Source of the DNA: Bdellovibrionales bacterium RIFOXYA1_FULL_36_14
GTDB taxonomy: Bacteria; Bdellovibrionota; Bacteriovoracia; Bacteriovoracales; Bacteriovoracaceae
Assembly: GCA_001769975.1 (NCBI GenBank)
Contig: MEPW01000007.1
Coordinates: forward strand, 34,734-98,733
Reading direction: 5' to 3'
DNA length: 64,000 nt
Part shown: one piece after another, positions 1-64,000 of the stretch
Layout of the letters: each line of letters opens with the position of its first letter
Numbering within the stretch: position 1 is the stretch's first letter
The notes under the pieces: generated by a model
The model's input: the letters and a program-made list of their open reading frames with translations, nothing else
The model's database searches: none
What the model was told of the DNA's origin: nothing
Program-made: the position numbers and the translations under genes

Positions 1-175
1 GGTCCCATTGGGCCAACAGCTCCTACATCACCTTTTATACCTTGAAGACCTTGTGGTCCCATTGGGCCAACAGCTCCTACATCACCTTTTATTCCTTGAA
101 GACCTTGTAGTCCCATTGGGCCAACAGCTCCTACATCACCTTTTATTCCTTGAAGACCTTGTGGTCCCATTGGAC
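1..175. repeat. 54-bp in-frame tandem repeat inside the collagen-like gene
   Basis: Units 1-54, 55-108 and 109-162 are nearly identical (1-2 mismatches each). A diverged fourth unit starts at 163. Each unit encodes 18 aa, six GXY triplets ([18 protein letters not shown]). The array probably continues beyond the window edge. Confidence 0.9.
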
Positions 176-806
176 CGACAGGCCCCATTTCTCCAGCAAT
201 ACCTTGTGGGCCGACTTCTCCCGGATCACCTTTTTCACCAGCTGGACCTTGCGGCCCCATTGGCCCCACTTCGCCTTGAACACCTTGAATATATGATGGA
301 TCAATTGGGACCCATGATGAACCATCGAATCCTAGTAGATCTCCTGCATTGGGATCTATTTGGGGGAAGATCAATTCATGGCCATTATGATTAGGTGTAA
401 TGAAGACAATATTGACACTCAGATGAATGGAATTATAAAGACGCTTCTTAATAACTCCCATTCCCAAGCTTTTTTTCACTTCGACTTCGTCCCCAGGTTG
501 AAAACCGTTGGAACAATCATAAAAGTCTAGATCCTCAATACCAATTACGTTGCCACTATGATAACGACACTCAATTTTATCATCAATAATCAAAGACACC
601 GTTGTACCGCCAAAAGCTCCATACCCTTTTGTGACATCTATTTCATCGGGAATGAGCATAACTCCACTTACCTTTTTAACCACAAATTTATTGCCATAAA
701 TCCCACTGCTCAGTTTGAGTTCCATTCCGAGCGTTGATTCTTTAGCTTGAATAATAAGGGATAAAAGAAGTGGCACACAAAATAGAAGAACTTTGGTTTT
801 ACACAT
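1..806 (-). CDS. Secreted collagen-like (Gly-X-Y) repeat protein, 3' end outside the window
   Basis: Absent from the ORF track because it runs off the left edge. Minus-strand ATG at 806..804 gives the signal-like N-terminus [22 protein letters not shown] globular region of about 174 aa follows. Uninterrupted GXY triplets then run from nt 284 to nt 1 ([58 protein letters not shown]...). Confidence 0.8.
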
Positions 807-1046
807 ACGTGCCCCCGTTTGATTACATAACTACTGTTAAAGGTTTAAACTACTACTTTCCATATTACCCCCTGTCTTGAGCTACAAGCATGATACCGGT
901 CAGTTAATCGAAAAACCTTCTTTAAATCAGCAGGTTAAAATAATTTTAATTATTTTAAAAAATATTTATTTAATTTACTAACTTGTTAATTACAGATGTA
1001 CTTACACAAAATTTGGGCGAAAAATTGAAAACTCAAGAAAAAAAGA

Positions 1047-2111
1047 TTAGATTTTACTACCATCCATCCTACGTTCTACTATAGAGGTGGCGTTTCTTAA
1101 AGCCTCTAGATTTTCTTGCGCAGAAGAAGAATTTAGGTGAACTTCTAAAAGCTGTTCTGTCGTTCTTTTTTGAAGTCCATATGAATAAAATTTGTCGTAG
1201 TAATCTAATAATTTTATACAGGCACTATTGATATCATCATTTTTTATTAAAGTAATAATGTCCAGATGAGTCTGTCCACCCAATTTCATTTTAATTGAAT
1301 CGCAAGCATTAATTAACAAATTTTTATCGGTGCTTTTGTAATCTTTAAGAAGCTGATTTACTCTGACTTCGTTGGGTACATTGATACAAATCACTGGGGC
1401 ACTTTTCATCTGATTATAAAGCGGTTGGGGAATATGTACATCCCCCACTTTTAAACTTTCATCTTCTATCAAGACGATTTTATCAAAATCAAATTTCTTC
1501 CATACAGAGTAAATATTATTTCCAAATTGTTCATTGGTAGGCTGCGGATGTTCATTGATATGTCCAAAGGCAGAGCCTTTATGATTGGCAATTTTTTCCA
1601 AATCTAGGATCTGCAATCCACACTCCTCAAGCTTATGAAGATATTGAGTTTTCCCACTTCCCGTCAATCCTCCTAAAATAATTATTTTACATTTTTGATT
1701 GAAACCATCCTGAATAATTTTTTTTATTTGCTTATAACCGCCACTAATTTTCGAAGCATTGAGCCCTGCCATATTTAAAAGCCAAACAAAGCTTTCACTG
1801 CGCATTCCTCCTCGAAAACAATAAACATAAATATCCTGCACCTTTTTTGATTTTGCTATATTGCTTGCTTCATCAACAAAACGACTCATTTTAGGGCCGA
1901 CAAATTCCAGTCCCTTTTTTACCGCTTCATCCTTTCCGGTTTGTTTGTAGAGTGTGCCGATGTCTTCACGCTCTTTATCAGAAAAAAGGGGAATATTAAA
2001 TGCCTCTACCAAATGACCTTTTGCAAATTCTATCGGTGATCTCACATCAATAATAACATGATTTTCGCCATTGATTTCATTGTAAGATATTTCTTTAGTT
2101 AAATTTATCAT
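1047..2111 (-). CDS. selU: tRNA 2-selenouridine synthase (rhodanese domain plus P-loop)
   Basis: N-terminal rhodanese-like domain with the active-site loop YCFRGGMRS, followed by the Walker A motif GGLTGSGKT. Its start overlaps the selD stop by 1 nt (TAATG). Confidence 0.8.
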   Translation of the reverse strand: MINLTKEISYNEINGENHVIIDVRSPIEFAKGHLVEAFNIPLFSDKEREDIGTLYKQTGKDEAVKKGLEFVGPKMSRFVDEASNIAKSKKVQDIYVYCFRGGMRSESFVWLLNMAGLNASKISGGYKQIKKIIQDGFNQKCKIIILGGLTGSGKTQYLHKLEECGLQILDLEKIANHKGSAFGHINEHPQPTNEQFGNNIYSVWKKFDFDKIVLIEDESLKVGDVHIPQPLYNQMKSAPVICINVPNEVRVNQLLKDYKSTDKNLLINACDSIKMKLGGQTHLDIITLIKNDDINSACIKLLDYYDKFYSYGLQKRTTEQLLEVHLNSSSAQENLEALRNATSIVERRMDGSKI

Positions 2112-3157
2112 TAAACAAACTTGATGGAAATTTTACGGTTGATATTTTTAATTGACCTACCAACAATTTTCGCCTCCGTCATGCCTTTTTTGTGTAAATC
2201 TTTAAGCACCATCGCTTGCTTCTTTTCTGGTACACTCATTAAAATCCCCCCTGAGGTCTGAGGGTCAAGCACTAATGTCTTATAAACATCTTCCAGCTTT
2301 TCACTGAAAGTAATATTTTGACTGCAATATTTAAAGTTTTTTTCCAACGAACATGGTTTATATTTTTCTTTGGCAATCTTAAAAACCCCCTCGATCAAAG
2401 GAAGCGATTGAGTATCAATCTCAAAACTTACTTTACTCCCTCTGGCAAGTTCCGCCAGGTGCCCAGCAAATCCAAATCCAGTAACATCAGTACCAGCAAC
2501 GATATCATATTTATTCATAACCTCCGCGGCTTTGTTATTAAGTGCTTTCATATAATTTAACGTTTTTTCATAAATTTTCTTATTAACTTTTTTATGTTTA
2601 TGGGCATTGATAATCTGATTGGTTCCCAGAGGTTTAGTTAAAATCAACACTTCACCTGGTTTTGCATTAGTATTAGTTACAATTTTTTTAGGATGAACCA
2701 ATCCGGTAACCGAAAGACCAAAAACGGGAACTTCGTTTTCAATAGAATGTCCTCCCGATAATACAATGCCGGCTTCTTTGGCTTTGTCGTTGGCTCCCAT
2801 AAGAATTTCTTTTAATACTGAAGCATCCAGTTTTGAGATGGGAAATAAGACAATATTTAAAGCAGAGATCGCTTTCCCTCCCATAGCATAGATGTCACTT
2901 AGAGCATTGGCTGCAGCGATCTGTCCAAATTCATAAGGATCAGAACATAGTGGTGGAAAAAAATCAGTTGTTTGAATAATAGCTACATCTTTATTTATTT
3001 TCCACACCGAGGCATCATCGGCGGTTTCACTGCCTACTAATAAATTTTTATGCGTGCCAAAAGGAATATCTTTTAAGATGGATTCCAATACAAAAGCCGG
3101 TATTTTGCTGGCACAACCGCCATTGATTACAAAGTCTAATAAATTAATCTTTGCCAT
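2111..3157 (-). CDS. selD: Selenide, water dikinase (selenophosphate synthetase), Cys type
   Basis: N-terminal catalytic loop NGGCASKIP, with Cys codon TGT at 3115..3113 and Lys three residues later. PurM/AIR-synthase-like body (DDASVW, TTDFF, GGHS). 348 aa. Confidence 0.85.
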   Translation of the reverse strand: MAKINLLDFVINGGCASKIPAFVLESILKDIPFGTHKNLLVGSETADDASVWKINKDVAIIQTTDFFPPLCSDPYEFGQIAAANALSDIYAMGGKAISALNIVLFPISKLDASVLKEILMGANDKAKEAGIVLSGGHSIENEVPVFGLSVTGLVHPKKIVTNTNAKPGEVLILTKPLGTNQIINAHKHKKVNKKIYEKTLNYMKALNNKAAEVMNKYDIVAGTDVTGFGFAGHLAELARGSKVSFEIDTQSLPLIEGVFKIAKEKYKPCSLEKNFKYCSQNITFSEKLEDVYKTLVLDPQTSGGILMSVPEKKQAMVLKDLHKKGMTEAKIVGRSIKNINRKISIKFV

Positions 3158-3159
3158 TT

Positions 3160-4407
3160 TTATTTCCTTATTATTTTTTTTAAAACTTCTACTTTGCCGT
3201 CAATCTGATGTTGATAGGGAGTTTTTAAAATAGCCAGAACAAAAGGATACACATGAATATTATCCAAAGTGTCGATCAACATCCTCTCCTGGATATCTGG
3301 ACCTTTGGCCATAAAAATTCCATGCATAGACTGATTCTCATAAGGATCATATCCGTGATTGCCAACGCTGAAATTATTTTTATCCTTTGTGGATATAATG
3401 AATGGAACTTTAGTATTTACATGGATATCACCAACGTGGGCATGATTATTAAGTTGATATTTCTTAGGTATTTTATCTTTGCGGTAAGCCTTGAAATTTT
3501 TCTTGCACTGATTAAGCTTCGAGACCACTGTCTCAACTTTACTTTTGTCCTTAATATAAAGATTAGAATAAGGCCCATTACCAATTACATTGATATCTTT
3601 TATATCCACACAATCATCCAAATATTCAATTTTGTATTTATCTTGATTTTGCATTCCATGGTCTGACAGTACAATGACATTGACTTTAATCGAAAGCTTT
3701 TCAATTTCTTTCATGAGCTGTCCAAAACTTTGATCCAGTTTCATAACAGTGTCTTTAATTTCTTTTGAATCAGTACCGTGAGAGTGTCCATAATCATCAG
3801 TATCAGGGAAATACAGAGATATTAAGTGTGGTCTGGTTTCATTTGGTTGTTTTAACCAATCTAATACTTGCTTGATACGCACTTCATGAGGTGTAGTGTG
3901 TTCATATTTATACCAGTAAGTCGGATAAAGTCCGTTGATATTAGCTTCTGATCCCGGCCAATAATAAGTAGCAGAAGCCATGCCATTTTTTTGTACAATA
4001 TTCCAAAGAGGTTCTCCGCCATAATAGGATGCATCTGAAATAGCTGCCCGATCAGATAATTTATAATATCTATTATTTTTCTCATCATAAAAACTGTTGG
4101 CAATTATTCCGTGATTACCAGCATATAAACCTGTGACAATTGAATAGTGATTGGGAAAAGTTGAAGAAGGGTAAACCGGTCTAAGGCTTTTCGCCTTCAC
4201 ACCTGACCGATAAAAGGCTGTCAAGTTAGGTGGATTAAAGCGATCAATATAATCATGTCTAAATCCATCGAAGGAAACTATTAGCACGTATGGGTAATCA
4301 ATCTTCGTTGGATCATTCCTAAAGGCAGTTTTTAATTTTGTGCTAGCGCAAGAAGTTAAAAAGATGACAAATACAACTAACAAACTAATTTTAAATAAAC
4401 TTTTCAT
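3160..4407 (-). CDS. Lipoprotein nucleotide pyrophosphatase/phosphodiesterase (NPP, alkaline-phosphatase superfamily)
   Basis: Motifs VSFDGFRHDY, SSTFPNHYSIVTGLYAGNHGI (Thr nucleophile context) and SDHGM. Start trimmed to the internal Met (MKSLFKISLLVVFVIFLTSC, lipobox) rather than the track start at 4509. Confidence 0.75.
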   Translation of the reverse strand: MKSLFKISLLVVFVIFLTSCASTKLKTAFRNDPTKIDYPYVLIVSFDGFRHDYIDRFNPPNLTAFYRSGVKAKSLRPVYPSSTFPNHYSIVTGLYAGNHGIIANSFYDEKNNRYYKLSDRAAISDASYYGGEPLWNIVQKNGMASATYYWPGSEANINGLYPTYWYKYEHTTPHEVRIKQVLDWLKQPNETRPHLISLYFPDTDDYGHSHGTDSKEIKDTVMKLDQSFGQLMKEIEKLSIKVNVIVLSDHGMQNQDKYKIEYLDDCVDIKDINVIGNGPYSNLYIKDKSKVETVVSKLNQCKKNFKAYRKDKIPKKYQLNNHAHVGDIHVNTKVPFIISTKDKNNFSVGNHGYDPYENQSMHGIFMAKGPDIQERMLIDTLDNIHVYPFVLAILKTPYQHQIDGKVEVLKKIIRK

Positions 4408-4539
4408 AAAATCCCCGATTTGTTCAAAACCAAAAGCACTCGTCGGACAATACCCATCCTCGTGTATAATTTCAAGCAAATATCGTAATAAAGACATGGC
4501 AATCAGCACTTATATTAAAGTTAACCAACGGAGATAACA

Positions 4540-5091
4540 ATGAATTCAAAAACACATATAATTCAAGAAATAAAAGGGTTATATAAAATAATTCCAATGA
4601 ATTTTTTAAGAAGAACCCCCGGAGTTTTTTTTGATAATTTAAATGCCGATGCTTTTCCAAGGATAGATAGTATTGACAGGGTGATTCACCTTGGGGGAGC
4701 TATCTCACCAGGTCCCATAGGAGATGTACATAGACCTTGGTATATGCATCCTAACCAAGACGACAATTTAATTGTCTTACACGGCACACGCTATGTGGAT
4801 ATTTATAAACCCGATCATGGAAAAATTGAACAATTTGTCGTTACTCCCAACCAAATTATGAAAAACAATGAAATAATTTTCGATGGACCGGCAATGTTAG
4901 TTTGGCCACGTCAAGTCTTTCATCGAATAGAAAGTTCTAAAGAAACCGGTTCTGCCTCAATAAATTTTGCAACCCATTATGCTGGTTATGATTTAAATGA
5001 TAATTTTAATATCTATGATGTGAATATTGAAACCGGAGAATATCGAGTTATTCGAGAAGGCTTTAAAGATCAAGAACCGGGGGATATGTAA
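4540..5091 (+). CDS. Hypothetical protein, possibly cupin/RmlC-like fold
   Basis: ORF of 183 aa with GGAG 6 nt upstream of the ATG. The segment HPNQDDNLIVLHGTRYVDIY resembles a cupin beta-barrel core. Function not recognised. Confidence 0.5.
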   Translation: MNSKTHIIQEIKGLYKIIPMNFLRRTPGVFFDNLNADAFPRIDSIDRVIHLGGAISPGPIGDVHRPWYMHPNQDDNLIVLHGTRYVDIYKPDHGKIEQFVVTPNQIMKNNEIIFDGPAMLVWPRQVFHRIESSKETGSASINFATHYAGYDLNDNFNIYDVNIETGEYRVIREGFKDQEPGDM

Positions 5092-5094
5092 CAT

Positions 5095-5856
5095 TCAAAA
5101 AAAGAATTTGGGGATTACTTCTTTTAATATTAAACCAATTTGTTCTTTAACCTTTTCGTGAGAAAAGCTGCCATATTCCTCGTAATCGTTTTTAGTTAGG
5201 ATTTGATCAAATATCATTTTCTTACTTTGCACTTTGGCTTCAGTGGTGGACACTGATTCAAGTTTTTTAACTGAAAAATGATAATTAACGATCAAGTTAT
5301 CTTTATCCTTTTTCATTTGCAAAACCAGTCCTTCAACACTGGTCATTTCTCTAGATTTGGGTGGAGAAAGTTTAATTTCAACCATCATATCCTTGCTAAA
5401 TTTTGTTTGTTTAATTTGAAAACGGTGAAAATTGACAAAGACTTCCAAAAAAAATTTCAAAATAGGGGCCATCGCTACGGTTAGTTGAAGCTGTCCGCAT
5501 TCAAATGGATTCCGACTATTTCCATAAACAATATATAAACTCTGTTGGGTATCCGTAATGGGACAATCCTCTTTAAGCAAAAAATTCCATTTCATTGATT
5601 TTTGTTCCCCGGCCTTTAATGAGATCTTGTCATTTACATTAAAAACATCGACTTGAGTAAACCCTTTATCTTCTTTTTGATTAATTTTTTTAAATATACC
5701 ACTTTCAAGACTTACTTGGAGTAAAGAAAGCGTCAGGGAGGACGCACCATGATTTTTGACAATAAAATCTCCTTTGATTGGATCACCTTGCAAATAGATT
5801 TCCTTGTCAGTCACAATTTTAAATTCCAAAGGAGCTGAAAACTTTGTACCTATCAT
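5095..5856 (-). CDS. Hypothetical protein (beta-sandwich, arrestin/SpoOM-like impression only)
   Basis: 253-aa ORF with clean coding appearance. The pattern IYLQGDPIKGDFIVKNHG is reminiscent of arrestin-N-like folds. No catalytic motif recognised. Confidence 0.45.
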   Translation of the reverse strand: MIGTKFSAPLEFKIVTDKEIYLQGDPIKGDFIVKNHGASSLTLSLLQVSLESGIFKKINQKEDKGFTQVDVFNVNDKISLKAGEQKSMKWNFLLKEDCPITDTQQSLYIVYGNSRNPFECGQLQLTVAMAPILKFFLEVFVNFHRFQIKQTKFSKDMMVEIKLSPPKSREMTSVEGLVLQMKKDKDNLIVNYHFSVKKLESVSTTEAKVQSKKMIFDQILTKNDYEEYGSFSHEKVKEQIGLILKEVIPKFFF

Positions 5857-5941
5857 AAATTACTCTCCAAATAATAAAAGAAAGATTAATTCATTTACCA
5901 GCTTTTTACAAGAACACTTCTCGAAGAACAAAAAGACCGCT

Positions 5942-6850
5942 ATGATACTCTCTATGAGAAATACAAAACAAATAGGTTACTTTGCTTTAACCCTGGTTCA
6001 AATATTATTTGGTATAAATTTTATAGCCTCAAAATATCTGCTTAACATTATCCACCCCGTGGTATGGGCCCATGTTCGCTTTAGCATTTCCTTTATTCTT
6101 CTTGGACTATTTGCTAGCCTTTTCCATTTGAAAAAGCATCCGCCACTGAATCTTTCATTTATTGCCCCTCTAATTCCCCTCTCACTGCTTTCATTTCATG
6201 TTGGTCAAACTCTCTTTTTAAAAGGACTGGAATTAACCACCACGACTAATGCAGCAATTATTTCTACCACTATTCCTATCTTTACTGTTCTTGTAGTAGT
6301 TTTTTTTAAAGAAGAAAAATTCACCTTTATAAAAGGCCTGGGCTTTTTGATGGCATTTATAGGAGTTTTAACTTTAAGAAAAGTGGAAAATTTCAGTCTA
6401 TCAAATAATCAATTGTTGGGAGATGTTTATGTTCTCCTAGCTTCTATTTGCTATGCACTTTTTATAGCATTTGGAAAAAAATTCCTAGAAAAATATAACA
6501 ATCTATGGGTTACAGTATGGTTACTAGGTATCAGCTCTTTTACCATGCTGCCTTTTAGCTATTTTTACTGGAAAACTTATAGCATACCAACCATGGATTT
6601 TAATTTTATCATCTCTGCCACTTATTGCATCGTAGGTGCAACTATTCTCACCTATTTTCTAAACAACTACGCCCTCTCGAAATTAAAATCCAGTCAGGTA
6701 GCCTTTTTTATATATCTTCAGCCAGTAGTCGTCAGTATTATTACGTTCTTTTTTATGAACGAAACCATTACCATACGCACCATTATTGCTATTACTTTCA
6801 TTTTTGGTGGGCAAGCTTTGGCCCTCCTAAATTTAAAGAAATTGCATTAG
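5942..6850 (+). CDS. DMT-superfamily transporter (EamA-type, about 10 TM)
   Basis: Repeated hydrophobic helices in two similar halves, typical of the EamA duplication. Start moved to the ATG at 5942 to remove the overlap with the divergent gene. Confidence 0.7.
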   Translation: MILSMRNTKQIGYFALTLVQILFGINFIASKYLLNIIHPVVWAHVRFSISFILLGLFASLFHLKKHPPLNLSFIAPLIPLSLLSFHVGQTLFLKGLELTTTTNAAIISTTIPIFTVLVVVFFKEEKFTFIKGLGFLMAFIGVLTLRKVENFSLSNNQLLGDVYVLLASICYALFIAFGKKFLEKYNNLWVTVWLLGISSFTMLPFSYFYWKTYSIPTMDFNFIISATYCIVGATILTYFLNNYALSKLKSSQVAFFIYLQPVVVSIITFFFMNETITIRTIIAITFIFGGQALALLNLKKLH

Positions 6851-8131
6851 CGGAAACCCCACAGACAACCCCCACATGGAGGCGGCTTTCTCTTCTTTTT
6901 TCCAACTGATATAATTTAATTCCCAAAATATTTTCTTGCCATACCTTACCCAAAAATTTTTGTAGTGATCCTCCACTACCGAAGCGTTGGTAAACAGTCC
7001 CATTATCAAACTATAATTTTTCTTTCCAAAAGGATGCATATAAACTAGTTCAAGCCCTTGAGGATAAATGATCTTGTGATAAGAATTTAAATCTTTGGAA
7101 TATTTTACAGAAAGTCCTTGAAAACCCAGCAGTGGTATAACCAAGAAACGATTATCAAATGCCATGGCCAAATCATAAGCAAAATACATTCCAGCATTAT
7201 TAAAATAGCCATCTTTCCAAACGAAAGCATCAAAGAATCTTAAAGATGAGCCTTGAGTTATATCATATTTACTATAAATCATTCCTGATGGGGCCCAACC
7301 GGATTTTTTAGTCTCTATATTATGATTAGTTTCGTAGTAGTATGGGCCAAGTCCCATGGCAAATTTTAGTCGATGAAGATTTTTAGGTACAGATGCCTTA
7401 ATTGTGATAATACGTTTATCACCTTTTTTACCAGTAACTTTAAATTTAACCGAATGATTGTTTACCATGGTGGCAATATAAGGGGGAAGTGCATGATCAC
7501 CCAAGATATAATTAGCACTGGTCCAATAAATTTCAAGCATACCCGCTTCCCGCTTAAAGCGTCCAATCTTATGCAAAATACAACCGACCGAAATATATTC
7601 ATTATCAAGGCCTTCAATTTGCAAATTGTAGGGGGCACAAGAATAATCAATCATATGATTTTTTTTGGCATCTTTGACTTGGTTTTGCTTGCTAACAATG
7701 GAAATTTTTCCAACATTTTGATTATTAACAAATAGTAAAATATCGTCTGGCTGAAACACTGAAATATAAAATTCTGAAAAAAACAATTTATTGGATGAAT
7801 ATTGAGGCAAAATAATCTGCTCTTGATATTTTAAATACATTTCCTTATCACTTGAATCAATAATAATTTTCACTCTGGCCCGTGGTAATAATAACACCTT
7901 ATTAAACCTCACCCATTCAAAGGAATGCTGGATGATTTCCGCAGAAACTTTAATTCCCTGGGCACTGATGACAAGATCAATATTCTTACTATCAATAGAA
8001 ACCCGGTTTTCGCCAATTTGCATAGGCCCAAATGAAATGGATTCGGCTTTCTGTATTTCAGCCTGCAGACTAGAAATTGAAAGAACGACCAACAAGCTAA
8101 ACAGCCAAAAAATATTATTCATACTACTCAT
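6833..8131 (-). CDS. Hypothetical secreted protein (possible outer-membrane beta-rich protein)
   Basis: Signal peptide MSSMNNIFWLFSLLVVLSISSLQA. The C-terminal half is rich in alternating aromatic and Gly residues. Lies 27 nt downstream of the propeller lipoprotein gene. Confidence 0.55.
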   Translation of the reverse strand: MSSMNNIFWLFSLLVVLSISSLQAEIQKAESISFGPMQIGENRVSIDSKNIDLVISAQGIKVSAEIIQHSFEWVRFNKVLLLPRARVKIIIDSSDKEMYLKYQEQIILPQYSSNKLFFSEFYISVFQPDDILLFVNNQNVGKISIVSKQNQVKDAKKNHMIDYSCAPYNLQIEGLDNEYISVGCILHKIGRFKREAGMLEIYWTSANYILGDHALPPYIATMVNNHSVKFKVTGKKGDKRIITIKASVPKNLHRLKFAMGLGPYYYETNHNIETKKSGWAPSGMIYSKYDITQGSSLRFFDAFVWKDGYFNNAGMYFAYDLAMAFDNRFLVIPLLGFQGLSVKYSKDLNSYHKIIYPQGLELVYMHPFGKKNYSLIMGLFTNASVVEDHYKNFWVRYGKKIFWELNYISWKKEEKAASMWGLSVGFPLMQFL

Positions 8132-8158
8132 ATTAACTGAATTTTTATATTTAACAAA

Positions 8159-9802
8159 CTAGGGAATAATAATAGTTTTAACCAAACCACTATCAACGTG
8201 GGGAGTAAAATTGTTCAGAATTGTTCCGTCTTTAGTAAACACCGCCGCTATTCTTACTTTGGGGACTCCACCTACATCGGTAAAATCACCCGCAATATAA
8301 AGAACCCCAAGCTCAGGTTTTAATACCATTGAGGTAACCCCGAAGGCTGTTCCAGTGACGTTGGGATTAAAGGGCATTAACAATCCTGTATGACTGTCAA
8401 CTGCTGCCAATTTATTTCTAGTTACACCACCTACGGCACTAAAATATCCACCCACGTAAAGAGTTGAAGTCGCTGGGTTAAGCGCTAAAGCTCGCACCGT
8501 ACCGCTAACGGCACTAGTGGTTGCATCAAAAGTAGGAATTAGATCGCCACTATTACCATTAATCAAAGCTAACCTCATTCTGGACACACCACCAAGTCCT
8601 GTAAATTCTCCACCTAAATAAACCACTTCAGAACCAACTGGTGCTGGTGGAGTTAACAACGAATACACGGCACCATTTACATATGGCACAAAGGAACTGT
8701 TTACACTTCCATTCAAGAGTGAAACCGAAGCAAGATTTGGATAGCTGGGACTACCGTCAACCGTAGAGAAGACCCCACCAAAAAATACTTTATTGTTAAC
8801 CACCGAAACACTATATACATCACCTGCAACCGTAGCATCAAACGCTTCATCTAGGCTTCCATCAATAGCATTTAACTTAGCTAATTTGGGTCGAGTTCCA
8901 CTACCGATACTCGAAAAAGCTCCACCAGCAATCAATTTGGTTCCATTTTCCACTACTTTAATTGAGTAGACATCCGCATCGGGAGATGGATTAAAACCAG
9001 TCACCACACCTGTTTCCACATTAATTGCCGCCAGTTTATTTCGGGCAACCCCCTTGACTGCGGTAAAACTTCCTCCTATATAAAGGATTTTATGAATTGG
9101 ATCATAATCCATTGTCTCCACAGATCCACTTACCGTAGCATCCAAGGTGGGCACCAAATTTCCACTAATTAGATCAACTGAAGCTAGTCCTGGGTGAGTC
9201 TGGTAAGCAATACTGGTGAAATTTCCACCGAGAAAGATTCCTTTGTTTACTGCCGGTACCGGCCAGCTGAATAAATTTCCACCACATTTGTCAATTAGAG
9301 TTTTACTAGCAAAACTACCATTTAAATCCAACGCACTTTCTCCTGCCGGAACGTCTTGTAGCTTAGTCGCTAAGATCATAGGTGGAGCTGAATTAATTTT
9401 CATGAAATCATCAATACCAAAAAAAGGCGGACAAGCGGCTAAATGAGTTTCAAAACCAATGAGTTCAAATTTTCTGTTTTTCCCGGCCATCAATTTTACA
9501 TCCAAAATTGCAGGTAGGGTGTAGCTAAACGGCACCGTCCCCACAGCTATGGCAGGTGTTGATACTAATGATCCACTGGCATCCACGCAAGCACCTTCGG
9601 GAGGTATTTCCGTTGGAGGATAAGAGACAAACACCCCGATACAATTTATTTCGCTAATATCATCAGTGCTATCTCCCCAAATCGCTTTATTGAAAGATGG
9701 TTGTTTTTCAATAATCAAACGAACACTGGCATTGTTGGGAGATTTTACTGAACACGCTGATAAAATTAAAAGGAGAGAGATAATATATAATATTTTTTTC
9801 AT
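8159..9802 (-). CDS. Lipoprotein with seven roughly 55-aa beta-propeller-type repeats
   Basis: Lipobox LILSAC. Seven copies of the motif GG-x-F-x-x-[VI]-x-G-x-x-R-x-x-LA-x-[VI], for example YIGGSFTAVKGVARNKLAAIN, YVGGYFSAVGGVTRNKLAAVD and YIAGDFTDVGGVPKVRIAAV. Confidence 0.75.
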   Translation of the reverse strand: MKKILYIISLLLILSACSVKSPNNASVRLIIEKQPSFNKAIWGDSTDDISEINCIGVFVSYPPTEIPPEGACVDASGSLVSTPAIAVGTVPFSYTLPAILDVKLMAGKNRKFELIGFETHLAACPPFFGIDDFMKINSAPPMILATKLQDVPAGESALDLNGSFASKTLIDKCGGNLFSWPVPAVNKGIFLGGNFTSIAYQTHPGLASVDLISGNLVPTLDATVSGSVETMDYDPIHKILYIGGSFTAVKGVARNKLAAINVETGVVTGFNPSPDADVYSIKVVENGTKLIAGGAFSSIGSGTRPKLAKLNAIDGSLDEAFDATVAGDVYSVSVVNNKVFFGGVFSTVDGSPSYPNLASVSLLNGSVNSSFVPYVNGAVYSLLTPPAPVGSEVVYLGGEFTGLGGVSRMRLALINGNSGDLIPTFDATTSAVSGTVRALALNPATSTLYVGGYFSAVGGVTRNKLAAVDSHTGLLMPFNPNVTGTAFGVTSMVLKPELGVLYIAGDFTDVGGVPKVRIAAVFTKDGTILNNFTPHVDSGLVKTIIIP

Positions 9803-9819
9803 AATTATAGATCTTACCT

Positions 9820-9857
9820 AAAAAAAATTAAAAAGGGAGGCCAAACACCTCCCTTTT
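9820..9857 (-). terminator. Rho-independent terminator downstream of the C25 peptidase gene
   Basis: Perfect 10-bp stem (aaaagggagg / cctccctttt) with a 7-nt loop, followed on the minus strand by a U-run. It starts 25 nt after the stop at 9882. Confidence 0.8.
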
Positions 9858-9881
9858 ATAGTTTTTTATTGGACGCAACTG

Positions 9882-12800
9882 TTATTGCGCGCCGGTAATC
9901 AAAAGATTGTCAATCCAGGCTCCATCATGACCATCGTCTGCTGAATAATCCTTTTTATAAACCCATTTTAACTCATGAAGACCGGCCGGAACATTAAAGA
10001 ACTCTTCAGACCAAGCTATTTCCCCACTCCAATTACCCGCTTTATCCCCATCCACGTAAAATATCAATTGATCATATTTTGCTTCAGAAGAGACCATCTT
10101 GAAAAAGGAAACACTTCCATCATGAATAAAATTCTTGGTAAGAATTAATTCACTCACACCACTTGCGCCAAGATCCTTTCCACTTCTTGCAGAATATCTT
10201 CCACTGAATGGAAATTCTTCAGTAATCTCCCACGGTTTCTTTCCCGCAAAACGCCACGGATTAGAAGCAAAACTTCCTGTTTCAAAAGTTTCGGTCAACC
10301 CTACGTTAATCAGGCTTTCCATAATTGTTTCAATGTCATCACTGTTAATTTTACATCGAAAACGCGCAATTGTTCCCAGTAAAATATCTTCACCAAATTG
10401 AACTTCGAAATCTATCTGAGCTTCTTGACCAGGAGCTAAACCCGAGATACTGCTTTGGGCATTACCTATATGCACGTTTAATTCTTCTAATTCCTCTAAA
10501 TGATAATAGATTAGTGATGAAGCCACATGCCCGATATTTTTTACAATATATCTAAAAGTTCTAGTTTCACCAGGTTTAATTTCTCCATCTCCCAACAACT
10601 GATTACCAAGAGTAAACTTGGGAGCATTGACTTTTAACGTAAAAGTACTTCGATATTCCTTGCTGGTTTGATCAAGCATCACTAATTGAAATGGAATTAA
10701 ACTTTGATCAATAATACCTTTTTCAAATCTTATCCTAAATCCTTTTTTCAAGGTCACTTTTTGACCACCATTTATTTGAGCTACTTGCTCTTCACTATCC
10801 AGTATAGCGTCGACCGCAGAAGAATCGGTTTCAAGTTTAGCGCGAAGATTTTTTGACATTCCATTGCCAACGTTTTCCAATTCTATCGTTAAATAGATTG
10901 TTTCTCCAACGTCCGCCTGTGAATTATTGCTATCTTCCACCGCATGTTTACTTAAAACAATAAAGGGTCCATTTGGAGGAATCACTTGAACCATCTTTTT
11001 AATCGTTTGAAAATTAAAGCCACTCACCGTTATGTAGGCATCCCCTACTTCCAATTGATTTGCAATTTCAACCCGACCATTTTCATCAGTAATTCCAACA
11101 TAATTTTTATTATTTTGATAAAGCGAAACAATCACATTTTTAACAGGTCCCGATGAATCGCTTACCACTGTTTCAAAAAGAGTACCCATTAAAAGAGTTT
11201 CATTACTGATAGTTAATTTTTTGGGTGTATCACTTCTTACTTGCAAACTAGCATCTCCAAAAATAGTCCAAGTTTTTATAGTATCTAAATCAGGTCCAGT
11301 TGATGATTCAGCATACATTAAACTGGCTGCGTTCATTGTCAAAGATCCAAAAGTACTTCGGTTATTTTGGGTGTTTGTACCATCCCCAGGGTTTTGCTCG
11401 TAATTATAACCGCCAATCAGTAGATCATTAAAATAATCTTGACCTCTCATAGGTGGTGCCCATGGTTGGTTGATAGTTGACATCCAAGCTGCCACGGCTC
11501 CGCCATTTTCTTTTTTAAGCCAAGCTTCGGCAAAAGAATCTCCACCGCTACTATGAAATTCTCCGTTTATACAAGCCACGGAAACAATGAAAGGAAGTTT
11601 TTTACCGTTATTAAGTTGAACAATATCAGAATTCTTAAATCCACTGGTGGCCCAACTAGTCTTACTTCCATGACCAGTATAATTGATAAGGCCAACCCCC
11701 GCATTTAGCCAGTCAGCGACATTGCGTGAATTAACATTTAAAGTGGCATATCCTTCTTCAACTTTCACGTAAGTATTTTTAAGCAGCTTATTGTCTCGAA
11801 TGACTCGCATATGCTGTTCATCGGTTTCTCGATCATCTCCCTGTGAGCCGCCTTCACTGGAAGCTATTCCTACGGCATTTTTATACCAAGTATCACTGGC
11901 ATCAGCATCTCTTTCGTAGGTAATAGTTTTATTGACCTGAGTTTGAATCTGCTCTGGAGTATTGCCTGAAAATCTTCCAACAATTAAATCCGCATAATTA
12001 TCATCCCCTTTTACACATCCAAGCATAGGATCCATAGGTGCTTGAGATGGACCTAAATCAGATTTTAGATCTTCCCAATCCCCAAAAAGCTGAACATACA
12101 AAATATCCTTATCATTTTCGTAGGCCTGTTTAATTACACTTTTAACGTTGGTGCCTTTCACGACCTCTTTTTCTAAAACGGCTAAACCTTTCATTCGCTT
12201 CCATTCAACGTAAGGAGCTACCACCTGTTTATAATGAGCAGGATAGATCACTAGTAATTTTCCATAATCTTTTAAAGGGATATTACTAAGCGATGATGGT
12301 CTTTGATAATTAATAAGCAGAGTTGAATAAATATCTTCCATTTCCGGAATCATTCGTCCACATGTTCCAATCAATGGGTTTACGGGAACTCCGCGACCTT
12401 TTAAAACTCGCACTTCAATTTTTTTATAAACTCTTAAAATTTTTCTTTTGGCATTATATTGAAATGGATAAACATAGATATTGGTTCCTCTTACATCCCT
12501 TAAGACGAAAGGCTTAGAACTTTCGGCAATAGTTTTGGGATACCATTCATCCGTAATTGACTTATTATCTTCAACGTAAGGAAAATCTTCCGGATTTTGA
12601 TTTCTGAGAATAACTCCTTTGGACGGTAACAGCGGATGAGCTAATTGAATGTCCTCATACTCAGTGTCACCAACTTCTGCCAAAACGCTGTCTTTGGGTT
12701 TTAGCTGAATACCTGCATAGATAAATGGTAGTTCGGCAAATCCTTTTTTATTAGTAGTAACATTGCCACCGTAAATTATTTTTGACCAGATACTACTATC

Positions 12801-12971
12801 TGCTTCAACTTCCGAAATGGAATAATCATCTAACTCAAATTTAAGTTGGTAAATTAGATTATTTTTTCCTTCCTCAAATTTGACTTGAAATCCTTTCGCA
12901 GCAAAGGCTTGATTGAATACAAAAATAATTAACAATAAAAAATAAAGAAACAACGACTTCATCTTAACCAT
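9882..12971 (-). CDS. Secreted gingipain-like cysteine peptidase (family C25) with C-terminal beta-sandwich domains
   Basis: Signal peptide present. Catalytic contexts are NYTGHGS (His434, codon 11672..11670) and VSVACINGEF (Cys467, codon 11573..11571). The 33-residue His-Cys spacing matches what I recall for RgpB (His211/Cys244). The tail ends ...GAWIDNLLITGAQ, a jelly-roll-like module. Confidence 0.75.
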   Translation of the reverse strand: MVKMKSLFLYFLLLIIFVFNQAFAAKGFQVKFEEGKNNLIYQLKFELDDYSISEVEADSSIWSKIIYGGNVTTNKKGFAELPFIYAGIQLKPKDSVLAEVGDTEYEDIQLAHPLLPSKGVILRNQNPEDFPYVEDNKSITDEWYPKTIAESSKPFVLRDVRGTNIYVYPFQYNAKRKILRVYKKIEVRVLKGRGVPVNPLIGTCGRMIPEMEDIYSTLLINYQRPSSLSNIPLKDYGKLLVIYPAHYKQVVAPYVEWKRMKGLAVLEKEVVKGTNVKSVIKQAYENDKDILYVQLFGDWEDLKSDLGPSQAPMDPMLGCVKGDDNYADLIVGRFSGNTPEQIQTQVNKTITYERDADASDTWYKNAVGIASSEGGSQGDDRETDEQHMRVIRDNKLLKNTYVKVEEGYATLNVNSRNVADWLNAGVGLINYTGHGSKTSWATSGFKNSDIVQLNNGKKLPFIVSVACINGEFHSSGGDSFAEAWLKKENGGAVAAWMSTINQPWAPPMRGQDYFNDLLIGGYNYEQNPGDGTNTQNNRSTFGSLTMNAASLMYAESSTGPDLDTIKTWTIFGDASLQVRSDTPKKLTISNETLLMGTLFETVVSDSSGPVKNVIVSLYQNNKNYVGITDENGRVEIANQLEVGDAYITVSGFNFQTIKKMVQVIPPNGPFIVLSKHAVEDSNNSQADVGETIYLTIELENVGNGMSKNLRAKLETDSSAVDAILDSEEQVAQINGGQKVTLKKGFRIRFEKGIIDQSLIPFQLVMLDQTSKEYRSTFTLKVNAPKFTLGNQLLGDGEIKPGETRTFRYIVKNIGHVASSLIYYHLEELEELNVHIGNAQSSISGLAPGQEAQIDFEVQFGEDILLGTIARFRCKINSDDIETIMESLINVGLTETFETGSFASNPWRFAGKKPWEITEEFPFSGRYSARSGKDLGASGVSELILTKNFIHDGSVSFFKMVSSEAKYDQLIFYVDGDKAGNWSGEIAWSEEFFNVPAGLHELKWVYKKDYSADDGHDGAWIDNLLITGAQ

Positions 12972-13064
12972 CCTTGATTAATACTTTTTAAGAAAGATAG
13001 TGTATTATACCTTTTTCTTGGAAAATTGAAAATTAAGCTTAATAAAAAAAACTTACAATCCAGT

Positions 13065-14153
13065 TCATTCAAACTTACATTCTAAAAATCCAGGCATATC
13101 ATTGTCTTGGTAATCCTTGGGGTAGGAACTCTTCGACGAGGTAGCTGCGATATATACTTTGGCATCAAAATCAAATTGCTGGTTTAAATAATGCCAGCTG
13201 GTATCAACCGACTGCATTGCATATGGACCTAACGAAAAGTCATATACCTTAGTGTCTGCATCAACTATTTTATTATTTTTTATATATCCATACTTCGCAT
13301 TCAAATGACATTTGACGGGATAAGGACACATATTATAAAAATCTTCTTTGTGAAAAACCTTGTCTACCTTTGTATTATCTAATTTAGCGCCATGACTGCG
13401 AAGGTGTTTAACACATTGGCCGGCATCTTGAAGATATATAACTTTTTTATCGCTGGATTCACTAGCGAGTTCCCCATTATATCCGCATTCTGGTATATCT
13501 ACCTGATTGCTATAAAAGGTTTCCTTAGTTTTTTTGTCAACTAAAAGCAGTCTTAAAAAAGCATTTTCCGATTTTTTTCCCATTTTTTTTAAAGTCACAT
13601 ACTCCGGGGTAATGGAGTAGATCTCAACTTCATTTGATGGAGTAATAACAAATTCGTACTCATAGCGTTCAAGCAACCGATCAAAATTAACCGCTTTGCC
13701 ATTTTTTTGATTAAATTTTATTTTAAATAAACAATCAATCTCAGGCATAAGCTCTATTGTTCCTTGGTCACCCCCGATTTTTTTAAGCTCCGCTTGAATA
13801 AAAGTTAAACGAGAAATTCCACCACTGGTTTCAAATAATGCTCCAGGGTCGATGATTTCGGCTTCAAATAAGTTTTTATCGCCTACTCTTTTTACATTGA
13901 ATGCCTGCACAGGAAAAACAAAAAGTTGCCACTCTCCATCCAATTTTACTCTTAAATTATATTTTTTCCCTTTCAATAAATGTGACTCATCCGTGAATTG
14001 ATTTAAATAATTCACCATCACATCCCAACCATCAACAAATTCACCAATCCATTTGTCTTTAACCCATTTATTATCAATTTGTTTTGTCTCTATCTGAGCA
14101 CAGGAAACTAAAAAATGTAAAAATAGAATTAACGACAAAGTAAAAAATTTCAT
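13065..14153 (-). CDS. Hypothetical lipoprotein
   Basis: 362-aa ORF with signal and lipobox MKFFTLSLILFLHFLVSC. No recognisable catalytic motif. Confidence 0.55.
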   Translation of the reverse strand: MKFFTLSLILFLHFLVSCAQIETKQIDNKWVKDKWIGEFVDGWDVMVNYLNQFTDESHLLKGKKYNLRVKLDGEWQLFVFPVQAFNVKRVGDKNLFEAEIIDPGALFETSGGISRLTFIQAELKKIGGDQGTIELMPEIDCLFKIKFNQKNGKAVNFDRLLERYEYEFVITPSNEVEIYSITPEYVTLKKMGKKSENAFLRLLLVDKKTKETFYSNQVDIPECGYNGELASESSDKKVIYLQDAGQCVKHLRSHGAKLDNTKVDKVFHKEDFYNMCPYPVKCHLNAKYGYIKNNKIVDADTKVYDFSLGPYAMQSVDTSWHYLNQQFDFDAKVYIAATSSKSSYPKDYQDNDMPGFLECKFE

Positions 14154-14257
14154 ATCGTCCTCGTAATTTGCTTGGTATAATCATTCTAATCCATAAGAGA
14201 GAAAGACTTCAACATAATTTCGAAATTATAGATTGGAGAAAAAACGGAGTAACCTGC

Positions 14258-14887
14258 ATGAACACGACCGGAGTGATAATGGCAAGCGGTGAAGGTTCGA
14301 GACTTCACTCCGTCACGCAGATGCTTGGTCTTCCCAAACACCTACTCCCGCTTGGAAAAACTTCTTCGGTAGCACTCATTATTCATGAACTTAAAAAATG
14401 CTGCAATCAAATCATCTTGGTATGCGGTAAAGATGAAAAAAATATTTTTGAAGATAAAATTTTAAGCATTGATCAAAATATTGAGATTATTCCAAAAAAT
14501 AGCTCAGGGTTTGCCGGCGATTATTTAATCGCCCACCAATATGCTCAAAATGAACATATCGTTTTAACGGTCGGAGACATCGTTTTTAAAAAAGATGAAC
14601 TCACTCGTATCATAAAAAAATCGCAAACAAATTTTCCTAAATTCACGCTGGTCTTTGACCACCGTCAAATCATCTCCAAGCTAGATTTTAGAATGGTGGC
14701 AGCCTCCACTAACAAAGAAATGCTACAAATGATCATGCAAATTAATCCCGAATCCTTTAAAGAAGTATCTTCTAATTTTGCTCGACTATTTCTGCAAAAC
14801 AAAGTAAGAGCTGCATTTGCTGAGGTTTTATTCAATCTCAACACTCCTGAAAGTTACGAGCTTGCTAAAAAATATTTTGAAATTTAG
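14258..14887 (+). CDS. Nucleotidyltransferase (MobA-like/NTP_transferase fold)
   Basis: N-terminal GVIMASGEGSRL...LPLGK signature of sugar- or cofactor-nucleotidyltransferases. Start set at ATG 14258, which has GGAG 9 nt upstream. Confidence 0.6.
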   Translation: MNTTGVIMASGEGSRLHSVTQMLGLPKHLLPLGKTSSVALIIHELKKCCNQIILVCGKDEKNIFEDKILSIDQNIEIIPKNSSGFAGDYLIAHQYAQNEHIVLTVGDIVFKKDELTRIIKKSQTNFPKFTLVFDHRQIISKLDFRMVAASTNKEMLQMIMQINPESFKEVSSNFARLFLQNKVRAAFAEVLFNLNTPESYELAKKYFEI

Positions 14888-14923
14888 TTAAAAAATACTG
14901 CATGGCGTTTTAACTTTTTTTAG

Positions 14924-14952
14924 TCGACAAATGTATGTAAAAGGCTTAGATT
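14924..14952 (+). promoter_or_regulatory. Candidate sigma-70 promoter for tRNA-Gln (and possibly gatED)
   Basis: TCGACA (14924-14929), a 17-nt spacer, then TAGATT (14947-14952). It lies about 20 nt upstream of the mature tRNA 5' end. Confidence 0.4.
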
Positions 14953-14972
14953 TCATAGAGTCAGTTATTTGT

Positions 14973-15047
14973 TGGGGTGTCGACAAGTGGTAAGTCATCA
15001 GATTTTGATTCTGCCATTCGTAGGTTCGAGTCCTACCACCCCAACCA
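14973..15047 (+). tRNA. tRNA-Gln (anticodon UUG), CCA encoded
   Basis: 75-nt cloverleaf folded by hand. Acceptor stem UGGGGUG/CACCCCA (U1:A72), discriminator A and encoded CCA. Anticodon loop UUUUGAU. T-arm GUAGG-UUCGAGU-CCUAC. Very similar in layout to E. coli tRNA-Gln. Confidence 0.9.
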
Positions 15048-15080
15048 CTCATCAAACCAATCACTTTTTGAAGGTAGATC

Positions 15081-17060
15081 ATGAAAAAGGTGGATCCAAC
15101 TAGCAACTATTCCCTTTCCCTAAAAAACACCGGTTATAAGGAGAGAAAAAAATGCTCTCAAGCTGACTACGATAAATTAGGACTTATCTCCGGTTTGGAA
15201 ATACATCAGCAATTAAAAACCAAGCATAAACTTTTTTGCCAATGCCCATCTGGTATTTTTCAAACTGCAGACGATTACGATGCAGAAATCGTCCGACATA
15301 TGAGACCGACGCTTTCTGAACTTGGCGAATATGATGGAACAGCTTTGATGGAATTTAAAACCAGAAAAGAAATCACCTATCGAATCAAGGATGGCACCGC
15401 TTGCACCTACGACATCGACGATACCCCTCCATTCCCCATCAATCAGGAAGCGGTAGAGCATGCGCTTGAATACGCCATACTACTAGGACTCAATATTGTG
15501 GGAGAGCTCCACGTTGCTAGAAAACAATATTTGGATGGATCAATTCCAACTGGTTTTCAGCGCACTGGTATTATTGGCATTGAAGGCGTATTTCCTATAT
15601 CAAATAAAAAAATTCGCATCATCCAATTATCCATTGAGGAAGATTCCTGCAGAGAAGTAAGTGATATCGGTCATAAACGAATTTACCGTACAGATAGACT
15701 TGGTACACCACTGGTCGAAACGGTCACCTACCCCGACATGACCCATCCAGATGAAGTCCAAGAAGCTGCTCATTATTTACGATATATGGCAAGAGCCACT
15801 TCTAAAATGCGAACTGGTAGTGGCGCTGCAAGACAAGATGTCAATGTAAGTATTACCGGCGGAACCAGAATAGAAATAAAAGGGGTGGCATCCATATCTA
15901 AAATTCCTGACCTGGTTCATATAGAAGCATTTAGACAAAAATCTCTCTTAGTGATTAAAGATATTTTAAATGAAAGAATTGCCGATATCAAAAATTATAA
16001 AATTACTGCCAGAGTTTTAAGATCTGCTAAAAAATATAAATTGGATGCTATTCAAAGGGCCATAAAAGAGCACCAGGAAGTCATGATCGTTAACCTTCCT
16101 CATTTACAAGGTATCCTATCTCACTTTAATCAACCAGATATCACTTTTGCTGATGAATTTAGACATCGACTAAAAGTTATTGCCTGCCTAGAACACCCCA
16201 ATATGTGTCACTCAGAGGAAACTTTAGATTTTATTACTAATAAAGATTGGGATGAAATTCGAGATTACGTTCAAGCCGGACCAAACGATGCACAGATTAT
16301 TTTTTGGGGACCCAAAGAAGATATAAAAACTGCACTCGATACCATTCAAGAGCGCATCGTACTGGCCTATAACGGGGTCCCAAACGAAACCAGAAAGGCG
16401 CTTACAAACGGAATCACCATTTTTGAAAGAGTACTACCCGGTGCTAATAGAATGTATCCTGATACCGACTCTGCTCCCATACCACTGGCAACTAAACGAG
16501 TAGAAGAAATTAAAAAAAGAATACCTCAGACTATAGATAAAAGATTTAAACAATTAACTGATTGGAAAATTCCTCACGATGCCTGGAGTTTTTTATTAAG
16601 ATATAACCTGATACCAATAGTTGAAAATATTATTAATAAAACTGATATTCCTCCCAAATTTGTGGCAACGACCTTTGCTCACCAATTAAAAAATATATTA
16701 GGTAAAAATAAAAAATTTCCCAGCATTTCCGACTTTAAAAAGGTTCAATTTTTATTTGAATTTATTCATGATAAAGAATTGCATTACGAAATTGCCTGGG
16801 ACATGCTCAAGATTGCTTATATTCATCCTAAAATGGATTTCAACTCCATTTTAATCGTCATGGAACACCAGTCTGCTACCTTAGATAAAATTTTAGGTCA
16901 TATTCCCATTTTAAATGATCTTTTCACAAATATCTGCAAAACTAAGCGGGAACACGCGCGAATGGATTGGATCATGGGGCAAATTAGAAAGGCCAGCATT
17001 GGTAACATTCCAATGAAAAAGCTAAATTCCCAGGTGGAAAACGTTATAAAATCGAGGTAG
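15081..17060 (+). CDS. gatE: Glutamyl-tRNA(Gln) amidotransferase subunit E (archaeal-type, GatB paralogue)
   Basis: 659 aa. Contains GLEIHQQLKTKHKLFCQCPS and RKQYLDGSIPTGFQRTG, where GatB has the RKNYFYPD-PK-YQISQ type segment. Also DRLGTPLVE, ARQDVNVSI, a large mid-protein insertion and a YqeY-like tail. Confidence 0.85.
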   Translation: MKKVDPTSNYSLSLKNTGYKERKKCSQADYDKLGLISGLEIHQQLKTKHKLFCQCPSGIFQTADDYDAEIVRHMRPTLSELGEYDGTALMEFKTRKEITYRIKDGTACTYDIDDTPPFPINQEAVEHALEYAILLGLNIVGELHVARKQYLDGSIPTGFQRTGIIGIEGVFPISNKKIRIIQLSIEEDSCREVSDIGHKRIYRTDRLGTPLVETVTYPDMTHPDEVQEAAHYLRYMARATSKMRTGSGAARQDVNVSITGGTRIEIKGVASISKIPDLVHIEAFRQKSLLVIKDILNERIADIKNYKITARVLRSAKKYKLDAIQRAIKEHQEVMIVNLPHLQGILSHFNQPDITFADEFRHRLKVIACLEHPNMCHSEETLDFITNKDWDEIRDYVQAGPNDAQIIFWGPKEDIKTALDTIQERIVLAYNGVPNETRKALTNGITIFERVLPGANRMYPDTDSAPIPLATKRVEEIKKRIPQTIDKRFKQLTDWKIPHDAWSFLLRYNLIPIVENIINKTDIPPKFVATTFAHQLKNILGKNKKFPSISDFKKVQFLFEFIHDKELHYEIAWDMLKIAYIHPKMDFNSILIVMEHQSATLDKILGHIPILNDLFTNICKTKREHARMDWIMGQIRKASIGNIPMKKLNSQVENVIKSR

Positions 17061-18449
17061 GTGATGCTGGATCTATTCAAAGGTTACAAAGGAGAAGCTC
17101 TCCAAATTTTAAAAGATTTCAAATCCAGAGTTTGGAGTGATGCCATTGTTGAAACTAATAACGGTACTTTTAAAGGTATTATTTTACCCAGAAGTGAAAG
17201 CGACGATGACCAACATGTGGTAGTCAAACTTATCACTGGATACAATGTTGGCATAAAAGTAAACACTATAATCAGTATCAAAGAAATAGGTTACAAGGAA
17301 GCTCATTATAAAATACCAGAACAAGATTTCCCTTTTACCGAAGGTCGTCCCAGAGTAAAACTTCTCGGAACTGGTGGAACTATAGCCTCTAGGCTCGATT
17401 ATCGAACAGGCGCCGTTATTCCCGCTTTTTCTCCTGGTGAGCTCTATGGTGCAGTCCCTGAATTGGCTGACATTTGCAATTTAGAAACTGAAAAAATCTT
17501 TGCCGTCTTTAGTGAAAACATGGGTAGTGAACAATATATGAAACTGGCCAAGGCCATAGGCAAAGAAATTGAAAGAGGTATAGATGGAATTGTCATAGGA
17601 CACGGTACAGATACTATGCACCATACAGCGGCTGCTTTATCCTTTATGATTCAAAATCCACCCGTCCCAATTGTCATGGTTGGTTCACAACGTTCATCAG
17701 ACCGCCCATCTTCTGATGCGGCATTAAACCTCATGCACGCTACCAGAACTGCAGCCTACAGCGATATCGCCGAAGTAATGGTGTGTATGTTTGGACCAAC
17801 TTCAGATGAATATGGTCTTTTACATCAAGGAACCAGAGTCAGAAAAATGCACTCTTCATATCGCTCAACTTTTAGAACACTTGGCGATGTTCCCCTTGCC
17901 ACAGTTACAAGAGAAAAAATAACTCCCATCAAAAAAGAATACAATAAAAGGCGTCAATCCCCTGAAGGCATGAAAGTTGTCCCAGCTTGGGAAGACAAGG
18001 TCAGTCTGCTTTATTACTATCCAGACATGAAACCAGACATGATTGATTCTCTCACCGATAACGGATACGTTGGATGCATTATCGCAGGTACTGGACTTGG
18101 ACATGTTAACAAGCCTCTTTATAAGGCCATTGATCGCGCTTACAAAGCTGGTATGCATATCTATATGACTGTGCAAACCCTGTGGGGTTATACTCACATG
18201 AGTGTTTATGAAACGGGTAGAGATTTAATGGCCCTGGGAATAATTCCTCTGGGCAACATGCTTCCAGAAGTTGCCTACGTAAAATTAGCTTGGGCCCTCG
18301 GCCAAAGTCATGACAAAGAAGAAGTTAAAAAAATCATGCTTCATCCTTACTGCGCAGAAATAACCAAGCGAGAACCCTATAACGGCTACCTGGTATTCCA
18401 AGGCGGAATTCCAGAGGTAGAAGAATTTTTAAAGAAGATTCATAAATAG
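17061..18449 (+). CDS. gatD: Glutamyl-tRNA(Gln) amidotransferase subunit D (asparaginase-like glutaminase)
   Basis: Extra N-terminal domain of about 90 aa, then the asparaginase core: LGTGGTIASRLDYRTGAV, GHGTDTMHHTAAALSFM, GSQRSSDRPSSDA, SDIAEVMVCM and GTRVRKMHSS. Starts (GTG 17061 or ATG 17064) immediately after the gatE stop. Confidence 0.85.
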   Translation: MMLDLFKGYKGEALQILKDFKSRVWSDAIVETNNGTFKGIILPRSESDDDQHVVVKLITGYNVGIKVNTIISIKEIGYKEAHYKIPEQDFPFTEGRPRVKLLGTGGTIASRLDYRTGAVIPAFSPGELYGAVPELADICNLETEKIFAVFSENMGSEQYMKLAKAIGKEIERGIDGIVIGHGTDTMHHTAAALSFMIQNPPVPIVMVGSQRSSDRPSSDAALNLMHATRTAAYSDIAEVMVCMFGPTSDEYGLLHQGTRVRKMHSSYRSTFRTLGDVPLATVTREKITPIKKEYNKRRQSPEGMKVVPAWEDKVSLLYYYPDMKPDMIDSLTDNGYVGCIIAGTGLGHVNKPLYKAIDRAYKAGMHIYMTVQTLWGYTHMSVYETGRDLMALGIIPLGNMLPEVAYVKLAWALGQSHDKEEVKKIMLHPYCAEITKREPYNGYLVFQGGIPEVEEFLKKIHK

Positions 18450-18502
18450 ATTTAGGGTAATAACCGTGTACAGCATCAAAACGGCTGTAATTGAACAATT
18501 GT

Positions 18503-19573
18503 TTAATCTTTTAGTTGGTTTAACTTACTGTCTATTACCGAATTATTAAATGGCTCACTATTAAACTGATCCCATTCATATTTGTCGGTTAAGGCATTTA
18601 ATATAACCCGTTGTTCACCATGAGTAGCCAAGTTATCGTCCACGTAAGCCAGTTGAATATTTTTTAAATTAAAAGGACCACTTATTTTTTTCTTATAAAA
18701 AATATAACCATAGAAATTTAAATTGAGAAAATGTACTCCCTCAGTAAGATCAACCGCATTGTGGGCCCCGGCAATAATTTTCCCTTGGTTATCGTAGAGC
18801 ATTCCCTCTAATAAATAGGTTCCGGCTTTTAATATATTAACTTTGTGTTTAAATACCAAGTTACCGTTGGAATCCAAAAAGGACTTTTCCATTTTTTTAT
18901 ATTCAAAATACTGATCTTCAACTTTAAAACCACTAATGGAGGTTAAAGTCTCCCCTAATACATCTGCATCAATTTGCATCATGTATTGACCGGTTTTGAT
19001 CTGGGAGATACTAAGCTCTCCCACATACTCCCCAGGCGTTTGTGGCCTAAAAGGAACTTCCAATCCATTGTTTAAATTAGCTCTTATCTTTTGAGCGTTG
19101 ATACTTTTTCCATTCTTACTAAAAAGGGCATAAAAACGAATAACTTTATCTTTTATTGAATAGTAATTTTTCTCACTCCAAGAAACCATAACGACACTCG
19201 GATCATTTTCCCCGAGCGTCTGTTTAACATCAGGAGAAAATTTACTTTCGATATGATCTATCGACTTTCTATAATCAATGGGAGACGAATAATCAGGATA
19301 ATTCATCATCTCACGATAAATCTCTATGGTTTTTTCCCTGTTAGTCATTAACAAGTGGTCAGTTTTAGATTCTACAAAAGCTGGGGCCCGAGTTTTGGAA
19401 GTTTTAATTGAAGGCGACGAATTAATCAACGGGGGCGGGGAAATCGTTTTCTCCCCTTGCATTACTATTGGTAGTTTCGGATTAATTTTTTTTTCTTTAT
19501 GGTAGAAAAATGTGCTCAATATTATACACATTAGCAAAAAACAAAATATTTTAATCCATTTTTTAATATTCAT
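18503..19573 (-). CDS. Hypothetical membrane-anchored/secreted protein
   Basis: 356-aa ORF with the N-terminal hydrophobic helix IFCFLLMCIILSTFFY. Overlaps the upstream gene by 4 nt (operon). Confidence 0.5.
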   Translation of the reverse strand: MNIKKWIKIFCFLLMCIILSTFFYHKEKKINPKLPIVMQGEKTISPPPLINSSPSIKTSKTRAPAFVESKTDHLLMTNREKTIEIYREMMNYPDYSSPIDYRKSIDHIESKFSPDVKQTLGENDPSVVMVSWSEKNYYSIKDKVIRFYALFSKNGKSINAQKIRANLNNGLEVPFRPQTPGEYVGELSISQIKTGQYMMQIDADVLGETLTSISGFKVEDQYFEYKKMEKSFLDSNGNLVFKHKVNILKAGTYLLEGMLYDNQGKIIAGAHNAVDLTEGVHFLNLNFYGYIFYKKKISGPFNLKNIQLAYVDDNLATHGEQRVILNALTDKYEWDQFNSEPFNNSVIDSKLNQLKD

Positions 19574-20421
19574 TTTTGTTGGCTTGCATCGCTATGTTGG
19601 TGTTTAATAAGCATAAATTCATGATCATCAACATATCCGCTATGGCTTTTATCTTTTAAGTGGTAAAAATTCACAAAGTAATTGCTATCTAGGTTCTTAC
19701 ACTCAAATTCAGGATCTTCGATCAATTGTTGTTCAGCACATGCCTTAGTTGCATAGAGTGGAAGTGTATTATCATTTTGGTTCCTTACCCCATGAAATAT
19801 AAATGCCCTCCAATCTACCAAGTGCTTGGCAATAATTCCACCGAGCAATCCCCCAAACCCTGATCGATCAGATGAATAAATCAAATGAGTAGGAACACCT
19901 GGGCTTTGCACAATGTGCGAAACATTGAATGTTTTAGAAGTCGTAAGTGTCGTTACACATAATCTACCAAATCTCTTACCAAGAGCTTGCGTAACTTTTT
20001 TTGCACAAATCAAATCCATAAGAGGAGTCCCATGATAGGCACCAGTAAAGGCGTAGACTTCAGTTGTTCTTTGATAAATTTGAACATACTTGTGTTCTGG
20101 ATAGAGTGCTTGAAATTGCTTTCCCTTACCTAAAATATAATGTACTTGGGCCACACCATAGCTATGAGGTCTAAGCACTACTGGCTCATCTTTTTCACAG
20201 GTGTCCATTAATTCTAAAATTTTATCAGCGACTTTCGGTGCTGAAGTTTCAATAGGCTCGTTGGCATTCCATACCACTTGCCTGGGCAACTCACCAAAAT
20301 AACCCTGTCCCTCGGGAGTGTAACCATGAATAAAAATATCGCAGTCTGCTGCTAAAACGTGGTCAATAACAACCATTGTGACAATACTCGTTATGAATAT
20401 AGTTTTTAGTATTTTTTGCAT
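19570..20421 (-). CDS. Secreted alpha/beta-hydrolase-like protein (possible lipase/esterase)
   Basis: Signal peptide, DIFIHGY oxyanion-like segment and a PHSYG nucleophile-elbow-like motif. Assignment is tentative. Confidence 0.45.
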   Translation of the reverse strand: MQKILKTIFITSIVTMVVIDHVLAADCDIFIHGYTPEGQGYFGELPRQVVWNANEPIETSAPKVADKILELMDTCEKDEPVVLRPHSYGVAQVHYILGKGKQFQALYPEHKYVQIYQRTTEVYAFTGAYHGTPLMDLICAKKVTQALGKRFGRLCVTTLTTSKTFNVSHIVQSPGVPTHLIYSSDRSGFGGLLGGIIAKHLVDWRAFIFHGVRNQNDNTLPLYATKACAEQQLIEDPEFECKNLDSNYFVNFYHLKDKSHSGYVDDHEFMLIKHQHSDASQQK

Positions 20422-20728
20422 ATTTAATTTTTCGGATTTTTTTTTTTTTACTTGAACTTAACTGGACGCGGAAAATGGGGATGATTCCTATCCAGTATTA
20501 CGGAATCATTATGATTAATGCCAACAAATTTAAACTGTTACATCAAAATAACTTAACCCATTTAAAAATAAAGACAATTCTTAATTTCATCCCCAATGTC
20601 ATAGACCAGTTAGGGATGGTACCATTTTTATAGGCCTGCAAACATTTTAGGTGCATTTGATCTCAATATAGAGTAGAAATGACCAATCTTTGGCATCAAG
20701 TGCCAAATCCATGAATTTAGGAGATGCC

Positions 20729-22168
20729 ATGAATTTTCAAGAGTTTGAATTATCACAACCCATAAATGACGCTATTATCCAGATGGGTTTCACCAGCGCT
20801 ACCGAGGTCCAAGAAAAGGTAATACCGATTCTAAGAACTCATCAAGGTGACTTTGTAGGACAGGCACAAACAGGTACCGGCAAAACAGCAGCCTTCGTTA
20901 TTCCTCTCTTGGAACAAATCAATTTTAAATCAAAAAAAATTCAAGCTTTAATTTTGGCACCTACTAGAGAGCTAGCAAATCAGGTTTATGAAGAAATTAA
21001 AAAATTAGGAAAATTCTTACCTCTTAAGGCCACAACTGTTTATGGTGGTGTACCCTATGTAAAGCAGATTAATGAAATTACTAGGGATAATCCTCAAATT
21101 ATTGTAGGCACACCTGGAAGAATCATCGACCTTATCAATAGAAAAGTACTTAATCTCTCTCAATGTCATCAACTCATAATTGATGAAGCAGATGAAATGC
21201 TTAATATGGGATTTATTGATGATGTGCAAACTATTATCAGTTCATTAAATCAGACCAAAAAGATGTGGATGTTTTCAGCCACCATGCCAGACCCCATCGT
21301 TAAATTAATTGAAAAGAAATTTTCCAAACCTAAAATCGTTCAACTGGAAAAAAGAATTTCAGGTAATCGCAATATCAAACAATATTATTTCGTCGCTCAT
21401 CGTAGACATTTTGGTTCAGCCCTAAAATGTTTTATCGATGCCAATCCCGACAGCAAGGGGATTGTATTTTGTGAAACCAGACAAGACACCAAACAGTTAG
21501 CAGAATTAATGCAAAGAAGAGGTGTTTCTGTGGCCGCTCTTCATGGAGAACTAAGTCAAAGTCAAAGAGACGATTCCATGAAAAAATTCAAAGACAAGAG
21601 AGTCGATTTTTTAATTTGCACCGACGTAGCGGCTCGTGGAATTGATGTTCCCAACATTTCCCATGTATTTAATATGGGACTTCCAAAACAATATGAATCT
21701 TATGTTCACCGAATCGGGAGAACGGGAAGAGCTGAGCTTAAAGGAACTTCAATAAGCTTTGTGGCTCCCGATCAGATAAGAAAAAGAAGTGCCATTGAGC
21801 ATTTTACTGGGCAAAAGATGGAAGAGATTAACTTGCCAGATGCCAATACTCTAAAAAAATTAAAAATCATCAAAGAACTTCATAAAATGGAAAACATTAA
21901 AAATGCCATTTTAAGCAAAGAAGATTCTTTTGCGCTGGACCCTTCTTTTGTTTATTTTCAAAGCTATTTTAGCGATCTAACCAAGGAACAAGCTTTAAAA
22001 CTACTGTTTACCTATCGGTTTAACCAAGAGATTCGTCATATTGATGAATCAGTATTCGTGGATGCTCCCCCTAAAGAGTCTTCAAAACGAAGTCCAGAAA
22101 GAGACGGCTATCGCAGTAGAGATCGCAACCGAAATAGAAGCAGGAATAAGGATCAAAGGAAACGCTAG
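20729..22168 (+). CDS. DEAD-box ATP-dependent RNA helicase with basic C-terminal tail
   Basis: Q-motif region plus AQTGTGKT, PTRELA, DEAD (IIDEADEM), SAT, ARGID and HRIGRTGRA. RS/RN-rich tail. Start set at MNFQEF (ATG 20729, AGGAGA upstream). The track start at 20690 is TTG. Confidence 0.85.
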   Translation: MNFQEFELSQPINDAIIQMGFTSATEVQEKVIPILRTHQGDFVGQAQTGTGKTAAFVIPLLEQINFKSKKIQALILAPTRELANQVYEEIKKLGKFLPLKATTVYGGVPYVKQINEITRDNPQIIVGTPGRIIDLINRKVLNLSQCHQLIIDEADEMLNMGFIDDVQTIISSLNQTKKMWMFSATMPDPIVKLIEKKFSKPKIVQLEKRISGNRNIKQYYFVAHRRHFGSALKCFIDANPDSKGIVFCETRQDTKQLAELMQRRGVSVAALHGELSQSQRDDSMKKFKDKRVDFLICTDVAARGIDVPNISHVFNMGLPKQYESYVHRIGRTGRAELKGTSISFVAPDQIRKRSAIEHFTGQKMEEINLPDANTLKKLKIIKELHKMENIKNAILSKEDSFALDPSFVYFQSYFSDLTKEQALKLLFTYRFNQEIRHIDESVFVDAPPKESSKRSPERDGYRSRDRNRNRSRNKDQRKR

Positions 22169-22177
22169 CTCGAAATA

Positions 22178-22753
22178 TTACAAGATAGCTGGTTCATCGA
22201 CGACATCAAAATATCCCCGTGGATGCGCACACGCCAAACAGACTTGGGGTGCCTGAGTGCCCAAATGTATAAAACCGCATTTTCGACAGCGCCATCTGGA
22301 TTTTTTTGACCTTTTATAAAACTCACCTTTTTGCAATTTTCGTCTGATCGCAACGAATCGTTCATAATGGTATTTATCGGCTTCAATGATTGCATCTAGG
22401 ATCTGAGAGATTGTATCTAATCCTTCACTTAGAGCGGTTTTAGAATAAACGGGATAAATTTTATCCCAATCTTTTTTTTCTTCTTGAATTGATAAATTTA
22501 AATTTTCAATTGTGTTTCCAATATATCCTGCGGGAAAACATTCTGTAATTTCCAGATTCCCACCTGGAAGAAGTTTAAAACATCTTTTAGCAAGAATACG
22601 TTCATATTCAGCCGTTTGTTCAAAAACTTGTTCAATTATAGGATGACCTTCTTCCTTGGCAACTTTAGCATAAAAACTATATCGATTTCTGGCCTGTGAT
22701 TTACTCGTAAAAGATTTAAGTAAATTAATTTCAGTAAGACTCCCCTTTAACAT
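22178..22753 (-). CDS. rbr: Rubrerythrin (diiron four-helix bundle plus C-terminal rubredoxin-like CxxC...CxxC)
   Basis: LKGSLTEINLLKSFTSKSQARNRYSFYA is a typical N-terminus. C-terminal WRCRKCGF...CLACAHP. Start at ATG 22753 with GGAGG upstream; the track start 22819 is an upstream GTG. Confidence 0.85.
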   Translation of the reverse strand: MLKGSLTEINLLKSFTSKSQARNRYSFYAKVAKEEGHPIIEQVFEQTAEYERILAKRCFKLLPGGNLEITECFPAGYIGNTIENLNLSIQEEKKDWDKIYPVYSKTALSEGLDTISQILDAIIEADKYHYERFVAIRRKLQKGEFYKRSKKSRWRCRKCGFIHLGTQAPQVCLACAHPRGYFDVVDEPAIL

Positions 22754-22868
22754 ATCGCCTCCATAAAAATATATCAAAAGATTATTAAAAATGCGTAATA
22801 AAAGCAATAGACCTGGCACTGTTAGATATACGAAAACATAAACGATACTTAATCAGGGAAGGAAGATT

Positions 22869-23381
22869 ATGAATAAGCGTGAATTTACTAACGTAAGTGA
22901 TAATGCGTCAGAGGTTTCTAGTCAGTATTTAAGTAAGAATGTCGACTTTTATGACATTATGGATTTTGCCATTTTAAAAGAGGAAGAGGCTTACAATGTT
23001 CTTCTGGGACTATGCAAAAAAATGGAAAATCCCGAAGCTAAAAAGGCATTGAATCGCTTAGCTTCAGAGGAATTGGAACATATAAAAGTGCTCCAAAAAC
23101 TAATTGCGGGGGGCCCAGGGAATTTTAAAGCTACGAAAGTTACATTTGAAAAATATCAAGATCAGGAATTTAGTGATGTATTAAAAGAAGACGCCACGGT
23201 TAAAGAAGTGCTGGAGTTTACTATCGCTAAAGAGAAAGACTCCTATCTATTTTATAATGACATGGCCAGAGCATATAAGGACAAAGAAACCAAGGACACC
23301 TTGATAAATCTGGCTAATTTAGAAAAAGCCCATCAAACCAGATTAGAGAAAATATATTATCGTTATTTTCAACCTAACTAG
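22869..23381 (+). CDS. Rubrerythrin/ferritin-like diiron protein without a rubredoxin domain
   Basis: Two E...ExxH half-sites (EEEAY...SEELEHI and KEKDSY...LEKAHQ) in a 170-aa helical protein. Divergent from rbr. Confidence 0.65.
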   Translation: MNKREFTNVSDNASEVSSQYLSKNVDFYDIMDFAILKEEEAYNVLLGLCKKMENPEAKKALNRLASEELEHIKVLQKLIAGGPGNFKATKVTFEKYQDQEFSDVLKEDATVKEVLEFTIAKEKDSYLFYNDMARAYKDKETKDTLINLANLEKAHQTRLEKIYYRYFQPN

Positions 23382-23395
23382 GAATTATATAAACA

Positions 23396-24658
23396 TCAAT
23401 TGCGTCGATCAATTACGTTCCTCAATTTGCCGGTACGTCGATTTCTCACCAAGTCCTCGTACTCGCAAATTTGGATTTGAATATCACCAATTAGCCCTAG
23501 CTCAACGCTTTCTTGATACATCTTTTTTTCTTTATTAAAAAGTTGATAGAGCAGTTTTATATCACGGCTTAATAACTTAATATTGCCATAATCAGAGGCA
23601 ATTCTCCAAATCAGGAAATCCTTTTGCTTATCATGTTCAATAATAAGCTGGAATCCCATAATCAGATTTTTGTGTGAATAAGATTTTAAAATATTTAAAA
23701 AATCATCTCTATTAACGGTAACTGGTCCTACTCTAGCCCCCACTTCTGATCGACCTTGTAGCAAAAACTTTTCACCCACACTGCTCCATTGGGCCAGATC
23801 TCCCACAGGATATCTTATTATCGGCATTAAAGTTCTCTCTAAATTGGTATAAACTAACTTTCCGACAATGCCTGTTTTAGTAATTGGTTCATTGGTATTT
23901 TCATCCAGTATTTCCATGATTGAATATTGATTAAAACAAACATGTTCTCCAGGTAGACAGGTTTTATCCACAAAGCCAAGATGTCCACCATCAACACTAG
24001 CATATCCAATAGATGAAATAATGACCCCGGGAAAACTATCCTCTAAGACAGCTCTTTGATCTTGGTATAGTCCTTCTCCACCATATAAAATCTTTTTTAC
24101 TGGTAGTTTTAAATTTTTACTACGTACCAAACTTGCCAGATGCATAAATGAAGTGGGCACTCCAGCCAATACATTAATATTCAACTCTTGTAGCACTTCC
24201 AATAAACTAGAATCTGGACATTTCCCTGTTATCGGAAAATGGATAACGGGAGTTTTTGCATATTCCAGAGATTTCATAATAAAGATAAATGAGGCATAAA
24301 GTTCCCCACTATAGAACAAATTAGCAACTCTGTCGCCATGCTTGAGATTACATTGATCCAGCCCTTCTCCAAATATTTTCGTAAACATTTCCCACTCTGT
24401 TTTGGTAAAAAATGAAAACTTAGGATTCCCTGAAGTGCCACCACTTTTAAGCACAATCCCATTATCAATTTCTCCAGTTAGTAACTGATTATTTTCCAAG
24501 GAATTAGCAATCCAGAATTTTTCTTGATCAACGATGGGAAGATCTTGTAACTCAAATTTCTCAATATCTATGTCATAGTATATTTCGCGATAGAAGGGAG
24601 ATTTTTCTCTGACAAATTTAACAAGGTCCTTTAATTTTTCATGTGCATTGGTTTTCAT
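23396..24658 (-). CDS. Adenylate-forming enzyme, phenylacetate-CoA ligase / F390-synthetase (CapK-like) family
   Basis: 420 aa with the P-loop-like motif LKSGGTSGNPKFSFF and overall PaaK-like length. The start overlaps the stop of the upstream fusion gene by 1 nt (TAATG). Confidence 0.65.
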   Translation of the reverse strand: MKTNAHEKLKDLVKFVREKSPFYREIYYDIDIEKFELQDLPIVDQEKFWIANSLENNQLLTGEIDNGIVLKSGGTSGNPKFSFFTKTEWEMFTKIFGEGLDQCNLKHGDRVANLFYSGELYASFIFIMKSLEYAKTPVIHFPITGKCPDSSLLEVLQELNINVLAGVPTSFMHLASLVRSKNLKLPVKKILYGGEGLYQDQRAVLEDSFPGVIISSIGYASVDGGHLGFVDKTCLPGEHVCFNQYSIMEILDENTNEPITKTGIVGKLVYTNLERTLMPIIRYPVGDLAQWSSVGEKFLLQGRSEVGARVGPVTVNRDDFLNILKSYSHKNLIMGFQLIIEHDKQKDFLIWRIASDYGNIKLLSRDIKLLYQLFNKEKKMYQESVELGLIGDIQIQICEYEDLVRNRRTGKLRNVIDRRN

Positions 24659-27129
24659 TATTCTTTTCTCTGGTCTATAACCCGAATTAGCTTGCCGCTT
24701 GACGGGGTTTTTAAAAAATCATTTGCGTCTATTTTTTTTATTTCTAAAATCAACGCATGTTCACTTTTAACCACTTCTAATAAATCGTGATAATTCTTCA
24801 AGATTATTTCCTCTACATCACTTGAAATAATTTTACTCTCATCTAATTTTACTATCAAATGATCTAAACGTTCATTTTTCACTATCTCTATTTGTAACTG
24901 CCCACTGTACGCACACTTTTCACTCAAGATGTTTTCAATAATTTGAAAATTTATAAAAGTACCACCTGCCTTAAAGACATCCCCCAGGCGCCCTTTTAAC
25001 TCGAACATCTTCGCCTTTCTCCCGCAAGCACAAACCCCAGGAATCCATCTACCGACGTCACCAATCTCATAACGATTGATAACTACTGATTCCCGATCAG
25101 GTGTAGTAAAAACGAGCCTACCAATTTCATTGTCCTCAACCGGTTCATCACGAATGAGCTTTAAAATTTCCAAATGATGAATACTGTCGTGTAAATGATG
25201 AACACTTCCCAATGTATGAGGGCACTGATATCCAAGCGGACCTGCATCAACACTTCCATAACTGGCTGACTTAATCAAGCGAATATTAAATTCTTTTTGT
25301 ACCCACTCTTTTTGTTGATTAGTAAAGTGCTCACCCCCATAAAATATTTTTTTTATTCCATTATATTTTTTAAATCGTTCCCTATTGTAATCCAATAATT
25401 GCATTAAATAAGAAGTCATCCCTATTAGTGTATCTATGTTATTTGAGATGATGGTTTCTCCTACAAATTCAAAATTGGGCCACGCCCCCATAGAATATTG
25501 GATGGCCTGCATTTTTTCCAAGACTGTAAAGAAACTGATCATGCCCCCATATAGTCCGCCACCAAAAAAAAGATTTATAACTTTATCACGTCGGGGATCA
25601 AGTCCCGAAGCCACTAGTCCCTCGCTAGCTGCTTCCATCAACAGATTATAATCTGCATAGTTAAAAGAAGAAAGGGCGGTTTTGCCTGAGCTACCGCCAC
25701 TTTTAAAAAATAATTTTGCATATTGAAGGTCATGACTTTGTTTTTGAAAATCATCCTTAGTCATTATTTTTGAGTTGGTGGATTGATTAAAATAATTGGA
25801 AAAATTTATTCTAGACCATCCGTCTAATCCTTCCATGACTGAGCTAACATTTTTAGTAAACGCATGAAGCGGATAAATCCCGTCATGTGCTTCACCTTCG
25901 TAAGTATCCAGCATTTGCCCCACTGGTTTTATCCGGGTAGCTCCAGTTTTTAATAAGACATCTAACACATCAGAAGAATCTTTGAGATTGCCTGCAAATC
26001 CAATCGTCTGTAAATGATTTCTATATTTAAATAATTCAGACAAAATGTGATCCTTTAATAACGGTTTGATCCAGATAGTTCTATTTAATGGGGAGGTTTT
26101 TAGCGCTGAATCGTTTTCGACATAGATACGAAATTTTTTATCCGGTTCTTCCAGTACCAGCGAATCTATCATGATCTCATCAAGTTTAACCAATTCGGTA
26201 ACATTAGTAATTTCTGCCTGGATATCTGCTGGAAGTGATTCTGCTTTTTTGGAGTCAGATTCACTTTTTAAATACTGGTAAAACTCCTTAGCAAATTGCT
26301 TAACCTCTTCGTAGGAATCAGTCTCTAAATAAACGCATTGGGGAGAAGCACATGCTTGTTGTTCCAACCTCACACAATCTTTAGCTAAGTTGCTTAAAGT
26401 TTTCTTATCATGGAAATGAAACTTCGTTATATAAGCAAAGGAAATTTTATGTCCCCAGGTAATCACTTTACATTGGGCAGGTACCATATTTTTTATGTCC
26501 ATGACTGCCGGGTCCCCTCCCCAGACAGAAACCCCGTTAGCGACCGATGCCAACTGAGTCATTATTTCTTTTTGTTTGGAATTAAGTCTTAAAACTATAA
26601 GATGATTCTTGATAAGTCCCGTATCATCCAGATCACCTAATATTTTTAATGCTTTTAAAGAAAAGCTCGAATCTTTACTGGAAACTTTAAGTATATTCAC
26701 ATTACCACTTAACAATCCCTCCAGTGCTGCCAAAAATGCCAGTACATTGGAATTTGAGGGTGTAATGTGCAAGATAATTCCCAGTGGACGTCGACCTTCA
26801 AAAACACAAGCGGTGTCCATATTTTTCTTCAGATCCCAAAAATCGTACCCGCCTAATTCTTTTTTTATTTTATTTTTAAGATTACTCATTTTTAAAAAAT
26901 TTCTTAAAAAATCGATTTCATCTTTCAAGTCTTCCTTTGATAAATGAGCATCGTTTAAATATTCATATAATTGGTCGTCAGTTAACGCTTGATTGAATTT
27001 CTCCAAGGTGTGTGTTACTAACTTTACTGGTAAATTTTGCTTAAGCGAATTTGACATTTCGCAATCTAGTTTTTCAAGATAATTCATTAAACTTAAATCA
27101 TCAATTTCAAGACCTTTCCATAAATGCAT
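24658..27129 (-). CDS. Fusion protein: LuxC-like acyl-CoA reductase (N) plus PaaK/F390-synthetase-like adenylate-forming domain (C)
   Basis: N-terminal part (about aa 1-440): HITPSNSNVLAFLAALEGLLSGNVNILKVSSKD and the catalytic-Cys context EQQACASPQC (Cys260). C-terminal part (from about aa 460): FFKSGGSSGKTALSSF plus a PaaK-like body. 823 aa in total. Confidence 0.65.
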   Translation of the reverse strand: MHLWKGLEIDDLSLMNYLEKLDCEMSNSLKQNLPVKLVTHTLEKFNQALTDDQLYEYLNDAHLSKEDLKDEIDFLRNFLKMSNLKNKIKKELGGYDFWDLKKNMDTACVFEGRRPLGIILHITPSNSNVLAFLAALEGLLSGNVNILKVSSKDSSFSLKALKILGDLDDTGLIKNHLIVLRLNSKQKEIMTQLASVANGVSVWGGDPAVMDIKNMVPAQCKVITWGHKISFAYITKFHFHDKKTLSNLAKDCVRLEQQACASPQCVYLETDSYEEVKQFAKEFYQYLKSESDSKKAESLPADIQAEITNVTELVKLDEIMIDSLVLEEPDKKFRIYVENDSALKTSPLNRTIWIKPLLKDHILSELFKYRNHLQTIGFAGNLKDSSDVLDVLLKTGATRIKPVGQMLDTYEGEAHDGIYPLHAFTKNVSSVMEGLDGWSRINFSNYFNQSTNSKIMTKDDFQKQSHDLQYAKLFFKSGGSSGKTALSSFNYADYNLLMEAASEGLVASGLDPRRDKVINLFFGGGLYGGMISFFTVLEKMQAIQYSMGAWPNFEFVGETIISNNIDTLIGMTSYLMQLLDYNRERFKKYNGIKKIFYGGEHFTNQQKEWVQKEFNIRLIKSASYGSVDAGPLGYQCPHTLGSVHHLHDSIHHLEILKLIRDEPVEDNEIGRLVFTTPDRESVVINRYEIGDVGRWIPGVCACGRKAKMFELKGRLGDVFKAGGTFINFQIIENILSEKCAYSGQLQIEIVKNERLDHLIVKLDESKIISSDVEEIILKNYHDLLEVVKSEHALILEIKKIDANDFLKTPSSGKLIRVIDQRKE

Positions 27130-27138
27130 AATTATTCC

Positions 27139-28299
27139 TTAAAAATTATCCAAAAGCTCAGAAGCTTTCATGGCACAACTTTTGTTTTTAGCTGTTCCCG
27201 CTCTACCCACAATTTCAAACCAGGGAGTCGATAATTCACAATCACAATCACTCCCAGCATGTAAAATAGCCAAATCTCCCATCAATACAGAGTTAGCAGG
27301 CACTGAAGTTATATAGGGTGAAATAAAATTTAAATAACCTACTTGATCAAAGCCTAGTGGCTCTAGATTTTTCACGTCTCTGATAATTATTTGAGACCAC
27401 ACGGGCACATGAAAATGGTGACATTTGCATTCGACATAAGGGATACAGTGCTCCACCGAACCAAATCCGTCCCGGAGTCTTTCATCAGGGATATTTAAGT
27501 ATTCATTGACCAAATTATAAAAAACCTCTTTCTCAATCAATTGATCTTGATGGCCTTTCCAGCCTCCGCCTAAAAATACCAGTGAATCCTTATGTAATTT
27601 GATTGGTGGCATTTTTATTTTTTTCATATGTTCAAGCGTGAAATATAAAAAAGCAGGAAATCCAAAAATTCTCACAGGTAATTTTGCTTCTTCATATTTT
27701 TTCAAAGCCTCAATACAACCAAACAAATCAAACTTATGTTCTCCACCACCAATATTTTTTAGCGCATATGATACTTCTTTGATAGGAGCATATTTGCATA
27801 AAAAATTATCTGTGTAAGATGTACCTAAGTTAAAATTTTTTTCGGGTTCATACGTATACAAAAGATAGTTACATTTTTGTTCAGGTGTAATCCACCCATA
27901 ATAATTAAAAATCAGATCAACCATCCTTTGCGCCGATTTGAGTGACCACTCATCAAAAAATATTTGAGATTTCTGGCCAGTGGTTCCAGAAGAGGTTAGA
28001 TGCAAATAAACGTCTTTTTTATCAATCGAAAGTACTTCATATTTTTTAAAAAAATTTGCAAATATAAAAGGTATTTTATGAATATCCAGAATTGATTCAA
28101 GCATGTGCAAAGAAAATTGTTTTTTAATTAAAAGCTTATGGTAAAAAGTTGATTGTTGGTCATGCCAAGCAATGACTTCTTTGAGGGCATCTACAAAAAG
28201 TGCTTCTGTTTCTTGATTAACACCATAAGGATTTTCCAGCAGGCAAAATGCCTGAACTTTCCCCAGTAGTTCCTGATTAAATATCTCAAGTTTTTCCAA
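27139..28299 (-). CDS. LuxE-like acyl-protein synthetase (adenylate-forming)
   Basis: 386 aa with the motif HLTSSGTTGQKSQIFFD. Size and position directly upstream of a LuxC-like reductase fit the LuxE family. Confidence 0.6.
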   Translation of the reverse strand: MEKLEIFNQELLGKVQAFCLLENPYGVNQETEALFVDALKEVIAWHDQQSTFYHKLLIKKQFSLHMLESILDIHKIPFIFANFFKKYEVLSIDKKDVYLHLTSSGTTGQKSQIFFDEWSLKSAQRMVDLIFNYYGWITPEQKCNYLLYTYEPEKNFNLGTSYTDNFLCKYAPIKEVSYALKNIGGGEHKFDLFGCIEALKKYEEAKLPVRIFGFPAFLYFTLEHMKKIKMPPIKLHKDSLVFLGGGWKGHQDQLIEKEVFYNLVNEYLNIPDERLRDGFGSVEHCIPYVECKCHHFHVPVWSQIIIRDVKNLEPLGFDQVGYLNFISPYITSVPANSVLMGDLAILHAGSDCDCELSTPWFEIVGRAGTAKNKSCAMKASELLDNF

Positions 28300-28474
28300 T
28301 TTTGCTCCCTAGGGAAGGATAAATTTCCCACTATAATTTAACTCTTTTGCCATGTATCATATATAAAGTGGAATAGAGAGTATTGATGAAAAATATTCAC
28401 ACAATCTATCAATTCCAAACTACCGTAAACTACTAATTTTACGGAATTTTTCTCTAAGTATCCATGGAGGGATC

Positions 28475-28909
28475 ATGAGAAAAACAACATTCCTCATTCT
28501 GGCGTCTTTTTTCTTGTGCTTTACCCTTTTAGCAAGGCAACCAGCGGTGGAACCTGTAATGGGTCTTTCCATAGACGAAGAAAAGCCTATTGCGCCAGCG
28601 AAGGCCAAAGGTTATAAATTCAAACCCAATTCGGAAAGAACCAATCGTGAGTTAGCCGCGAATATTTACTCAAACGATGGCGTGAGAGAAACTAAATTAG
28701 ATAAAGGCTCCAATACTTTACCAATAATTTTTATAATCTTTATTTCGGTATTACCAATTATTATCTGGTTTACCATCATCAAAGGGATAAATGTTAAAAA
28801 CTCAAGAAGTCAAAGTGGAAAACTAAAAAATAATCTTTCATTTATTTCTGATTATCAAAACGATAATTTGGAAGATCATGACGACGACAATATTCCCAAG
28901 GCTTCTTGA
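28475..28909 (+). CDS. Hypothetical small membrane protein
   Basis: Signal-like N-terminus, one internal TM helix (LPIIFIIFISVLPIIIWFTII) and an acidic tail. GGAGGG lies 5 nt upstream of the ATG. Confidence 0.5.
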   Translation: MRKTTFLILASFFLCFTLLARQPAVEPVMGLSIDEEKPIAPAKAKGYKFKPNSERTNRELAANIYSNDGVRETKLDKGSNTLPIIFIIFISVLPIIIWFTIIKGINVKNSRSQSGKLKNNLSFISDYQNDNLEDHDDDNIPKAS

Positions 28910-28914
28910 TTAAT

Positions 28915-29559
28915 TTATTTACACACCCACTTACCTTCACCTTGGTACATACATACCTGTGAAATACTAGCATACTTCACTAAGATCTCCTTAACCCCAT
29001 CATGATTCAAATCTTTTAAATCCACCTTGTAGTGGCGACGATGATAGTTTCCATAACTATCTTTTGCTTCAGACCAAAAACTTGGCCCTTTTTGAATGCT
29101 CATTTTCGCAAAACTACCTTTATCAATATTGATAAAGTAGAGTCGACCTTGCCCTTTATAATCAATATACTCTTGCTCTCCAGCATAAAAGTATAAGATC
29201 ATAACATTCGTCTCAGCAGAGAGTTGTTTAATTGAAATTCGGTCCAAAACGGCATTTTTACCAAAGGCATCCAGTTCAAAACTTTTAATTAATTCCCCTT
29301 GGTGGGACAAAATATGCAAAACGTCCCGCCCATTGTCTTTATGGTAAATGATCCCCTCTTTGTATTTGTCTTGGTTTAAATCAACCTTGTAAATCGGCGT
29401 GCTTACTTGTAAGTCATACACCATTTTTTTGATTTCTTTATTTGACTCTTGCAAACGCTCTTGTAAAAGCATCTTCTTGATATACAACTCGTCCTGCGCT
29501 AAAGCCCTCGCTTGCCAAGCGCCCCACCCCAAAATCATAGCAATAAATAAAACCTTCAT
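28915..29559 (-). CDS. Hypothetical secreted protein
   Basis: 214 aa with signal peptide MKVLFIAMILGWGAWQARALA. Has the FG-GAP-like segment DLNHDGVKEILV. Function unknown. Confidence 0.5.
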   Translation of the reverse strand: MKVLFIAMILGWGAWQARALAQDELYIKKMLLQERLQESNKEIKKMVYDLQVSTPIYKVDLNQDKYKEGIIYHKDNGRDVLHILSHQGELIKSFELDAFGKNAVLDRISIKQLSAETNVMILYFYAGEQEYIDYKGQGRLYFINIDKGSFAKMSIQKGPSFWSEAKDSYGNYHRRHYKVDLKDLNHDGVKEILVKYASISQVCMYQGEGKWVCK

Positions 29560-29729
29560 ATCTTCTATTTTAAATTATTGAAAATTCAACGTCCAGAGGC
29601 ATTATATAGCCAGTGCGATTAATCCAAGTAAACTTATCGTAAGGAATTGCTTCCCTAAACACTCAATTTACCCTTGCAGGCCATTAATCTATAGGTTAAA
29701 TTGTTCCTGTTATCGCACTTTAGAAAAGG

Positions 29730-30488
29730 ATGATTATGATTTTCACCATTGGATTAATGAAATCAAAAAATAAGATATTAATTAAAAGCTTTGATCTAAT
29801 CCTTCCAACTTATTTAAAATCAATTACGATAGATGATATCAAGAATGAAAAAGTCAATTTAATGATTCTTGATATATCAGAAAATGAAAACGAAATTATG
29901 TCTCTTTTAGAAGAAGAAAATAAATATTACCCCATATGTGCTGCCTCCACTTTTAATTTAAATGAAGATAGCTTCAATCAACTATCTTTCCATTCAGCTA
30001 GAGATATTATTAAACAAGCTTATTCGACGTGGGTTTTAAATTGCAATTTAAAAAGTATTGAAAATTTATTTACAACCCTCGATCATCTAAAAGAACTTAT
30101 ACCAAACGATCGAATGGATTTTTTTGAAGAATTGTGGTTCATCATTAAAAGAAATTTAGGAGCTATTTCCCTAAAACTTATTTTTAACAGTATCAAACCC
30201 AATGAAAAGGCCCAATCTAAAAACCAACTCATCCAATTTAGAATTGATGGCTCCAGACTTCCTTCCACTCATGTGGGGGATGACTTTGAAAAAAGTCTGA
30301 TGGAAACCTACCGTCCGCAAATGGACAGCTTATTCAATATTACAGAATATGATAAATCCCAAGGGCAAATCGTCATATGCGCTTTAATTAAGGAAAGCCC
30401 GGTCATTATCATGGCCGAGCTTTTTGAGTTTACCAGTATACAAAAATCTTTTCTCACCGCTTTATTTGAAGGCTTACAAAAGATTTAA
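29730..30488 (+). CDS. Hypothetical protein
   Basis: 252-aa ORF. The exact start is uncertain (ATGs at 29730, 29736 and 29757). No recognisable motif. Confidence 0.45.
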   Translation: MIMIFTIGLMKSKNKILIKSFDLILPTYLKSITIDDIKNEKVNLMILDISENENEIMSLLEEENKYYPICAASTFNLNEDSFNQLSFHSARDIIKQAYSTWVLNCNLKSIENLFTTLDHLKELIPNDRMDFFEELWFIIKRNLGAISLKLIFNSIKPNEKAQSKNQLIQFRIDGSRLPSTHVGDDFEKSLMETYRPQMDSLFNITEYDKSQGQIVICALIKESPVIIMAELFEFTSIQKSFLTALFEGLQKI

Positions 30489-30497
30489 AAGAAATCC

Positions 30498-32072
30498 TTA
30501 TTTTATCTCAATATCAAACAATTGATTTTCGGTGAAATTCACATTGCTAGTTTGCGGAGGAGTAGAAAAAAAATGAGCTATATCACATCTTCCATTTCCC
30601 TCCCAACCTACAAACCCAACACTAATTTGAGTAGTTTTAACTTTTTTATTCATCACTATTTGCAACGTCTTGACTGTAATATTTCTAAATTGCACTTCAA
30701 TATGGCTGGCGGAATGCTCCAAAATTGCAATCATTCCCCCATCATTTAATTCTTGAATGGTAAAATTCTTATTATTCAACACTAATACCAAATCCGCCTC
30801 TTTCCATGGAAGATCTTCCTTCCCTGAACCAATCAGTGATCTGATGTTCCCCATACAACTTGCATGAACCCTTTTAAGTAGCGGCTCTCTGTCAGATTCC
30901 CCATTAAATCGTTGTTTTTGATATGTAAATTCGGGTATTGCCTTAAATGATTTTATATTTATTTTTAATAAGTCGTGTGGGTTAATCACTAAAGCTTCAG
31001 TATCTGTTTTAATTAAATCATATTTTTTAACAGTTTTATTTGGGTTCATATGCCAATAAAATTCGCTTCCCTCCAATGACAATAAAATATAAACACCGGC
31101 GGCTTCCAAAACACTGTTTAAAGGAGCTGATTGATACCATATTTTTTGCCCATCCAAATCATTCACATTTTCAGTCATGGTATATGTTTCAGTATTTTGA
31201 CAAAACCCCAAATAGCACTGAATTTTCCCCTCTGAATCAAGCGTTAGATCCGACGAATATGCATCAACTAAATCTTTGAGTTTAATTCCAGGCGCAACGA
31301 AATGAACTTCGGTATGTTCTTTTGTTGAAATAATCACCATTGCATTATTTTTTAAATAACTTGCATAAAGTTCATCATACTTTTGAACTACGTTATGATT
31401 TTCAATTTTATAATCTTTAACTTGAAATACTAGTTTGGAATTTTTTTCTAATGATTGTTTTAGATCAGGAAAATTGAACTTTTGTTTATTAACCTGAAGA
31501 TACTGATTGTTGTCAGAACTAAAGAACTCTTCAAAGCTAACCATCTGCCCATCTTGGATGGGCCTTAACTCTCCAGTTAAGGGATAGTAATAATAAAACG
31601 CAAGCATAATATCAGAAATCATGTCACTTTTATCAAACCCTTTAAATATTAATTTTGAATCAAAACTAAACTGCATTTCTTCAAGCGATCCTAGTCCTGT
31701 TACCAATTTCTCCAACTGCATCTTGTCTGAAATATCGTTATACTCAATTACATTTAGATTTAAATAATTTACTAGTTCCTTCTGATCCCATACTATTTTT
31801 TTTAGTAAGCCTATTTTAGTTAAATCGCTTAAAATTTTTCTTCTTAGTATATGATTTGATGGAATTACTTTGAAATTATTTTTATATATATTGTTAGAAT
31901 CAAAATAAATCTCAGTATTTTCCATTCCAACAAATGAAATATTAGGAACAAGTGACGGAGTTATCTGCGTGGGGGTCCCCGCAGTTGGGTCAAATGGTTC
32001 CAGCTTGATTGACTTATTGGTCTTTCCACACGCTGTGATTAACAAAATAAATACACAAAAAAATATTCGCAT
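30498..32072 (-). CDS. Hypothetical lipoprotein
   Basis: Start set at ATG 32072, with AAGGAGA 4 nt upstream. N-terminus MRIFFCVFILLITAC (lipobox). 524 aa, no recognisable domain. Confidence 0.55.
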   Translation of the reverse strand: MRIFFCVFILLITACGKTNKSIKLEPFDPTAGTPTQITPSLVPNISFVGMENTEIYFDSNNIYKNNFKVIPSNHILRRKILSDLTKIGLLKKIVWDQKELVNYLNLNVIEYNDISDKMQLEKLVTGLGSLEEMQFSFDSKLIFKGFDKSDMISDIMLAFYYYYPLTGELRPIQDGQMVSFEEFFSSDNNQYLQVNKQKFNFPDLKQSLEKNSKLVFQVKDYKIENHNVVQKYDELYASYLKNNAMVIISTKEHTEVHFVAPGIKLKDLVDAYSSDLTLDSEGKIQCYLGFCQNTETYTMTENVNDLDGQKIWYQSAPLNSVLEAAGVYILLSLEGSEFYWHMNPNKTVKKYDLIKTDTEALVINPHDLLKINIKSFKAIPEFTYQKQRFNGESDREPLLKRVHASCMGNIRSLIGSGKEDLPWKEADLVLVLNNKNFTIQELNDGGMIAILEHSASHIEVQFRNITVKTLQIVMNKKVKTTQISVGFVGWEGNGRCDIAHFFSTPPQTSNVNFTENQLFDIEIK

Positions 32073-32190
32073 AAGATCTCCTTGGTTAGAATCTGTATCT
32101 ACCAGGAAAATCATTTTATTTAAGAATAATTCGCCTTACTTGAAAAATCTTTTTCATTATTGAAAATTGGGTAGTGACCGTGCTTGAGAG

Positions 32191-32535
32191 TTATTTTCCA
32201 AATCTACCCAGGTGGTTATCACTCAGCACATGGAAATGGGTATGAAAAACACTCTGGCCGGCACTTCTGCCGATATTAGTTACCACTCTAAAACCGTTTT
32301 CTTTCATTTTAGTCTTCTTGGAAAATTCGCCAATAGCTTTCATAATCTGCAAAACCCCTTCTGGATTTTCATGAACCATTTCAACTAAGTCAGCTTGGTG
32401 GGCTTTATGAATAAAGAGAAAATGCTCTCTTGCCTGGGGTTGAATATCTCGAAACGCCATTACATGGTCATTTTCAAATACGATTTCAGCGGGTATTTTG
32501 CCGTTTACTATTTTACAAAAAATACAATCAATCAT
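32191..32535 (-). CDS. HIT-family (histidine triad) nucleotide hydrolase
   Basis: CIFCKI N-terminus and the HTHFHVL triad. 114 aa. 4-nt overlap with murA. Confidence 0.85.
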   Translation of the reverse strand: MIDCIFCKIVNGKIPAEIVFENDHVMAFRDIQPQAREHFLFIHKAHQADLVEMVHENPEGVLQIMKAIGEFSKKTKMKENGFRVVTNIGRSAGQSVFHTHFHVLSDNHLGRFGK

Positions 32536-33803
32536 AAGTATTCTCCAGGATTACTTCTTTCAATCTTTACGCCAAGCATTTTTAATTTTTCCTCTAATCT
32601 TTCATAGCCTCGATCCAAATGATAAACTCTTTGGACATCGGTTACTCCTTCCGCACTCATAGCTGCTAAAACCAATGCAGCAGAAGCCCGAAGGTCTGTG
32701 CACATTACCGGACACCCTGTTAGTTTAGTGTTGCCTTGAATAATTGCCGCATTTCCGATTAATTCAATTTCTGCCCCAAGACGAACCAACTCAGGAACAT
32801 GCATAAACCTATTTTCGAAAATCTCTTCCCTGATAATACTGGCACCCTCCGCTTTAGTTGCGAGAGTCATAATCTGGGCCTGTAAATCGGTAGGAAATCC
32901 TGGATAAGGAGCTGTATGAATCTTGGACCATTTTAATTTGGAAGGTTTGACAGTTATAAAATTTTTTCCAATTTCAAAAGCAGCCCCCATTTCTTCAAGG
33001 ACATGTAAAACCACGCTTAAATGTCTGGGATTTATATTTTTAACTTTAATTTTTGAATTGGTAATAAGTGCCGCCATAATTAAAGTACCGGCTTCGATCC
33101 GATCCCCTATGGCCTCGTAAGTTACTTCCTTGAAATCATCTGCCTTCATATTTCCTTTGATAGAAAGCCGGCTAGTACCAGAACCCTGAATCTTAGCTCC
33201 CATCGCAATCAAAAAATTGGCAAGATCTTCTACTTCCGGCTCCATCGCGGCATTTTCAATTACCGTTTCACCATCTGCAAATAAAGCTGCCATCATTAAA
33301 TTTTCCGTGGCCCCCACTGAAGGAAAGTTAAGCGTGATATCTGCCGATTTTAATCCATTGGTTTTGGCATAAACATAACCACTTTCAATGGTAATATTGG
33401 CATTCATCTTTTTTAGATTTTTCAAATGTAAATCAATGGGTCTCGCTCCGATAGCACAACCACCGGGGAGAGAAATTTTCGATTCCAAAAACCTTCCAAG
33501 TATTGGACCAAGAACTAATATAGATGCCCTCATGGTTTTTACCAAATCATAGGTTGCCTCGTTTGATAAAATTTTTGAAGAATCAAAACTAGTTACATCG
33601 CCCTTGGTTTCCACGACCACTCCAAGATGAGTAAGTAATTTAATCATGGTTTTTATATCTTTTAGGTCTGGCAGGTTTTTTAGATGCACTGGTTTACTAG
33701 TAACCAAAGTGGCTGCTAAAATAGGCAAATACGCATTTTTAGCAGATGATACAGCAACTTCTCCACTCATTTTACTGGGGCCTTCAATAATTAATCTATC
33801 CAT
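32532..33803 (-). CDS. murA: UDP-N-acetylglucosamine 1-carboxyvinyltransferase
   Basis: 423 aa with the EPSP-synthase-like repeat architecture and the active-site loop LPGGCAIGARPIDLH. Confidence 0.9.
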   Translation of the reverse strand: MDRLIIEGPSKMSGEVAVSSAKNAYLPILAATLVTSKPVHLKNLPDLKDIKTMIKLLTHLGVVVETKGDVTSFDSSKILSNEATYDLVKTMRASILVLGPILGRFLESKISLPGGCAIGARPIDLHLKNLKKMNANITIESGYVYAKTNGLKSADITLNFPSVGATENLMMAALFADGETVIENAAMEPEVEDLANFLIAMGAKIQGSGTSRLSIKGNMKADDFKEVTYEAIGDRIEAGTLIMAALITNSKIKVKNINPRHLSVVLHVLEEMGAAFEIGKNFITVKPSKLKWSKIHTAPYPGFPTDLQAQIMTLATKAEGASIIREEIFENRFMHVPELVRLGAEIELIGNAAIIQGNTKLTGCPVMCTDLRASAALVLAAMSAEGVTDVQRVYHLDRGYERLEEKLKMLGVKIERSNPGEYL

Positions 33804-33806
33804 ATT

Positions 33807-34616
33807 CTATTCCTTGAATGCTTTTAAAAATCGTTTCTTATTATTATAATCTTTTAGAATTTGCACTTGCGCAAGCTGCATTTGCATTGCTATAGCTTGC
33901 AATCTTTCCAGATGGTCTTCATGTCCTTCCATTAAAAACATGCCGCCTAATTTCAGTTTATCCCTTACTTGAGTAAATAAATCCCTAAACCAAATTTCAT
34001 ATTGGGAGTCTTCCAAAAATAATGCAATATGTGGTTCATGCAAAATAACGGTCTGGTGAACTTTGTTTTCATCCAATAGTTTTTTTATATAAGGGGGGTT
34101 GGAAACGATAAGATCAAATTTTTCCGCAACTTTAACAAGCCTATCAGTATGTAGAAATTTTACTTCACTAAGTCCAGTGTTAATAAGCTTACAATTTTTT
34201 TTAGCAATGGCTAAAGCCGCTGCTGATAGATCTGTCGCTACTGCCTTTAGCTTTTTTTTAGTATCATTAACCATAGAGAGAATAATATTTCCTGAACCGG
34301 TACCTATATCTGCCACCAAAATATCTGGGTGTTTTAGTTTTTCAATATAATCCAAAGCAATCTCAACCAGAATTTCAGTTTCACTTCGGGGAATCAGCAC
34401 ATCAGGGGTAACTTCAAAATAGTGATTATAAAAAAAAGCTTTACCTGTTATGTATTCGAGGGGAATTTTTTCATCAACTTTTTTTAAGAATTGATCTACG
34501 GTTAATTTGGATAAAGTCAGACATTCTTCAAAATAGGAAAATTTAAGACCTGGATAAGTTTGCAGCAAGCTTGTTTGATGTTGATCAAAATAATTCGCTA
34601 GAATATTATTTTTCAT
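33807..34616 (-). CDS. prmC: Release-factor glutamine N5-methyltransferase
   Basis: SAM motif DIGTGSG and catalytic NPPY. Start set at ATG 34616, which overlaps the prfA stop. Confidence 0.85.
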   Translation of the reverse strand: MKNNILANYFDQHQTSLLQTYPGLKFSYFEECLTLSKLTVDQFLKKVDEKIPLEYITGKAFFYNHYFEVTPDVLIPRSETEILVEIALDYIEKLKHPDILVADIGTGSGNIILSMVNDTKKKLKAVATDLSAAALAIAKKNCKLINTGLSEVKFLHTDRLVKVAEKFDLIVSNPPYIKKLLDENKVHQTVILHEPHIALFLEDSQYEIWFRDLFTQVRDKLKLGGMFLMEGHEDHLERLQAIAMQMQLAQVQILKDYNNKKRFLKAFKE

Positions 34617-35679
34617 CGCCTTGTAAAAGCTCGGCTTGATGGTTGGCAATTAGAGTGTCTAAAATAGCAGCTAGATCACCTTCCATAATTTTGTCCAGCG
34701 AATAGAGGGTTAGTCCGATTCGGTGATCAGTAAATCTTCCTTGTGGGTAGTTATAGGTGCGAATCCGTTCACTTCGATCCCCCCTCCCAATTTGACCACG
34801 TCGCTCTGCTGCTGCCTTGGCCTGTTGCTCTTGCACCATTTTGTCATATATTCGGTTTCGTAAAATTCTAAGCGCTTTTTCTTTATTTTTATGTTGGGAC
34901 TTTTCATCTTGGATGGCCACAACGGTGTTAGTGGGAACGTGAGTAACTCTGACTGCCGAATCCGTCGTGTTTACAGACTGTCCGCCACAACCACCAGCAC
35001 GATAAACGTCCACTCTGACATCATTCATATTAAGTTCAAATTCAACATCATCTGCTTCAGGCATGACAGCTACGGTAATTGTTGATGTATGTACTCGCCC
35101 TTGGGATTCGGTTTTGGGAACTCTTTGCACCCGATGCACACCCGATTCATATTTCAGTTTGGAGTACACTTTATCTCCCATAACACTAAAAATAACTTCT
35201 TTAACACCTTCATCTGATTTACTAATAGAAACCATTTCGGATTTAAAACCAACGTTTTTAAAAAAATTTTGATACATTCTATAAACATCTGCAACAAAGA
35301 TGGAAGCTTCATCTCCCCCTGCACCGGCACGTATTTCGATCATAACGTTTTTATCATCCAAGGGGTCTTTGGGAAGCAGTAAAACTTTCAAACGCTCTTC
35401 AATTAAGGGAAGTGATATATCGCCTTGGCTGATTTCTTCTTTGGCCATTTCTCTTAGTTCTTCGTCTTTTTCATCGTTTAAGATTTCTTTTGCCTGATCC
35501 AAGGTTTCTTTTAATTGTCGATATTCCTTGTAAACCTTCACAACTTCTTCCAAGCCAGCTCTTTCAGATGAAACGTCCTTGAATTCTTTTTGATTATCAT
35601 AAATTGTAGGATCTGCTAATTTTTGAGTTAAGCTATCATATCGACTAACCACAGATTCTAATTTATCAAACATCGACAT
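34606..35679 (-). CDS. prfA: Peptide chain release factor 1
   Basis: GGQ motif (GGCGGQSVNTT), the RF1 PxT region RVPKTESQGRVHTS and a typical coiled-coil N-terminus. Confidence 0.9.
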   Translation of the reverse strand: MSMFDKLESVVSRYDSLTQKLADPTIYDNQKEFKDVSSERAGLEEVVKVYKEYRQLKETLDQAKEILNDEKDEELREMAKEEISQGDISLPLIEERLKVLLLPKDPLDDKNVMIEIRAGAGGDEASIFVADVYRMYQNFFKNVGFKSEMVSISKSDEGVKEVIFSVMGDKVYSKLKYESGVHRVQRVPKTESQGRVHTSTITVAVMPEADDVEFELNMNDVRVDVYRAGGCGGQSVNTTDSAVRVTHVPTNTVVAIQDEKSQHKNKEKALRILRNRIYDKMVQEQQAKAAAERRGQIGRGDRSERIRTYNYPQGRFTDHRIGLTLYSLDKIMEGDLAAILDTLIANHQAELLQGDEK

Positions 35680-35682
35680 CGC

Positions 35683-36810
35683 TTACTCCAAAAAATCAGC
35701 TAATTTTAAATTAGATTTTTCAACATCATTAAGATTGCCAATAGCAACTTCTTCCAGGGTAATAACCTTTTTAGTTTGACCAACATTTTTTAAATTATAT
35801 TTTTCTTCCAAAAATAGTGCTGCTTTAATGGAAACCAAGGCCACTTCCAACTGTTCATCGGTTGGCTCTCTGGTAGTGAGTCGTTGCAACAAAAGCCCAG
35901 GGGTCGATAGCATCTTTCCCCACCAAGTATTACATTTTTTTCCCATCAATTTAATGAGCTCATAAGATAATCCAGCGATTGGAAAGACCAGCAAGATTTT
36001 AGTTCCGACGGCTACCAAATGTTTCAAGATCGTAGGTAGACCAGCACCAACCGGCACTAGCGCAAAAAATATAGCAAACAAAATAATAGAAATAAAAAGT
36101 AAAAAGAAAATAAATGTTGTGCCACATCGAGGATGGAAGGTGGTATATTTTTTGGCATTTTTGATAGTTAATTCTTCCTGGGCCTCAAATGTCGAGATGG
36201 ATTTATGTTCAGCTCCATGATATTGAAACACCCGTCTGATATCAGGAATTAAACCAATAATTACAATATAAAAAATAAAAATAAAGGCTTTAAGGATTCC
36301 ATCGATTGTGTGAAAAGTAAAACTTTGAAGGCCCCATGTGGCATTAGTGCTATCAGCAAACAATGCTGTTAAAAAGTGAGGTAAAGCTTTAAATAGAAGT
36401 ATGCCAAACACTAGAGAAGCACCAATGGATACCCATGTAGCAAAACTAACTTTTTCTTTCTCTTTTTCCTTTTGTATGGCTTCTTCCCGACTGATGCCTT
36501 TTTTCTCTGCCTTTTTAATCATCTCTGATGACATAGCAACTCTGGCTGAATAATTGAGGGCCACAATTCCATTGGCCATGGTTTCAAGCAACACAAAAAC
36601 ACCTCTTATGAAGGGCAACTGCAGAAACTTATTCTTCTTAAAAAGTCCAAACCACTGGTCTTTCCTAAGTTTTATAGTTCCATCTTCTTGCCTGACCGCT
36701 ACAATAAAAGTGTGAGGCGACCTCATCATTACGCCCTCTATAACTGCCTGGCCGCCGATCGAAGTAAATTTTTGAGCGCTATCTGAATTATTTAGCACAA
36801 GATTATCCAT
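35683..36810 (-). CDS. DUF1385-family membrane protein (commonly linked to prfA/prmC)
   Basis: The N-terminal [13 protein letters not shown] and HGAEHK motifs are typical of this family. Several TM helices. Confidence 0.7.
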
Positions 36811-38050
36811 TCATAGAATCAAGAAATTCTGTATTAGTTTTGGTTTTTGTAATCCTACTTAGCATAAACTCCATCGCATCGATTGTGTTCATGGGGTGCA
36901 ACACCTTTCTTAGCAAATAAACTCGTTGCAAATCGTTGTCACTCATTAACAGATCTTCTTTTCTAGTTGAAGCTCTATTTATATCTAAACATGGGAAAAT
37001 TCTTTTTTCGAGCAGTTTCCTATCCAATTGAATTTCGGAGTTACCAGTACCTTTGAATTCCTCGAAAATAACTTCGTCCATTCTTGAACCGGTGTCAATC
37101 AAGGACGTTGCAATAATCGTTAAAGAACCACCATGCTCAATATTTCTGGCAGCACCAAAAAAGCGTTTCGGTCTATGGAGCGCATTCGAATCAACCCCAC
37201 CTGATAAAATCTTTCCAGATGGTGGAACCACGGTATTATAAGCGCGAGCTAATCTGGTGATTGAATCAAGCAAAATAATAACGTCTTTACCTGCTTCCGT
37301 AAGTCGTTTGGCTTTTTCCATGACCATTTCGGCAACTTGGACGTGACGGCTAGCAGGTTCATCGAATGTACTTGAAACAACTTCCGCAGCTACGTTTCTT
37401 TTCATGTCAGTAACTTCTTCAGGTCGTTCATCAATCAATAAAACAATGGTGACGGCTTCCTTATGGTTGGTGGTAATAGCATTGGCCATATCCATTAGAA
37501 GTACAGTCTTTCCAGCTTTAGGTGGAGCTACGATTAAACATCTCTGTCCAAAACCTTGAGGTACGAATAAATCGATTATTCTGGTGGAATAATTAGTTGG
37601 TTTAAATTCCAAATTAATTTTTTTCTCAGGATAAAGCGGAGTTAAGTTATCAAACAAAACCATGCGTTTATGCTCTTCAGTACCTTGAAAATTTACAGTT
37701 TCAACTTTTAAAAGAGCAAAGTAGCGCTCTCCATCTTTGGGCGGGCGAATCTGTCCAATAACAGTATCCCCTTTTCTAAGCCCAAAGCGCCTGATCTGGC
37801 TGGGGCTAACATAAATATCATCCGCACCCGGAAGATAGTTATATCCGGGAGAGCGTAAAAAACCAAAACCGTCAGGGAGTATTTCCAAAACACCTTCACC
37901 GAAAATTTCATTATCATTTTCAGCATGTTTTTTTAATAAGGCAAAAATGACTTCGTGCTTTTTTAATGCACCAGGATTTTCAATTCCTTCTTTTTCTGCC
38001 ATTTGGGTTAATTCAATAATTTCTTTTTCTCTTAAATCATTCAGATGCAT
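36803..38050 (-). CDS. rho: Transcription termination factor Rho
   Basis: N-terminal RNA-binding domain (GFGFLR), Walker A APPKAGKT, and the Q/R-loop region. 415 aa. Confidence 0.92.
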
Positions 38051-38430
38051 CAGTTACTACTCCTTAATACACAAGATATATAATAATTTTTTGGTTGAGC
38101 TATTTATATGAACAATCTTCCCTTGTCTGTTACTTAAGATTAACTCAAGAATTCGCTTATCACTCCCTACGTTTTTTATCGGTTTTTGCAATTGTGGTGA
38201 ACGCAGAAAAAAGCTAGTGATTAATAACCTTTGAAAGTTAAGGTCTTTGTTCATATCATAGCTTTTTAACATTTCTTGTCAAGTAGGTTTCATTTTCTTT
38301 GGATAAGATATCTATATAATTTATATCAGATAAATATAACTGATTGAATTTACATCTAATCAGTAGTATGTACCTACACATGCACACCAAATCGTCCCCT
38401 CGATTCACTCTTTTTCTGGGAAAAAAAATA

Positions 38431-38853
38431 ATGTCCATAGATTATGGAGAAAAGTACGTAGGGCTTGCAACATTTATACCTGGTAATGATCCCTATCCGC
38501 TGGGTTTTGGACGCATCAAATTTATAGGACAAAAAAAGCTCATCTGCGATTTAACCAATTACGTATCAAGCGAAGCTGTTGATATTTTAGTTTTGGGAAT
38601 TCCCAGACTACTTGATGGTAAAGAAACTGGAGCAACTGAAAAAATTAAAAAGTTTGGTGAATTGCTTAAATCAAGTGTGCCAAATGTATTAGTATATTTT
38701 CAAGACGAAACCTTAAGCACTTTCGACGCCAAAGATCGTATGAAAAACTCGCCTGAATTTAATTTCAAAGTATCAATGGACAAAATTGATATGGTTTCCG
38801 CAGTTATAATATTAGAAGATTTCATAGCTGATAAAAATCCACTAAATATGTAG
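38431..38853 (+). CDS. ruvX: YqgF/RuvX-type putative pre-16S rRNA nuclease
   Basis: MSIDYGEKYVGLA N-terminus and DETLST motif. Start trimmed to ATG 38431. Confidence 0.75.
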   Translation: MSIDYGEKYVGLATFIPGNDPYPLGFGRIKFIGQKKLICDLTNYVSSEAVDILVLGIPRLLDGKETGATEKIKKFGELLKSSVPNVLVYFQDETLSTFDAKDRMKNSPEFNFKVSMDKIDMVSAVIILEDFIADKNPLNM

Positions 38854-38943
38854 CAATGTGCTAAAGCGAATTTTTAGGTTTTACAAAAACTATTGTACTT
38901 TCCCTTATCGCGAATTATCATCTTAATACTTTTTAAAAATTTT

Positions 38944-39987
38944 ATGTTTAAAAAAATAATACTTTTTACTTTTATACTCATTTGTCTGGCGACCGGCTTT
39001 GCTTTTTACAAAGTCTATTACTCCATTGAAAATTGGCGTTACCAGGGCCTTGATCAAATTTTTGAGATTAAAAAAGGTGAGAGTTTTTCCCAGATTAACT
39101 TTCATTTAGGTCAACAACGGCTAATCTCCAGCAAAAAAATCTTTTATCAATATGCTAAAATAAACGGGCTATTAACCAGCTTCAAAGCCGGCAAATATTT
39201 AATAAAAACCAACTCGAATATGAAGGACGTTATTAACACCCTAGTTAATGGTACCCCTATGCTTACGAAGTTAACGGTACCCGAAGGGAAAAATCTTTTT
39301 GAAATAGGTAAGATATTAAACGAATACAACATTTGCAATTATGATGAATTTGTAACATTAAGTTTAGATAAAGATTTTGTCTCGTCGCTGGGAATTAAAG
39401 CACAACGGATTGAAGGTTATCTTTACCCTGAAACTTATCTCTTTCCTCCCGGCACACCCGCCAAGCAAATAATCATTAAAATGGTTGAAACTTTCAAGAA
39501 AAAAATATCAGTCTTGGATTTTTCAAAAACCTCTTTAAACCTTCATGAAGTCATCACCCTTGCCTCGATTGTGGAAAAAGAAACGGGTGCCCCATTTGAA
39601 CGGGCCAAAATTGCAGGAGTTTTTATCAACCGATTAAAAAAGCGCATGCGACTACAAACTGATCCCACCATAATATATGGAATGTTTGAAGAATTTGGGG
39701 GCAATATCCAGCTAAAGGACAAAAAACACCCCTCCCCGTACAACACGTATATGATATATGGCCTCCCGATTGGGCCGATTGCCAACCCAGGAATTGAATC
39801 TATTAAAGCTGCACTGGAACCAGAAACTCACACTTATCTCTATTTTGTCAGTAAGAACGATGGTACACATGAATTCTCTTCAACCTTGATTGAACATAAT
39901 CTAAAAGTTGAGCAGTTCCAAAAAAATTATTATATGAGACAAGGTAAAAGCTGGAGAGATCTTAAACCCAATAAAACTGAAGAATAG
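38944..39987 (+). CDS. mltG: Endolytic murein transglycosylase MltG (YceG family)
   Basis: N-terminal TM helix and YceG motifs: EGYLYPETY, ASIVEKE and LQTDPT(I)IYG. Confidence 0.85.
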   Translation: MFKKIILFTFILICLATGFAFYKVYYSIENWRYQGLDQIFEIKKGESFSQINFHLGQQRLISSKKIFYQYAKINGLLTSFKAGKYLIKTNSNMKDVINTLVNGTPMLTKLTVPEGKNLFEIGKILNEYNICNYDEFVTLSLDKDFVSSLGIKAQRIEGYLYPETYLFPPGTPAKQIIIKMVETFKKKISVLDFSKTSLNLHEVITLASIVEKETGAPFERAKIAGVFINRLKKRMRLQTDPTIIYGMFEEFGGNIQLKDKKHPSPYNTYMIYGLPIGPIANPGIESIKAALEPETHTYLYFVSKNDGTHEFSSTLIEHNLKVEQFQKNYYMRQGKSWRDLKPNKTEE

Positions 39988-40157
39988 CCAACTTTTTTTC
40001 TCAACTTCTCTTCATTTTTTTCTTTAAGTTTGCTCTTTAATTCACAATATTTTTTCTCCACATATTATGGTGATCAATTTATTTAATTAATTAATTAAAT
40101 GTCGCTGTCGAAAAGAGACCTATTGGAACACTTTTCACTATCTCTAGAAAATAGAAA

Positions 40158-41639
40158 ATGAAAATAATAATCTTACAATTCATCAGTTTTTTCCTGTTCT
40201 TTGCATGCTCAACGACTATTCCCCAACAAAAACTAATTTACAGAGAAGTTGCATCTGAATCGGATCACATTTCATGTCCACAATTATTAAAAGAACTCTT
40301 AAATAACAATCCCTACTACAATGAAGAAGCAGCAACAAGTTTAAAAGATGTGTATGAAGAGCTTCTATCAATAGATCCAAATTTAATATCCGGAGCAAGA
40401 GTCGCAAGTGGGCAAGAAATTGAAATGCTCGAAAAAATCCTTAAACAATTAGAAATTATAGAACAAACATACCAAGGTTTCCACACAGAGGCTCAAAAGG
40501 AATTTTGTCAAAAAGTCTTTGCCAAAACTATTGATAATCTTACTTTAGAAAATTGGATAAACAAAGTCTTGAGTTTCAAAAAAATCAAAACCCAAAAGGT
40601 AATGGAAAGCGAATTGATTGATTATTATCAAAATACTTTTAAAAAAATTGAACAATATATTCCCATTAAGCTTGGTTTAAAGATTGAAAATATTCACCCC
40701 CAAAAATTAGAAATTAATCAGAAAGCAGAAAACATCATCTCACACTTAAAAAACAACATGACTGGCTTATTTTCAACAACAGGTTTTAAAAATATGGATG
40801 AATACAGGGCAAAAGTAGCACTGTCTGATCAAAAATTAAGAAGACTAAATCAAATATTAAAAGATGAACAAGTTGAGATCGGAATAGATGTGCCCGTGGA
40901 AGTCAGGCAAAATATCACCAGAATAGGTTTTCACAATAAGCATACAACCGGAAAAAGTGAATCCTCATTTTTTGGAATAGAAGAAAGAAATAAAATAGAA
41001 TCTGTCTTATCAACTACACCAAAGTTAGACGATTACGAAACCCTTGACGATCAGATCAAACCCAAATATGGATATCTCAGACCTCATACTGATTCAAGCT
41101 TCACGCCAACACGAACTGCTTACGGATCAGATTGTTATATTTTTGATTTAGCCAAAATCAAAAAAAGACTAACATGGACACCAGGGGACTCAGCCAATAG
41201 ATATGTCGAATATACATTTAGACATGGTGAATATACCAGAAACGGAAATAAAAGAAATGAACCTATTATGTGGGATCAGTTTTTCATTCCTTGGGACCAT
41301 CGAGAACTTATTTCTTCGCTCTTATTTACCAATTTTATTGAAAAGAAATTCTATTTTGAAAGAGAAAATTTTCTGTACAACTCTAATATTGCATCTAACC
41401 AAGCTGTATTAAAATTATCTTATGATTATCCTGAGGCAGATTATGTCGAAGTACAAATATGGGGCAAGATTAATCTTGACGACGTTACCAAATTCATCTT
41501 TAAACACGAGGAGCCAGATGGAGCATTTTTAGAAGAGCTAGTTAAAAGAAATATCAAGATCTATGATGGTCGTGATAAGGATGCTCCTTTGAAAGAATGG
41601 GTTCCTGTAAAAAAATTTAAAAAGCAAGTCAATACCTAA
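40158..41639 (+). CDS. Hypothetical lipoprotein
   Basis: MKIIILQFISFFLFFAC lipobox. 493 aa. Helical N-terminal half and an unassigned globular C-terminal half. Confidence 0.55.
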   Translation: MKIIILQFISFFLFFACSTTIPQQKLIYREVASESDHISCPQLLKELLNNNPYYNEEAATSLKDVYEELLSIDPNLISGARVASGQEIEMLEKILKQLEIIEQTYQGFHTEAQKEFCQKVFAKTIDNLTLENWINKVLSFKKIKTQKVMESELIDYYQNTFKKIEQYIPIKLGLKIENIHPQKLEINQKAENIISHLKNNMTGLFSTTGFKNMDEYRAKVALSDQKLRRLNQILKDEQVEIGIDVPVEVRQNITRIGFHNKHTTGKSESSFFGIEERNKIESVLSTTPKLDDYETLDDQIKPKYGYLRPHTDSSFTPTRTAYGSDCYIFDLAKIKKRLTWTPGDSANRYVEYTFRHGEYTRNGNKRNEPIMWDQFFIPWDHRELISSLLFTNFIEKKFYFERENFLYNSNIASNQAVLKLSYDYPEADYVEVQIWGKINLDDVTKFIFKHEEPDGAFLEELVKRNIKIYDGRDKDAPLKEWVPVKKFKKQVNT

Positions 41640-41871
41640 GCAAAATGATCAGGCAAAATGCTCGAGTAATAATTACTTTGGCTAAATTACTCCATTATAT
41701 AATCTTTTCCTTGCTCTTTATTCTCATTATTTCAAACCATCCTTCCGACAATGTTAAGACGGTGTTAGTGCTTTAACGGACTTTTTTACCCCCTTAGGCC
41801 ATTGAACCAATTTAGGGTAAAATGTTATGAAGAGAAGGCCCCGTATAGGATATATAAAATGGAGGAACCCC

Positions 41872-42240
41872 ATGGAGAAGGCCAAAATTGAAAAATACAA
41901 AAAAATGCTACTTACTCTCAAAACTCAAATTTTAAGTGGAGGAGTATTAAAGATAGCGAGCGACCTCCATATATCTCCAGAGGACTTGTCTGAAGAGGGC
42001 GATTTAGCAAACCATGTTATTCACCAAGAAATTTCCTTCAACATTAAAAATCGTGAACTCAAAAAGCTTAGGGAGATCGAAGAGGCATTAGACCGCATCG
42101 AAAGCAATTGTTTTGGCGAGTGTGATGACTGTGGTGAAGAAATCTCAGAAAAGAGATTAAACACCCAACCTTGGACTACTCTTTGCATTCATCATGCTGA
42201 AGAACGAGAGCGTGAAACTTTTGTCAAAAAATTAGCCTAA
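41872..42240 (+). CDS. DksA/TraR-family C4 zinc-finger regulator
   Basis: Coiled-coil N-terminus and CDDCGEEI...CIHH zinc finger. Start at ATG 41872, with GGAGG 5 nt upstream. Confidence 0.8.
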   Translation: MEKAKIEKYKKMLLTLKTQILSGGVLKIASDLHISPEDLSEEGDLANHVIHQEISFNIKNRELKKLREIEEALDRIESNCFGECDDCGEEISEKRLNTQPWTTLCIHHAEERERETFVKKLA

Positions 42241-42244
42241 CCTA

Positions 42245-42451
42245 TTATAAAATATCTGGCTGGGTAACCGTATATCTTTTTAAATCGTTCGTCTTTTCAA
42301 GCAAATAATTGACTTCATTTTGAAGTATTCCATAAGTAACTTTCTCTGGATTTCTTTGAACGCTGGAAAATTCTCTTCTGTGGGTATGCTGACAAGAAAG
42401 CAGTGTCCCCAATACCAATCCTAACATTAGGAATTTTAGTATGTTTTTCAT
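42245..42451 (-). CDS. Small hypothetical lipoprotein
   Basis: 68 aa, with lipobox MKNILKFLMLGLVLGTLLSC. GGAGGAG upstream of the ATG. Confidence 0.5.
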   Translation of the reverse strand: MKNILKFLMLGLVLGTLLSCQHTHRREFSSVQRNPEKVTYGILQNEVNYLLEKTNDLKRYTVTQPDIL

Positions 42452-42739
42452 ATCTCCTCCTGAGATTTAAGGTCCTTTTTAGACCACTTCAAACACACTC
42501 ACTAACAAGCAAAATCCTTACCAAAATTTTCTATGAGTTATCAGCTTATTATAAGCACATTAGGATTTGAGAAATTATTTAGACACCATTATGAGACAAC
42601 AAAGAGCCTATTTTATAAATTTAGTTTATGTAAAAATTATTTACACATGTTTTTGTCTAATAAATAGACAATTTCTATAATAACCTACACTTTTACCCTC
42701 TAAATTCTGTTTAACCCCCTGTTTTCTATCAAGGATAAT

Positions 42740-42755
42740 TGGCAAAAAGATTGCT
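42740..42755 (+). promoter_or_regulatory. Candidate sigma-54 (-24/-12) promoter upstream of the S8 protease gene
   Basis: TGGCAAAAAGATTGCT compared with the consensus TGGCAC-N5-TTGCW. The GG and GC dinucleotides have the exact consensus spacing. About 60 nt upstream of ATG 42815. Confidence 0.4.
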
Positions 42756-42768
42756 CATTAATTAGAAG

Positions 42769-42785
42769 CAGGAACAGTGTTCCTG
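42769..42785. promoter_or_regulatory. Perfect 8-1-8 inverted repeat between the candidate promoter and the S8 protease start
   Basis: caggaaca-g-tgttcctg. Either an operator or a 5'-UTR hairpin. Confidence 0.35.
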
Positions 42786-42814
42786 TGTTATTAACAATTT
42801 AAAAAAGAAAGAAA

Positions 42815-43933
42815 ATGAGAAACCAACAACACCCAATGAGCTTTCTATTTAAATGTTTCATGATCACTTGGATGTTTACTTCCCTGAGTATACAAGCCAA
42901 GCCGACTAACACCAGCGACTCTCCTTTTGATTTACTCGACTTAAACTCCTCGTATGCTAGCTGGGGTATCTCACCCACCAATAAAAAATCTTCCATAAAC
43001 CTTCAAGAAGCTTGGCAAATATTAAATACACCTAAAAAGAAAATAGTTGTGGCGGTTATTGACACCGGTATAGATCCTAACCATCCTTTTTTCTCCAAAA
43101 GTTTATACTTGATGGATAGAAAAATAACCAGCAGTGAATATGGTATTGATTTTTCTAAAAATAGTAAAAATAAATATACTCCCTTTGATTATCATGGACA
43201 CGGAACTCATGTGGCAGGAATTATCAGAAGCGTTGATCCATCAGTGCAATTATTAATTCTAAAATATTACAATCCCGAAGCTACAGGAAAAGACAATCTC
43301 AACTCCACCATAGATGCACTAAAATATGCTGTTGATAATAACGTGGACATTATCAACTATTCAGGTGGTGGACCAGAACCGGCTTTAGAAGAACTAAGAA
43401 TTTTAAAGGAAGCTGAAAGAAAAGGTATTCTGATTGTGGCAGCTGCAGGAAACGAAGAGTCCAATATTGATCAGAAGAAAAGTGCTTACTACCCAGCTAG
43501 CTATGGGTTATCGAATATCATAACTGTATCAGCTTATGATATGCAGCTTAGTATGCTGGCGGTATCAAATTATGGCAAATACTCAGTTGATATCTTTGCT
43601 CCTGGACACCGGATCAAATCATCTTATCCTAACGGACGCTCTGGAATTTTAACCGGTACTAGTCAAGCTACCGCTTTCGTAACCGGTGTTGCTTCTCTGG
43701 TAAAATCCCAGTACCCCGCTTTCGATGGACCAACTATCAAGAAAATAATCACAGCTTCCGCAACAGAAGAAGTGAATTTCTTCAATAAATGCAAATCAAA
43801 TGGAAGACTTAATGCTCACAATGCACTTAAAATGGCGAAGTCTTATGAAAACTTAAAAATCACGCCCCAACGAGAACTTGCCAATAAAAAAATCGGTCAT
43901 ATCCAATACCGGTTGAATAGAAAGGCCCAATAA
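42815..43933 (+). CDS. Secreted subtilisin-family (S8) serine protease
   Basis: Signal peptide and the catalytic triad contexts VAVIDTGID (Asp), HGTHVAG (His) and GTSQATAFVTG (Ser). Confidence 0.88.
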   Translation: MRNQQHPMSFLFKCFMITWMFTSLSIQAKPTNTSDSPFDLLDLNSSYASWGISPTNKKSSINLQEAWQILNTPKKKIVVAVIDTGIDPNHPFFSKSLYLMDRKITSSEYGIDFSKNSKNKYTPFDYHGHGTHVAGIIRSVDPSVQLLILKYYNPEATGKDNLNSTIDALKYAVDNNVDIINYSGGGPEPALEELRILKEAERKGILIVAAAGNEESNIDQKKSAYYPASYGLSNIITVSAYDMQLSMLAVSNYGKYSVDIFAPGHRIKSSYPNGRSGILTGTSQATAFVTGVASLVKSQYPAFDGPTIKKIITASATEEVNFFNKCKSNGRLNAHNALKMAKSYENLKITPQRELANKKIGHIQYRLNRKAQ

Positions 43934-43955
43934 TCTCTTGTTTAATAAAAAAGAT

Positions 43956-44621
43956 CTACGGATATACTACAAAATAAGAAAACATTTTGAGTCCCACTGA
44001 AATCACAATTAAATTTAAAAGCATTATTAACATGAAATAACCAACCCTAATAGTTCCCCAAATTTTAAGGGTCATAATCTGCTTCAATTTGCCTTGTTGG
44101 TTTTCTCGGTGCTCTATCCAGGAGGTTATCTTTGATACGTAAACTGAATTATCTGCAATAGTCTCCTTATCTGACGACATGACTTTATCTTTTATTTTTT
44201 GACTTAAGTATTTCTTAAGTCCTAGCTTTTCAAACTCTGCCACTAAATGGGTAAGTTCCAAGTAAAAATATTTCCGATTTGCTTCAACTGGATCAATATG
44301 GTCAAAGAAATATTGAAGAAGGTTATCCAAACGCCTTTTTATTGCTAATTCATATTTAAGATACCTAGAATACTTTTTATCAACAATGAAATAAACCAAT
44401 TTTCTAAGGGATCCCATACGATAGAAGTTTTCCTGGATATCATAAAAACACATATGTCCAAAAGGTTTGCCAATAAAATTAAAATTCAATTGGAAACCAC
44501 AGGCTTCGCACTCTTTATCAGTTAGATAAACACTCTGACATCTGGGACATTTTTTGATTTCTTTGACATTTTCAAAGTGTGGTAAGTCACCTTGAATCTT
44601 AACTTCCATGTTTTCATTCAT
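43956..44621 (-). CDS. Hypothetical zinc-ribbon membrane protein
   Basis: N-terminal CPRCQ...CEACG ribbon and a C-terminal TM helix (FMLIMLLNLIVISVGL). Confidence 0.5.
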   Translation of the reverse strand: MNENMEVKIQGDLPHFENVKEIKKCPRCQSVYLTDKECEACGFQLNFNFIGKPFGHMCFYDIQENFYRMGSLRKLVYFIVDKKYSRYLKYELAIKRRLDNLLQYFFDHIDPVEANRKYFYLELTHLVAEFEKLGLKKYLSQKIKDKVMSSDKETIADNSVYVSKITSWIEHRENQQGKLKQIMTLKIWGTIRVGYFMLIMLLNLIVISVGLKMFSYFVVYP

Positions 44622-44738
44622 GCCTAAATCCTTTTATTCATACCCTCTTAGTTATGATACCCAAAGGTTTTGGATGTTGGCAATTACCTGGTAAAGAATT
44701 AGAATATCTTTTTAATCACTTAAAGCATCCGAGAAAAT

Positions 44739-46358
44739 ATGTCAGGATTGTTTATTAAAAAGAATATTGCTTTTGTTTTCAGTTACCTGGGAGGAATTTT
44801 GTACGCCCTGGGATTTCCGATTGAATTCATGCCATCATTTTTTCTAGCACCCATGATAGGCGTAACTTTTTTTTTCGCATCAATATTTAAGGAAAACTCA
44901 AAAAAAATAAAATTTACACATTTCCTCCTTTTTTCTCTGGGAGCTTATACCCTTGGTTATTACTGGATTCCATACACCATAGAAGAATTTGGAAATATCA
45001 ATTTTCCGTTTAACCAAATGCTTGGCGCTTTGTTTTCTCTCATAATATTTCCCCATTTTTTTATTTTGATTTTTATTTCAAATTTACTTAAAAAGATAAC
45101 TACTCTAAAAATATTTTCAAAAATTGCCTACCCTCTCATTGCCTTGATTATCACGCTTTTGGAGCATTTAACCCCCTCTCAATTTCCCACCTATTTGGCC
45201 CATCCTTTCGGATATCTTGCTCCCCATCTCTCCTTGGCACCAGTTTTTGGAACAATCATTTTTTCCTTTATGAGTTTTTGGTTAATTCTGACTCTAACGC
45301 TTAAACCTGTGCATATAAAAAATATAATCATCTCCGCCAGTGCTTTTTGTTTATTTATCTTTTGCAATTTTATACACCCTCTGTCTTCCCTAAGTGCTCC
45401 TGATAATGAGAACAAGCAACTTTCCATCCGAATGGTTCAAGCGAATATTGGAAATTTTTTAAAACTAACTTCAGAAGAAGGTGATGCCAATTCAGTTTAT
45501 GAAGTACTTGCCAGATATAAGAACATGAGTACTGACCCAACAATTAGTCCAGACCTTATTATCTGGCCGGAAACTGCCTATCCTAGAACGCTCTACTCTA
45601 AATTTTTACAAAATAATAACTCAGAAATTCCTAATCTTTTTAAGGAGATCATGCAATTTCAAAATGCCGACCTCTTCATAGGCGGCTACGACTACGACAA
45701 ACTGGATAACACTTCTACTTTTGAAGCGGAATACAACGCGGCTTTTCTATTTAAATCTTCCAATCAAAGTCTACCCGTCTACGACAAGGTATACCATAAA
45801 ATAATTTTACTCGCCTTTGGAGAGACTCTTCCATTTGGAATTTTCAATAAATATCTAGGTAGATATATCCAAAATATTTCGTACTTCAAAAAAGGCAGTC
45901 AATTTACGCTGTTTGAAACTAAGAAAAATTCTTTGTTTATTTCATCGATATGTTATGAAATTCTTCAACCTTCGTTTATCCGAAAATATTTAAATACTGT
46001 GGAAAAGGAACCTCACTTTATCATTAATTTAACCAACGACTCATGGTACGGAATTTCCAGCGAACCTTATCAACATCTCTTTCTCTCCAAATGGCGGGCC
46101 TATGAGTTTAAAATACCAATTATTCGTATGACCAATACAGGTATCTCTTCCATCATTTTCCCTGACGGAAGTGAATCCAAAAGATCAAAACTTTCTAGCG
46201 TAGAAAATCTCGACTTAACATTTACTTTCACGGATAGAGCACCGACTATTTATCAACAATATGGTTATGTACCTTTTTTCATTTTTTGGTTATTGATTTG
46301 TGCCTTTACGTTGCTGTTAAATTATCGCAAAGAAAAACCTTCGCTCAGTAAATCGTGA
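44739..46358 (+). CDS. lnt: Apolipoprotein N-acyltransferase
   Basis: Multi-TM N-terminal half plus a C-terminal nitrilase/CN-hydrolase domain (WPE..., ICYE Cys context). 539 aa. Confidence 0.8.
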   Translation: MSGLFIKKNIAFVFSYLGGILYALGFPIEFMPSFFLAPMIGVTFFFASIFKENSKKIKFTHFLLFSLGAYTLGYYWIPYTIEEFGNINFPFNQMLGALFSLIIFPHFFILIFISNLLKKITTLKIFSKIAYPLIALIITLLEHLTPSQFPTYLAHPFGYLAPHLSLAPVFGTIIFSFMSFWLILTLTLKPVHIKNIIISASAFCLFIFCNFIHPLSSLSAPDNENKQLSIRMVQANIGNFLKLTSEEGDANSVYEVLARYKNMSTDPTISPDLIIWPETAYPRTLYSKFLQNNNSEIPNLFKEIMQFQNADLFIGGYDYDKLDNTSTFEAEYNAAFLFKSSNQSLPVYDKVYHKIILLAFGETLPFGIFNKYLGRYIQNISYFKKGSQFTLFETKKNSLFISSICYEILQPSFIRKYLNTVEKEPHFIINLTNDSWYGISSEPYQHLFLSKWRAYEFKIPIIRMTNTGISSIIFPDGSESKRSKLSSVENLDLTFTFTDRAPTIYQQYGYVPFFIFWLLICAFTLLLNYRKEKPSLSKS

Positions 46359-47308
46359 AGTCTTAAAAAGCCCATAAACACACCGTTGGGGTCAATGATA
46401 GGCAGAACATTTAAGGGCTTGGGACGATTTTCCATCAAAACTAATGCATCCATGGCCAGATCTTCAGGATAACCAATTATAGGGGAAGGATTCATAACTT
46501 CACTCAAAGCTATATTTATGTTGGTTTCAACTTTGGTAAAGGCCCTGCGAATATCACCCTCTACCACAATACCTTTTAAAATACCCATATCATCAATGAT
46601 CGCGCACGCACCTACCGGATATCTAGTCATTTCCAAAATAGCCTCTCTAAAGCTACTGGATTCCATTAAAGTGGGGCACTCTTCTTTTTTACGCATCAAA
46701 CTCACCACTTTCATCAACATACTTTTACCTAAAACTCCTGCGGGATGATTAATCGCAAAACCTTCCTTATTGATACCAGCAATTGATTCATATAAAACTG
46801 CCATGGCATCCCCCATGGCCAGTGCTACTGTGGAACTAGTGGTAGGAGCTTGGTTGTTAATACATGCCTCTTTATCTACACCGCAATCTAAAACTATTCC
46901 GCATTCACTGCCAATGGCCGATAAAGTATTTCCTAAAAGTCCAATTTTTTGCTCTCGTGGAATAGATAAAAAGGGCAATAATTTTAAAATCTCTTCGGTG
47001 GCTCCCGATTTACTAATAAAAACCATGCAGTCATTACTTCTAAGTCTTCCGAGATCACCATGTAGCGCTTCGACTGGGTGAAGAAAAAATGATGGTAGAC
47101 CTAGCGATGAAAAGGTCGAGGCGAGCTTTTGACCAATCATTCCCGACTTTCCCACTCCACAAAAGACCAATTGCCCCCCCATTCTTTGAATCATATTAAA
47201 TAAATCCGTGAGTTTTTGCACCAACTCTTGGCTTAATCTTTCTTTGGCAGATACAATGGCCATTGCCTCAAGTTCCAAAACCTTTTTCATTGTCAGTAGA
47301 TTATCCAT
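46322..47308 (-). CDS. kdsD: Arabinose-5-phosphate isomerase (SIS domain plus CBS pair)
   Basis: GVGKSGMIGQKLASTFSSLG and HPVEALHGDLG (SIS), with two C-terminal CBS modules. Start set at ATG 47308. Whether it is the KdsD, KpsF or GutQ paralogue is not resolved. Confidence 0.8.
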   Translation of the reverse strand: MDNLLTMKKVLELEAMAIVSAKERLSQELVQKLTDLFNMIQRMGGQLVFCGVGKSGMIGQKLASTFSSLGLPSFFLHPVEALHGDLGRLRSNDCMVFISKSGATEEILKLLPFLSIPREQKIGLLGNTLSAIGSECGIVLDCGVDKEACINNQAPTTSSTVALAMGDAMAVLYESIAGINKEGFAINHPAGVLGKSMLMKVVSLMRKKEECPTLMESSSFREAILEMTRYPVGACAIIDDMGILKGIVVEGDIRRAFTKVETNINIALSEVMNPSPIIGYPEDLAMDALVLMENRPKPLNVLPIIDPNGVFMGFLRLHDLLSEGFSLR

Positions 47309-47426
47309 ACTTTCACCATGCTTTTTATAAACCAACCCAGAGTATTGTAACTTATCTAAAATGACACTATCAATCTTTGCTTTATAATTTTTACAAATAT
47401 GTTAAAATAGGGACAGGAGAACACTT

Positions 47427-47954
47427 TTGACAAATAATATTCTAAGAAAATCGTTCCTATTTTTATTAATATATCTTGTATCTTGCACTTCTTACGAGCA
47501 ATTCAAATACATAACTGACGAATTCGAAATTCCATCACAAGTTTATAACGCAACCTATGCCCAAACCTGGCAAGCCGTTATACAATTTGCCAAGAAATAT
47601 GACCTTGCTGTGCAAAATCAGGAAGCAGGTATTATCAAAACTAGAGACATAGATAATACGCTTGAACTGAATTTCACCGATTCCTTTGGCTCTAAAGATT
47701 CCGTAAAATCGGCTAAATTTAAAGTTATAATCAATGTCGTTAAAGGCTATCGAGGAAATAAAGAAATCACCAAAGTCACAATTTTTAAAAGACAGATGGT
47801 GGAACAAGATTTTTTACAAGGATACAAAGTTATTGCCAGCGATGGGATCTTTGAAAAGGTGGCCCTTTACCGCATAGGTAAAATTTTAAGCGTTGATAAT
47901 AAAATCCAAAATATTGAAAAGGTTAAACAAGAAGAGGATGCCAAAAAGTTCTAG
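47427..47954 (+). CDS. Hypothetical lipoprotein
   Basis: TTG start with AGGAGA 7 nt upstream. Lipobox FLFLLIYLVSC. 175 aa. Confidence 0.5.
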   Translation: MTNNILRKSFLFLLIYLVSCTSYEQFKYITDEFEIPSQVYNATYAQTWQAVIQFAKKYDLAVQNQEAGIIKTRDIDNTLELNFTDSFGSKDSVKSAKFKVIINVVKGYRGNKEITKVTIFKRQMVEQDFLQGYKVIASDGIFEKVALYRIGKILSVDNKIQNIEKVKQEEDAKKF

Positions 47955-47955
47955 C

Positions 47956-48735
47956 TCAAATTTTGGTTTCAGCTAAACTCATTCGTTTCCAAAATTGTCG
48001 TTTATTTACCTTCTCCCCTTTAGGTGAGGATTTTCCGGTTAATTGCCCTAATGAATAATCCATTTCTTCAAAAATATCTTCATATTTTTTATCATTAATC
48101 ATTACGAAAAGTGGCTTTTTGGCTTCTAGTAATTTTAAATCACCAACAGTTTTAATGACATTTTTTATAATGTTTGTTCTCTTGTAGACGTTTTTAACAT
48201 TATAATAATTTTGCTGATCATAGAGCATTGCCCAAACTCTTGACCCATAAGGTTTTAATTTAAGACTTTTGATATTTTCCAGCGCTTGAATTCTAACCAA
48301 CAACGAACTATCCCCCAAGGCGTCTGCATAGACTGGACCATAGTCGCTTAGTTTTAGGGCCAATAATGTCTTTAAGCTTGCCATTCGCAATACCCAGCTA
48401 GGGTGTTTACTAAACTTAGCAATAAATGGGGCAGCTTGCTTGCCCACAATCCTGCCCAATAAAAAAGTGGCAATCCAGCGATTTTTATCAGGATATTCAG
48501 AACTTTTCATAACGTTAACTAGCACCGGAACAGATTTCCCAGCAAGCTTCAAGGTTCTCTCTTTAAGCGCAAAAAGATCTTTGTGATTGAGTTCTTTTTT
48601 ATAGGTATCATTCAAGGCGGAAAGTACTGGTTCTTTTTTAAAATCCATCAAGTTATTTGACTTTTTAATATTCGCATAAGCACTTACGTTTAATACCAAA
48701 CCCAAGGCAACAATCATACATAGCTTAAATTTCAT
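47956..48735 (-). CDS. Secreted HEAT/armadillo-like repeat protein
   Basis: Signal peptide plus repeated helical units (...NRWIATFLLGRI..., ...SWVLRMASLKTL..., ...LLVRIQALENI...). Confidence 0.55.
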   Translation of the reverse strand: MKFKLCMIVALGLVLNVSAYANIKKSNNLMDFKKEPVLSALNDTYKKELNHKDLFALKERTLKLAGKSVPVLVNVMKSSEYPDKNRWIATFLLGRIVGKQAAPFIAKFSKHPSWVLRMASLKTLLALKLSDYGPVYADALGDSSLLVRIQALENIKSLKLKPYGSRVWAMLYDQQNYYNVKNVYKRTNIIKNVIKTVGDLKLLEAKKPLFVMINDKKYEDIFEEMDYSLGQLTGKSSPKGEKVNKRQFWKRMSLAETKI

Positions 48736-48749
48736 ATTAACCTCAAAAA

Positions 48750-49727
48750 CTAACCAAGCATTTTTTCAAATTCACTAAGCAGCTCTTCAGCTGATTTTTG
48801 ATCTTCTGCCATTTTTCCGGAATCAGCAGCTTCTGTAGTAACCCCTTCCTCAGCTGGTTCAGGTTCAGCACTAGCAGCTGCTTTCGGCTCAGGTTCTGCA
48901 ATATCTTCTGGCATTTGAGCAGCTGTTTCAGGTTCAGGCTCGGACTCAAGTTCTGGTTCTGGCTCTGGCTCTGGTTCGGCTTCAGAAGTAGCAGCTGCTT
49001 CTGCTAAAATTGGAGTAGCTGCTGCTGCACCTGTACCCTTTAGTGCTTCTAAAGATTTTCTTAATTGCTCATTTTCTTGTTGAAGTCTCTTTAGATTCGC
49101 CAAATCTTCTTCAATTATTTCATATTCCATCAGCCTTTCTTTTAACTCATCTCTCTCGGCGGTTATTACATTCAATTTGCTCTGCATTTCATCACTTGAA
49201 GCATTTTTAGCGCCAAGCTCTTTAGCTTCTTGAGCTTTTTTATCCGCTTCTACCAATTGTTTTTTCAACTCAACGATTTCTTCTTGAAGTTTTTTAATTT
49301 CTTTGGCACTAGCGTTGGGATCACCAGCACTTCTAAGCTGTGTCTCAAGATCCTGAATGATTCCATTTTTTTCACTTAGTTGCTGCTTTAATCGATTGAT
49401 CTCAGCATTTTTTTGATTCAACTCTTCTTCTGAAATTCCGGTTGTCACCGTCGTTCTTTTTAGGTTTTCCACCGGAAGGACTGAGGGAATACCTTGGCCT
49501 AATTCGAGTCCGCCCCCTCTAAATAGAGAGGATTTAAGCGCAGTAGAATTTTGGATGATGGAATCCAAATAATTTTTTACGACACTGGCAGGAATTTGAT
49601 GTGATAATTCATGAAATTTTTTTCTATTGTATAGCCAGTAAATTATTATAATACCTAAAACAAGGATCAACAGTCCGATAATAATAATCATCGCTTCCTG
49701 CCCAAAATCGGTTAAAACAAGTTTCAT
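48750..49727 (-). CDS. Membrane-anchored coiled-coil protein with acidic Ala/Glu/Pro-rich tail
   Basis: One N-terminal TM helix (AMIIIIGLLILVLGIIIIYWLY), a coiled coil of about 150 aa, then EPEPEPEPELESEPEPE low complexity. Start set at MKLVL (49727). Confidence 0.6.
   Translation of the reverse strand: MKLVLTDFGQEAMIIIIGLLILVLGIIIIYWLYNRKKFHELSHQIPASVVKNYLDSIIQNSTALKSSLFRGGGLELGQGIPSVLPVENLKRTTVTTGISEEELNQKNAEINRLKQQLSEKNGIIQDLETQLRSAGDPNASAKEIKKLQEEIVELKKQLVEADKKAQEAKELGAKNASSDEMQSKLNVITAERDELKERLMEYEIIEEDLANLKRLQQENEQLRKSLEALKGTGAAAATPILAEAAATSEAEPEPEPEPELESEPEPETAAQMPEDIAEPEPKAAASAEPEPAEEGVTTEAADSGKMAEDQKSAEELLSEFEKMLG
48925..48990. repeat. Imperfect hexanucleotide (GGYTCW-like) coding repeat giving (Glu-Pro)n
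   Basis: ggttcaggctcggactcaagttctggttctggctctggctctggttcggcttc encodes AEPEPEPEPELESEPEPE on the minus strand. Confidence 0.7.
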
Positions 49728-49911
49728 CGATTCCACTAAAATCCCTCCATGGAAAAGGTACAGAAAATTGTGAGCCAATTAAGATCACTCACATTCGGTC
49801 TTGGCGATCAACACGCTACACTAAATATTATACCCAATTTACCAGGAAATACCCAAATTATTTTGATTTAAGTGGATAAAACCAGACTAGTTTGGTCAAT
49901 CTTAATCGAAC

Positions 49912-50781
49912 TTAATTTTGATTAATTATCTCAATTATTTTTTTATACAATGGAGGTCTGGCTCCCACAATCGATGATTGGAAGGGATGAAAATTTTCTC
50001 CCGAATAATTGGTAATCCTGCCCCCAGCCTCCTTCAAAATCAATCCAGCCGCTGCCACATCCCAAGGAGATAAATTTTTTTCAAAAAAACCGTCCCACAA
50101 ACCAGAAGCTACATAACAAATATCCAAAGCTGCACTACCAAAACGTCTTACTCCTCTGGACGTACATACTAGCTTTTTAAAAAGTTTAAATTCGCTATGG
50201 ACCGGCACACCTTTTTCGCTAGCAAAACCAGTTACCCAAATAGTATCTTGAATATTTTTGAAATTTTTATCTATAAACAATTTTCTTTTTTTATGATGAT
50301 GTGAAGGTCCCACATAAAAAGCACCATACGAAGAAATCGCATAAAACAATTCACCAGTTGCTGGTCGGTGAATAACTCCAATTAGCGGTACTCCAAAGTG
50401 TACCAAGGCAATAGAAATACAATAATAATCAGAACCATTTAAAAAATTATGGGTACCGTCCAAAGGATCCACCACCCACAAAGCTTCTTGATTCTTTAGT
50501 TGCTCGTATGCTGCCGAGGTTTGATGAAGTTGATAAAAATTTTCCTCACCTAAAATATGGTGTGATGGATATTTTTTTTTGATTCTATCAAATATCTTTT
50601 TTTCTGTAGCGATGTCCGCCTTGGAGACGACGCCTTGGGCTTGTTTGTTATCAACTTTTAAAGAATGTATCTTTTTTTGGAATTGTAAAAGAGTTTTTCC
50701 TGCATCTTGAGAAAGTTCAATCGCAAAATTTTGCATTTCATATAATTGTTTCTTAGAGAATTTATTGGTCTTTGTTTTCAT
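49912..50781 (-). CDS. Inositol monophosphatase family protein (SuhB-like)
   Basis: Motifs LGEE, WVVDPLDGT and WDVAAG. The start is uncertain (50781 is preferred; 50844 is the track maximum). Confidence 0.75.
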   Translation of the reverse strand: MKTKTNKFSKKQLYEMQNFAIELSQDAGKTLLQFQKKIHSLKVDNKQAQGVVSKADIATEKKIFDRIKKKYPSHHILGEENFYQLHQTSAAYEQLKNQEALWVVDPLDGTHNFLNGSDYYCISIALVHFGVPLIGVIHRPATGELFYAISSYGAFYVGPSHHHKKRKLFIDKNFKNIQDTIWVTGFASEKGVPVHSEFKLFKKLVCTSRGVRRFGSAALDICYVASGLWDGFFEKNLSPWDVAAAGLILKEAGGRITNYSGENFHPFQSSIVGARPPLYKKIIEIINQN

Positions 50782-50968
50782 CTGAGATCTCACTATCAGA
50801 TTCATCATCATCCTGGTCTTTATGACTAATGACATACTCTTCACTTAACCACTTGCCCAGGTCAATCATTTTACATCTGTAGGAACAAAAAGGTCTAAAT
50901 TCACTTTGGTAATAATTGAATTTTTTTTTGCATTTAGGGCATTTAATTTCTAGTGTTTTATTCTTCAT
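50762..50968 (-). CDS. yacG: YacG-like zinc-finger protein (DNA gyrase inhibitor family)
   Basis: CPKCKK...FCSYRCKMIDLGKW is the YacG signature, followed by an acidic tail. Start at ATG 50968. Confidence 0.7.
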   Translation of the reverse strand: MKNKTLEIKCPKCKKKFNYYQSEFRPFCSYRCKMIDLGKWLSEEYVISHKDQDDDESDSEISDENKDQ

Positions 50969-51836
50969 AATTTTTACAATAGCTTTCAAATAAGCTGATT
51001 AATTGCTTGGTGAATGCCTCGGCATGTTGGGGTTTTATAAATTGCTTTTGCTCTATGCATGAAATAACCCGTATTCCTTTTACCGAACTCGAAAGCCAAG
51101 CTTCGTCGGCATTTAGTAAATCATTTTTTGTATAAAATCCTTCTTTAATTTCCCATGCATTTTCCTTTAAACATTTTATAAAATGACTTCTAGTAACTCC
51201 ATCCAAAATACCTGCTTTGACATCCGGTGTATAAATCGTATTACCTAATCTAAAAAAAAGATTACTCGTAACACCTTCTAAAAGAATATTATCTTGATTT
51301 ACTAAAACAACATCCTCAAACCCTCTCTCTCTGGCATTCCTAAGCATTTTAGCAGACTCCATATAAGATCCAATCTTTATGCAGGCTGGTTGATTACTTT
51401 TATCTTGTTTGCATACATCAAATGCCACCGTGATTTCACTAATAGCTTTTAAACTGTAATCAATTGGATTAGCTGTAATAAAAAATTTAATACTATCGGG
51501 TTTTTTTCCCAGATCAGTTCTATCCTCATTGAAAGGATAAAGGGTGATTCTTAAAGAGATATCCATTTCAGAGTTTTGTAAGGTTTGCTGTAATTGCAAA
51601 ATACCCTGTAAAATTTGACGACGTAGCGTCTCCCATGTGAATATATTTTCACTATAAAAATAATCCAAATTCATTTTTAAACGGCTTAAATGATCGTCAA
51701 GAAATAGAATTTTCCCGTTATAGGTTCTAAACGTTGTAAAAATAGTTTCCCCAAATAAAACCCCCCGATTATCAAATCGGAGCCCCCCACTATTTAGATC
51801 AACAACATTATTACCATCAAAAATCAAGGTCTCCAT
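50958..51836 (-). CDS. Fold-type IV PLP enzyme (aminodeoxychorismate lyase / branched-chain aminotransferase-like)
   Basis: The EGVTSNLFF and TPDVKAGILDGVTRS motifs are characteristic of class IV aminotransferases. 292 aa. Confidence 0.65.
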   Translation of the reverse strand: METLIFDGNNVVDLNSGGLRFDNRGVLFGETIFTTFRTYNGKILFLDDHLSRLKMNLDYFYSENIFTWETLRRQILQGILQLQQTLQNSEMDISLRITLYPFNEDRTDLGKKPDSIKFFITANPIDYSLKAISEITVAFDVCKQDKSNQPACIKIGSYMESAKMLRNARERGFEDVVLVNQDNILLEGVTSNLFFRLGNTIYTPDVKAGILDGVTRSHFIKCLKENAWEIKEGFYTKNDLLNADEAWLSSSVKGIRVISCIEQKQFIKPQHAEAFTKQLISLFESYCKNYEE

Positions 51837-51897
51837 TTGACTGATCCCGATTGTTTTATTTTTGGTTATAATACCGGATTAATTCATAATGGCAAAT

Positions 51898-53418
51898 CTA
51901 CTTTTTTTCAAATTTAGAAAGTAAATTATGGATTTTCATATAATCGAACGGTTTCATCAAACACCCGTCCGAATACATTGAAATTTCAGATCCAATTTTT
52001 TCCACAATTCCTGTCATTATAAAAATTTTCCCCTCAAAACCGGGTAACTTTTTAATTTTTTTGATCATTTCCTCGCCATCCATATTAGGCATTAAAAGGT
52101 CTGTAAACACATACTTGTAACTATTTTTCATAACAAAATCTAAACCAGCTTCCCCATCGTTTGCAATATCCACCACAAAGCCCATCTTGGATAAACGCTC
52201 TCCAAGAATATTTCGAATTTCACTTTCATCATCAACTACTAGAACCCTCCCCTCCATCAGGGGACTTACAAGATTTAAATGCGGTGTTGAATCTGTTTTA
52301 GATAATGGTAATTTTATATTAAAAGTAGCACCCATCTGGGGTTGACTGATTAAATCAATATTTCCACCACTGGCCTCGATAATATTTTTAACAATCCCCA
52401 GTCCTAAACCGCTTCCTTTTCCAACTTCCTTGGTAGTAAAAAAAGTATCAAAGATCTTCTCTTGCACTTCTAGGGTCATGCCAGTCCCATTATCTGTAAT
52501 TTTTACTACTCCCCAATCTTCATCGATCATGGTTTTTATAACAATAATTCTTCTTTTGTTATATTCAGTAGCATCTTTGGCATTTGACAATAGATGGGTA
52601 ATGACTTGTTGAAATTTATTGAAATTACCAAGTATCCAAAAATTTCCTTTTGAGTATTCCTTGATAATATTTACGTTGGCTTTTTCGAACACCATATACA
52701 ACATGTCTAAAACATTATCGATTACTTCATGCATATCAATTCTAACTACTTCAACATCATTTTTACAAGCATAGCTTCTTAATCCACTAACTATGTTCGC
52801 AATCCGATTAGCCGCCATTTTCTGTTTTTGGATATTATTTAATAATTCCGTTTTAGAATATTCATCTTTATTTATTTTCGCTTCAAACAGTTCTATATAC
52901 CCATTGATAATGGCCAGAGGGTTATTAATTTCATGCCCGACACCTGCCGCCAATTGCCCTAAGGAAGCTAATTTAGATGATTGAAATAATTTTTTCAGCA
53001 TGATTTCTTTTTCATTTTCCATTTGAACTTGCAGTGAAATATCCTCTAAAAAACACACTACATATCTTGGTCTGCCAAATTCATCATCAATTCTGTTAAA
53101 AGACATTTTTCCGTGAATGATTTTATGATTGCCCTTAATTAACTTTTTCTCAACAGTACAAGAATTAATTTCACGTTTCCCCAGTTTCAAAAAGGTATCA
53201 GTATCAATTCCTTGATTATCAATGTGCGTAAAATCATTTAAGGTTTTTGCAATCATATCCTCCTGTGCTTGCCCCATTATTTCACATGCTCTTTGGTTAA
53301 CTTTTAAAATGACCCCACTGGGGTCAAAAAATATAATCCCCACGTGGGCATGTTCATACATTGATTGATATACATCATGATCAATTGTGAGAGAAGATTT
53401 TCTTAATGGACTAATCAT
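51898..53418 (-). CDS. Hybrid sensor histidine kinase (PAS - HisKA - HATPase - receiver)
   Basis: PAS region, H-box GHEINNPLAII, N box, DNGTGM, GSGLGLG and a C-terminal receiver (VLVVDDE...TDLLMPNMDG...MKP). Confidence 0.85.
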   Translation of the reverse strand: MISPLRKSSLTIDHDVYQSMYEHAHVGIIFFDPSGVILKVNQRACEIMGQAQEDMIAKTLNDFTHIDNQGIDTDTFLKLGKREINSCTVEKKLIKGNHKIIHGKMSFNRIDDEFGRPRYVVCFLEDISLQVQMENEKEIMLKKLFQSSKLASLGQLAAGVGHEINNPLAIINGYIELFEAKINKDEYSKTELLNNIQKQKMAANRIANIVSGLRSYACKNDVEVVRIDMHEVIDNVLDMLYMVFEKANVNIIKEYSKGNFWILGNFNKFQQVITHLLSNAKDATEYNKRRIIVIKTMIDEDWGVVKITDNGTGMTLEVQEKIFDTFFTTKEVGKGSGLGLGIVKNIIEASGGNIDLISQPQMGATFNIKLPLSKTDSTPHLNLVSPLMEGRVLVVDDESEIRNILGERLSKMGFVVDIANDGEAGLDFVMKNSYKYVFTDLLMPNMDGEEMIKKIKKLPGFEGKIFIMTGIVEKIGSEISMYSDGCLMKPFDYMKIHNLLSKFEKK

Positions 53419-53559
53419 TTATATTTTCACTTGTTTAACGTACGTTGTTCATTATCCTGATCGGTATTTTTTAAGAAAAATTATGGTTAATCAGGGTTTA
53501 TTGAGCGTCTATGTTATAACGGTAGGCAGAAAGAACTGAACTCATTCATAATGATATAT

Positions 53560-53958
53560 TTATACTAAATCACTTAGGTAATATTTTTTGAAAACATCTT
53601 TTAAATCTTTTCCAATCTTTGACCAAATCTCTCTTGCTTTGCAATCAGATGATTTCAAACAGTTCCCTGGTTGATCGATGCAAAAAACAAGATCTATAGG
53701 CCCCTCCACTGCTTCAAAAATCTCTTCTATGGATATTTTATTGGCATCTTTGCCAAGTTCATACCCCCCCAGTTTTCCTTTATAACTATTCACCAGTTTT
53801 TTATCTTGTAGTTTAACTAATAAGGAGGCTAAATATTTAATAGAAAGATCCTGACCTTTCGCAATTTCCTTCAAGGTTATTTTTTTTTGACCTTTTATCT
53901 TAGCCAATTCAACCATTGCCCTTAAGGCGTATCTACCTTTCGTTGAAATTTTCATCAT
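53560..53958 (-). CDS. Rrf2-family transcriptional regulator with a 3-Cys cluster motif
   Basis: MKISTKGRYALRAM N-terminal wHTH and C-x6-C-x5-C (CIDQPGNCLKSSDC), as in the Fe-S binding IscR/NsrR-type members. Confidence 0.85.
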   Translation of the reverse strand: MMKISTKGRYALRAMVELAKIKGQKKITLKEIAKGQDLSIKYLASLLVKLQDKKLVNSYKGKLGGYELGKDANKISIEEIFEAVEGPIDLVFCIDQPGNCLKSSDCKAREIWSKIGKDLKDVFKKYYLSDLV

Positions 53959-54069
53959 ATTGCCTTTATTAAATACTTATATAGTGGAGAAAATCAGTCT
54001 TTTTATAACATATCAAGGTGGAAATATAAAATTAATTATGAAGGTAAAAAATATTTTCCTCAATTAAAG

Positions 54070-54087
54070 ATTTAAGAATTCTTAAAT
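54070..54087. promoter_or_regulatory. Perfect 18-bp palindrome in the rrf2 / FIST-kinase divergent intergenic region
   Basis: atttaagaa|ttcttaaat. Lies 51 nt upstream of the FIST gene ATG and 112 nt upstream of the rrf2 ATG. Candidate Rrf2 operator. Confidence 0.4.
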
Positions 54088-54137
54088 CAACTAACTACTT
54101 TATCCACCGAATAGCCTAATGTAAGTTTAGGGAGCAA

Positions 54138-55259
54138 ATGATGCGTTATATTTTTAATGAGAAAGTCGATTTGGAATGTCTTTCTCACGATTTAAAGCAA
54201 ATGGAAGAAGATAATCAAATCAAGACGATTTGTATTTATACAACTTATAATAATCCAGTCAATCCAGAGTATTTTTTTGAAGTGTTCTCAAAATGTGAAA
54301 AGCAAATATTTGGCGCTTTTTTCCCTGGAATTATTTATAAGTCATCAGTATTTATGACCGGTTATTTACTCGTTGGTTTCGACTCACACTATAATATAAA
54401 TAGTCATGTTATTCAGGAGCTAAGTGATAAAAATATTAATGAACTGGAAAAAGATATTAAGAATTTAAACTTCAATCAAGCCGAAGTTAAAACAGTTTTG
54501 ATCACTCTAGATGCCTTTTCAAAAGGAATAAAAAATTTTATCAATGCTTTTTTTAATATCTATTCACTTAACTATAATTACGTAGGGGGAGGTGCTGGTG
54601 CGGTGGATTTCATTTCCAGGCCCTGTGTGTTTGATAATAATGGGATCTACAAAGACAGTGCTTTGATTGTAACTATTAACCTGGCAAGCGTTGTTGGCAC
54701 AAACCATGGTTTCAATCCGATTGATGGACCTTTCTTGGTTACTAAATCATCCGAAAATATCATAGAGGAAATTGAATATGAGCCAGCCTTTGATTTTTAT
54801 AAAAAAATAATAGCTAAGCATCATCCTCATCCTATTGAAGGTAATGATTTTTTTGAAATTTTTAAAAACTACCCTTTAGGTATACCTAAATTACAGTCAG
54901 AGGCCATTATTCGCGAAGCCGCAAAAATAATCAATAAAACCGCCATTGAATGTTTCAGTTCATTTCCCGAACATACTTCCATTTTTGTGATGAATGGCAA
55001 TAATGAATCTTTCATTAAAGGCTCTATGCTAGCGTCACTTGAAGCAGACAACGAGGAAGTGGATTCCTTTGCTTTCGTCCTCGACTGTTTTTCCCGAGCT
55101 AACATTTTAGGCGATGAATACTCAAAGATGTTAAATCTAATAAGGCTAAGAGATGAAATGATTTTTGGTGCTCTAAATATTGGGGAAATTGCTAGCAAGC
55201 AAAAAAATTATTTAGAATATTTGAACAAAGCCTGTGTTATTACCCGGTTTATTTTATGA
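54138..55259 (+). CDS. FIST-domain sensory protein
   Basis: 373 aa. The layout and motifs (...GAFFPGIIY..., ...YVGGGAG...) fit the FIST_N plus FIST_C architecture. ATGA overlap with the downstream kinase gene. Confidence 0.6.
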   Translation: MMRYIFNEKVDLECLSHDLKQMEEDNQIKTICIYTTYNNPVNPEYFFEVFSKCEKQIFGAFFPGIIYKSSVFMTGYLLVGFDSHYNINSHVIQELSDKNINELEKDIKNLNFNQAEVKTVLITLDAFSKGIKNFINAFFNIYSLNYNYVGGGAGAVDFISRPCVFDNNGIYKDSALIVTINLASVVGTNHGFNPIDGPFLVTKSSENIIEEIEYEPAFDFYKKIIAKHHPHPIEGNDFFEIFKNYPLGIPKLQSEAIIREAAKIINKTAIECFSSFPEHTSIFVMNGNNESFIKGSMLASLEADNEEVDSFAFVLDCFSRANILGDEYSKMLNLIRLRDEMIFGALNIGEIASKQKNYLEYLNKACVITRFIL

Positions 55260-56812
55260 TTAATGAGAATTTATTTAAATATAGTATTTTACTTGATTTG
55301 TCGCTTTCTTTGTCAACCACATCTGACTCTACAACCCTTATAAAGAATGTTTTAATAAAAATTATTCGGTCCCTTAATTGCTCCTCCGGCAGTATTTATA
55401 TGATCAATCGGATTTCTTCTGAGGAAGGTACCCTCAAAAAAATGGCTTGCATTCCTTATTCAATAGACCAAATCGAGGACAAATTTAGCAAAATTATCGC
55501 CATTAATCATGCCTATAAACTTAAAACTATACATGAGCTACTTGAATCATTTCCCATGACTCAGCAATTAGATAGCCAGAGTTTTTATCACTTTCTACCG
55601 TTGCCAGAACTAGGGTTTATTTTTCTAGAAACTAAAGGAAAACAAATAGAAAATAGTTTTTTAAAAATGCTAAATCCGATACTAATTAGAATTACTGATA
55701 TTATTTTTAGCAATTCTCAAAAAGTTAATCTAATGGAATTTAGAAATATGTTCGAAGCAGTTGATGATTATATAGTTATGTACGATCATAAACAAGATCA
55801 AATTCTAGATGGTAATATTGCGTTTTGGTCAGTCTTAGAGAGATCAGAAACTCCTCCCTTGTATGAAAGTATAAAAAAATTTCTTGAAATTAATAACAGT
55901 AGCGATTTGTCTAACGAAATTGAATACATCTTAGCAAAACAAAAAATCACTGCTAATTTCAACATGGAAGGAAAAATTATCACACCTCAGAAAGAAATTC
56001 CGGTGGCGATAAGGATCTTAAGTAAGAGCGAGGACAGTACTGATAAAATTGCTTTTATCATGAAAGATCTTTCTATAAAAGAGGAACTTGAGAAACAAAA
56101 ATCAGTCTTTGAAGCCGGGCAACGTCTGGTGGGACTTGGAGAAATGGCCGGAAATATTGCGCATGAAATAAATAATCCGCTAGCGATTATTGCGGGAGCA
56201 GCTAAGCTGCTCGAGTTATCCTTAAAAAAATTTGATTTACCCAACGCCGAATCCATGTTTAGTCAGATTGAATATATAGAAAAAGCTACACAAAGAATGT
56301 CCACCATTATTACCAGCCTCAAAAGGGTATCCAGAGACGGCAGTTTGGAGGAAAACAAGATCACTCCTATTTATGAAATAATTCATGATGCACTAGATTT
56401 GAGTAATCATCGACTCAAACAAAATGCTATTAAACTTGAATATGATCAGAAAAACTTTAAAATTAATTGCAAGCTTACCCAAATTTCTCAAATCATTGTA
56501 AATCTTTTAAATAACTCCATTTATGCAGTTAAAACTTTATCTGAAAGATGGATTAAGATAGAAGAAGAAGAAACTCCCAACACCATAAGAATTCGCATTA
56601 CTGATAGCGGGAATGGCATATCAGAAGATACTCAAGTCAAAATGATGAATAAATACTATACATCAAAGCCTGCCGGGGAAGGGACCGGGATTGGACTAAG
56701 TCTTTCCCGAGAAATAATGATTAAACACAACGGAATTTTATTTTATGATAAACAGTGTATAAACACGTCATTTGTATTGGAGTTTCCTTCGATTGCCCAG
56801 CCCAATTTATAA
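55256..56812 (+). CDS. Cytoplasmic sensor histidine kinase (GAF/PAS-like N-terminus - HisKA - HATPase)
   Basis: H-box AHEINNPLAII, N box LLNNSIYA, DSGNGI and GTGIGLS. No TM helix is apparent. Confidence 0.85.
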   Translation: MINENLFKYSILLDLSLSLSTTSDSTTLIKNVLIKIIRSLNCSSGSIYMINRISSEEGTLKKMACIPYSIDQIEDKFSKIIAINHAYKLKTIHELLESFPMTQQLDSQSFYHFLPLPELGFIFLETKGKQIENSFLKMLNPILIRITDIIFSNSQKVNLMEFRNMFEAVDDYIVMYDHKQDQILDGNIAFWSVLERSETPPLYESIKKFLEINNSSDLSNEIEYILAKQKITANFNMEGKIITPQKEIPVAIRILSKSEDSTDKIAFIMKDLSIKEELEKQKSVFEAGQRLVGLGEMAGNIAHEINNPLAIIAGAAKLLELSLKKFDLPNAESMFSQIEYIEKATQRMSTIITSLKRVSRDGSLEENKITPIYEIIHDALDLSNHRLKQNAIKLEYDQKNFKINCKLTQISQIIVNLLNNSIYAVKTLSERWIKIEEEETPNTIRIRITDSGNGISEDTQVKMMNKYYTSKPAGEGTGIGLSLSREIMIKHNGILFYDKQCINTSFVLEFPSIAQPNL

Positions 56813-56851
56813 TGAGTCGGTTCGTCATTATTTAACTAACTTTTTAACAAT

Positions 56852-56885
56852 AAATTGGGCGTCTAATTTTAGACGCCCAATTTTT
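56852..56885. terminator. Bidirectional rho-independent terminator between the convergent kinase and hsp20 genes
   Basis: 13-bp perfect stem (aaattgggcgtct / agacgcccaattt) with a 6-nt loop. T-run on the plus strand and a U-rich tract on the minus strand. Confidence 0.85.
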
Positions 56886-57279
56886 ATCTAACTTCAATCA
56901 AACGAGGTTTTACTTTCTCTGCTTTAGGTATTGTCAAATATAATACACCATCTTCCATATTAGCTTTGATTTTCTCCTGGTTAATTTTCTCGCCTAGCTC
57001 AAAAACCCTCTCATAATGGCCAATATTATACTCACCGTAAAGAGGGCGATAATCTGCATACTCACTGGTTTCAATTTTTCCTCTAAGACTCAACATATTA
57101 TTGTCTAAATTTACTTCCACGGAACCCTTTTTTACTCCAGGCATTTCCACTTCCATCATTAGTGCATCATCGTTTTCGTAAATATCTACATCTGGTGTAA
57201 AGATTTTTTCTGCTCTCGTATATTCGTTTTTTTTCTCCAATTCATTTTTTCTTTTAATTTCTAACTCTTGTTTTGTCAT
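56884..57279 (-). CDS. Small heat-shock protein (Hsp20/alpha-crystallin)
   Basis: Alpha-crystallin core (PDVDIYE..., MEVEMPGVKK..., GVLYLTIPK). 131 aa. Confidence 0.88.
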   Translation of the reverse strand: MTKQELEIKRKNELEKKNEYTRAEKIFTPDVDIYENDDALMMEVEMPGVKKGSVEVNLDNNMLSLRGKIETSEYADYRPLYGEYNIGHYERVFELGEKINQEKIKANMEDGVLYLTIPKAEKVKPRLIEVR

Positions 57280-57293
57280 AAACCACCTCCTGC

Positions 57294-57701
57294 TTATTGA
57301 ATTTCAATAGTTCTAGTTTTGGAATTGTCATCTTTTTCCAAGGTTAACGTTAAAATTCCGTCAGCTAAAAAAGCCTGTACTTTCTCTGGATCAATTCTAT
57401 AGGGCAACTTCATAGATCGGTTAAAAGTACCAAACATTCTTTCTCTGCGGTGATATCTAACATTTTCTTTTTCAGAATTTTTCATCTCACCAGTCAAAGA
57501 AATAACATCGTTTTCCAGTTTAATCTGTAAATCTTGTTTTTTTAATCCGGGAACTTCAGCTTTTAAAACCAGCTTATCATCCATTTCAAACATGTTGATC
57601 CCAGGATAACTCCCCCTAGCAAAAGTGGTTCTACCCCAAAAGTCATTGTTAAAGATTCGGTCTAGTTCTCTTTGCGTATTAAAAATATCACTATAAAACA
57701 T
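57294..57701 (-). CDS. Small heat-shock protein (Hsp20/alpha-crystallin)
   Basis: Alpha-crystallin core (PGINMFE..., KAEVPGLKK..., GILTLTLEK). Start at ATG 57701, with AAGGAGG 5 nt upstream. Confidence 0.88.
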   Translation of the reverse strand: MFYSDIFNTQRELDRIFNNDFWGRTTFARGSYPGINMFEMDDKLVLKAEVPGLKKQDLQIKLENDVISLTGEMKNSEKENVRYHRRERMFGTFNRSMKLPYRIDPEKVQAFLADGILTLTLEKDDNSKTRTIEIQ

Positions 57702-57741
57702 ATCCACCTCCTTGATGCATTTTAAATTTTTCACACCCTCA

Positions 57742-57769
57742 AGATGGGTACCTTTTATTTATCGTCAAG
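57742..57769 (-). promoter_or_regulatory. Candidate sigma-32 (RpoH) heat-shock promoter for the hsp20-hsp20 operon
   Basis: The minus strand reads CTTGAC, a 14-nt spacer, then ACCCATCT. The consensus is CTTGAA-N13/14-CCCCATNT. About 40 nt upstream of ATG 57701. Confidence 0.55.
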
Positions 57770-57846
57770 TAGATTTATTATTTTTTTATTTTTTGCAAGG
57801 TAGGATTGACAATTTCTTTTTTGACACCATCTTATTTAGATGAATG

Positions 57847-58947
57847 TCACGTTCTTGGCAACTTAACTAAAAAAGTAGTTCCTGATTTTTCTAAAGATTC
57901 AAAATCAATCATACCGCTTAAGTATTTTTCTGTGAATAATTTCATACTATAAGTACCGAGACCTCGTCCTTTTCCTTTTGTAGAAAAGGACCTTTTGAAA
58001 ATTTTAGCCTGAATTTCTTCTGGTATATATCCTTCGTTGTGGATCATCAATTTAACATATTTTTTATCCACGTGGGTTTTTATGGTAACTAAAGATTCTT
58101 TGTTAGAAGCTTCAATGGCATTTTTTATCATATTTACAATAACTCTTCTTAATATAGTTTCATCTGTTTCAATTACCATCCCCTCTAAAGCATGATCAAA
58201 TTCAAATAATAGCCGGTTTTCCTTATATATTTCCTGCAAAAGAATTATAATTTCCTGAATAAACGTACGTATTTCTATTGGAGAAAAACGGATTTGCAAC
58301 TCACCATTTTCAGCATCTGCCAAAATTTTTTGACCTTTAACTTCATCCCACATCTTGTCATAAGTTTTTTTGACTCTTTCAAATTTAATTGAATTATTTT
58401 TATCCTTTTCAAGCATAAGTAAATGTCCATTCATAATCGTCATAGTGTTACTGATATCATGAAAAAATATTCTTTCAAGCATGCGACGTCTCTTTTCGTT
58501 TGAAATATCCTTAATAATGAGCAACGTATAGCGGTTACTCATCACTTCAAACAAAACAGGTCGAACTAAAAATTCCAACACCTTATTATTTTTTTGCAAG
58601 AAAGATATTTCATATTCCTTGATTTCAGCAGTACCTTGAAACAATTTATTAACTGTGCAATGATTACAAAAAGTGGCCTGGCCACATTCTTTAGCTCCGT
58701 CTGCAACGTTACTACACGAAATATATGTACCAAATCGTTTTCCGAGAACTTGTTGATTATTGTCAGCAATATTTTTAAATATTTTATTGCAATATATAAT
58801 TTGACCGGCATTATTTAAAACGACTATAGAACAAAAAACTTCATTCAAAACCAAGCTACCTACAGCCGATGATTCAAAAAATATTTTCACTTCCTGATTT
58901 TGTAAAATGATATTTTCTGGAATTGGTTCGCTTATTTGCTTATCCAT
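57847..58947 (-). CDS. Cytoplasmic sensor histidine kinase with a Cys-rich PAS-like domain
   Basis: H-box FFHDISNTM, N box NMIKNAIEA and G2 box GRGLGT. The PAS-like N-terminal domain carries C-x9-C-x5-C-x2-C (Cys78/88/94/97). Confidence 0.8.
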   Translation of the reverse strand: MDKQISEPIPENIILQNQEVKIFFESSAVGSLVLNEVFCSIVVLNNAGQIIYCNKIFKNIADNNQQVLGKRFGTYISCSNVADGAKECGQATFCNHCTVNKLFQGTAEIKEYEISFLQKNNKVLEFLVRPVLFEVMSNRYTLLIIKDISNEKRRRMLERIFFHDISNTMTIMNGHLLMLEKDKNNSIKFERVKKTYDKMWDEVKGQKILADAENGELQIRFSPIEIRTFIQEIIILLQEIYKENRLLFEFDHALEGMVIETDETILRRVIVNMIKNAIEASNKESLVTIKTHVDKKYVKLMIHNEGYIPEEIQAKIFKRSFSTKGKGRGLGTYSMKLFTEKYLSGMIDFESLEKSGTTFLVKLPRT

Positions 58948-59104
58948 ACACGCTTGATTTTAGCCTTGTTTATCTCTATTAAGTAATTTTAATCTTTTCT
59001 TGGGTTATAACCAAAGGAATATTTATAAATATTAGAAACAAATCCAGAAAACCAATTTCGCATTACTTGATTCTACAAGTTAGGAATTTAATATAAGATT
59101 AAAT

Positions 59105-59353
59105 CTATCCATCATTACCTATAGCGCCAATAGGACATGCATCCATTTGTTCTTGCACTAAAGTTTCCTCACTTGGGTTGTTCGGCTGACGGGTTACATA
59201 GGCTTCCCCGTTCTCGTCTTCTGCAAAAATGCTAGGTAAGGAGCCATAACATACTCCACAAGCAATACAGCCCTCTCCACTATCATCTGCTGAAGATGTA
59301 CAATACCATTTACCATTGACATTTTTTGAATGTTTCATTAGTTTATTGGCCAT
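59105..59353 (-). CDS. Small ferredoxin (single Fe-S cluster type)
   Basis: 82 aa, with CIACGVC ... CP(IGAI) cluster ligands. The YCTSSADDSGEGC segment adds two more Cys. Confidence 0.75.
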   Translation of the reverse strand: MANKLMKHSKNVNGKWYCTSSADDSGEGCIACGVCYGSLPSIFAEDENGEAYVTRQPNNPSEETLVQEQMDACPIGAIGNDG

Positions 59354-59450
59354 ACTTTTGCTCCTTTGTATTAACTTATTAATAGATTTATAGTTCTAAA
59401 ATTAATAGTATAAGTAAGTGTTTTAATTTTACTACAACAACGGAAATTTT

Positions 59451-61124
59451 ATGACATTTAAATCAGATTTGGAAATTGCGTCAAGTGCCCACCTCAAAAA
59501 AATTGATGAAATTGCCTCTCTAATCGGATTAACTACCGACGATTTAATTGTTTACGGAGATTACAAGGCTAAAATCAAGCTTGATTCTATAAGAAAAATA
59601 TTAACTAAAAAACCAGGAAAACTCATTTTGGTAAGTGCTATTACCCCCACTCCGGCGGGGGAAGGCAAAACCACGGTAAGTATTGGGCTCACCCAGGCAC
59701 TGAGACAAATTGGAAAAAATGCATTAGTGGCCATTCGTGAACCATCCTTGGGACCTTGTTTTGGAGTCAAAGGCGGAGCTGCTGGTGGTGGATATTCCCA
59801 AGTTTTACCGATGGAGGACATCAACCTGCATTTTACGGGAGATATTCATGCAGTAAGTGCATCTCATAACTTGATTGCGGCAGCACTTGATAACCATATT
59901 CATTATCGTTTTAAAAATCGTATCTCCATCAGAGACACCTATTGGAAAAGAGTAATGGATATGAACGACCGTTCCCTTCGAGAAATTATTATTGGTCTAA
60001 AAAAGAATGGTTTTGCCAGAGAATCTGGTTTTGAAATAACTGCAGCCTCTGAAATAATGGCCATTTTATGTTTGTCTAAAGATTACGAGGATCTCAAGCA
60101 AAAAATTGGTAATATTTTGTTAGCGCAAACCCTTGAAGATGAGAAACCATTCTTCGCCAGGGATTTAAAAATTGCCGGAGCCGCTACTGCTTTGCTTAAA
60201 GACGCCCTTCTTCCCAATTTAGTTCAAACCATAGAGCATGGGCCGGCGCTTATACACGGTGGTCCTTTTGCCAATATCGCCCAGGGTGCAAACAGCATCT
60301 TAGCCACCAAGCTTGCTCTTAGTCTGTCGGATTATGTAGTAACCGAGGCAGGTTTTGGATTTGATCTTGGTGCCGAAAAATTCTTTAATATAGTCTCAAG
60401 ATATGGCCAGTTTTCTCCGCAGGCAGTAGTCTTGGTAGCATCCGCGCGCGCACTTAAAATGCATGGAGGTGTAAAAAAATCGCAGTTACAAAATGAAAAC
60501 ACCTCTGCCATAAAAATTGGGGCATGCAACTTGGAAAAACACATTGAAAACGCTAAAAAATTTAATGTGGAAGTTATGGTTGCCATCAATAAATTTCCCA
60601 ATGACTCTTTAGAAGAAATCAAAGTGATAGAGGAAATTTGCAATCAAAACAATATTATTTCCTCAGTAGTAGAAGTGCGAGAAAAAGGTGGCTTAGGGGG
60701 CGTTGATTTGGCCCAAAAGCTCGTATCAAAACTTGATCACAATACCTATCAAGCTAAACATTTGTATGAATGGACCGATTCTGTAGAAGATAAGATTAAT
60801 ACTGTAGCAAAAGAAATATACGGGGCTAAAAATGTTCATTTTGAAGCGAAGGCCAAAAGCGATTTAGAACTGATTTATAATAATAATCTAAATAATCTTC
60901 CAGTCTGTATTGCTAAAACTCAAAACTCTCTGTCCGATGACCCTAAAAAAATTGGCAGACCTCAGAATTTTACACTTACCGTGCGAGAAATTATTATATC
61001 CAGCGGAGCAGGTTTTCTGGTTCCTTTAACCGGCGAAATTATGAGGATGCCTGGTCTTCCCAAACACCCATCAGCCAATGATATGGATATTGATGCCAAC
61101 GGAAATATTTCCGGTTTGTTTTAA
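59451..61124 (+). CDS. fhs: Formate--tetrahydrofolate ligase
   Basis: ITPTPAGEGKTT P-loop, EPSLGP(C)FG(V)KGGAAGGGY and other near-invariant FTHFS segments. 557 aa. Confidence 0.92.
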   Translation: MTFKSDLEIASSAHLKKIDEIASLIGLTTDDLIVYGDYKAKIKLDSIRKILTKKPGKLILVSAITPTPAGEGKTTVSIGLTQALRQIGKNALVAIREPSLGPCFGVKGGAAGGGYSQVLPMEDINLHFTGDIHAVSASHNLIAAALDNHIHYRFKNRISIRDTYWKRVMDMNDRSLREIIIGLKKNGFARESGFEITAASEIMAILCLSKDYEDLKQKIGNILLAQTLEDEKPFFARDLKIAGAATALLKDALLPNLVQTIEHGPALIHGGPFANIAQGANSILATKLALSLSDYVVTEAGFGFDLGAEKFFNIVSRYGQFSPQAVVLVASARALKMHGGVKKSQLQNENTSAIKIGACNLEKHIENAKKFNVEVMVAINKFPNDSLEEIKVIEEICNQNNIISSVVEVREKGGLGGVDLAQKLVSKLDHNTYQAKHLYEWTDSVEDKINTVAKEIYGAKNVHFEAKAKSDLELIYNNNLNNLPVCIAKTQNSLSDDPKKIGRPQNFTLTVREIIISSGAGFLVPLTGEIMRMPGLPKHPSANDMDIDANGNISGLF

Positions 61125-61125
61125 T

Positions 61126-63531
61126 TTACGCTTCTTGAGAACTTTCATTATGATAAACTATCAATTCATCCTCGGTATTTAACAGCTTTTCTTCAGTCAG
61201 TTTTTGTTCTTCGCCTAAGTCAGCTGTCAACTGACTTACCCTGACAAGCGTATCCAGGTTACCTTTCAAATTATCATAAAAAGACTTCATCCGAGTGATC
61301 ATGTCTTCATCAATTTTTTGTCCTTCTTTGGCATTGACTCCCATATTGAATGTATCATTTTCTATATGGTTCCTGGTCAAATCTACTTTTTTCTTATACT
61401 CACTCAAATCAGGAGATTTCACATCCACTAATATCATCTGCATTTTGGAAAGGTGAACATCGAAGTTTTTTAAATTAGCAACGAATTGACTAATCTCTTT
61501 GTCAAAGGCCCGCAATTCCAATTTAATTTTCATAAGAGCGCTGGAAAAACTTTCTGGATTAATCTTGGGTGACTTAGTAAAAATTAAAGTTTGTTCAAGA
61601 GTTTGCCCCACATTGGACTTACAATTTTCAAGTCTTATCAGCGCTTCTTTAAACCCCTCTCTGGATAATCCGATATTGCGATAAATTTTTAAATTTTCTT
61701 CATGATTATTAACTAACTGAGTGGATTGATCATATAGATTACATTGCTCCTTCAGCATGACTTTAGAGGCATTAATAGTGGTTAAATAGATTTGTTCCGT
61801 TTTTCTGCGAAGTTCAACTAAACGAATTATAAGATCCTTACTCTCTTGAAAATCTTTTACTTCATTTTTCACATAAACATCTTGTTCAGATAAAATGTTT
61901 TTCACATCACAAAGCAATTTGTGTTTGTCATATAACTCATTTTCTAAACGTTCGATTTCACTTACCAGTCCATTTTTTTGTTGCGTTAAAAATTCAGCAA
62001 GTTTTATAAACTTTCCAAACACCGACTCAATTCCGGCAATATTGAAATCTTCCCTGATTTTATCTTTAAACTCTTTATCAAAATCCCCTCGGATTAGGGT
62101 CTCAAGAGATCTACACACCGGGCCCAACAATGATTTCTTCTGATCCTTAATGGTTTCTTCTAAAAACATGAGCGGATAGAAAAATACCATAATTCTTTTT
62201 TGGTCATCAATTTCAACCGGGGATATATACATTTCATAAGGAGCGAAATCTTTTTGTTCCTGCTTAACTTGTATTTGATAAATACCTGCTAAATTATTGT
62301 TTAAAGCTTCTAGGATAGGATCATTTTCGCCTAGATTAGTAAAGCGTTGTAAAAATTCCCAGTTAAGAGCATCTCTTTTATTTTTATATTCGTTTAAATT
62401 CCATTCAGAGTAAAACAGAGCATTTGCCCACACCAAATTTAAATTAGAGTCAAGTAGCAGTGCGGGGAAAGGAAGAGCTTCCTGAAAAATATTTCCAAAA
62501 CTCATCCGACTTTTTACCCATGAATGGTATTTCTGCATTTCTTGATAAAAATCTTTGGAAAAATGGTCATTCATTCTAAAGTCGGGAGCAATAATACCTT
62601 CTTGAACACATTCTAGGATTCTCGTCTCAATCTTTTTAATAGATCTATATACATTTTTTTGATAGAGCCAACCTCCAAGTACCATTGCACTTAATAAAAA
62701 TACCAACATCCCCGCAAAACCAATAAACATCATTTGAGAATTTTTTTGGAAGCTCATTTTAGCCACAGCAATTTCAGGTTCAATTAATTTCAGCCAGGAA
62801 TTATAAGATGTATTTAATTTTTGATACTCTTCCGCGTATTTTTTTAATTCCGGTAGGTAGCTGCTAAGCATATCTTGCTCCACTTTAAAACTTTGAAGCT
62901 TTGCCATAATGCTAGTTTTATCAAAGGTGGAAAGCGAGGAACCGTTAGTGATATTTTCCATGCTTCTTAAGCTGCGGGTAAGATTACCATCTATCTTATG
63001 CATTTTACTGTAATTAAAAAAATCAATTTTTTTTAAATTATTGGCATCCAGGTCAATTAGCATTACCGAACTAATTCTAGTAAGTGTGGGCCATTTGTTT
63101 TCTTTTGACCAATTTTGAAAATTTTCAAATTTTTTATGGAGAACATTTAATACTACCAATATGTCGGGAAGTGATAACAAGTTATTTAGTATGGCTTTCA
63201 TTCCAGAGGTGCTGTCTGAAAATGCTTTATATTCTGCCGAAAAATGTTTTACGTTGCGATCCATGATTTTAGTTATCTTTTCCACATTACTCATGGCACT
63301 GATCGCTTCTCTAACTCTACCTGCCAGTATTAGCTGATCTATTTTGGAAATTTGATTTTCCGTACGAAGTCGCTCCACTTCTTGTGATGATTCCGACAGC
63401 GTCCAAATGACTTCACTATTTAATGCTCCATTTTGAAAAAAATAATAAAACCATGAGCACATTCCACACAAAATCATCATTAGTATAGAAAAATAAAATA
63501 CCTGAATGCTTCTTCCAGCTTTAAAATGCAT
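61126..63531 (-). CDS. Large membrane protein: periplasmic domain, PAS-like segment and long coiled coils; no recognisable output domain
   Basis: 801 aa with two TM helices (about aa 12-34 and 268-290). Has a PAS-like block (ALLLDSNLNLVWANALF...) and heptad-rich C-terminal 350 aa. Confidence 0.55.
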   Translation of the reverse strand: MHFKAGRSIQVFYFSILMMILCGMCSWFYYFFQNGALNSEVIWTLSESSQEVERLRTENQISKIDQLILAGRVREAISAMSNVEKITKIMDRNVKHFSAEYKAFSDSTSGMKAILNNLLSLPDILVVLNVLHKKFENFQNWSKENKWPTLTRISSVMLIDLDANNLKKIDFFNYSKMHKIDGNLTRSLRSMENITNGSSLSTFDKTSIMAKLQSFKVEQDMLSSYLPELKKYAEEYQKLNTSYNSWLKLIEPEIAVAKMSFQKNSQMMFIGFAGMLVFLLSAMVLGGWLYQKNVYRSIKKIETRILECVQEGIIAPDFRMNDHFSKDFYQEMQKYHSWVKSRMSFGNIFQEALPFPALLLDSNLNLVWANALFYSEWNLNEYKNKRDALNWEFLQRFTNLGENDPILEALNNNLAGIYQIQVKQEQKDFAPYEMYISPVEIDDQKRIMVFFYPLMFLEETIKDQKKSLLGPVCRSLETLIRGDFDKEFKDKIREDFNIAGIESVFGKFIKLAEFLTQQKNGLVSEIERLENELYDKHKLLCDVKNILSEQDVYVKNEVKDFQESKDLIIRLVELRRKTEQIYLTTINASKVMLKEQCNLYDQSTQLVNNHEENLKIYRNIGLSREGFKEALIRLENCKSNVGQTLEQTLIFTKSPKINPESFSSALMKIKLELRAFDKEISQFVANLKNFDVHLSKMQMILVDVKSPDLSEYKKKVDLTRNHIENDTFNMGVNAKEGQKIDEDMITRMKSFYDNLKGNLDTLVRVSQLTADLGEEQKLTEEKLLNTEDELIVYHNESSQEA

Positions 63532-63560
63532 AATGCAATCCTTTAAAATTTATATTGATT

Positions 63561-64000
63561 TTATTCAGAGATAATCTTAAACAGGTCGACATATCGGCAT
63601 ATATTATGCGTGCCCAGAACATTAACATCCCGTCTAATGCCCAAAGTGTCACCACGTCCTGTGTCTCCTACTCTTTGATAAGAGGAAGTTTTAATAAGCT
63701 TGCCTCTAAATGGTATTATGATGGAAACCAGACGAAATAGGAAGGAAAAATGAATAATTTGAAACTCTCCTAAAACCTGTGTAAATTGCTTGGGTATCCC
63801 CTGATGTTTCTTTAATTGCAAATCCTGGGTAATTTCTAAACATAAATGTCGAGGGAGAGCCGCAGCTTCATGTGCACCAATTTGATACTGTTCAAATATG
63901 TTAGAAAATCCCAACTTGAATTTTTCATTTTGATTAATAATACACTCATAAATAGTATCTTCAGAGTGAGAAATATTTAAAAAAAGATCTAGTTTGATGT
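63561..64000 (-). CDS. Hypothetical protein, 5' end outside the window
   Basis: The reading frame of track ORF 63561..63914 stays open to nt 64000 (...IKLDLFLNISHSEDTIYECIINQNEKFKLGFSNIF...). The gene therefore starts beyond the right edge. Confidence 0.45.
   Translation of the reverse strand, partial: IKLDLFLNISHSEDTIYECIINQNEKFKLGFSNIFEQYQIGAHEAAALPRHLCLEITQDLQLKKHQGIPKQFTQVLGEFQIIHFSFLFRLVSIIIPFRGKLIKTSSYQRVGDTGRGDTLGIRRDVNVLGTHNICRYVDLFKIISE

Follow-up and report, generated by a model that had tools for sequence, protein, structure and literature searches.

Can a bacterium carry the glutaminyl-tRNA pathway of the archaea, and if so, where did the genes come from and why do they lie directly behind a tRNA-Gln gene? 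Reviews up to 2022 describe GatDE, the heterodimeric Glu-tRNA(Gln) amidotransferase, as exclusively archaeal (PMC2330236, PMC8762117, PMC9499178), as did the earlier note that drew attention to this locus. The window (the whole 64 kb stretch of DNA analysed) contains an apparent gatE-gatD pair behind tRNA-Gln(UUG), for which inter-domain transfer had been suggested.

Organization of the locus

The tRNA-Gln, gatE and gatD genes lie in this order on the plus strand, preceded by a candidate promoter:

14924-14952, plus strand: promoter-like element, TCGACA and TAGATT separated by 17 nt, approximately 20 nt upstream of the tRNA gene (putative function)
14973-15047, plus strand: tRNA-Gln, anticodon UUG, bacterial type, with U1:A72, A73 and an encoded CCA (ARAGORN, Rfam RF00005)
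15048-15080, plus strand: tRNA-gatE spacer of 33 nt, in which a Shine-Dalgarno-like AAGG(T)AG precedes the ATG by 6 nt
15081-17060, plus strand: gatE, tRNA-binding kinase/amidotransferase subunit, 659 aa (NCBIfam GatE equivalog cutoffs)
17061-18449, plus strand: gatD, glutaminase/asparaginase-type ammonia-donor subunit (NCBIfam GatD equivalog cutoffs and Pfam domains); the start is probably at 17064

The flanking genes rho, prfA, prmC, murA and lnt are bacterial, and mltG/YceG and a SIS+CBS kdsD-like gene were also confirmed among the neighbours, as the earlier note had described them. Judged from its Rho, the host belongs to Bdellovibrionota, near Bacteriovoracaceae, and stands outside the FCB group. 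On this sequence evidence, an intact GatE-GatD pair is present in a predatory-type bacterium (Bacteriovoracaceae).

The GatE and GatD subunits

The gatE product passes the cutoffs of both NCBIfam GatE models (NF003107, 477.1 bits with a cutoff of 456; TIGR00134, 398.5 bits with a cutoff of 319.55), whereas all GatB models fall far below theirs (best 141.9 bits, cutoff 338). GatD likewise passes NF003217 (496.3 bits, cutoff 310) and TIGR02153 (482.1 bits, cutoff 324). These profile-HMM results bear out the original reading of the two ORFs as GatE and GatD rather than GatB and an ordinary asparaginase.

In Methanothermobacter thermautotrophicus GatE, residues H15, E157 and E184 coordinate Mg2+ and are required for both kinase and transamidase activity (PMC2330236). 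They correspond to H42, E186 and E213 of the window GatE, and these columns are invariant in an alignment of 126 sequences, save for two sequences that are gapped at the His column. An AlphaFold model of GatE (pLDDT 74) has as its best matches the GatE chains 2d6f_D and 1zq1_C (E approximately 1e-34 to 1e-35, TM 0.67-0.72), ahead of GatB folds (E approximately 1e-15 to 1e-18).

A large internal insertion had been claimed for the 659-aa protein, and this is upheld by two observations: the Pfam GatB_N match, a profile of 277 positions, is stretched over residues 37-474, and residues 29-539 align continuously to 2d6f_C and 1zq1_C in a PDB sequence search. Some GatE homologues match PF02938 (GAD), and the model has weak fold matches to AspRS, consistent with the GatE-specific insertion domain; sequence and model together point to an AspRS/GAD-like domain inserted in the cradle. 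The C-terminal YqeY-like tail, predicted to contact the tRNA D-loop, is also present. Although Pfam GatB_Yqey does not match the window GatE, bacterial and archaeal GatE tails align with 99.8% probability in hhalign (E = 6e-30, 156 columns), the NCBIfam GatE alignment reaches position 625 of 630, and residues 500-659 are helical in the model with high confidence.

GatD has the Pfam domains GatD_N (PF18195), Asparaginase (PF00710) and Asparaginase_C (PF17763), and its E-values against 1zq1_A and 2d6f_A are approximately 1e-110. All of the motifs quoted in the earlier note are found: TGGTIAS at residue 104, HGTDTM at 181, GSQRSSDRPSSDA at 208 and VRKMH at 260. The Thr, Thr-Asp and Lys motifs, which supply the Thr nucleophile and the Thr-Lys-Asp triad, align with the same motifs in the two structures. 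The junction between the genes reads GAGGTAGGTGATG. The gatD ORF does open at 17061, directly behind the gatE stop as had been noted, but its start is probably the ATG at 17064 (461 aa) rather than the GTG at 17061, since an identical database protein is 461 aa long and this ATG is preceded, at a distance of 7 nt, by a GAGG motif resembling a Shine-Dalgarno sequence. Translation of gatD is most likely coupled to that of gatE.

The best PDB sequence and fold match of the pair is archaeal GatDE (M. thermautotrophicus 2D6F; Pyrococcus abyssi 1ZQ1). The two share a GatD built from an N-terminal domain and a type I asparaginase core, a GatE with cradle, AspRS-like insertion and helical/tail domains, and the catalytic residues (the Mg2+ ligands and the Thr, Thr-Asp and Lys motifs). 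In a structure-based alignment the window GatE is approximately 30-32% identical to archaeal GatE, and bacterial GatE has a longer N-terminus than its archaeal counterpart. GatCAB, the usual tRNA-dependent amidotransferase of bacteria, carries out the same overall reaction, and GatE and GatB are paralogues with the catalytic cradle in common (Pfam GatB_N, fold matches); the ammonia donor differs, being the asparaginase-type GatD in GatDE and the amidase GatA with GatC in GatCAB.

The linked tRNA-Gln gene

The plus-strand tRNA-Gln(UUG) gene is the only tRNA that ARAGORN detects in the 64 kb, and it scores 59.4 bits against the Rfam tRNA model RF00005 (gathering score 29). Reading its sequence, it is a bacterial-type tRNA: the first acceptor pair is U1:A72 and not the archaeal A1:U72, and the 3' CCA is encoded. 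An archaeal-type substrate tRNA was consequently rejected. The anticodon fits the dominant Gln codon of the window's ORFs (CAA 521, CAG 164).

The tRNA-Gln gene is directly upstream of gatE in five of five loci of this lineage (the window, L002 and L085-L087), but in none of 80 FCB loci, where homologues of the same clade form the same gatE-gatD operon, and in none of 11 archaeal-type loci. This linkage is the one distinctive feature of the locus; the gene pair itself belongs to a known family. L085-L087 have the identical tRNA sequence; in L002 a T-stem pair is changed in a compensatory way from U-A to C-G, and position 73 is G.

The promoter-like element matches the consensus at 9 of 12 positions; 16 such sites were found against 15.8 expected, so that on its own it stands at chance level. 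In an alignment that includes L002, with a GatE of only 65% identity, TCGACA is nevertheless invariant in all five lineage loci, and TA(G/A)ATT, 17 nt downstream of it, is kept in all five. The spacer between tRNA and gatE measures 33-45 nt across these loci. A site scan detected no terminator-like site in it, its RNA has no stable fold (z = 0.5), and at 33 nt it could not accommodate a further promoter outside the tRNA gene. The distance of 33 nt and the missing terminator stand as the earlier note gave them (ARAGORN, Rfam, terminator scan), and so does its suggestion that the tRNA is positioned for co-transcription. Most likely, one transcript would run from the promoter-like element through tRNA-Gln(UUG), gatE and gatD, and the tRNA would be freed from it by RNase P and 3' processing.

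Such an arrangement has parallels. In E. coli thrU-tyrU-glyT-thrT-tufB, a translation-factor gene follows a set of tRNA genes with no terminator in between, and processing takes place after transcription; here, by comparison, the downstream enzyme would be specific to the co-encoded tRNA and co-transcription is predicted. The pylTSBCD cluster is a transferable module of a tRNA gene and dedicated enzymes, with a patchy distribution that suggests lateral transfer. The locus described here resembles it in its patchy distribution and in the physical linkage of a tRNA gene to the enzymes that set what the tRNA carries. Unlike the Pyl tRNA, the window tRNA reads ordinary Gln codons without recoding, and there is no evidence that it moved together with gatE and gatD.

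Residence at the site

Foreign DNA commonly inserts at the 3' ends of tRNA genes, and the adjacency could be a historical by-product, gatE and gatD having landed at a tRNA integration hot spot from which they are transcribed independently. The absence of the linkage from the FCB and archaeal-type loci indicates that GatDE does not need it to function, and a comparison of the window with L002 shows a different gene directly 5' of the tRNA and different genes downstream. Even so, we regard this reading as unlikely. The spacer is too short to carry its own promoter and has no terminator, and the arrangement persists across lineages in which the syntenic upstream genes are 48-54% identical between the window and L002, below the 65% of GatE. 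A search of plasmids and phages returned no GatDE.

A tRNA-targeted genomic island was rejected: no second copy of the tRNA 3' end, and hence no att repeat, was detected in the 64 kb window with three mismatches allowed, and none of the ORFs scanned beside the module matched an integrase or other mobile-element family. Short repeats in the window are at chance level.

The earlier impression that parts of the two genes are GC-richer than their flanks is weak: GC is 0.377 in gatE (z = 0.8) and 0.413 in gatD (z = 2.2, second of 47 ORFs). In gatD the excess falls on the first two codon positions, a pattern shared with other conserved housekeeping genes, and GC3 reaches only z = 1.1; the GC content does not point to foreign DNA. 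Composition and codon usage are native-like and ameliorated, with no sign of recent insertion. Together with the lower identity of the upstream genes shared with L002 and the lack of an att repeat, this argues for old residence at the site.

Proposed function

We propose that the pair is probably a functional bacterial-lineage GatDE that forms a single expression unit with the tRNA on which it acts. The steps below are taken over from the characterised archaeal enzyme. Glutamate would be charged onto tRNA-Gln by a non-discriminating GluRS; GatE would bind the resulting Glu-tRNA(Gln) and phosphorylate the glutamate side chain with Mg2+ and ATP; GatD would free ammonia from Gln or Asn; and the ammonia would pass through an internal tunnel to GatE, yielding Gln-tRNA(Gln). 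Archaeal GatDE recognises A1:U72 of tRNA-Gln, and bacterial GatCAB reads U1:A72 (PMC2330236). Recognition of the window's U1:A72 tRNA would therefore have to differ from that of the archaeal enzyme. The GatE insertion domain is predicted to exclude AspRS, so that Asn-tRNA synthesis would not be expected (PMC2330236).

Were GlnRS also present in the host, the canonical role would be redundant. GatDE could then be supplementary or repurposed, serving as a second route to Gln-tRNA(Gln) that is kept in reserve or used under particular conditions, in clearance of mischarged Glu-tRNA(Gln), or in tRNA-dependent amidation outside translation. Bacteriovorax marinus, a cultured relative, is reported to have GlnRS and AsnRS and no GatCAB, and no bacterium is known with both routes to Gln-tRNA(Gln) (PMC4206432). 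The rarity of GatDE in genomes of the Bacteriovoracaceae type (a handful among thousands of matches, although close Rho homologues are abundant) also resembles accessory gain. Against this, the catalytic and tRNA-binding domains are all intact and strongly conserved, the pair is joined to the tRNA that reads the main Gln codon, as a core translational role predicts, and no conserved natural-product or cell-wall genes adjoin it. We give a supplementary or repurposed role a low probability and favour the canonical amidotransferase.

Distribution and origin

The window genes are, by sequence, members of a large bacterial GatDE family that is already annotated, which removes the novelty that the earlier note saw in a bacterial GatDE; the literature lags behind the databases. 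The pair is present in at least 582 species-representative bacterial genomes, mostly of the FCB group, and NCBI and JGI already name GatE and GatD in bacteria, including a Bacteriovoracaceae MAG. Annotated homologues come from Bacteroidales, Ignavibacteria, Zixibacteria, Cloacimonadota, Aminicenantes, Omnitrophota, TA06 and Deltaproteobacteria. The order gatE then gatD occurs in 69 of 76 informative FCB loci and in three deep contexts of the bacterial superclade; the genes are co-directional in bacteria, whereas a Heimdallarchaeota locus is divergent.

In neighbour-joining, midpoint-rooted trees, a bacterial GatE superclade, the named members of which are all bacterial, is split from archaeal GatE at 100% bootstrap. 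Membership of the archaeal GatDE clade, and with it the label of archaeal signature protein in the strict sense, was rejected on this split. At 40% bootstrap, the GatE tree does not separate a position of the window pair as sister to the FCB clade from one inside it; in the GatD tree the window protein is nested inside the FCB radiation. GatD is 67-79% identical (mostly 72-78%) to homologues in FCB-type phyla (Cloacimonadota, Zixibacteria, Ignavibacteria, Bacteroidales), 67-82% across bacterial phyla, and 44-47% to the two archaeal GatDs of known structure. For GatE the values are 52-65% within bacteria and at most approximately 36-38% to the nearest archaeal sequences. The identity of GatD across phyla and the retained gene order speak for selection on the pair.

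Because GatD falls inside the FCB radiation while the host Rho is Bdellovibrionota-like, the source of the genes was likely another bacterium. Most likely, gatE-gatD entered an ancestor of a Bacteriovoracaceae subclade by lateral transfer from an FCB-type bacterium, and vertical descent at an unchanged chromosomal site would have followed. More tentatively, GatDE may be no archaeal enzyme that spilled over into bacteria but an ancient bacterial lineage, monophyletic and specific for U1:A72 instead of A1:U72. In this Bacteriovoracaceae subclade it would have been captured along with the main tRNA-Gln, or beside it, to form a self-sufficient module for Gln-tRNA(Gln) that replaced GlnRS or joined it; in the latter case, the host would be the first known bacterium with both routes. 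We consider this larger picture possible but doubtful.

That the genes arrived recently and directly from an archaeon, or that the assembly is a chimera with archaeal DNA, is effectively refuted. The family was originally defined in archaea, and reviews call it an archaeal signature, but the tRNA-gatE-gatD junction is the same in five independent assemblies from different samples, bacterial genes lie on both flanks of a bacterial-type tRNA and genes with native-like codon usage, and the bacterial affinity of both subunits tells against a direct inter-domain transfer of the kind suggested at the outset. The genomic contexts sampled in the bacterial superclade are likewise all bacterial and include genes for Lnt, Mur ligases, MraZ, a sigma-54 activator and RND efflux.

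Identification of gatE and gatD

The window holds one tRNA gene as detected by ARAGORN, and two open reading frames (ORFs) follow it on the same strand:

14973-15047, + strand, tRNA-Gln(UUG) (ARAGORN; Rfam tRNA, 59.4 bits)
15081-17060, + strand, gatE, a 659-aa ORF starting 33 nt 3' of the tRNA
17061-18449, + strand, gatD, a 462-aa ORF directly 3' of gatE

The earlier note recognized these ORFs as a GatE-GatD pair, and this assignment is borne out by profile, sequence and structure comparisons. The 659-aa protein exceeds the cutoffs of the NCBIfam GatE equivalogs NF003107 (477.1 versus 456) and TIGR00134 (398.5 versus 319.55), while all GatB models in the same profile search fall far under their own cutoffs. 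The downstream protein passes two NCBIfam GatD equivalogs (496.3 versus 310 and 482.1 versus 324). Pfam identifies a GatB_N domain in GatE, split by an insertion of approximately 160 residues, and GatD_N, Asparaginase and Asparaginase_C domains in GatD. In sequence comparisons with the PDB, both subunits match best to their counterparts from M. thermautotrophicus (2D6F) and P. abyssi (1ZQ1). The GatE chains of these two structures are also the best fold matches (E approximately 1e-34 to 1e-35, TM 0.67-0.72) of an AlphaFold model of the window GatE (pLDDT 74, pTM 0.70), with GatB chains ranked second (E 1e-15 to 1e-18) and weak matches to AspRS that are consistent with the insertion domain.

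The gatE stop codon is TAG. The earlier note placed the gatD start on the next codon, but ATG 17064 is the more probable start: it is preceded by a GAGG motif 7 nt upstream, and an identical GatD in the database is 461 aa in length.

Both subunits retain the residues expected of an active enzyme. The Mg2+ ligands of M. thermautotrophicus GatDE are His15, Glu157 and Glu184, mutation of which inactivates the enzyme (PMC2330236). Their equivalents in the window GatE (H42, E186 and E213) are invariant in an alignment of 126 GatE sequences, two of which are gapped at the His column. GatD keeps TGGTIAS at 104, HGTDTM at 181 and VRKMH at 260, where the Thr nucleophile and the Thr-Asp/Lys triad reside. 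The C-terminal tail of GatE, previously described as YqeY-like, is homologous between bacteria and archaea (hhalign 99.8%, E = 6e-30); in archaeal GatDE, this tail touches the tRNA D-loop. The window GatDE is most likely functional.

The N-terminus preceding the catalytic His has a median length of 32.5 residues in the bacterial superclade of GatE (described below) versus 15.5 in the archaeal superclade, and is approximately 41 residues long in the FCB-group clade (including Bacteroidota, Ignavibacteria, Zixibacteria and Cloacimonadota) and in the two-sequence group of the window GatE and its Bacteriovoracaceae sister. Within residues 1-27 of the window protein (15081-15160), N9, G18 and Y19 are invariant in a GatE alignment, and residues 6-17 form a confident helix in the AlphaFold model. 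This extension may touch GatD or the tRNA.

Bacterial host

The bacterial character of the neighbouring genes, as described in the earlier note, is confirmed. The window encodes Rho (680 bits), PrfA, PrmC, MurA, Lnt, SelD and MnmH, each above cutoff, as well as MltG/YceG, RuvX and a KdsD-like protein with SIS and CBS domains. The named top matches to Rho (84-87% identity) are from Bacteriovoracaceae, Halobacteriovoraceae, Bdellovibrionales, Bdellovibrio, Bacteriovorax, Halobacteriovorax and Oligoflexia, together with one MAG labelled only as Pseudomonadota. The host is a bacterium of Bacteriovoracaceae type, and the pair is a GatE-GatD in a genuine bacterial locus.

No gltX, glnS or gatCAB was found around gatED among the window ORFs scanned. 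Clustering of all ORFs from 82 loci likewise revealed no conserved gltX, glnS or gatCAB neighbour of gatED; the clusters comprised just gatE and gatD themselves, shadow ORFs on the antisense strand, and synteny of envelope genes in Bacteroidales.

Linkage to tRNA-Gln

The unusual aspect of this locus is the lineage-specific fusion of gatED with the main tRNA-Gln gene. A tRNA-Gln(UUG) gene lies 33-45 nt 5' of gatE in all five loci of this lineage: the window, the locus of a diverged relative (Bacteriovoracaceae MAG GCA_030634085.1, hereafter L002) and three metagenomic relatives whose GatE proteins are 92-95% identical to that of the window. The linkage was found in none of 80 FCB loci, for each of which 298 nt or more 5' of gatE was available, and in none of 11 archaeal-type loci. 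In an archaeal-type GatE locus (L093), a tRNA-Glu(CUC) gene at 5780-5855 lies approximately 3.2 kb 3' of gatE, a proximity that is probably coincidental.

In an alignment of the five loci, TCGACA is invariant and is followed 17 nt downstream by TA(G/A)ATT, approximately 20 nt ahead of the tRNA gene. In L002, the T-stem of the tRNA shows a compensatory change, and the discriminator is G73, versus A73 in the window. Between the tRNA and gatE there is no terminator-like site, in agreement with the earlier note, and no stable fold of the spacer RNA; the spacer is too short for a separate promoter outside the tRNA gene. The most economical reading of this arrangement is that tRNA-Gln, gatE and gatD would be co-transcribed. 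Among Gln codons in the window ORFs, CAA (521) is used far more than CAG (164), comprising 76% of the total, and tRNA-Gln(UUG) therefore reads the dominant Gln codon.

The window tRNA-Gln is of bacterial type, with U1:A72, G2-C71, G3-C70 and an encoded CCA. In contrast, archaeal GatDE recognizes a tRNA-Gln with A1:U72 (PMC2330236).

Age of the module at its site

Three explanations for the arrival of the module were rejected. GatDE does not appear to have a mobile vehicle, as tblastn searches with GatD against 72,556 plasmids and with GatE against 50,697 phages gave no match. A tRNA-targeted island is likewise rejected, given that no second copy of the tRNA 3' end (an att-like repeat) occurs within the 64-kb window and no integrase was found among the window ORFs scanned. 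Recent foreign insertion was assessed using windowed GC, GC3 and leave-one-out codon-usage distance. The impression in the earlier note that parts of both genes are GC-richer than their flanks is weak: gatD has GC 0.413 (z = 2.2) and gatE GC 0.377 (z = 0.8), and their codon-usage distances rank 3rd and 25th, respectively, among 47 ORFs. The gatD excess falls at codon positions 1 and 2, which determine the amino acid (GC3 z = 1.1). With gatE ordinary and gatD mildly atypical, this explanation is also rejected.

Two genes upstream of the module are syntenic between the window and L002, with 54% and 48% identity. GatE (65%) and GatD (82%) are both more conserved than these genes, which places the module at this site already in the ancestor that the two lineages share.

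Distribution of GatDE in bacteria

GatDE is no rarity among bacteria: the window pair belongs to a large and already annotated bacterial GatDE family, which removes the novelty that the earlier note attached to it. A word-indexed database search returned at least 8000 scored candidates per subunit. Among the matches listed, the closest relatives are 53-57% (GatE) and 74-79% (GatD) identical, and NCBI or JGI annotation already calls many of them GatE or GatD; the groups named are Bacteroidales, Bacteroidota, Zixibacteria, Cloacimonadota, TA06, Omnitrophota and a Bacteriovoracaceae MAG. With one genome scanned per GTDB species, a GatE relative was identified in at least 582 genomes. The best 80 of these are mostly labelled Bacteroidales or Bacteroidota, with some Ignavibacteria, Zixibacteria, Cloacimonadota, Lentimicrobiaceae, Aminicenantes and UBP2, and five Eubacteriales or Clostridia; the window's own species is not among these 80. 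When GatE was searched exhaustively against representatives clustered at 50% identity, 3096 clusters matched at E ≤ 1e-3 (GatB included) and 576 at E ≤ 1e-30.

Of the 76 loci with enough sequence 3' of gatE, 69 have gatD following it in the same orientation. Seven FCB-group loci (L016, L023, L035, L058, L069, L070 and L079) have a full-length gatE without gatD within approximately 6 kb on either side; their gatD may be elsewhere in the genome or missing. In two others (L045 and L056), one gene is inserted between gatE and gatD.

Phylogeny and origin

Neighbour joining of 126 full-length GatE sequences, with midpoint rooting, gives a tree of two superclades separated by a bipartition with 100% bootstrap support. 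The first contains both structurally characterized archaeal GatE proteins and has Heimdallarchaeota, Thorarchaeota and an unclassified archaeon as its basal named members. The second contains the window GatE (grouped with its Bacteriovoracaceae sister at 100% bootstrap), the FCB clade and approximately 30 further clusters at approximately 40% identity, whose named members are two Deltaproteobacteria and candidate division CSSED10-310. Three genomic contexts sampled from this bacterial superclade are unambiguously bacterial, with gatE preceding gatD: the first includes Lnt, Mur ligases, MraZ and RsmH, the second a sigma-54 activator and RND/OEP efflux genes, and the third a hybrid histidine kinase. 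In the Heimdall locus, by contrast, gatD and gatE are divergent and lie beside a TFIIB-type zinc ribbon and an S13-S4-S11 ribosomal cluster.

The GatE distance tree is compatible, at 40% bootstrap, with two placements of the sequences from the window and L002, either beside the FCB clade as its sister or within it. With the two archaeal structures as root, a GatD distance tree places the pair within the FCB radiation, close to Zixibacteria, Ignavibacteria and Cloacimonadota, with Aminicenantes and Bacteroidales branching outside; the pair was sister to all other bacterial GatD in 0 of 200 bootstraps. Because GatD is nested in the FCB radiation and Rho is Bdellovibrionota-like, the trees indicate that gatED was probably acquired from another bacterium and not, as the earlier note had suggested as one possibility, by inter-domain transfer.

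Phyla are mixed in the GatD tree. L005 (labelled Ignavibacteria) and L006 (Zixibacteria) have nearly identical GatD proteins, and P0190 (Bacteroidales) falls among Cloacimonadota. Either gatED has been exchanged laterally between FCB phyla, or some of the bins are mislabelled.

GatDE in the literature

The treatment of GatDE as an archaeal signature in the earlier note reflects the literature and is contradicted by sequence databases. No description of a bacterial GatDE was found in the open-access full texts searched, and the bacterial clade appears to be unacknowledged in the tRNA-synthetase literature searched. Taken alone, the locus is a matter of correct annotation: a Bacteriovoracaceae-like genome carries a bacterial GatDE whose physical linkage to tRNA-Gln is unusual. 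The broader point is the mismatch between literature and databases, in that hundreds of bacterial species encode a well-separated, strongly conserved GatDE clade; these are mainly FCB-group bacteria, but also deltaproteobacterial-type MAGs, CSSED10-310 and the Bdellovibrionota lineage of the window. If an outgroup-rooted tree established this clade as ancient, it would bear on the presence of both amidotransferases in LUCA. Similarly, a bacterial GatDE reading a U1:A72 tRNA-Gln, if established, would provide a natural experiment on how amidotransferases recognize their tRNA.

Bacteriovorax marinus is reported to possess AsnRS and GlnRS without GatCAB, and according to the same paper no bacterium was known to have both routes to Gln-tRNA(Gln) (PMC4206432). 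Since relatives of the host are reported with GlnRS and without GatCAB, the window lineage could be a test case for a switch from GlnRS to the indirect pathway, or for coexistence of both routes.

Other genes in the window

A selD-mnmH pair (1047-3157, - strand), encoding selenide, water dikinase and then tRNA 2-selenouridine synthase, passes equivalog cutoffs and is a second tRNA-related module of the window. A 1029-aa protein with a C25-peptidase/PorU-like domain (9882-12971, - strand) resembles the type IX secretion system (T9SS) sortase and is syntenic in L002 (1531-4611; 54% identical). As T9SS is typical of Bacteroidota, this may be a further FCB-like gene beside gatED. Two divergent rubrerythrin-family genes (22178-23381), one with a rubredoxin-like C-terminal domain, suggest an oxygen-sensitive or microaerophilic lifestyle. 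A LuxC-like acyl-CoA reductase (822 aa, extended by an additional C-terminal region) adjoins a LuxE-like acyl-protein synthetase at 24658-28299 (- strand); no luxAB is evident nearby, and the pair may constitute a fatty-aldehyde or alcohol pathway. At 54138-56812 (+ strand), a FIST-domain sensor gene is followed by a histidine kinase gene with overlapping stop and start codons, probably forming a two-gene signalling unit.

Follow-up and report, generated by a model that had tools for sequence, protein, structure and literature searches.

Organization of the operon

The window, by which we mean the whole 64-kb stretch of DNA analysed, carries three intact and tightly packed reading frames on the minus strand, running from position 28299 to 23396. 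The features of this region are as follows.

27139..28299, minus strand: LeupA-like LuxE-family acyl-protein synthetase, 386 aa (PF04443 and LeupA homology)
24658..27129, minus strand: LeupB-like LuxC::PaaK fusion, 823 aa
25822..27129, minus strand: LuxC-like reductase domain of the fusion, residues ~1–436 (PF05893; Cys260 in EQQACASPQ)
24658..25758, minus strand: PaaK-type adenylate-forming ligase domain of the fusion, residues ~458–823
23396..24658, minus strand: LeupC-like stand-alone PaaK-type ligase, 420 aa
28300..28474, no strand: intergenic region of 175 nt 5' of the operon, holding the ribosome-binding site

The LuxE-family frame has a TTG start codon, with an AGGGAG Shine-Dalgarno sequence 5 nt before it. 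The LuxE-family gene is separated from the fusion by a 9-nt gap (TAA-ggaataatt-ATG), and the fusion and the LeupC-like gene overlap by 1 nt in TAATG. The coordinates and junctions given in an earlier, sequence-only reading of the locus are confirmed. The motifs quoted there are also present, TSSGTTGQKS as residues 102–111 of the LuxE-family protein and SGGTSGNPK as residues 72–80 of the LeupC-like ligase. The intergenic stretch is common to the operon and a divergent gene (28475..28909). A promoter-like hexamer pair at 28464–28436 is a consensus match only, and a promoter and terminator scan of the operon gave scores no better than those of shuffled sequence. PADLOC defence models returned no matches.

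From 8.2 to 41.6 kb of the window, ORFs of 150 aa or longer were annotated with Pfam. Among these we found no luxA, luxB, luxD, acyl carrier protein (ACP), thioesterase or alcohol dehydrogenase, as the sequence-only reading had stated, and no paa catabolic, glycosyltransferase or sugar-biosynthesis gene near the operon. The neighbours are housekeeping genes (rho, prfA, a murA-type gene and a DEAD-box helicase). The two rubrerythrin-type genes reported next to the cluster are indeed there, a rubrerythrin at 22178..22819 and a ferritin-like/rubrerythrin-domain protein at 22869..23381. A functional link to them was considered and rejected as coincidental, since the adjacency recurs only in the closest relative (locus L003). 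A link to the three upstream genes (28475..30488) was likewise dropped; these are syntenic only within Bacteriovoracaceae, also at loci where an acetyltransferase of the GNAT family is present.

Domain assignment of the three proteins

Profile searches place the three ORFs in the LuxE, LuxC and PaaK families, as proposed from sequence alone, with the PaaK-type matches lying under the NCBIfam cut-offs. Sequence and fold searches of the PDB with the triad return LuxC and LuxE of entry 7xc6 and the PaaK-type proteins BT_0428 (4r1l) and PaaK1 (2y27).

The LuxE-family protein matches PF04443 in Pfam with an E-value of 4.5e-34 and scores 105.8 bits against the NCBIfam LuxE equivalog, for which the cut-off is 550. 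It aligns with Photobacterium phosphoreum LuxE (7xc6_E) at 78 bits. In this alignment the lysine of its GGGWK motif corresponds to Lys238, Arg366 to Arg355 and Cys376 to Cys364, and across 61 relatives each of the three is kept in 90% or more.

Residues 33–425 of the fusion match PF05893 (LuxC) with an E-value of 7.2e-75, and the best fold match of its AlphaFold model is LuxC (7xc6_A). Cys260 aligns with LuxC Cys296 and does not vary in two sets of relatives, of 49 and 62 members. The fusion scores 40–42 bits against canonical LuxC and 67.5 bits against the NCBIfam LuxC equivalog (cut-off 750). Following a linker modelled with low confidence (residues 437–445, pLDDT <50), residues ~472–821 match NCBIfam PaaK models with E-values of 1e-22 and 1e-20, far under the cut-offs. 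This ligase domain matches BT_0428 by sequence (4r1l, E-value 1.7e-21), BT_0428 and PaaK1 by fold, and its SGGSSG loop and C-terminal Gly812-Lys813 are kept among relatives.

The LeupC-like ligase gives DVU_1553/PaaK-type matches in NCBIfam with E-values of 4e-27 and 2e-21, also under cut-offs; its KSGGTSGNPK motif and TGK411 are kept among relatives. PaaK equivalog scores of the two ligase units are 56–80 bits against cut-offs of 646–700 (73.5 and 56.2 bits for TIGR02155, cut-off 646). Orthology to PaaK, the phenylacetate-CoA ligase of the paa catabolon, was rejected because these scores are under cut-off and paa genes are missing nearby.

Relatives of the fusion and their partners

The sequence-only reading had described the unit as an orphan. 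This does not hold, as relatives of the fusion occur at 454 sites in a species-representative genome set, and the same gene set is that of the published leup cluster, with homology gene by gene (see below). We fetched 80 of the 454 sites for a comparison of gene neighbourhoods, which the earlier reading had recommended. The triad proved to be conserved: in the 80 fetched loci the fusion almost always occurs with the other two genes and a GNAT, and often with a major facilitator (MFS) exporter, and the three core genes co-locate in shuffled order across 81 loci from many phyla. Counting only loci that do not run off their contig and whose fusion ORF is intact, a GNAT partner is present in 76 of 78 and an MFS partner in 36, the latter being absent from more than half. 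The GNAT partners are of two types, a tandem GNAT (family c3) and an RsbW-like-GNAT protein (c30), and the MFS partner belongs to family c6. Apart from the cassette genes and their overlapping ORFs, the fetched loci hold no ORF family that recurs in different phyla.

The cassette is found in Bdellovibrionota, Obscuribacterales, Elusimicrobiota, Bacteroidales, actinomycetes and Betaproteobacteria, and in most of the Bacteriovoracaceae/Halobacteriovorax genomes sampled. In Halobacteriovorax-type relatives a GNAT gene occupies the position of the window's 28300..28474; in loci L005–L013 a tandem-GNAT gene of ~1.2 kb separates the LuxE-like gene from a homologue of the 144-aa gene. For a homologue from Longimycelium no encoding contig is on record. 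A larger biosynthetic cluster in actinomycetes was considered and dismissed, as the ATP-grasp, chorismate-binding and AMP-binding genes beside the Streptomyces abyssalis cassette are found in no other locus.

Homology of the triad to the leupeptin cluster

The chemistry implied by the cassette (three activations, one reduction and one acetylation) led us to leupeptin. The leupABCD operon makes leupeptin in Klebsiella michiganensis/oxytoca, Photorhabdus and Xenorhabdus, and the cluster comprises a LuxE-family protein, an 'acyl-CoA reductase' fusion and a PaaK-family ligase (PMC8283571, PMC11480411, bioRxiv 10.64898/2026.08.25.747093). We did not find the cassette described in the literature searched under LuxC/LuxE-type names; a paper on tambjamine TabE and a review of aldehyde dehydrogenases were set aside, neither dealing with this family. 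The original biochemical study of the leup cluster is reportedly that of Li et al. in 2020.

Reference Leup proteins were taken from metagenome contigs anchored by the published leupA/leupB primers. The leupA_f primer is found on eight contigs and leupB_r on seven of these in the expected orientation. Of the seven, six show a primer spacing of 1,235 bp and one (L087) a spacing of 1,209 bp; the remaining locus, L088, comprises only 1.3 kb of sequence. Because the contigs are metagenomic, their origin in Klebsiella is deduced from primer matches and cluster length, and we refer to the proteins as Klebsiella-type. Their gene order is MFS–LeupA–LeupB–LeupC–LeupD, where LeupB is a LuxC::AMP-binding fusion and LeupD a GNAT.

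Each protein of the triad has a counterpart in this cluster. The LuxE-family protein is 48% identical to Klebsiella-type LeupA over 374 aa (E-value 7e-139), with the SCA motif aligned; the full-length fusion (residues 1–822) is 33% identical to LeupB (E-value 2e-148), and the two have the same two-domain Pfam pattern; the LeupC-like ligase is 41% identical to LeupC over 422 aa (E-value 2e-97). All the catalytic motifs are common to the window triad, its relatives and the Klebsiella-type proteins. These values far exceed the similarity of the window proteins to canonical LuxE and LuxC (78 and 40–42 bits). By sequence homology, the three genes are homologues of leupA, leupB and leupC, and the unit thus belongs to a type already assigned to a known pathway. 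Since identity to the characterised Leup proteins is 33–48%, the choice of substrates may differ. The Klebsiella-type proteins are themselves about equidistant from all fetched cassette members (median identity 38–50%).

The leup cluster has been treated as narrowly distributed (PMC11480411); the spread of the cassette across many phyla goes beyond this previously described, gammaproteobacterial range. Leupeptin in Streptomyces roseus has been assigned by a preprint to an unrelated non-ribosomal peptide synthetase (NRPS) cluster, and the cassette in actinomycetes therefore does not prove leupeptin production there.

Absence of the acetyltransferase and exporter

No LeupD/GNAT was found in the 64-kb window with the c3 and c30 profiles or Klebsiella-type LeupD, and no MFS gene with the c6 profile or the Klebsiella-type MFS protein. 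The operon is therefore short of one component that defines the published cluster, a point against the leup-type reading. Among loci with intact flanks, only the window, L003 and L004 are without a GNAT, and all three are also without an exporter. The idea that the GNAT regulates the ligases by lysine acetylation was dropped, as the GNAT is a LeupD homologue.

L003, the closest relative (82–87% identical), gives a dS of ~1.2–1.4. dN/dS values against it are 0.055 for the LuxE-family gene, 0.090 for the fusion and 0.071 for the LeupC-like gene; the triad is under strong purifying selection. L004 proteins are 49–66% identical to those of the window, and since L004 has the same GNAT-less layout, the triad has persisted without an adjacent GNAT over a long divergence. 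Retention of the core enzymes under selection without acetyltransferase and exporter points to a different product or use, perhaps an intracellular one, and the product may be a peptide aldehyde with no cap or with a different one.

Proposed pathway and alternatives

We consider it probable, from these homologies, that the operon encodes a leup-type, NRPS-independent synthetase of short peptide aldehydes. The LeupC-like protein and the PaaK-type C-terminal half of the fusion would couple amino acids or their N-acyl derivatives at the expense of ATP to give a di- or tripeptide acid. The LeupA-like protein would then adenylate the C-terminal carboxylate of this acid and load the acyl group on Cys376 in its flexible C-terminal tail, from which it would pass to Cys260 of the LuxC-like domain. 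Reduction of the Cys260 thioester by NAD(P)H would release the peptide aldehyde, which serves as the warhead in protease inhibitors of the leupeptin class. We infer both the assignment of domains to steps and the product in the source organism.

In the sequence-only reading three activating domains fed one reductase. Most likely, two of them form peptide bonds and one loads the reductase, and three activating domains would accompany one reductase because two ATP-dependent peptide ligations precede an ATP/NAD(P)H-driven reduction to the aldehyde. Three carboxylate activations and one reduction would match the need of an acyl-tripeptide aldehyde. The earlier proposal of an uncharacterised aldehyde-forming pathway survives in part: aldehyde formation is very likely, as both cysteines of the LuxE-to-LuxC relay are kept, and the pathway is probably of the leup type. 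What looked odd, LuxC and LuxE without luciferase and with three ligase domains per reductase, becomes a recognisable pathway, in which peptide aldehyde protease inhibitors are made by discrete ligases independently of NRPSs.

Fatty or aryl acids, which the earlier reading put forward for assay, lack support as substrates. A Lux-like fatty acid reductase, which would provide lipid, wax or signalling pathways with long-chain fatty aldehydes or alcohols and draw on acyl-CoAs from the extra ligases, had been the leading idea of that reading. Membership of the LuxE and LuxC Pfam families and the kept relay cysteines would suit it, as would the ability of LuxC to accept acyl-CoA (PMC9157457), but the equivalog scores (106 bits for LuxE, where the cut-off is 550, and 68 bits for LuxC, where it is 750) and the much closer relation to the leupeptin enzymes argue against it. 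Moreover, the annotated ORFs nearby include no luciferase, LuxD, ACP or acyltransferase, and the constant partners of the cassette are GNATs and drug-type MFS exporters, with no lipid enzymes; we regard this activity as very improbable. Only slightly more credible is a set of ligases acting on aryl acids or on other acids that are not amino acids, with an aryl ester or amide aldehyde as product; the models are NatL2, AjiA1, BagE and ClxA, PaaK-family enzymes that couple aminohydroxybenzoates. The PaaK-type domains do match NatL2 (6siw), AjiA1 (6wuq) and ClxA (9s3l) by sequence and fold, and BagE/FevW weakly, but less well than they match Leup proteins, and chorismate or aminobenzoate genes are not kept beside the cassette, with Streptomyces abyssalis as the single exception among the loci.

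That the operon serves the acyl modification of a surface glycan seems exceedingly unlikely. The models for such a role are RfbN of Vibrio cholerae, for tetronate on the O-antigen, and the LuxC/LuxE genes in flagellin glycosylation islands of Aeromonas; loci of this kind are known to hold non-luminous LuxC/LuxE homologues (PMC7874193; PMC4772473 citing Morona et al. 1995). However, the lack of any ORF family recurrent across phyla in the fetched loci besides the cassette genes, and the housekeeping neighbours in the window, speak against it. The few flanks run through Pfam held neither an ACP nor a gene of sugar biosynthesis; two flank ORFs of the Kutzneria locus (L057) match glycoside hydrolase families 28 and 18, not glycosyltransferases. 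That the window, L003 and L004 are the sole loci with intact flanks and no GNAT partner could indicate a decaying remnant, past a useful product after loss of GNAT and exporter. We think this highly unlikely given three intact ORFs with every catalytic motif present, the dN/dS of 0.055–0.09 at a dS of ~1.2–1.4 and the same layout in the distant L004.

Within the leup-type reading, the GNAT-less, exporter-less triad could be a functional variant in likely predatory Bacteriovoracaceae, whose peptide aldehydes, with a free N-terminus or otherwise uncapped, could cyclise to pyrazinone-type signals or control proteases in the cell or its prey during predation, in a leup family far wider than its described gammaproteobacterial range. 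Taken as a whole we hold this to be a conjecture, and rather unlikely.

Comparison with known systems

Carboxylic acid reductases and NRPS terminal reductases form aldehydes by adenylation, a thioester carrier and NAD(P)H reduction, a logic common to the window triad. Their reductase fold is unrelated and their carrier is phosphopantetheine, whereas the triad is without phosphopantetheine; by analogy with the LuxC-LuxE complex (PMC9157457), its carrier would be the tail cysteine of the LuxE-family protein. With that complex (PDB 7xc6; PMC9157457) the triad shares the folds, the two-cysteine acyl relay, the GGGWK lysine and the active-site arginine. Nevertheless, LuxC and LuxE are only distant paralogues; the LuxC-like part of the triad is fused to a ligase domain, luxA, luxB and luxD are missing, and the LeupA-like protein has a Cys/His cluster that P. 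phosphoreum LuxE lacks.

The ligase units resemble PaaK-family ligases (PaaK1, 2y27; BT_0428, 4r1l; and the bond-forming NatL2 and AjiA1) in fold, SGGxxG loop and C-terminal catalytic Gly-Lys. In the fusion, the N-terminal microdomain of PaaK is replaced by the LuxC domain, and the match begins at PaaK residue ~83.

The leup cluster agrees with the operon in its three core proteins and in their order, and the C-terminal cysteine of LeupA and the QQAC(S/A)SPQ cysteine of LeupB are also found in the window proteins. The two differ in the P-loop of the fusion ligase domain (GKTA here in place of GxPK), in the LeupD-type GNAT and the adjacent MFS transporter, both of which the leup cluster has and the window operon lacks, and in their hosts, gammaproteobacteria for leup and a likely Bacteriovoracaceae bacterium for the operon described here.

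The leup-like triad and its surroundings

The LuxE-like protein, the LuxC::PaaK fusion and the PaaK-like ligase of the window are encoded by three closely packed genes on the minus strand.

27139..28299, minus strand: LuxE-like gene, 386 aa; TTG start, 5 nt past AGGGAG
24658..27129, minus strand: LuxC::PaaK fusion gene, 823 aa
23396..24658, minus strand: PaaK-like ligase gene, 420 aa
28475..30488, upstream of the triad: three unknown genes, 144, 214 and 252 aa; no Pfam match
Downstream of the triad: rubrerythrin and ferritin-like protein genes
Farther flanks: DEAD-box helicase, GatE/GatD-like pair, HIT, MurA-type enzyme, PrmC-like methyltransferase, RF-1 and Rho

The first two genes are separated by a 9-nt gap (TAA ggaataatt ATG) and the last two share a TAATG overlap. 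The sequence-only reading had placed the three ORFs and both junctions correctly, and the two motifs it quoted are present in the proteins to which it assigned them. Its placement in the LuxE, LuxC and PaaK families also holds: protein 1 matches Pfam LuxE (E 4.5e-34), fusion residues 33–425 match Pfam LuxC (E 7.2e-75), and the nearest NCBIfam models for fusion residues ~472–821 and for the entire protein 3 are PaaK/DVU_1553-type ligases. All NCBIfam scores are well under the curated cut-offs (LuxE equivalog, 106 versus 550 bits; LuxC, 68 versus 750), indicating that the triad proteins are family members and not Lux or PaaK orthologues. Sequence matches in the PDB are 7xc6 for LuxE and LuxC, and 4r1l and 2y27 for the PaaK-type ligases. 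The AlphaFold model of the fusion (pLDDT 85.9, pTM 0.70) consists of two folded halves with a linker of low confidence, residues 437–445, between them, and its top fold matches are LuxC (7xc6_A) and BT_0428/PaaK1.

The triad is flanked by ordinary chromosomal genes, and G+C is uniform across the window (~0.35). At 15081..18449 (plus strand), a 659-aa protein with a GatB/GatE catalytic domain and a large insertion is directly followed by a 462-aa GatD_N and asparaginase protein; this pair looks like an archaeal-type GatDE amidotransferase in a bacterial genome.

Identification as a leup family member

Leupeptin is acetyl-Leu-Leu-argininal, which we take to require three carboxylate activations, one aldehyde-forming reduction, one N-acetyltransferase and an exporter. 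[quoted passage not shown] The leupABCD genes form a 5.8-kb locus beside the transporter, with primers in leupA and leupB (PMC8283571), and the operon yields leupeptin and a derived pyrazinone (PMC11480411).

We searched metagenome contigs with the published leupA primer and found eight matches; on seven of these contigs, the leupB primer is present too, oriented as expected. The primers are 1,235 bp apart on six contigs and 1,209 bp apart on L087; the eighth locus, L088, is only 1.3 kb long. On contig L084, the gene order is MFS (419 aa), LuxE-family protein (378 aa), LuxC and AMP-binding fusion (803 aa, with the leupB primer site inside), AMP-binding ligase and GNAT (305 aa). Measured from the start of LeupA to the stop of LeupD, this locus is 5,840 bp long, compared with the published 5,831 bp.

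Table. BLASTP comparison of the window proteins with Klebsiella-type Leup proteins
LuxE-like versus LeupA: 48% identity, 374 aa aligned, E 7e-139
LuxC::PaaK fusion versus LeupB: 33% identity, 830 aa aligned, E 2e-148
PaaK-like ligase versus LeupC: 41% identity, 422 aa aligned, E 2e-97

The triad is thus homologous to the leup cluster, and the earlier proposal of an uncharacterised pathway has to be given up, although the domains and the aldehyde chemistry of that interpretation stand. Fatty acids are unlikely substrates.

Relatives and recurring partners

The fusion has hundreds of full-length relatives (36–49% identity). When one genome per species was scanned, 454 stretches were found to encode a relative, and we compared the best 80 of these. 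They derive from Bacteriovoracaceae/Halobacteriovorax, Obscuribacterales, Elusimicrobiota and Bacteroidales; from Streptomyces, Kitasatospora, Kutzneria and Allokutzneria; and from Azonexus, Contendobacter, Sulfuricellaceae and Oligoflexales. Among the 80, L003, from Bdellovibrionales bacterium RIFOXYC1_FULL_37_79, is the closest, with 82–87% amino-acid identity over the three proteins, which makes a Bacteriovoracaceae-like genome the most likely origin of the window. This neighbourhood comparison, which the sequence-only reading had proposed, reveals by tblastn that the LuxE-like and PaaK-like genes adjoin the fusion in nearly all 80 loci, in an order that varies among phyla.

Clustering of flanking ORFs in the same 80 loci identified an MFS transporter in 36 and a ~389-aa protein in 68, mostly immediately upstream of the LuxE-like gene. 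The latter carries a GNAT domain at its N-terminus; its predicted structure (pLDDT 89.7) is a tandem GNAT, and the best full-length fold match is 2wpw, a tandem GNAT of the clavulanate pathway. In Bacteroidales, Azonexus, Contendobacter and Sulfuricellaceae loci, it is replaced by a ~495-aa RsbW-like-plus-GNAT protein. Among those of the best 80 loci with an intact fusion ORF not cut at a contig end, a GNAT partner is present in 76 of 78; L003 and L004, the nearest relatives of the window, have none.

The Klebsiella-type proteins are roughly equally distant from all cassette members (median identity 38–50%), indicating a single family. LeupD aligns with the RsbW-GNAT variant in its GNAT portion (E 1.6e-31); the match of LeupD to the tandem GNAT is weak (1e-7). 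The Klebsiella-type MFS does not match the profile built from the MFS proteins of the other loci, suggesting repeated recruitment of exporters.

Several loci show further features. Bacteroidales and some members of the Beta- and Gammaproteobacteria (L054, L030, L036, L039, L058, L059) carry a LeupD-type GNAT fused to an RsbW-like anti-sigma-factor kinase domain. In L054, the gene for this GNAT (12496..13983) is followed by an ORF (13977..14585) that by eye is ECF sigma factor-like, and the combination hints at a regulatory twist. A ~111-aa protein, by eye resembling a degenerate receiver domain, is encoded just upstream of the cassette MFS gene in L001 (4059..4394) and 14 other Bacteriovorax loci, and was seen in Bacteriovorax-type loci only. 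The upstream 144/214/252-aa trio keeps its position by the cassette throughout the Bacteriovoracaceae-type loci (L003–L013, L031, L034, L045, L077), independently of GNAT presence. In L026 (UBA5009 MAG, ~9800..12280), no single fusion ORF was recovered, only the ligase half as a separate ORF; a frameshift, a split gene or faulty assembly could account for this. In L049 (Streptomyces abyssalis, 13262..17365), genes for ATP-grasp, chorismate-binding and AMP-binding proteins directly adjoin the cassette and may form an aryl-acid cluster of their own; none of the other loci has these neighbours.

Conserved residues and proposed chemistry

LeupA-like proteins conserve a TSSGTxGQKS loop, the lysine of a GGGWK motif, an arginine of the active site and, ten residues from the C-terminus, a cysteine. 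The last three align with LuxE Lys238, Arg355 and Cys364, whose roles are described in PMC9157457. Cys260 of the reductase domain aligns with LuxC Cys296, and both PaaK-type units keep the glycine-rich loop and the C-terminal Gly-Lys. All of these residues and loops recur in the Klebsiella-type proteins and in 90% or more of the relatives.

From these residues, we propose that the two PaaK-type units would form both peptide bonds, that the LeupA-like protein would adenylate the peptide acid and hold it as a thioester on its own tail, and that the LuxC domain would reduce this thioester to the aldehyde; the assignment of each step to a protein is likewise read from residue conservation. The scheme agrees with activities reportedly found in Streptomyces roseus by Suzukake, Hori and Umezawa in 1978–1981, namely a leucine acetyltransferase, a leupeptin acid synthetase that depends on ATP and a leupeptin acid reductase that depends on ATP and NADPH.

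Two conserved Cys/His clusters look like putative metal sites, one in the LeupA-like protein (27139..28299; C291, H294, H297, C351, C353) and one in the fusion's ligase domain (24658..27129; C636, H644/H645, C700, C702). Such clusters are also found in Klebsiella-type LeupA and are absent from Photobacterium phosphoreum LuxE and the stand-alone ligase. In the window, L003, L004 and L007, the P-loop of the fusion ligase (window 25680..25700, residues 477–486) is SGGSSGKTAL. GxPK stands here in most relatives and in Klebsiella-type LeupB; of 62 sequences, 16, Streptomyces included, have Ala in place of that lysine.

A variant without GNAT and exporter

Judged by its proteins, the triad is a leup family member on three of the five defining components and lacks the other two, the GNAT and the transporter: no homologue of the tandem GNAT, the RsbW-GNAT or the MFS protein is present within the 64-kb window. 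We therefore file it as a reduced leup variant. In Halobacteriovorax-type loci, the LuxE-like gene and the counterpart of the window's 144-aa gene have the GNAT gene between them; deletion of the GNAT gene in the window's lineage is the simplest reading. Even without GNAT and exporter, strong purifying selection acts on the triad, with dN/dS values against L003 (dS ~1.2–1.4) of 0.055 for the LuxE-like (LeupA-like), 0.090 for the fusion (LeupB-like) and 0.071 for the PaaK-like (LeupC-like) gene. L004 is likewise GNAT-less, and its three proteins are only 49–66% identical to those of the window. That so divergent a locus shares this state points to a working variant, or to a GNAT encoded elsewhere in the genome. 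The triad may make an uncapped product or one with a different acyl cap, or may serve inside the cell.

A 1029-aa Peptidase_C25 (gingipain-family) protein with a propeptide is encoded at 9882..12971 (minus strand), 11 kb from the peptide-aldehyde operon. Arg-gingipains are inhibited by leupeptin, and a putative link between the two is conceivable.

Comparison with known systems

The last step of the triad would work like the LuxCE reductase, but the triad is not a Lux system; similarly, it shares PaaK-fold ligases with the phenylacetate pathway without being one. The name 'leupA' is also given to an unrelated NRPS gene in a preprint on Streptomyces roseus, where it clashes with Klebsiella leupA; that preprint argues for convergent routes to leupeptin. 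The leup operon has been called narrowly distributed (PMC11480411), whereas the family seems to be spread over phyla, and over Bacteriovoracaceae above all, more widely than stated there.
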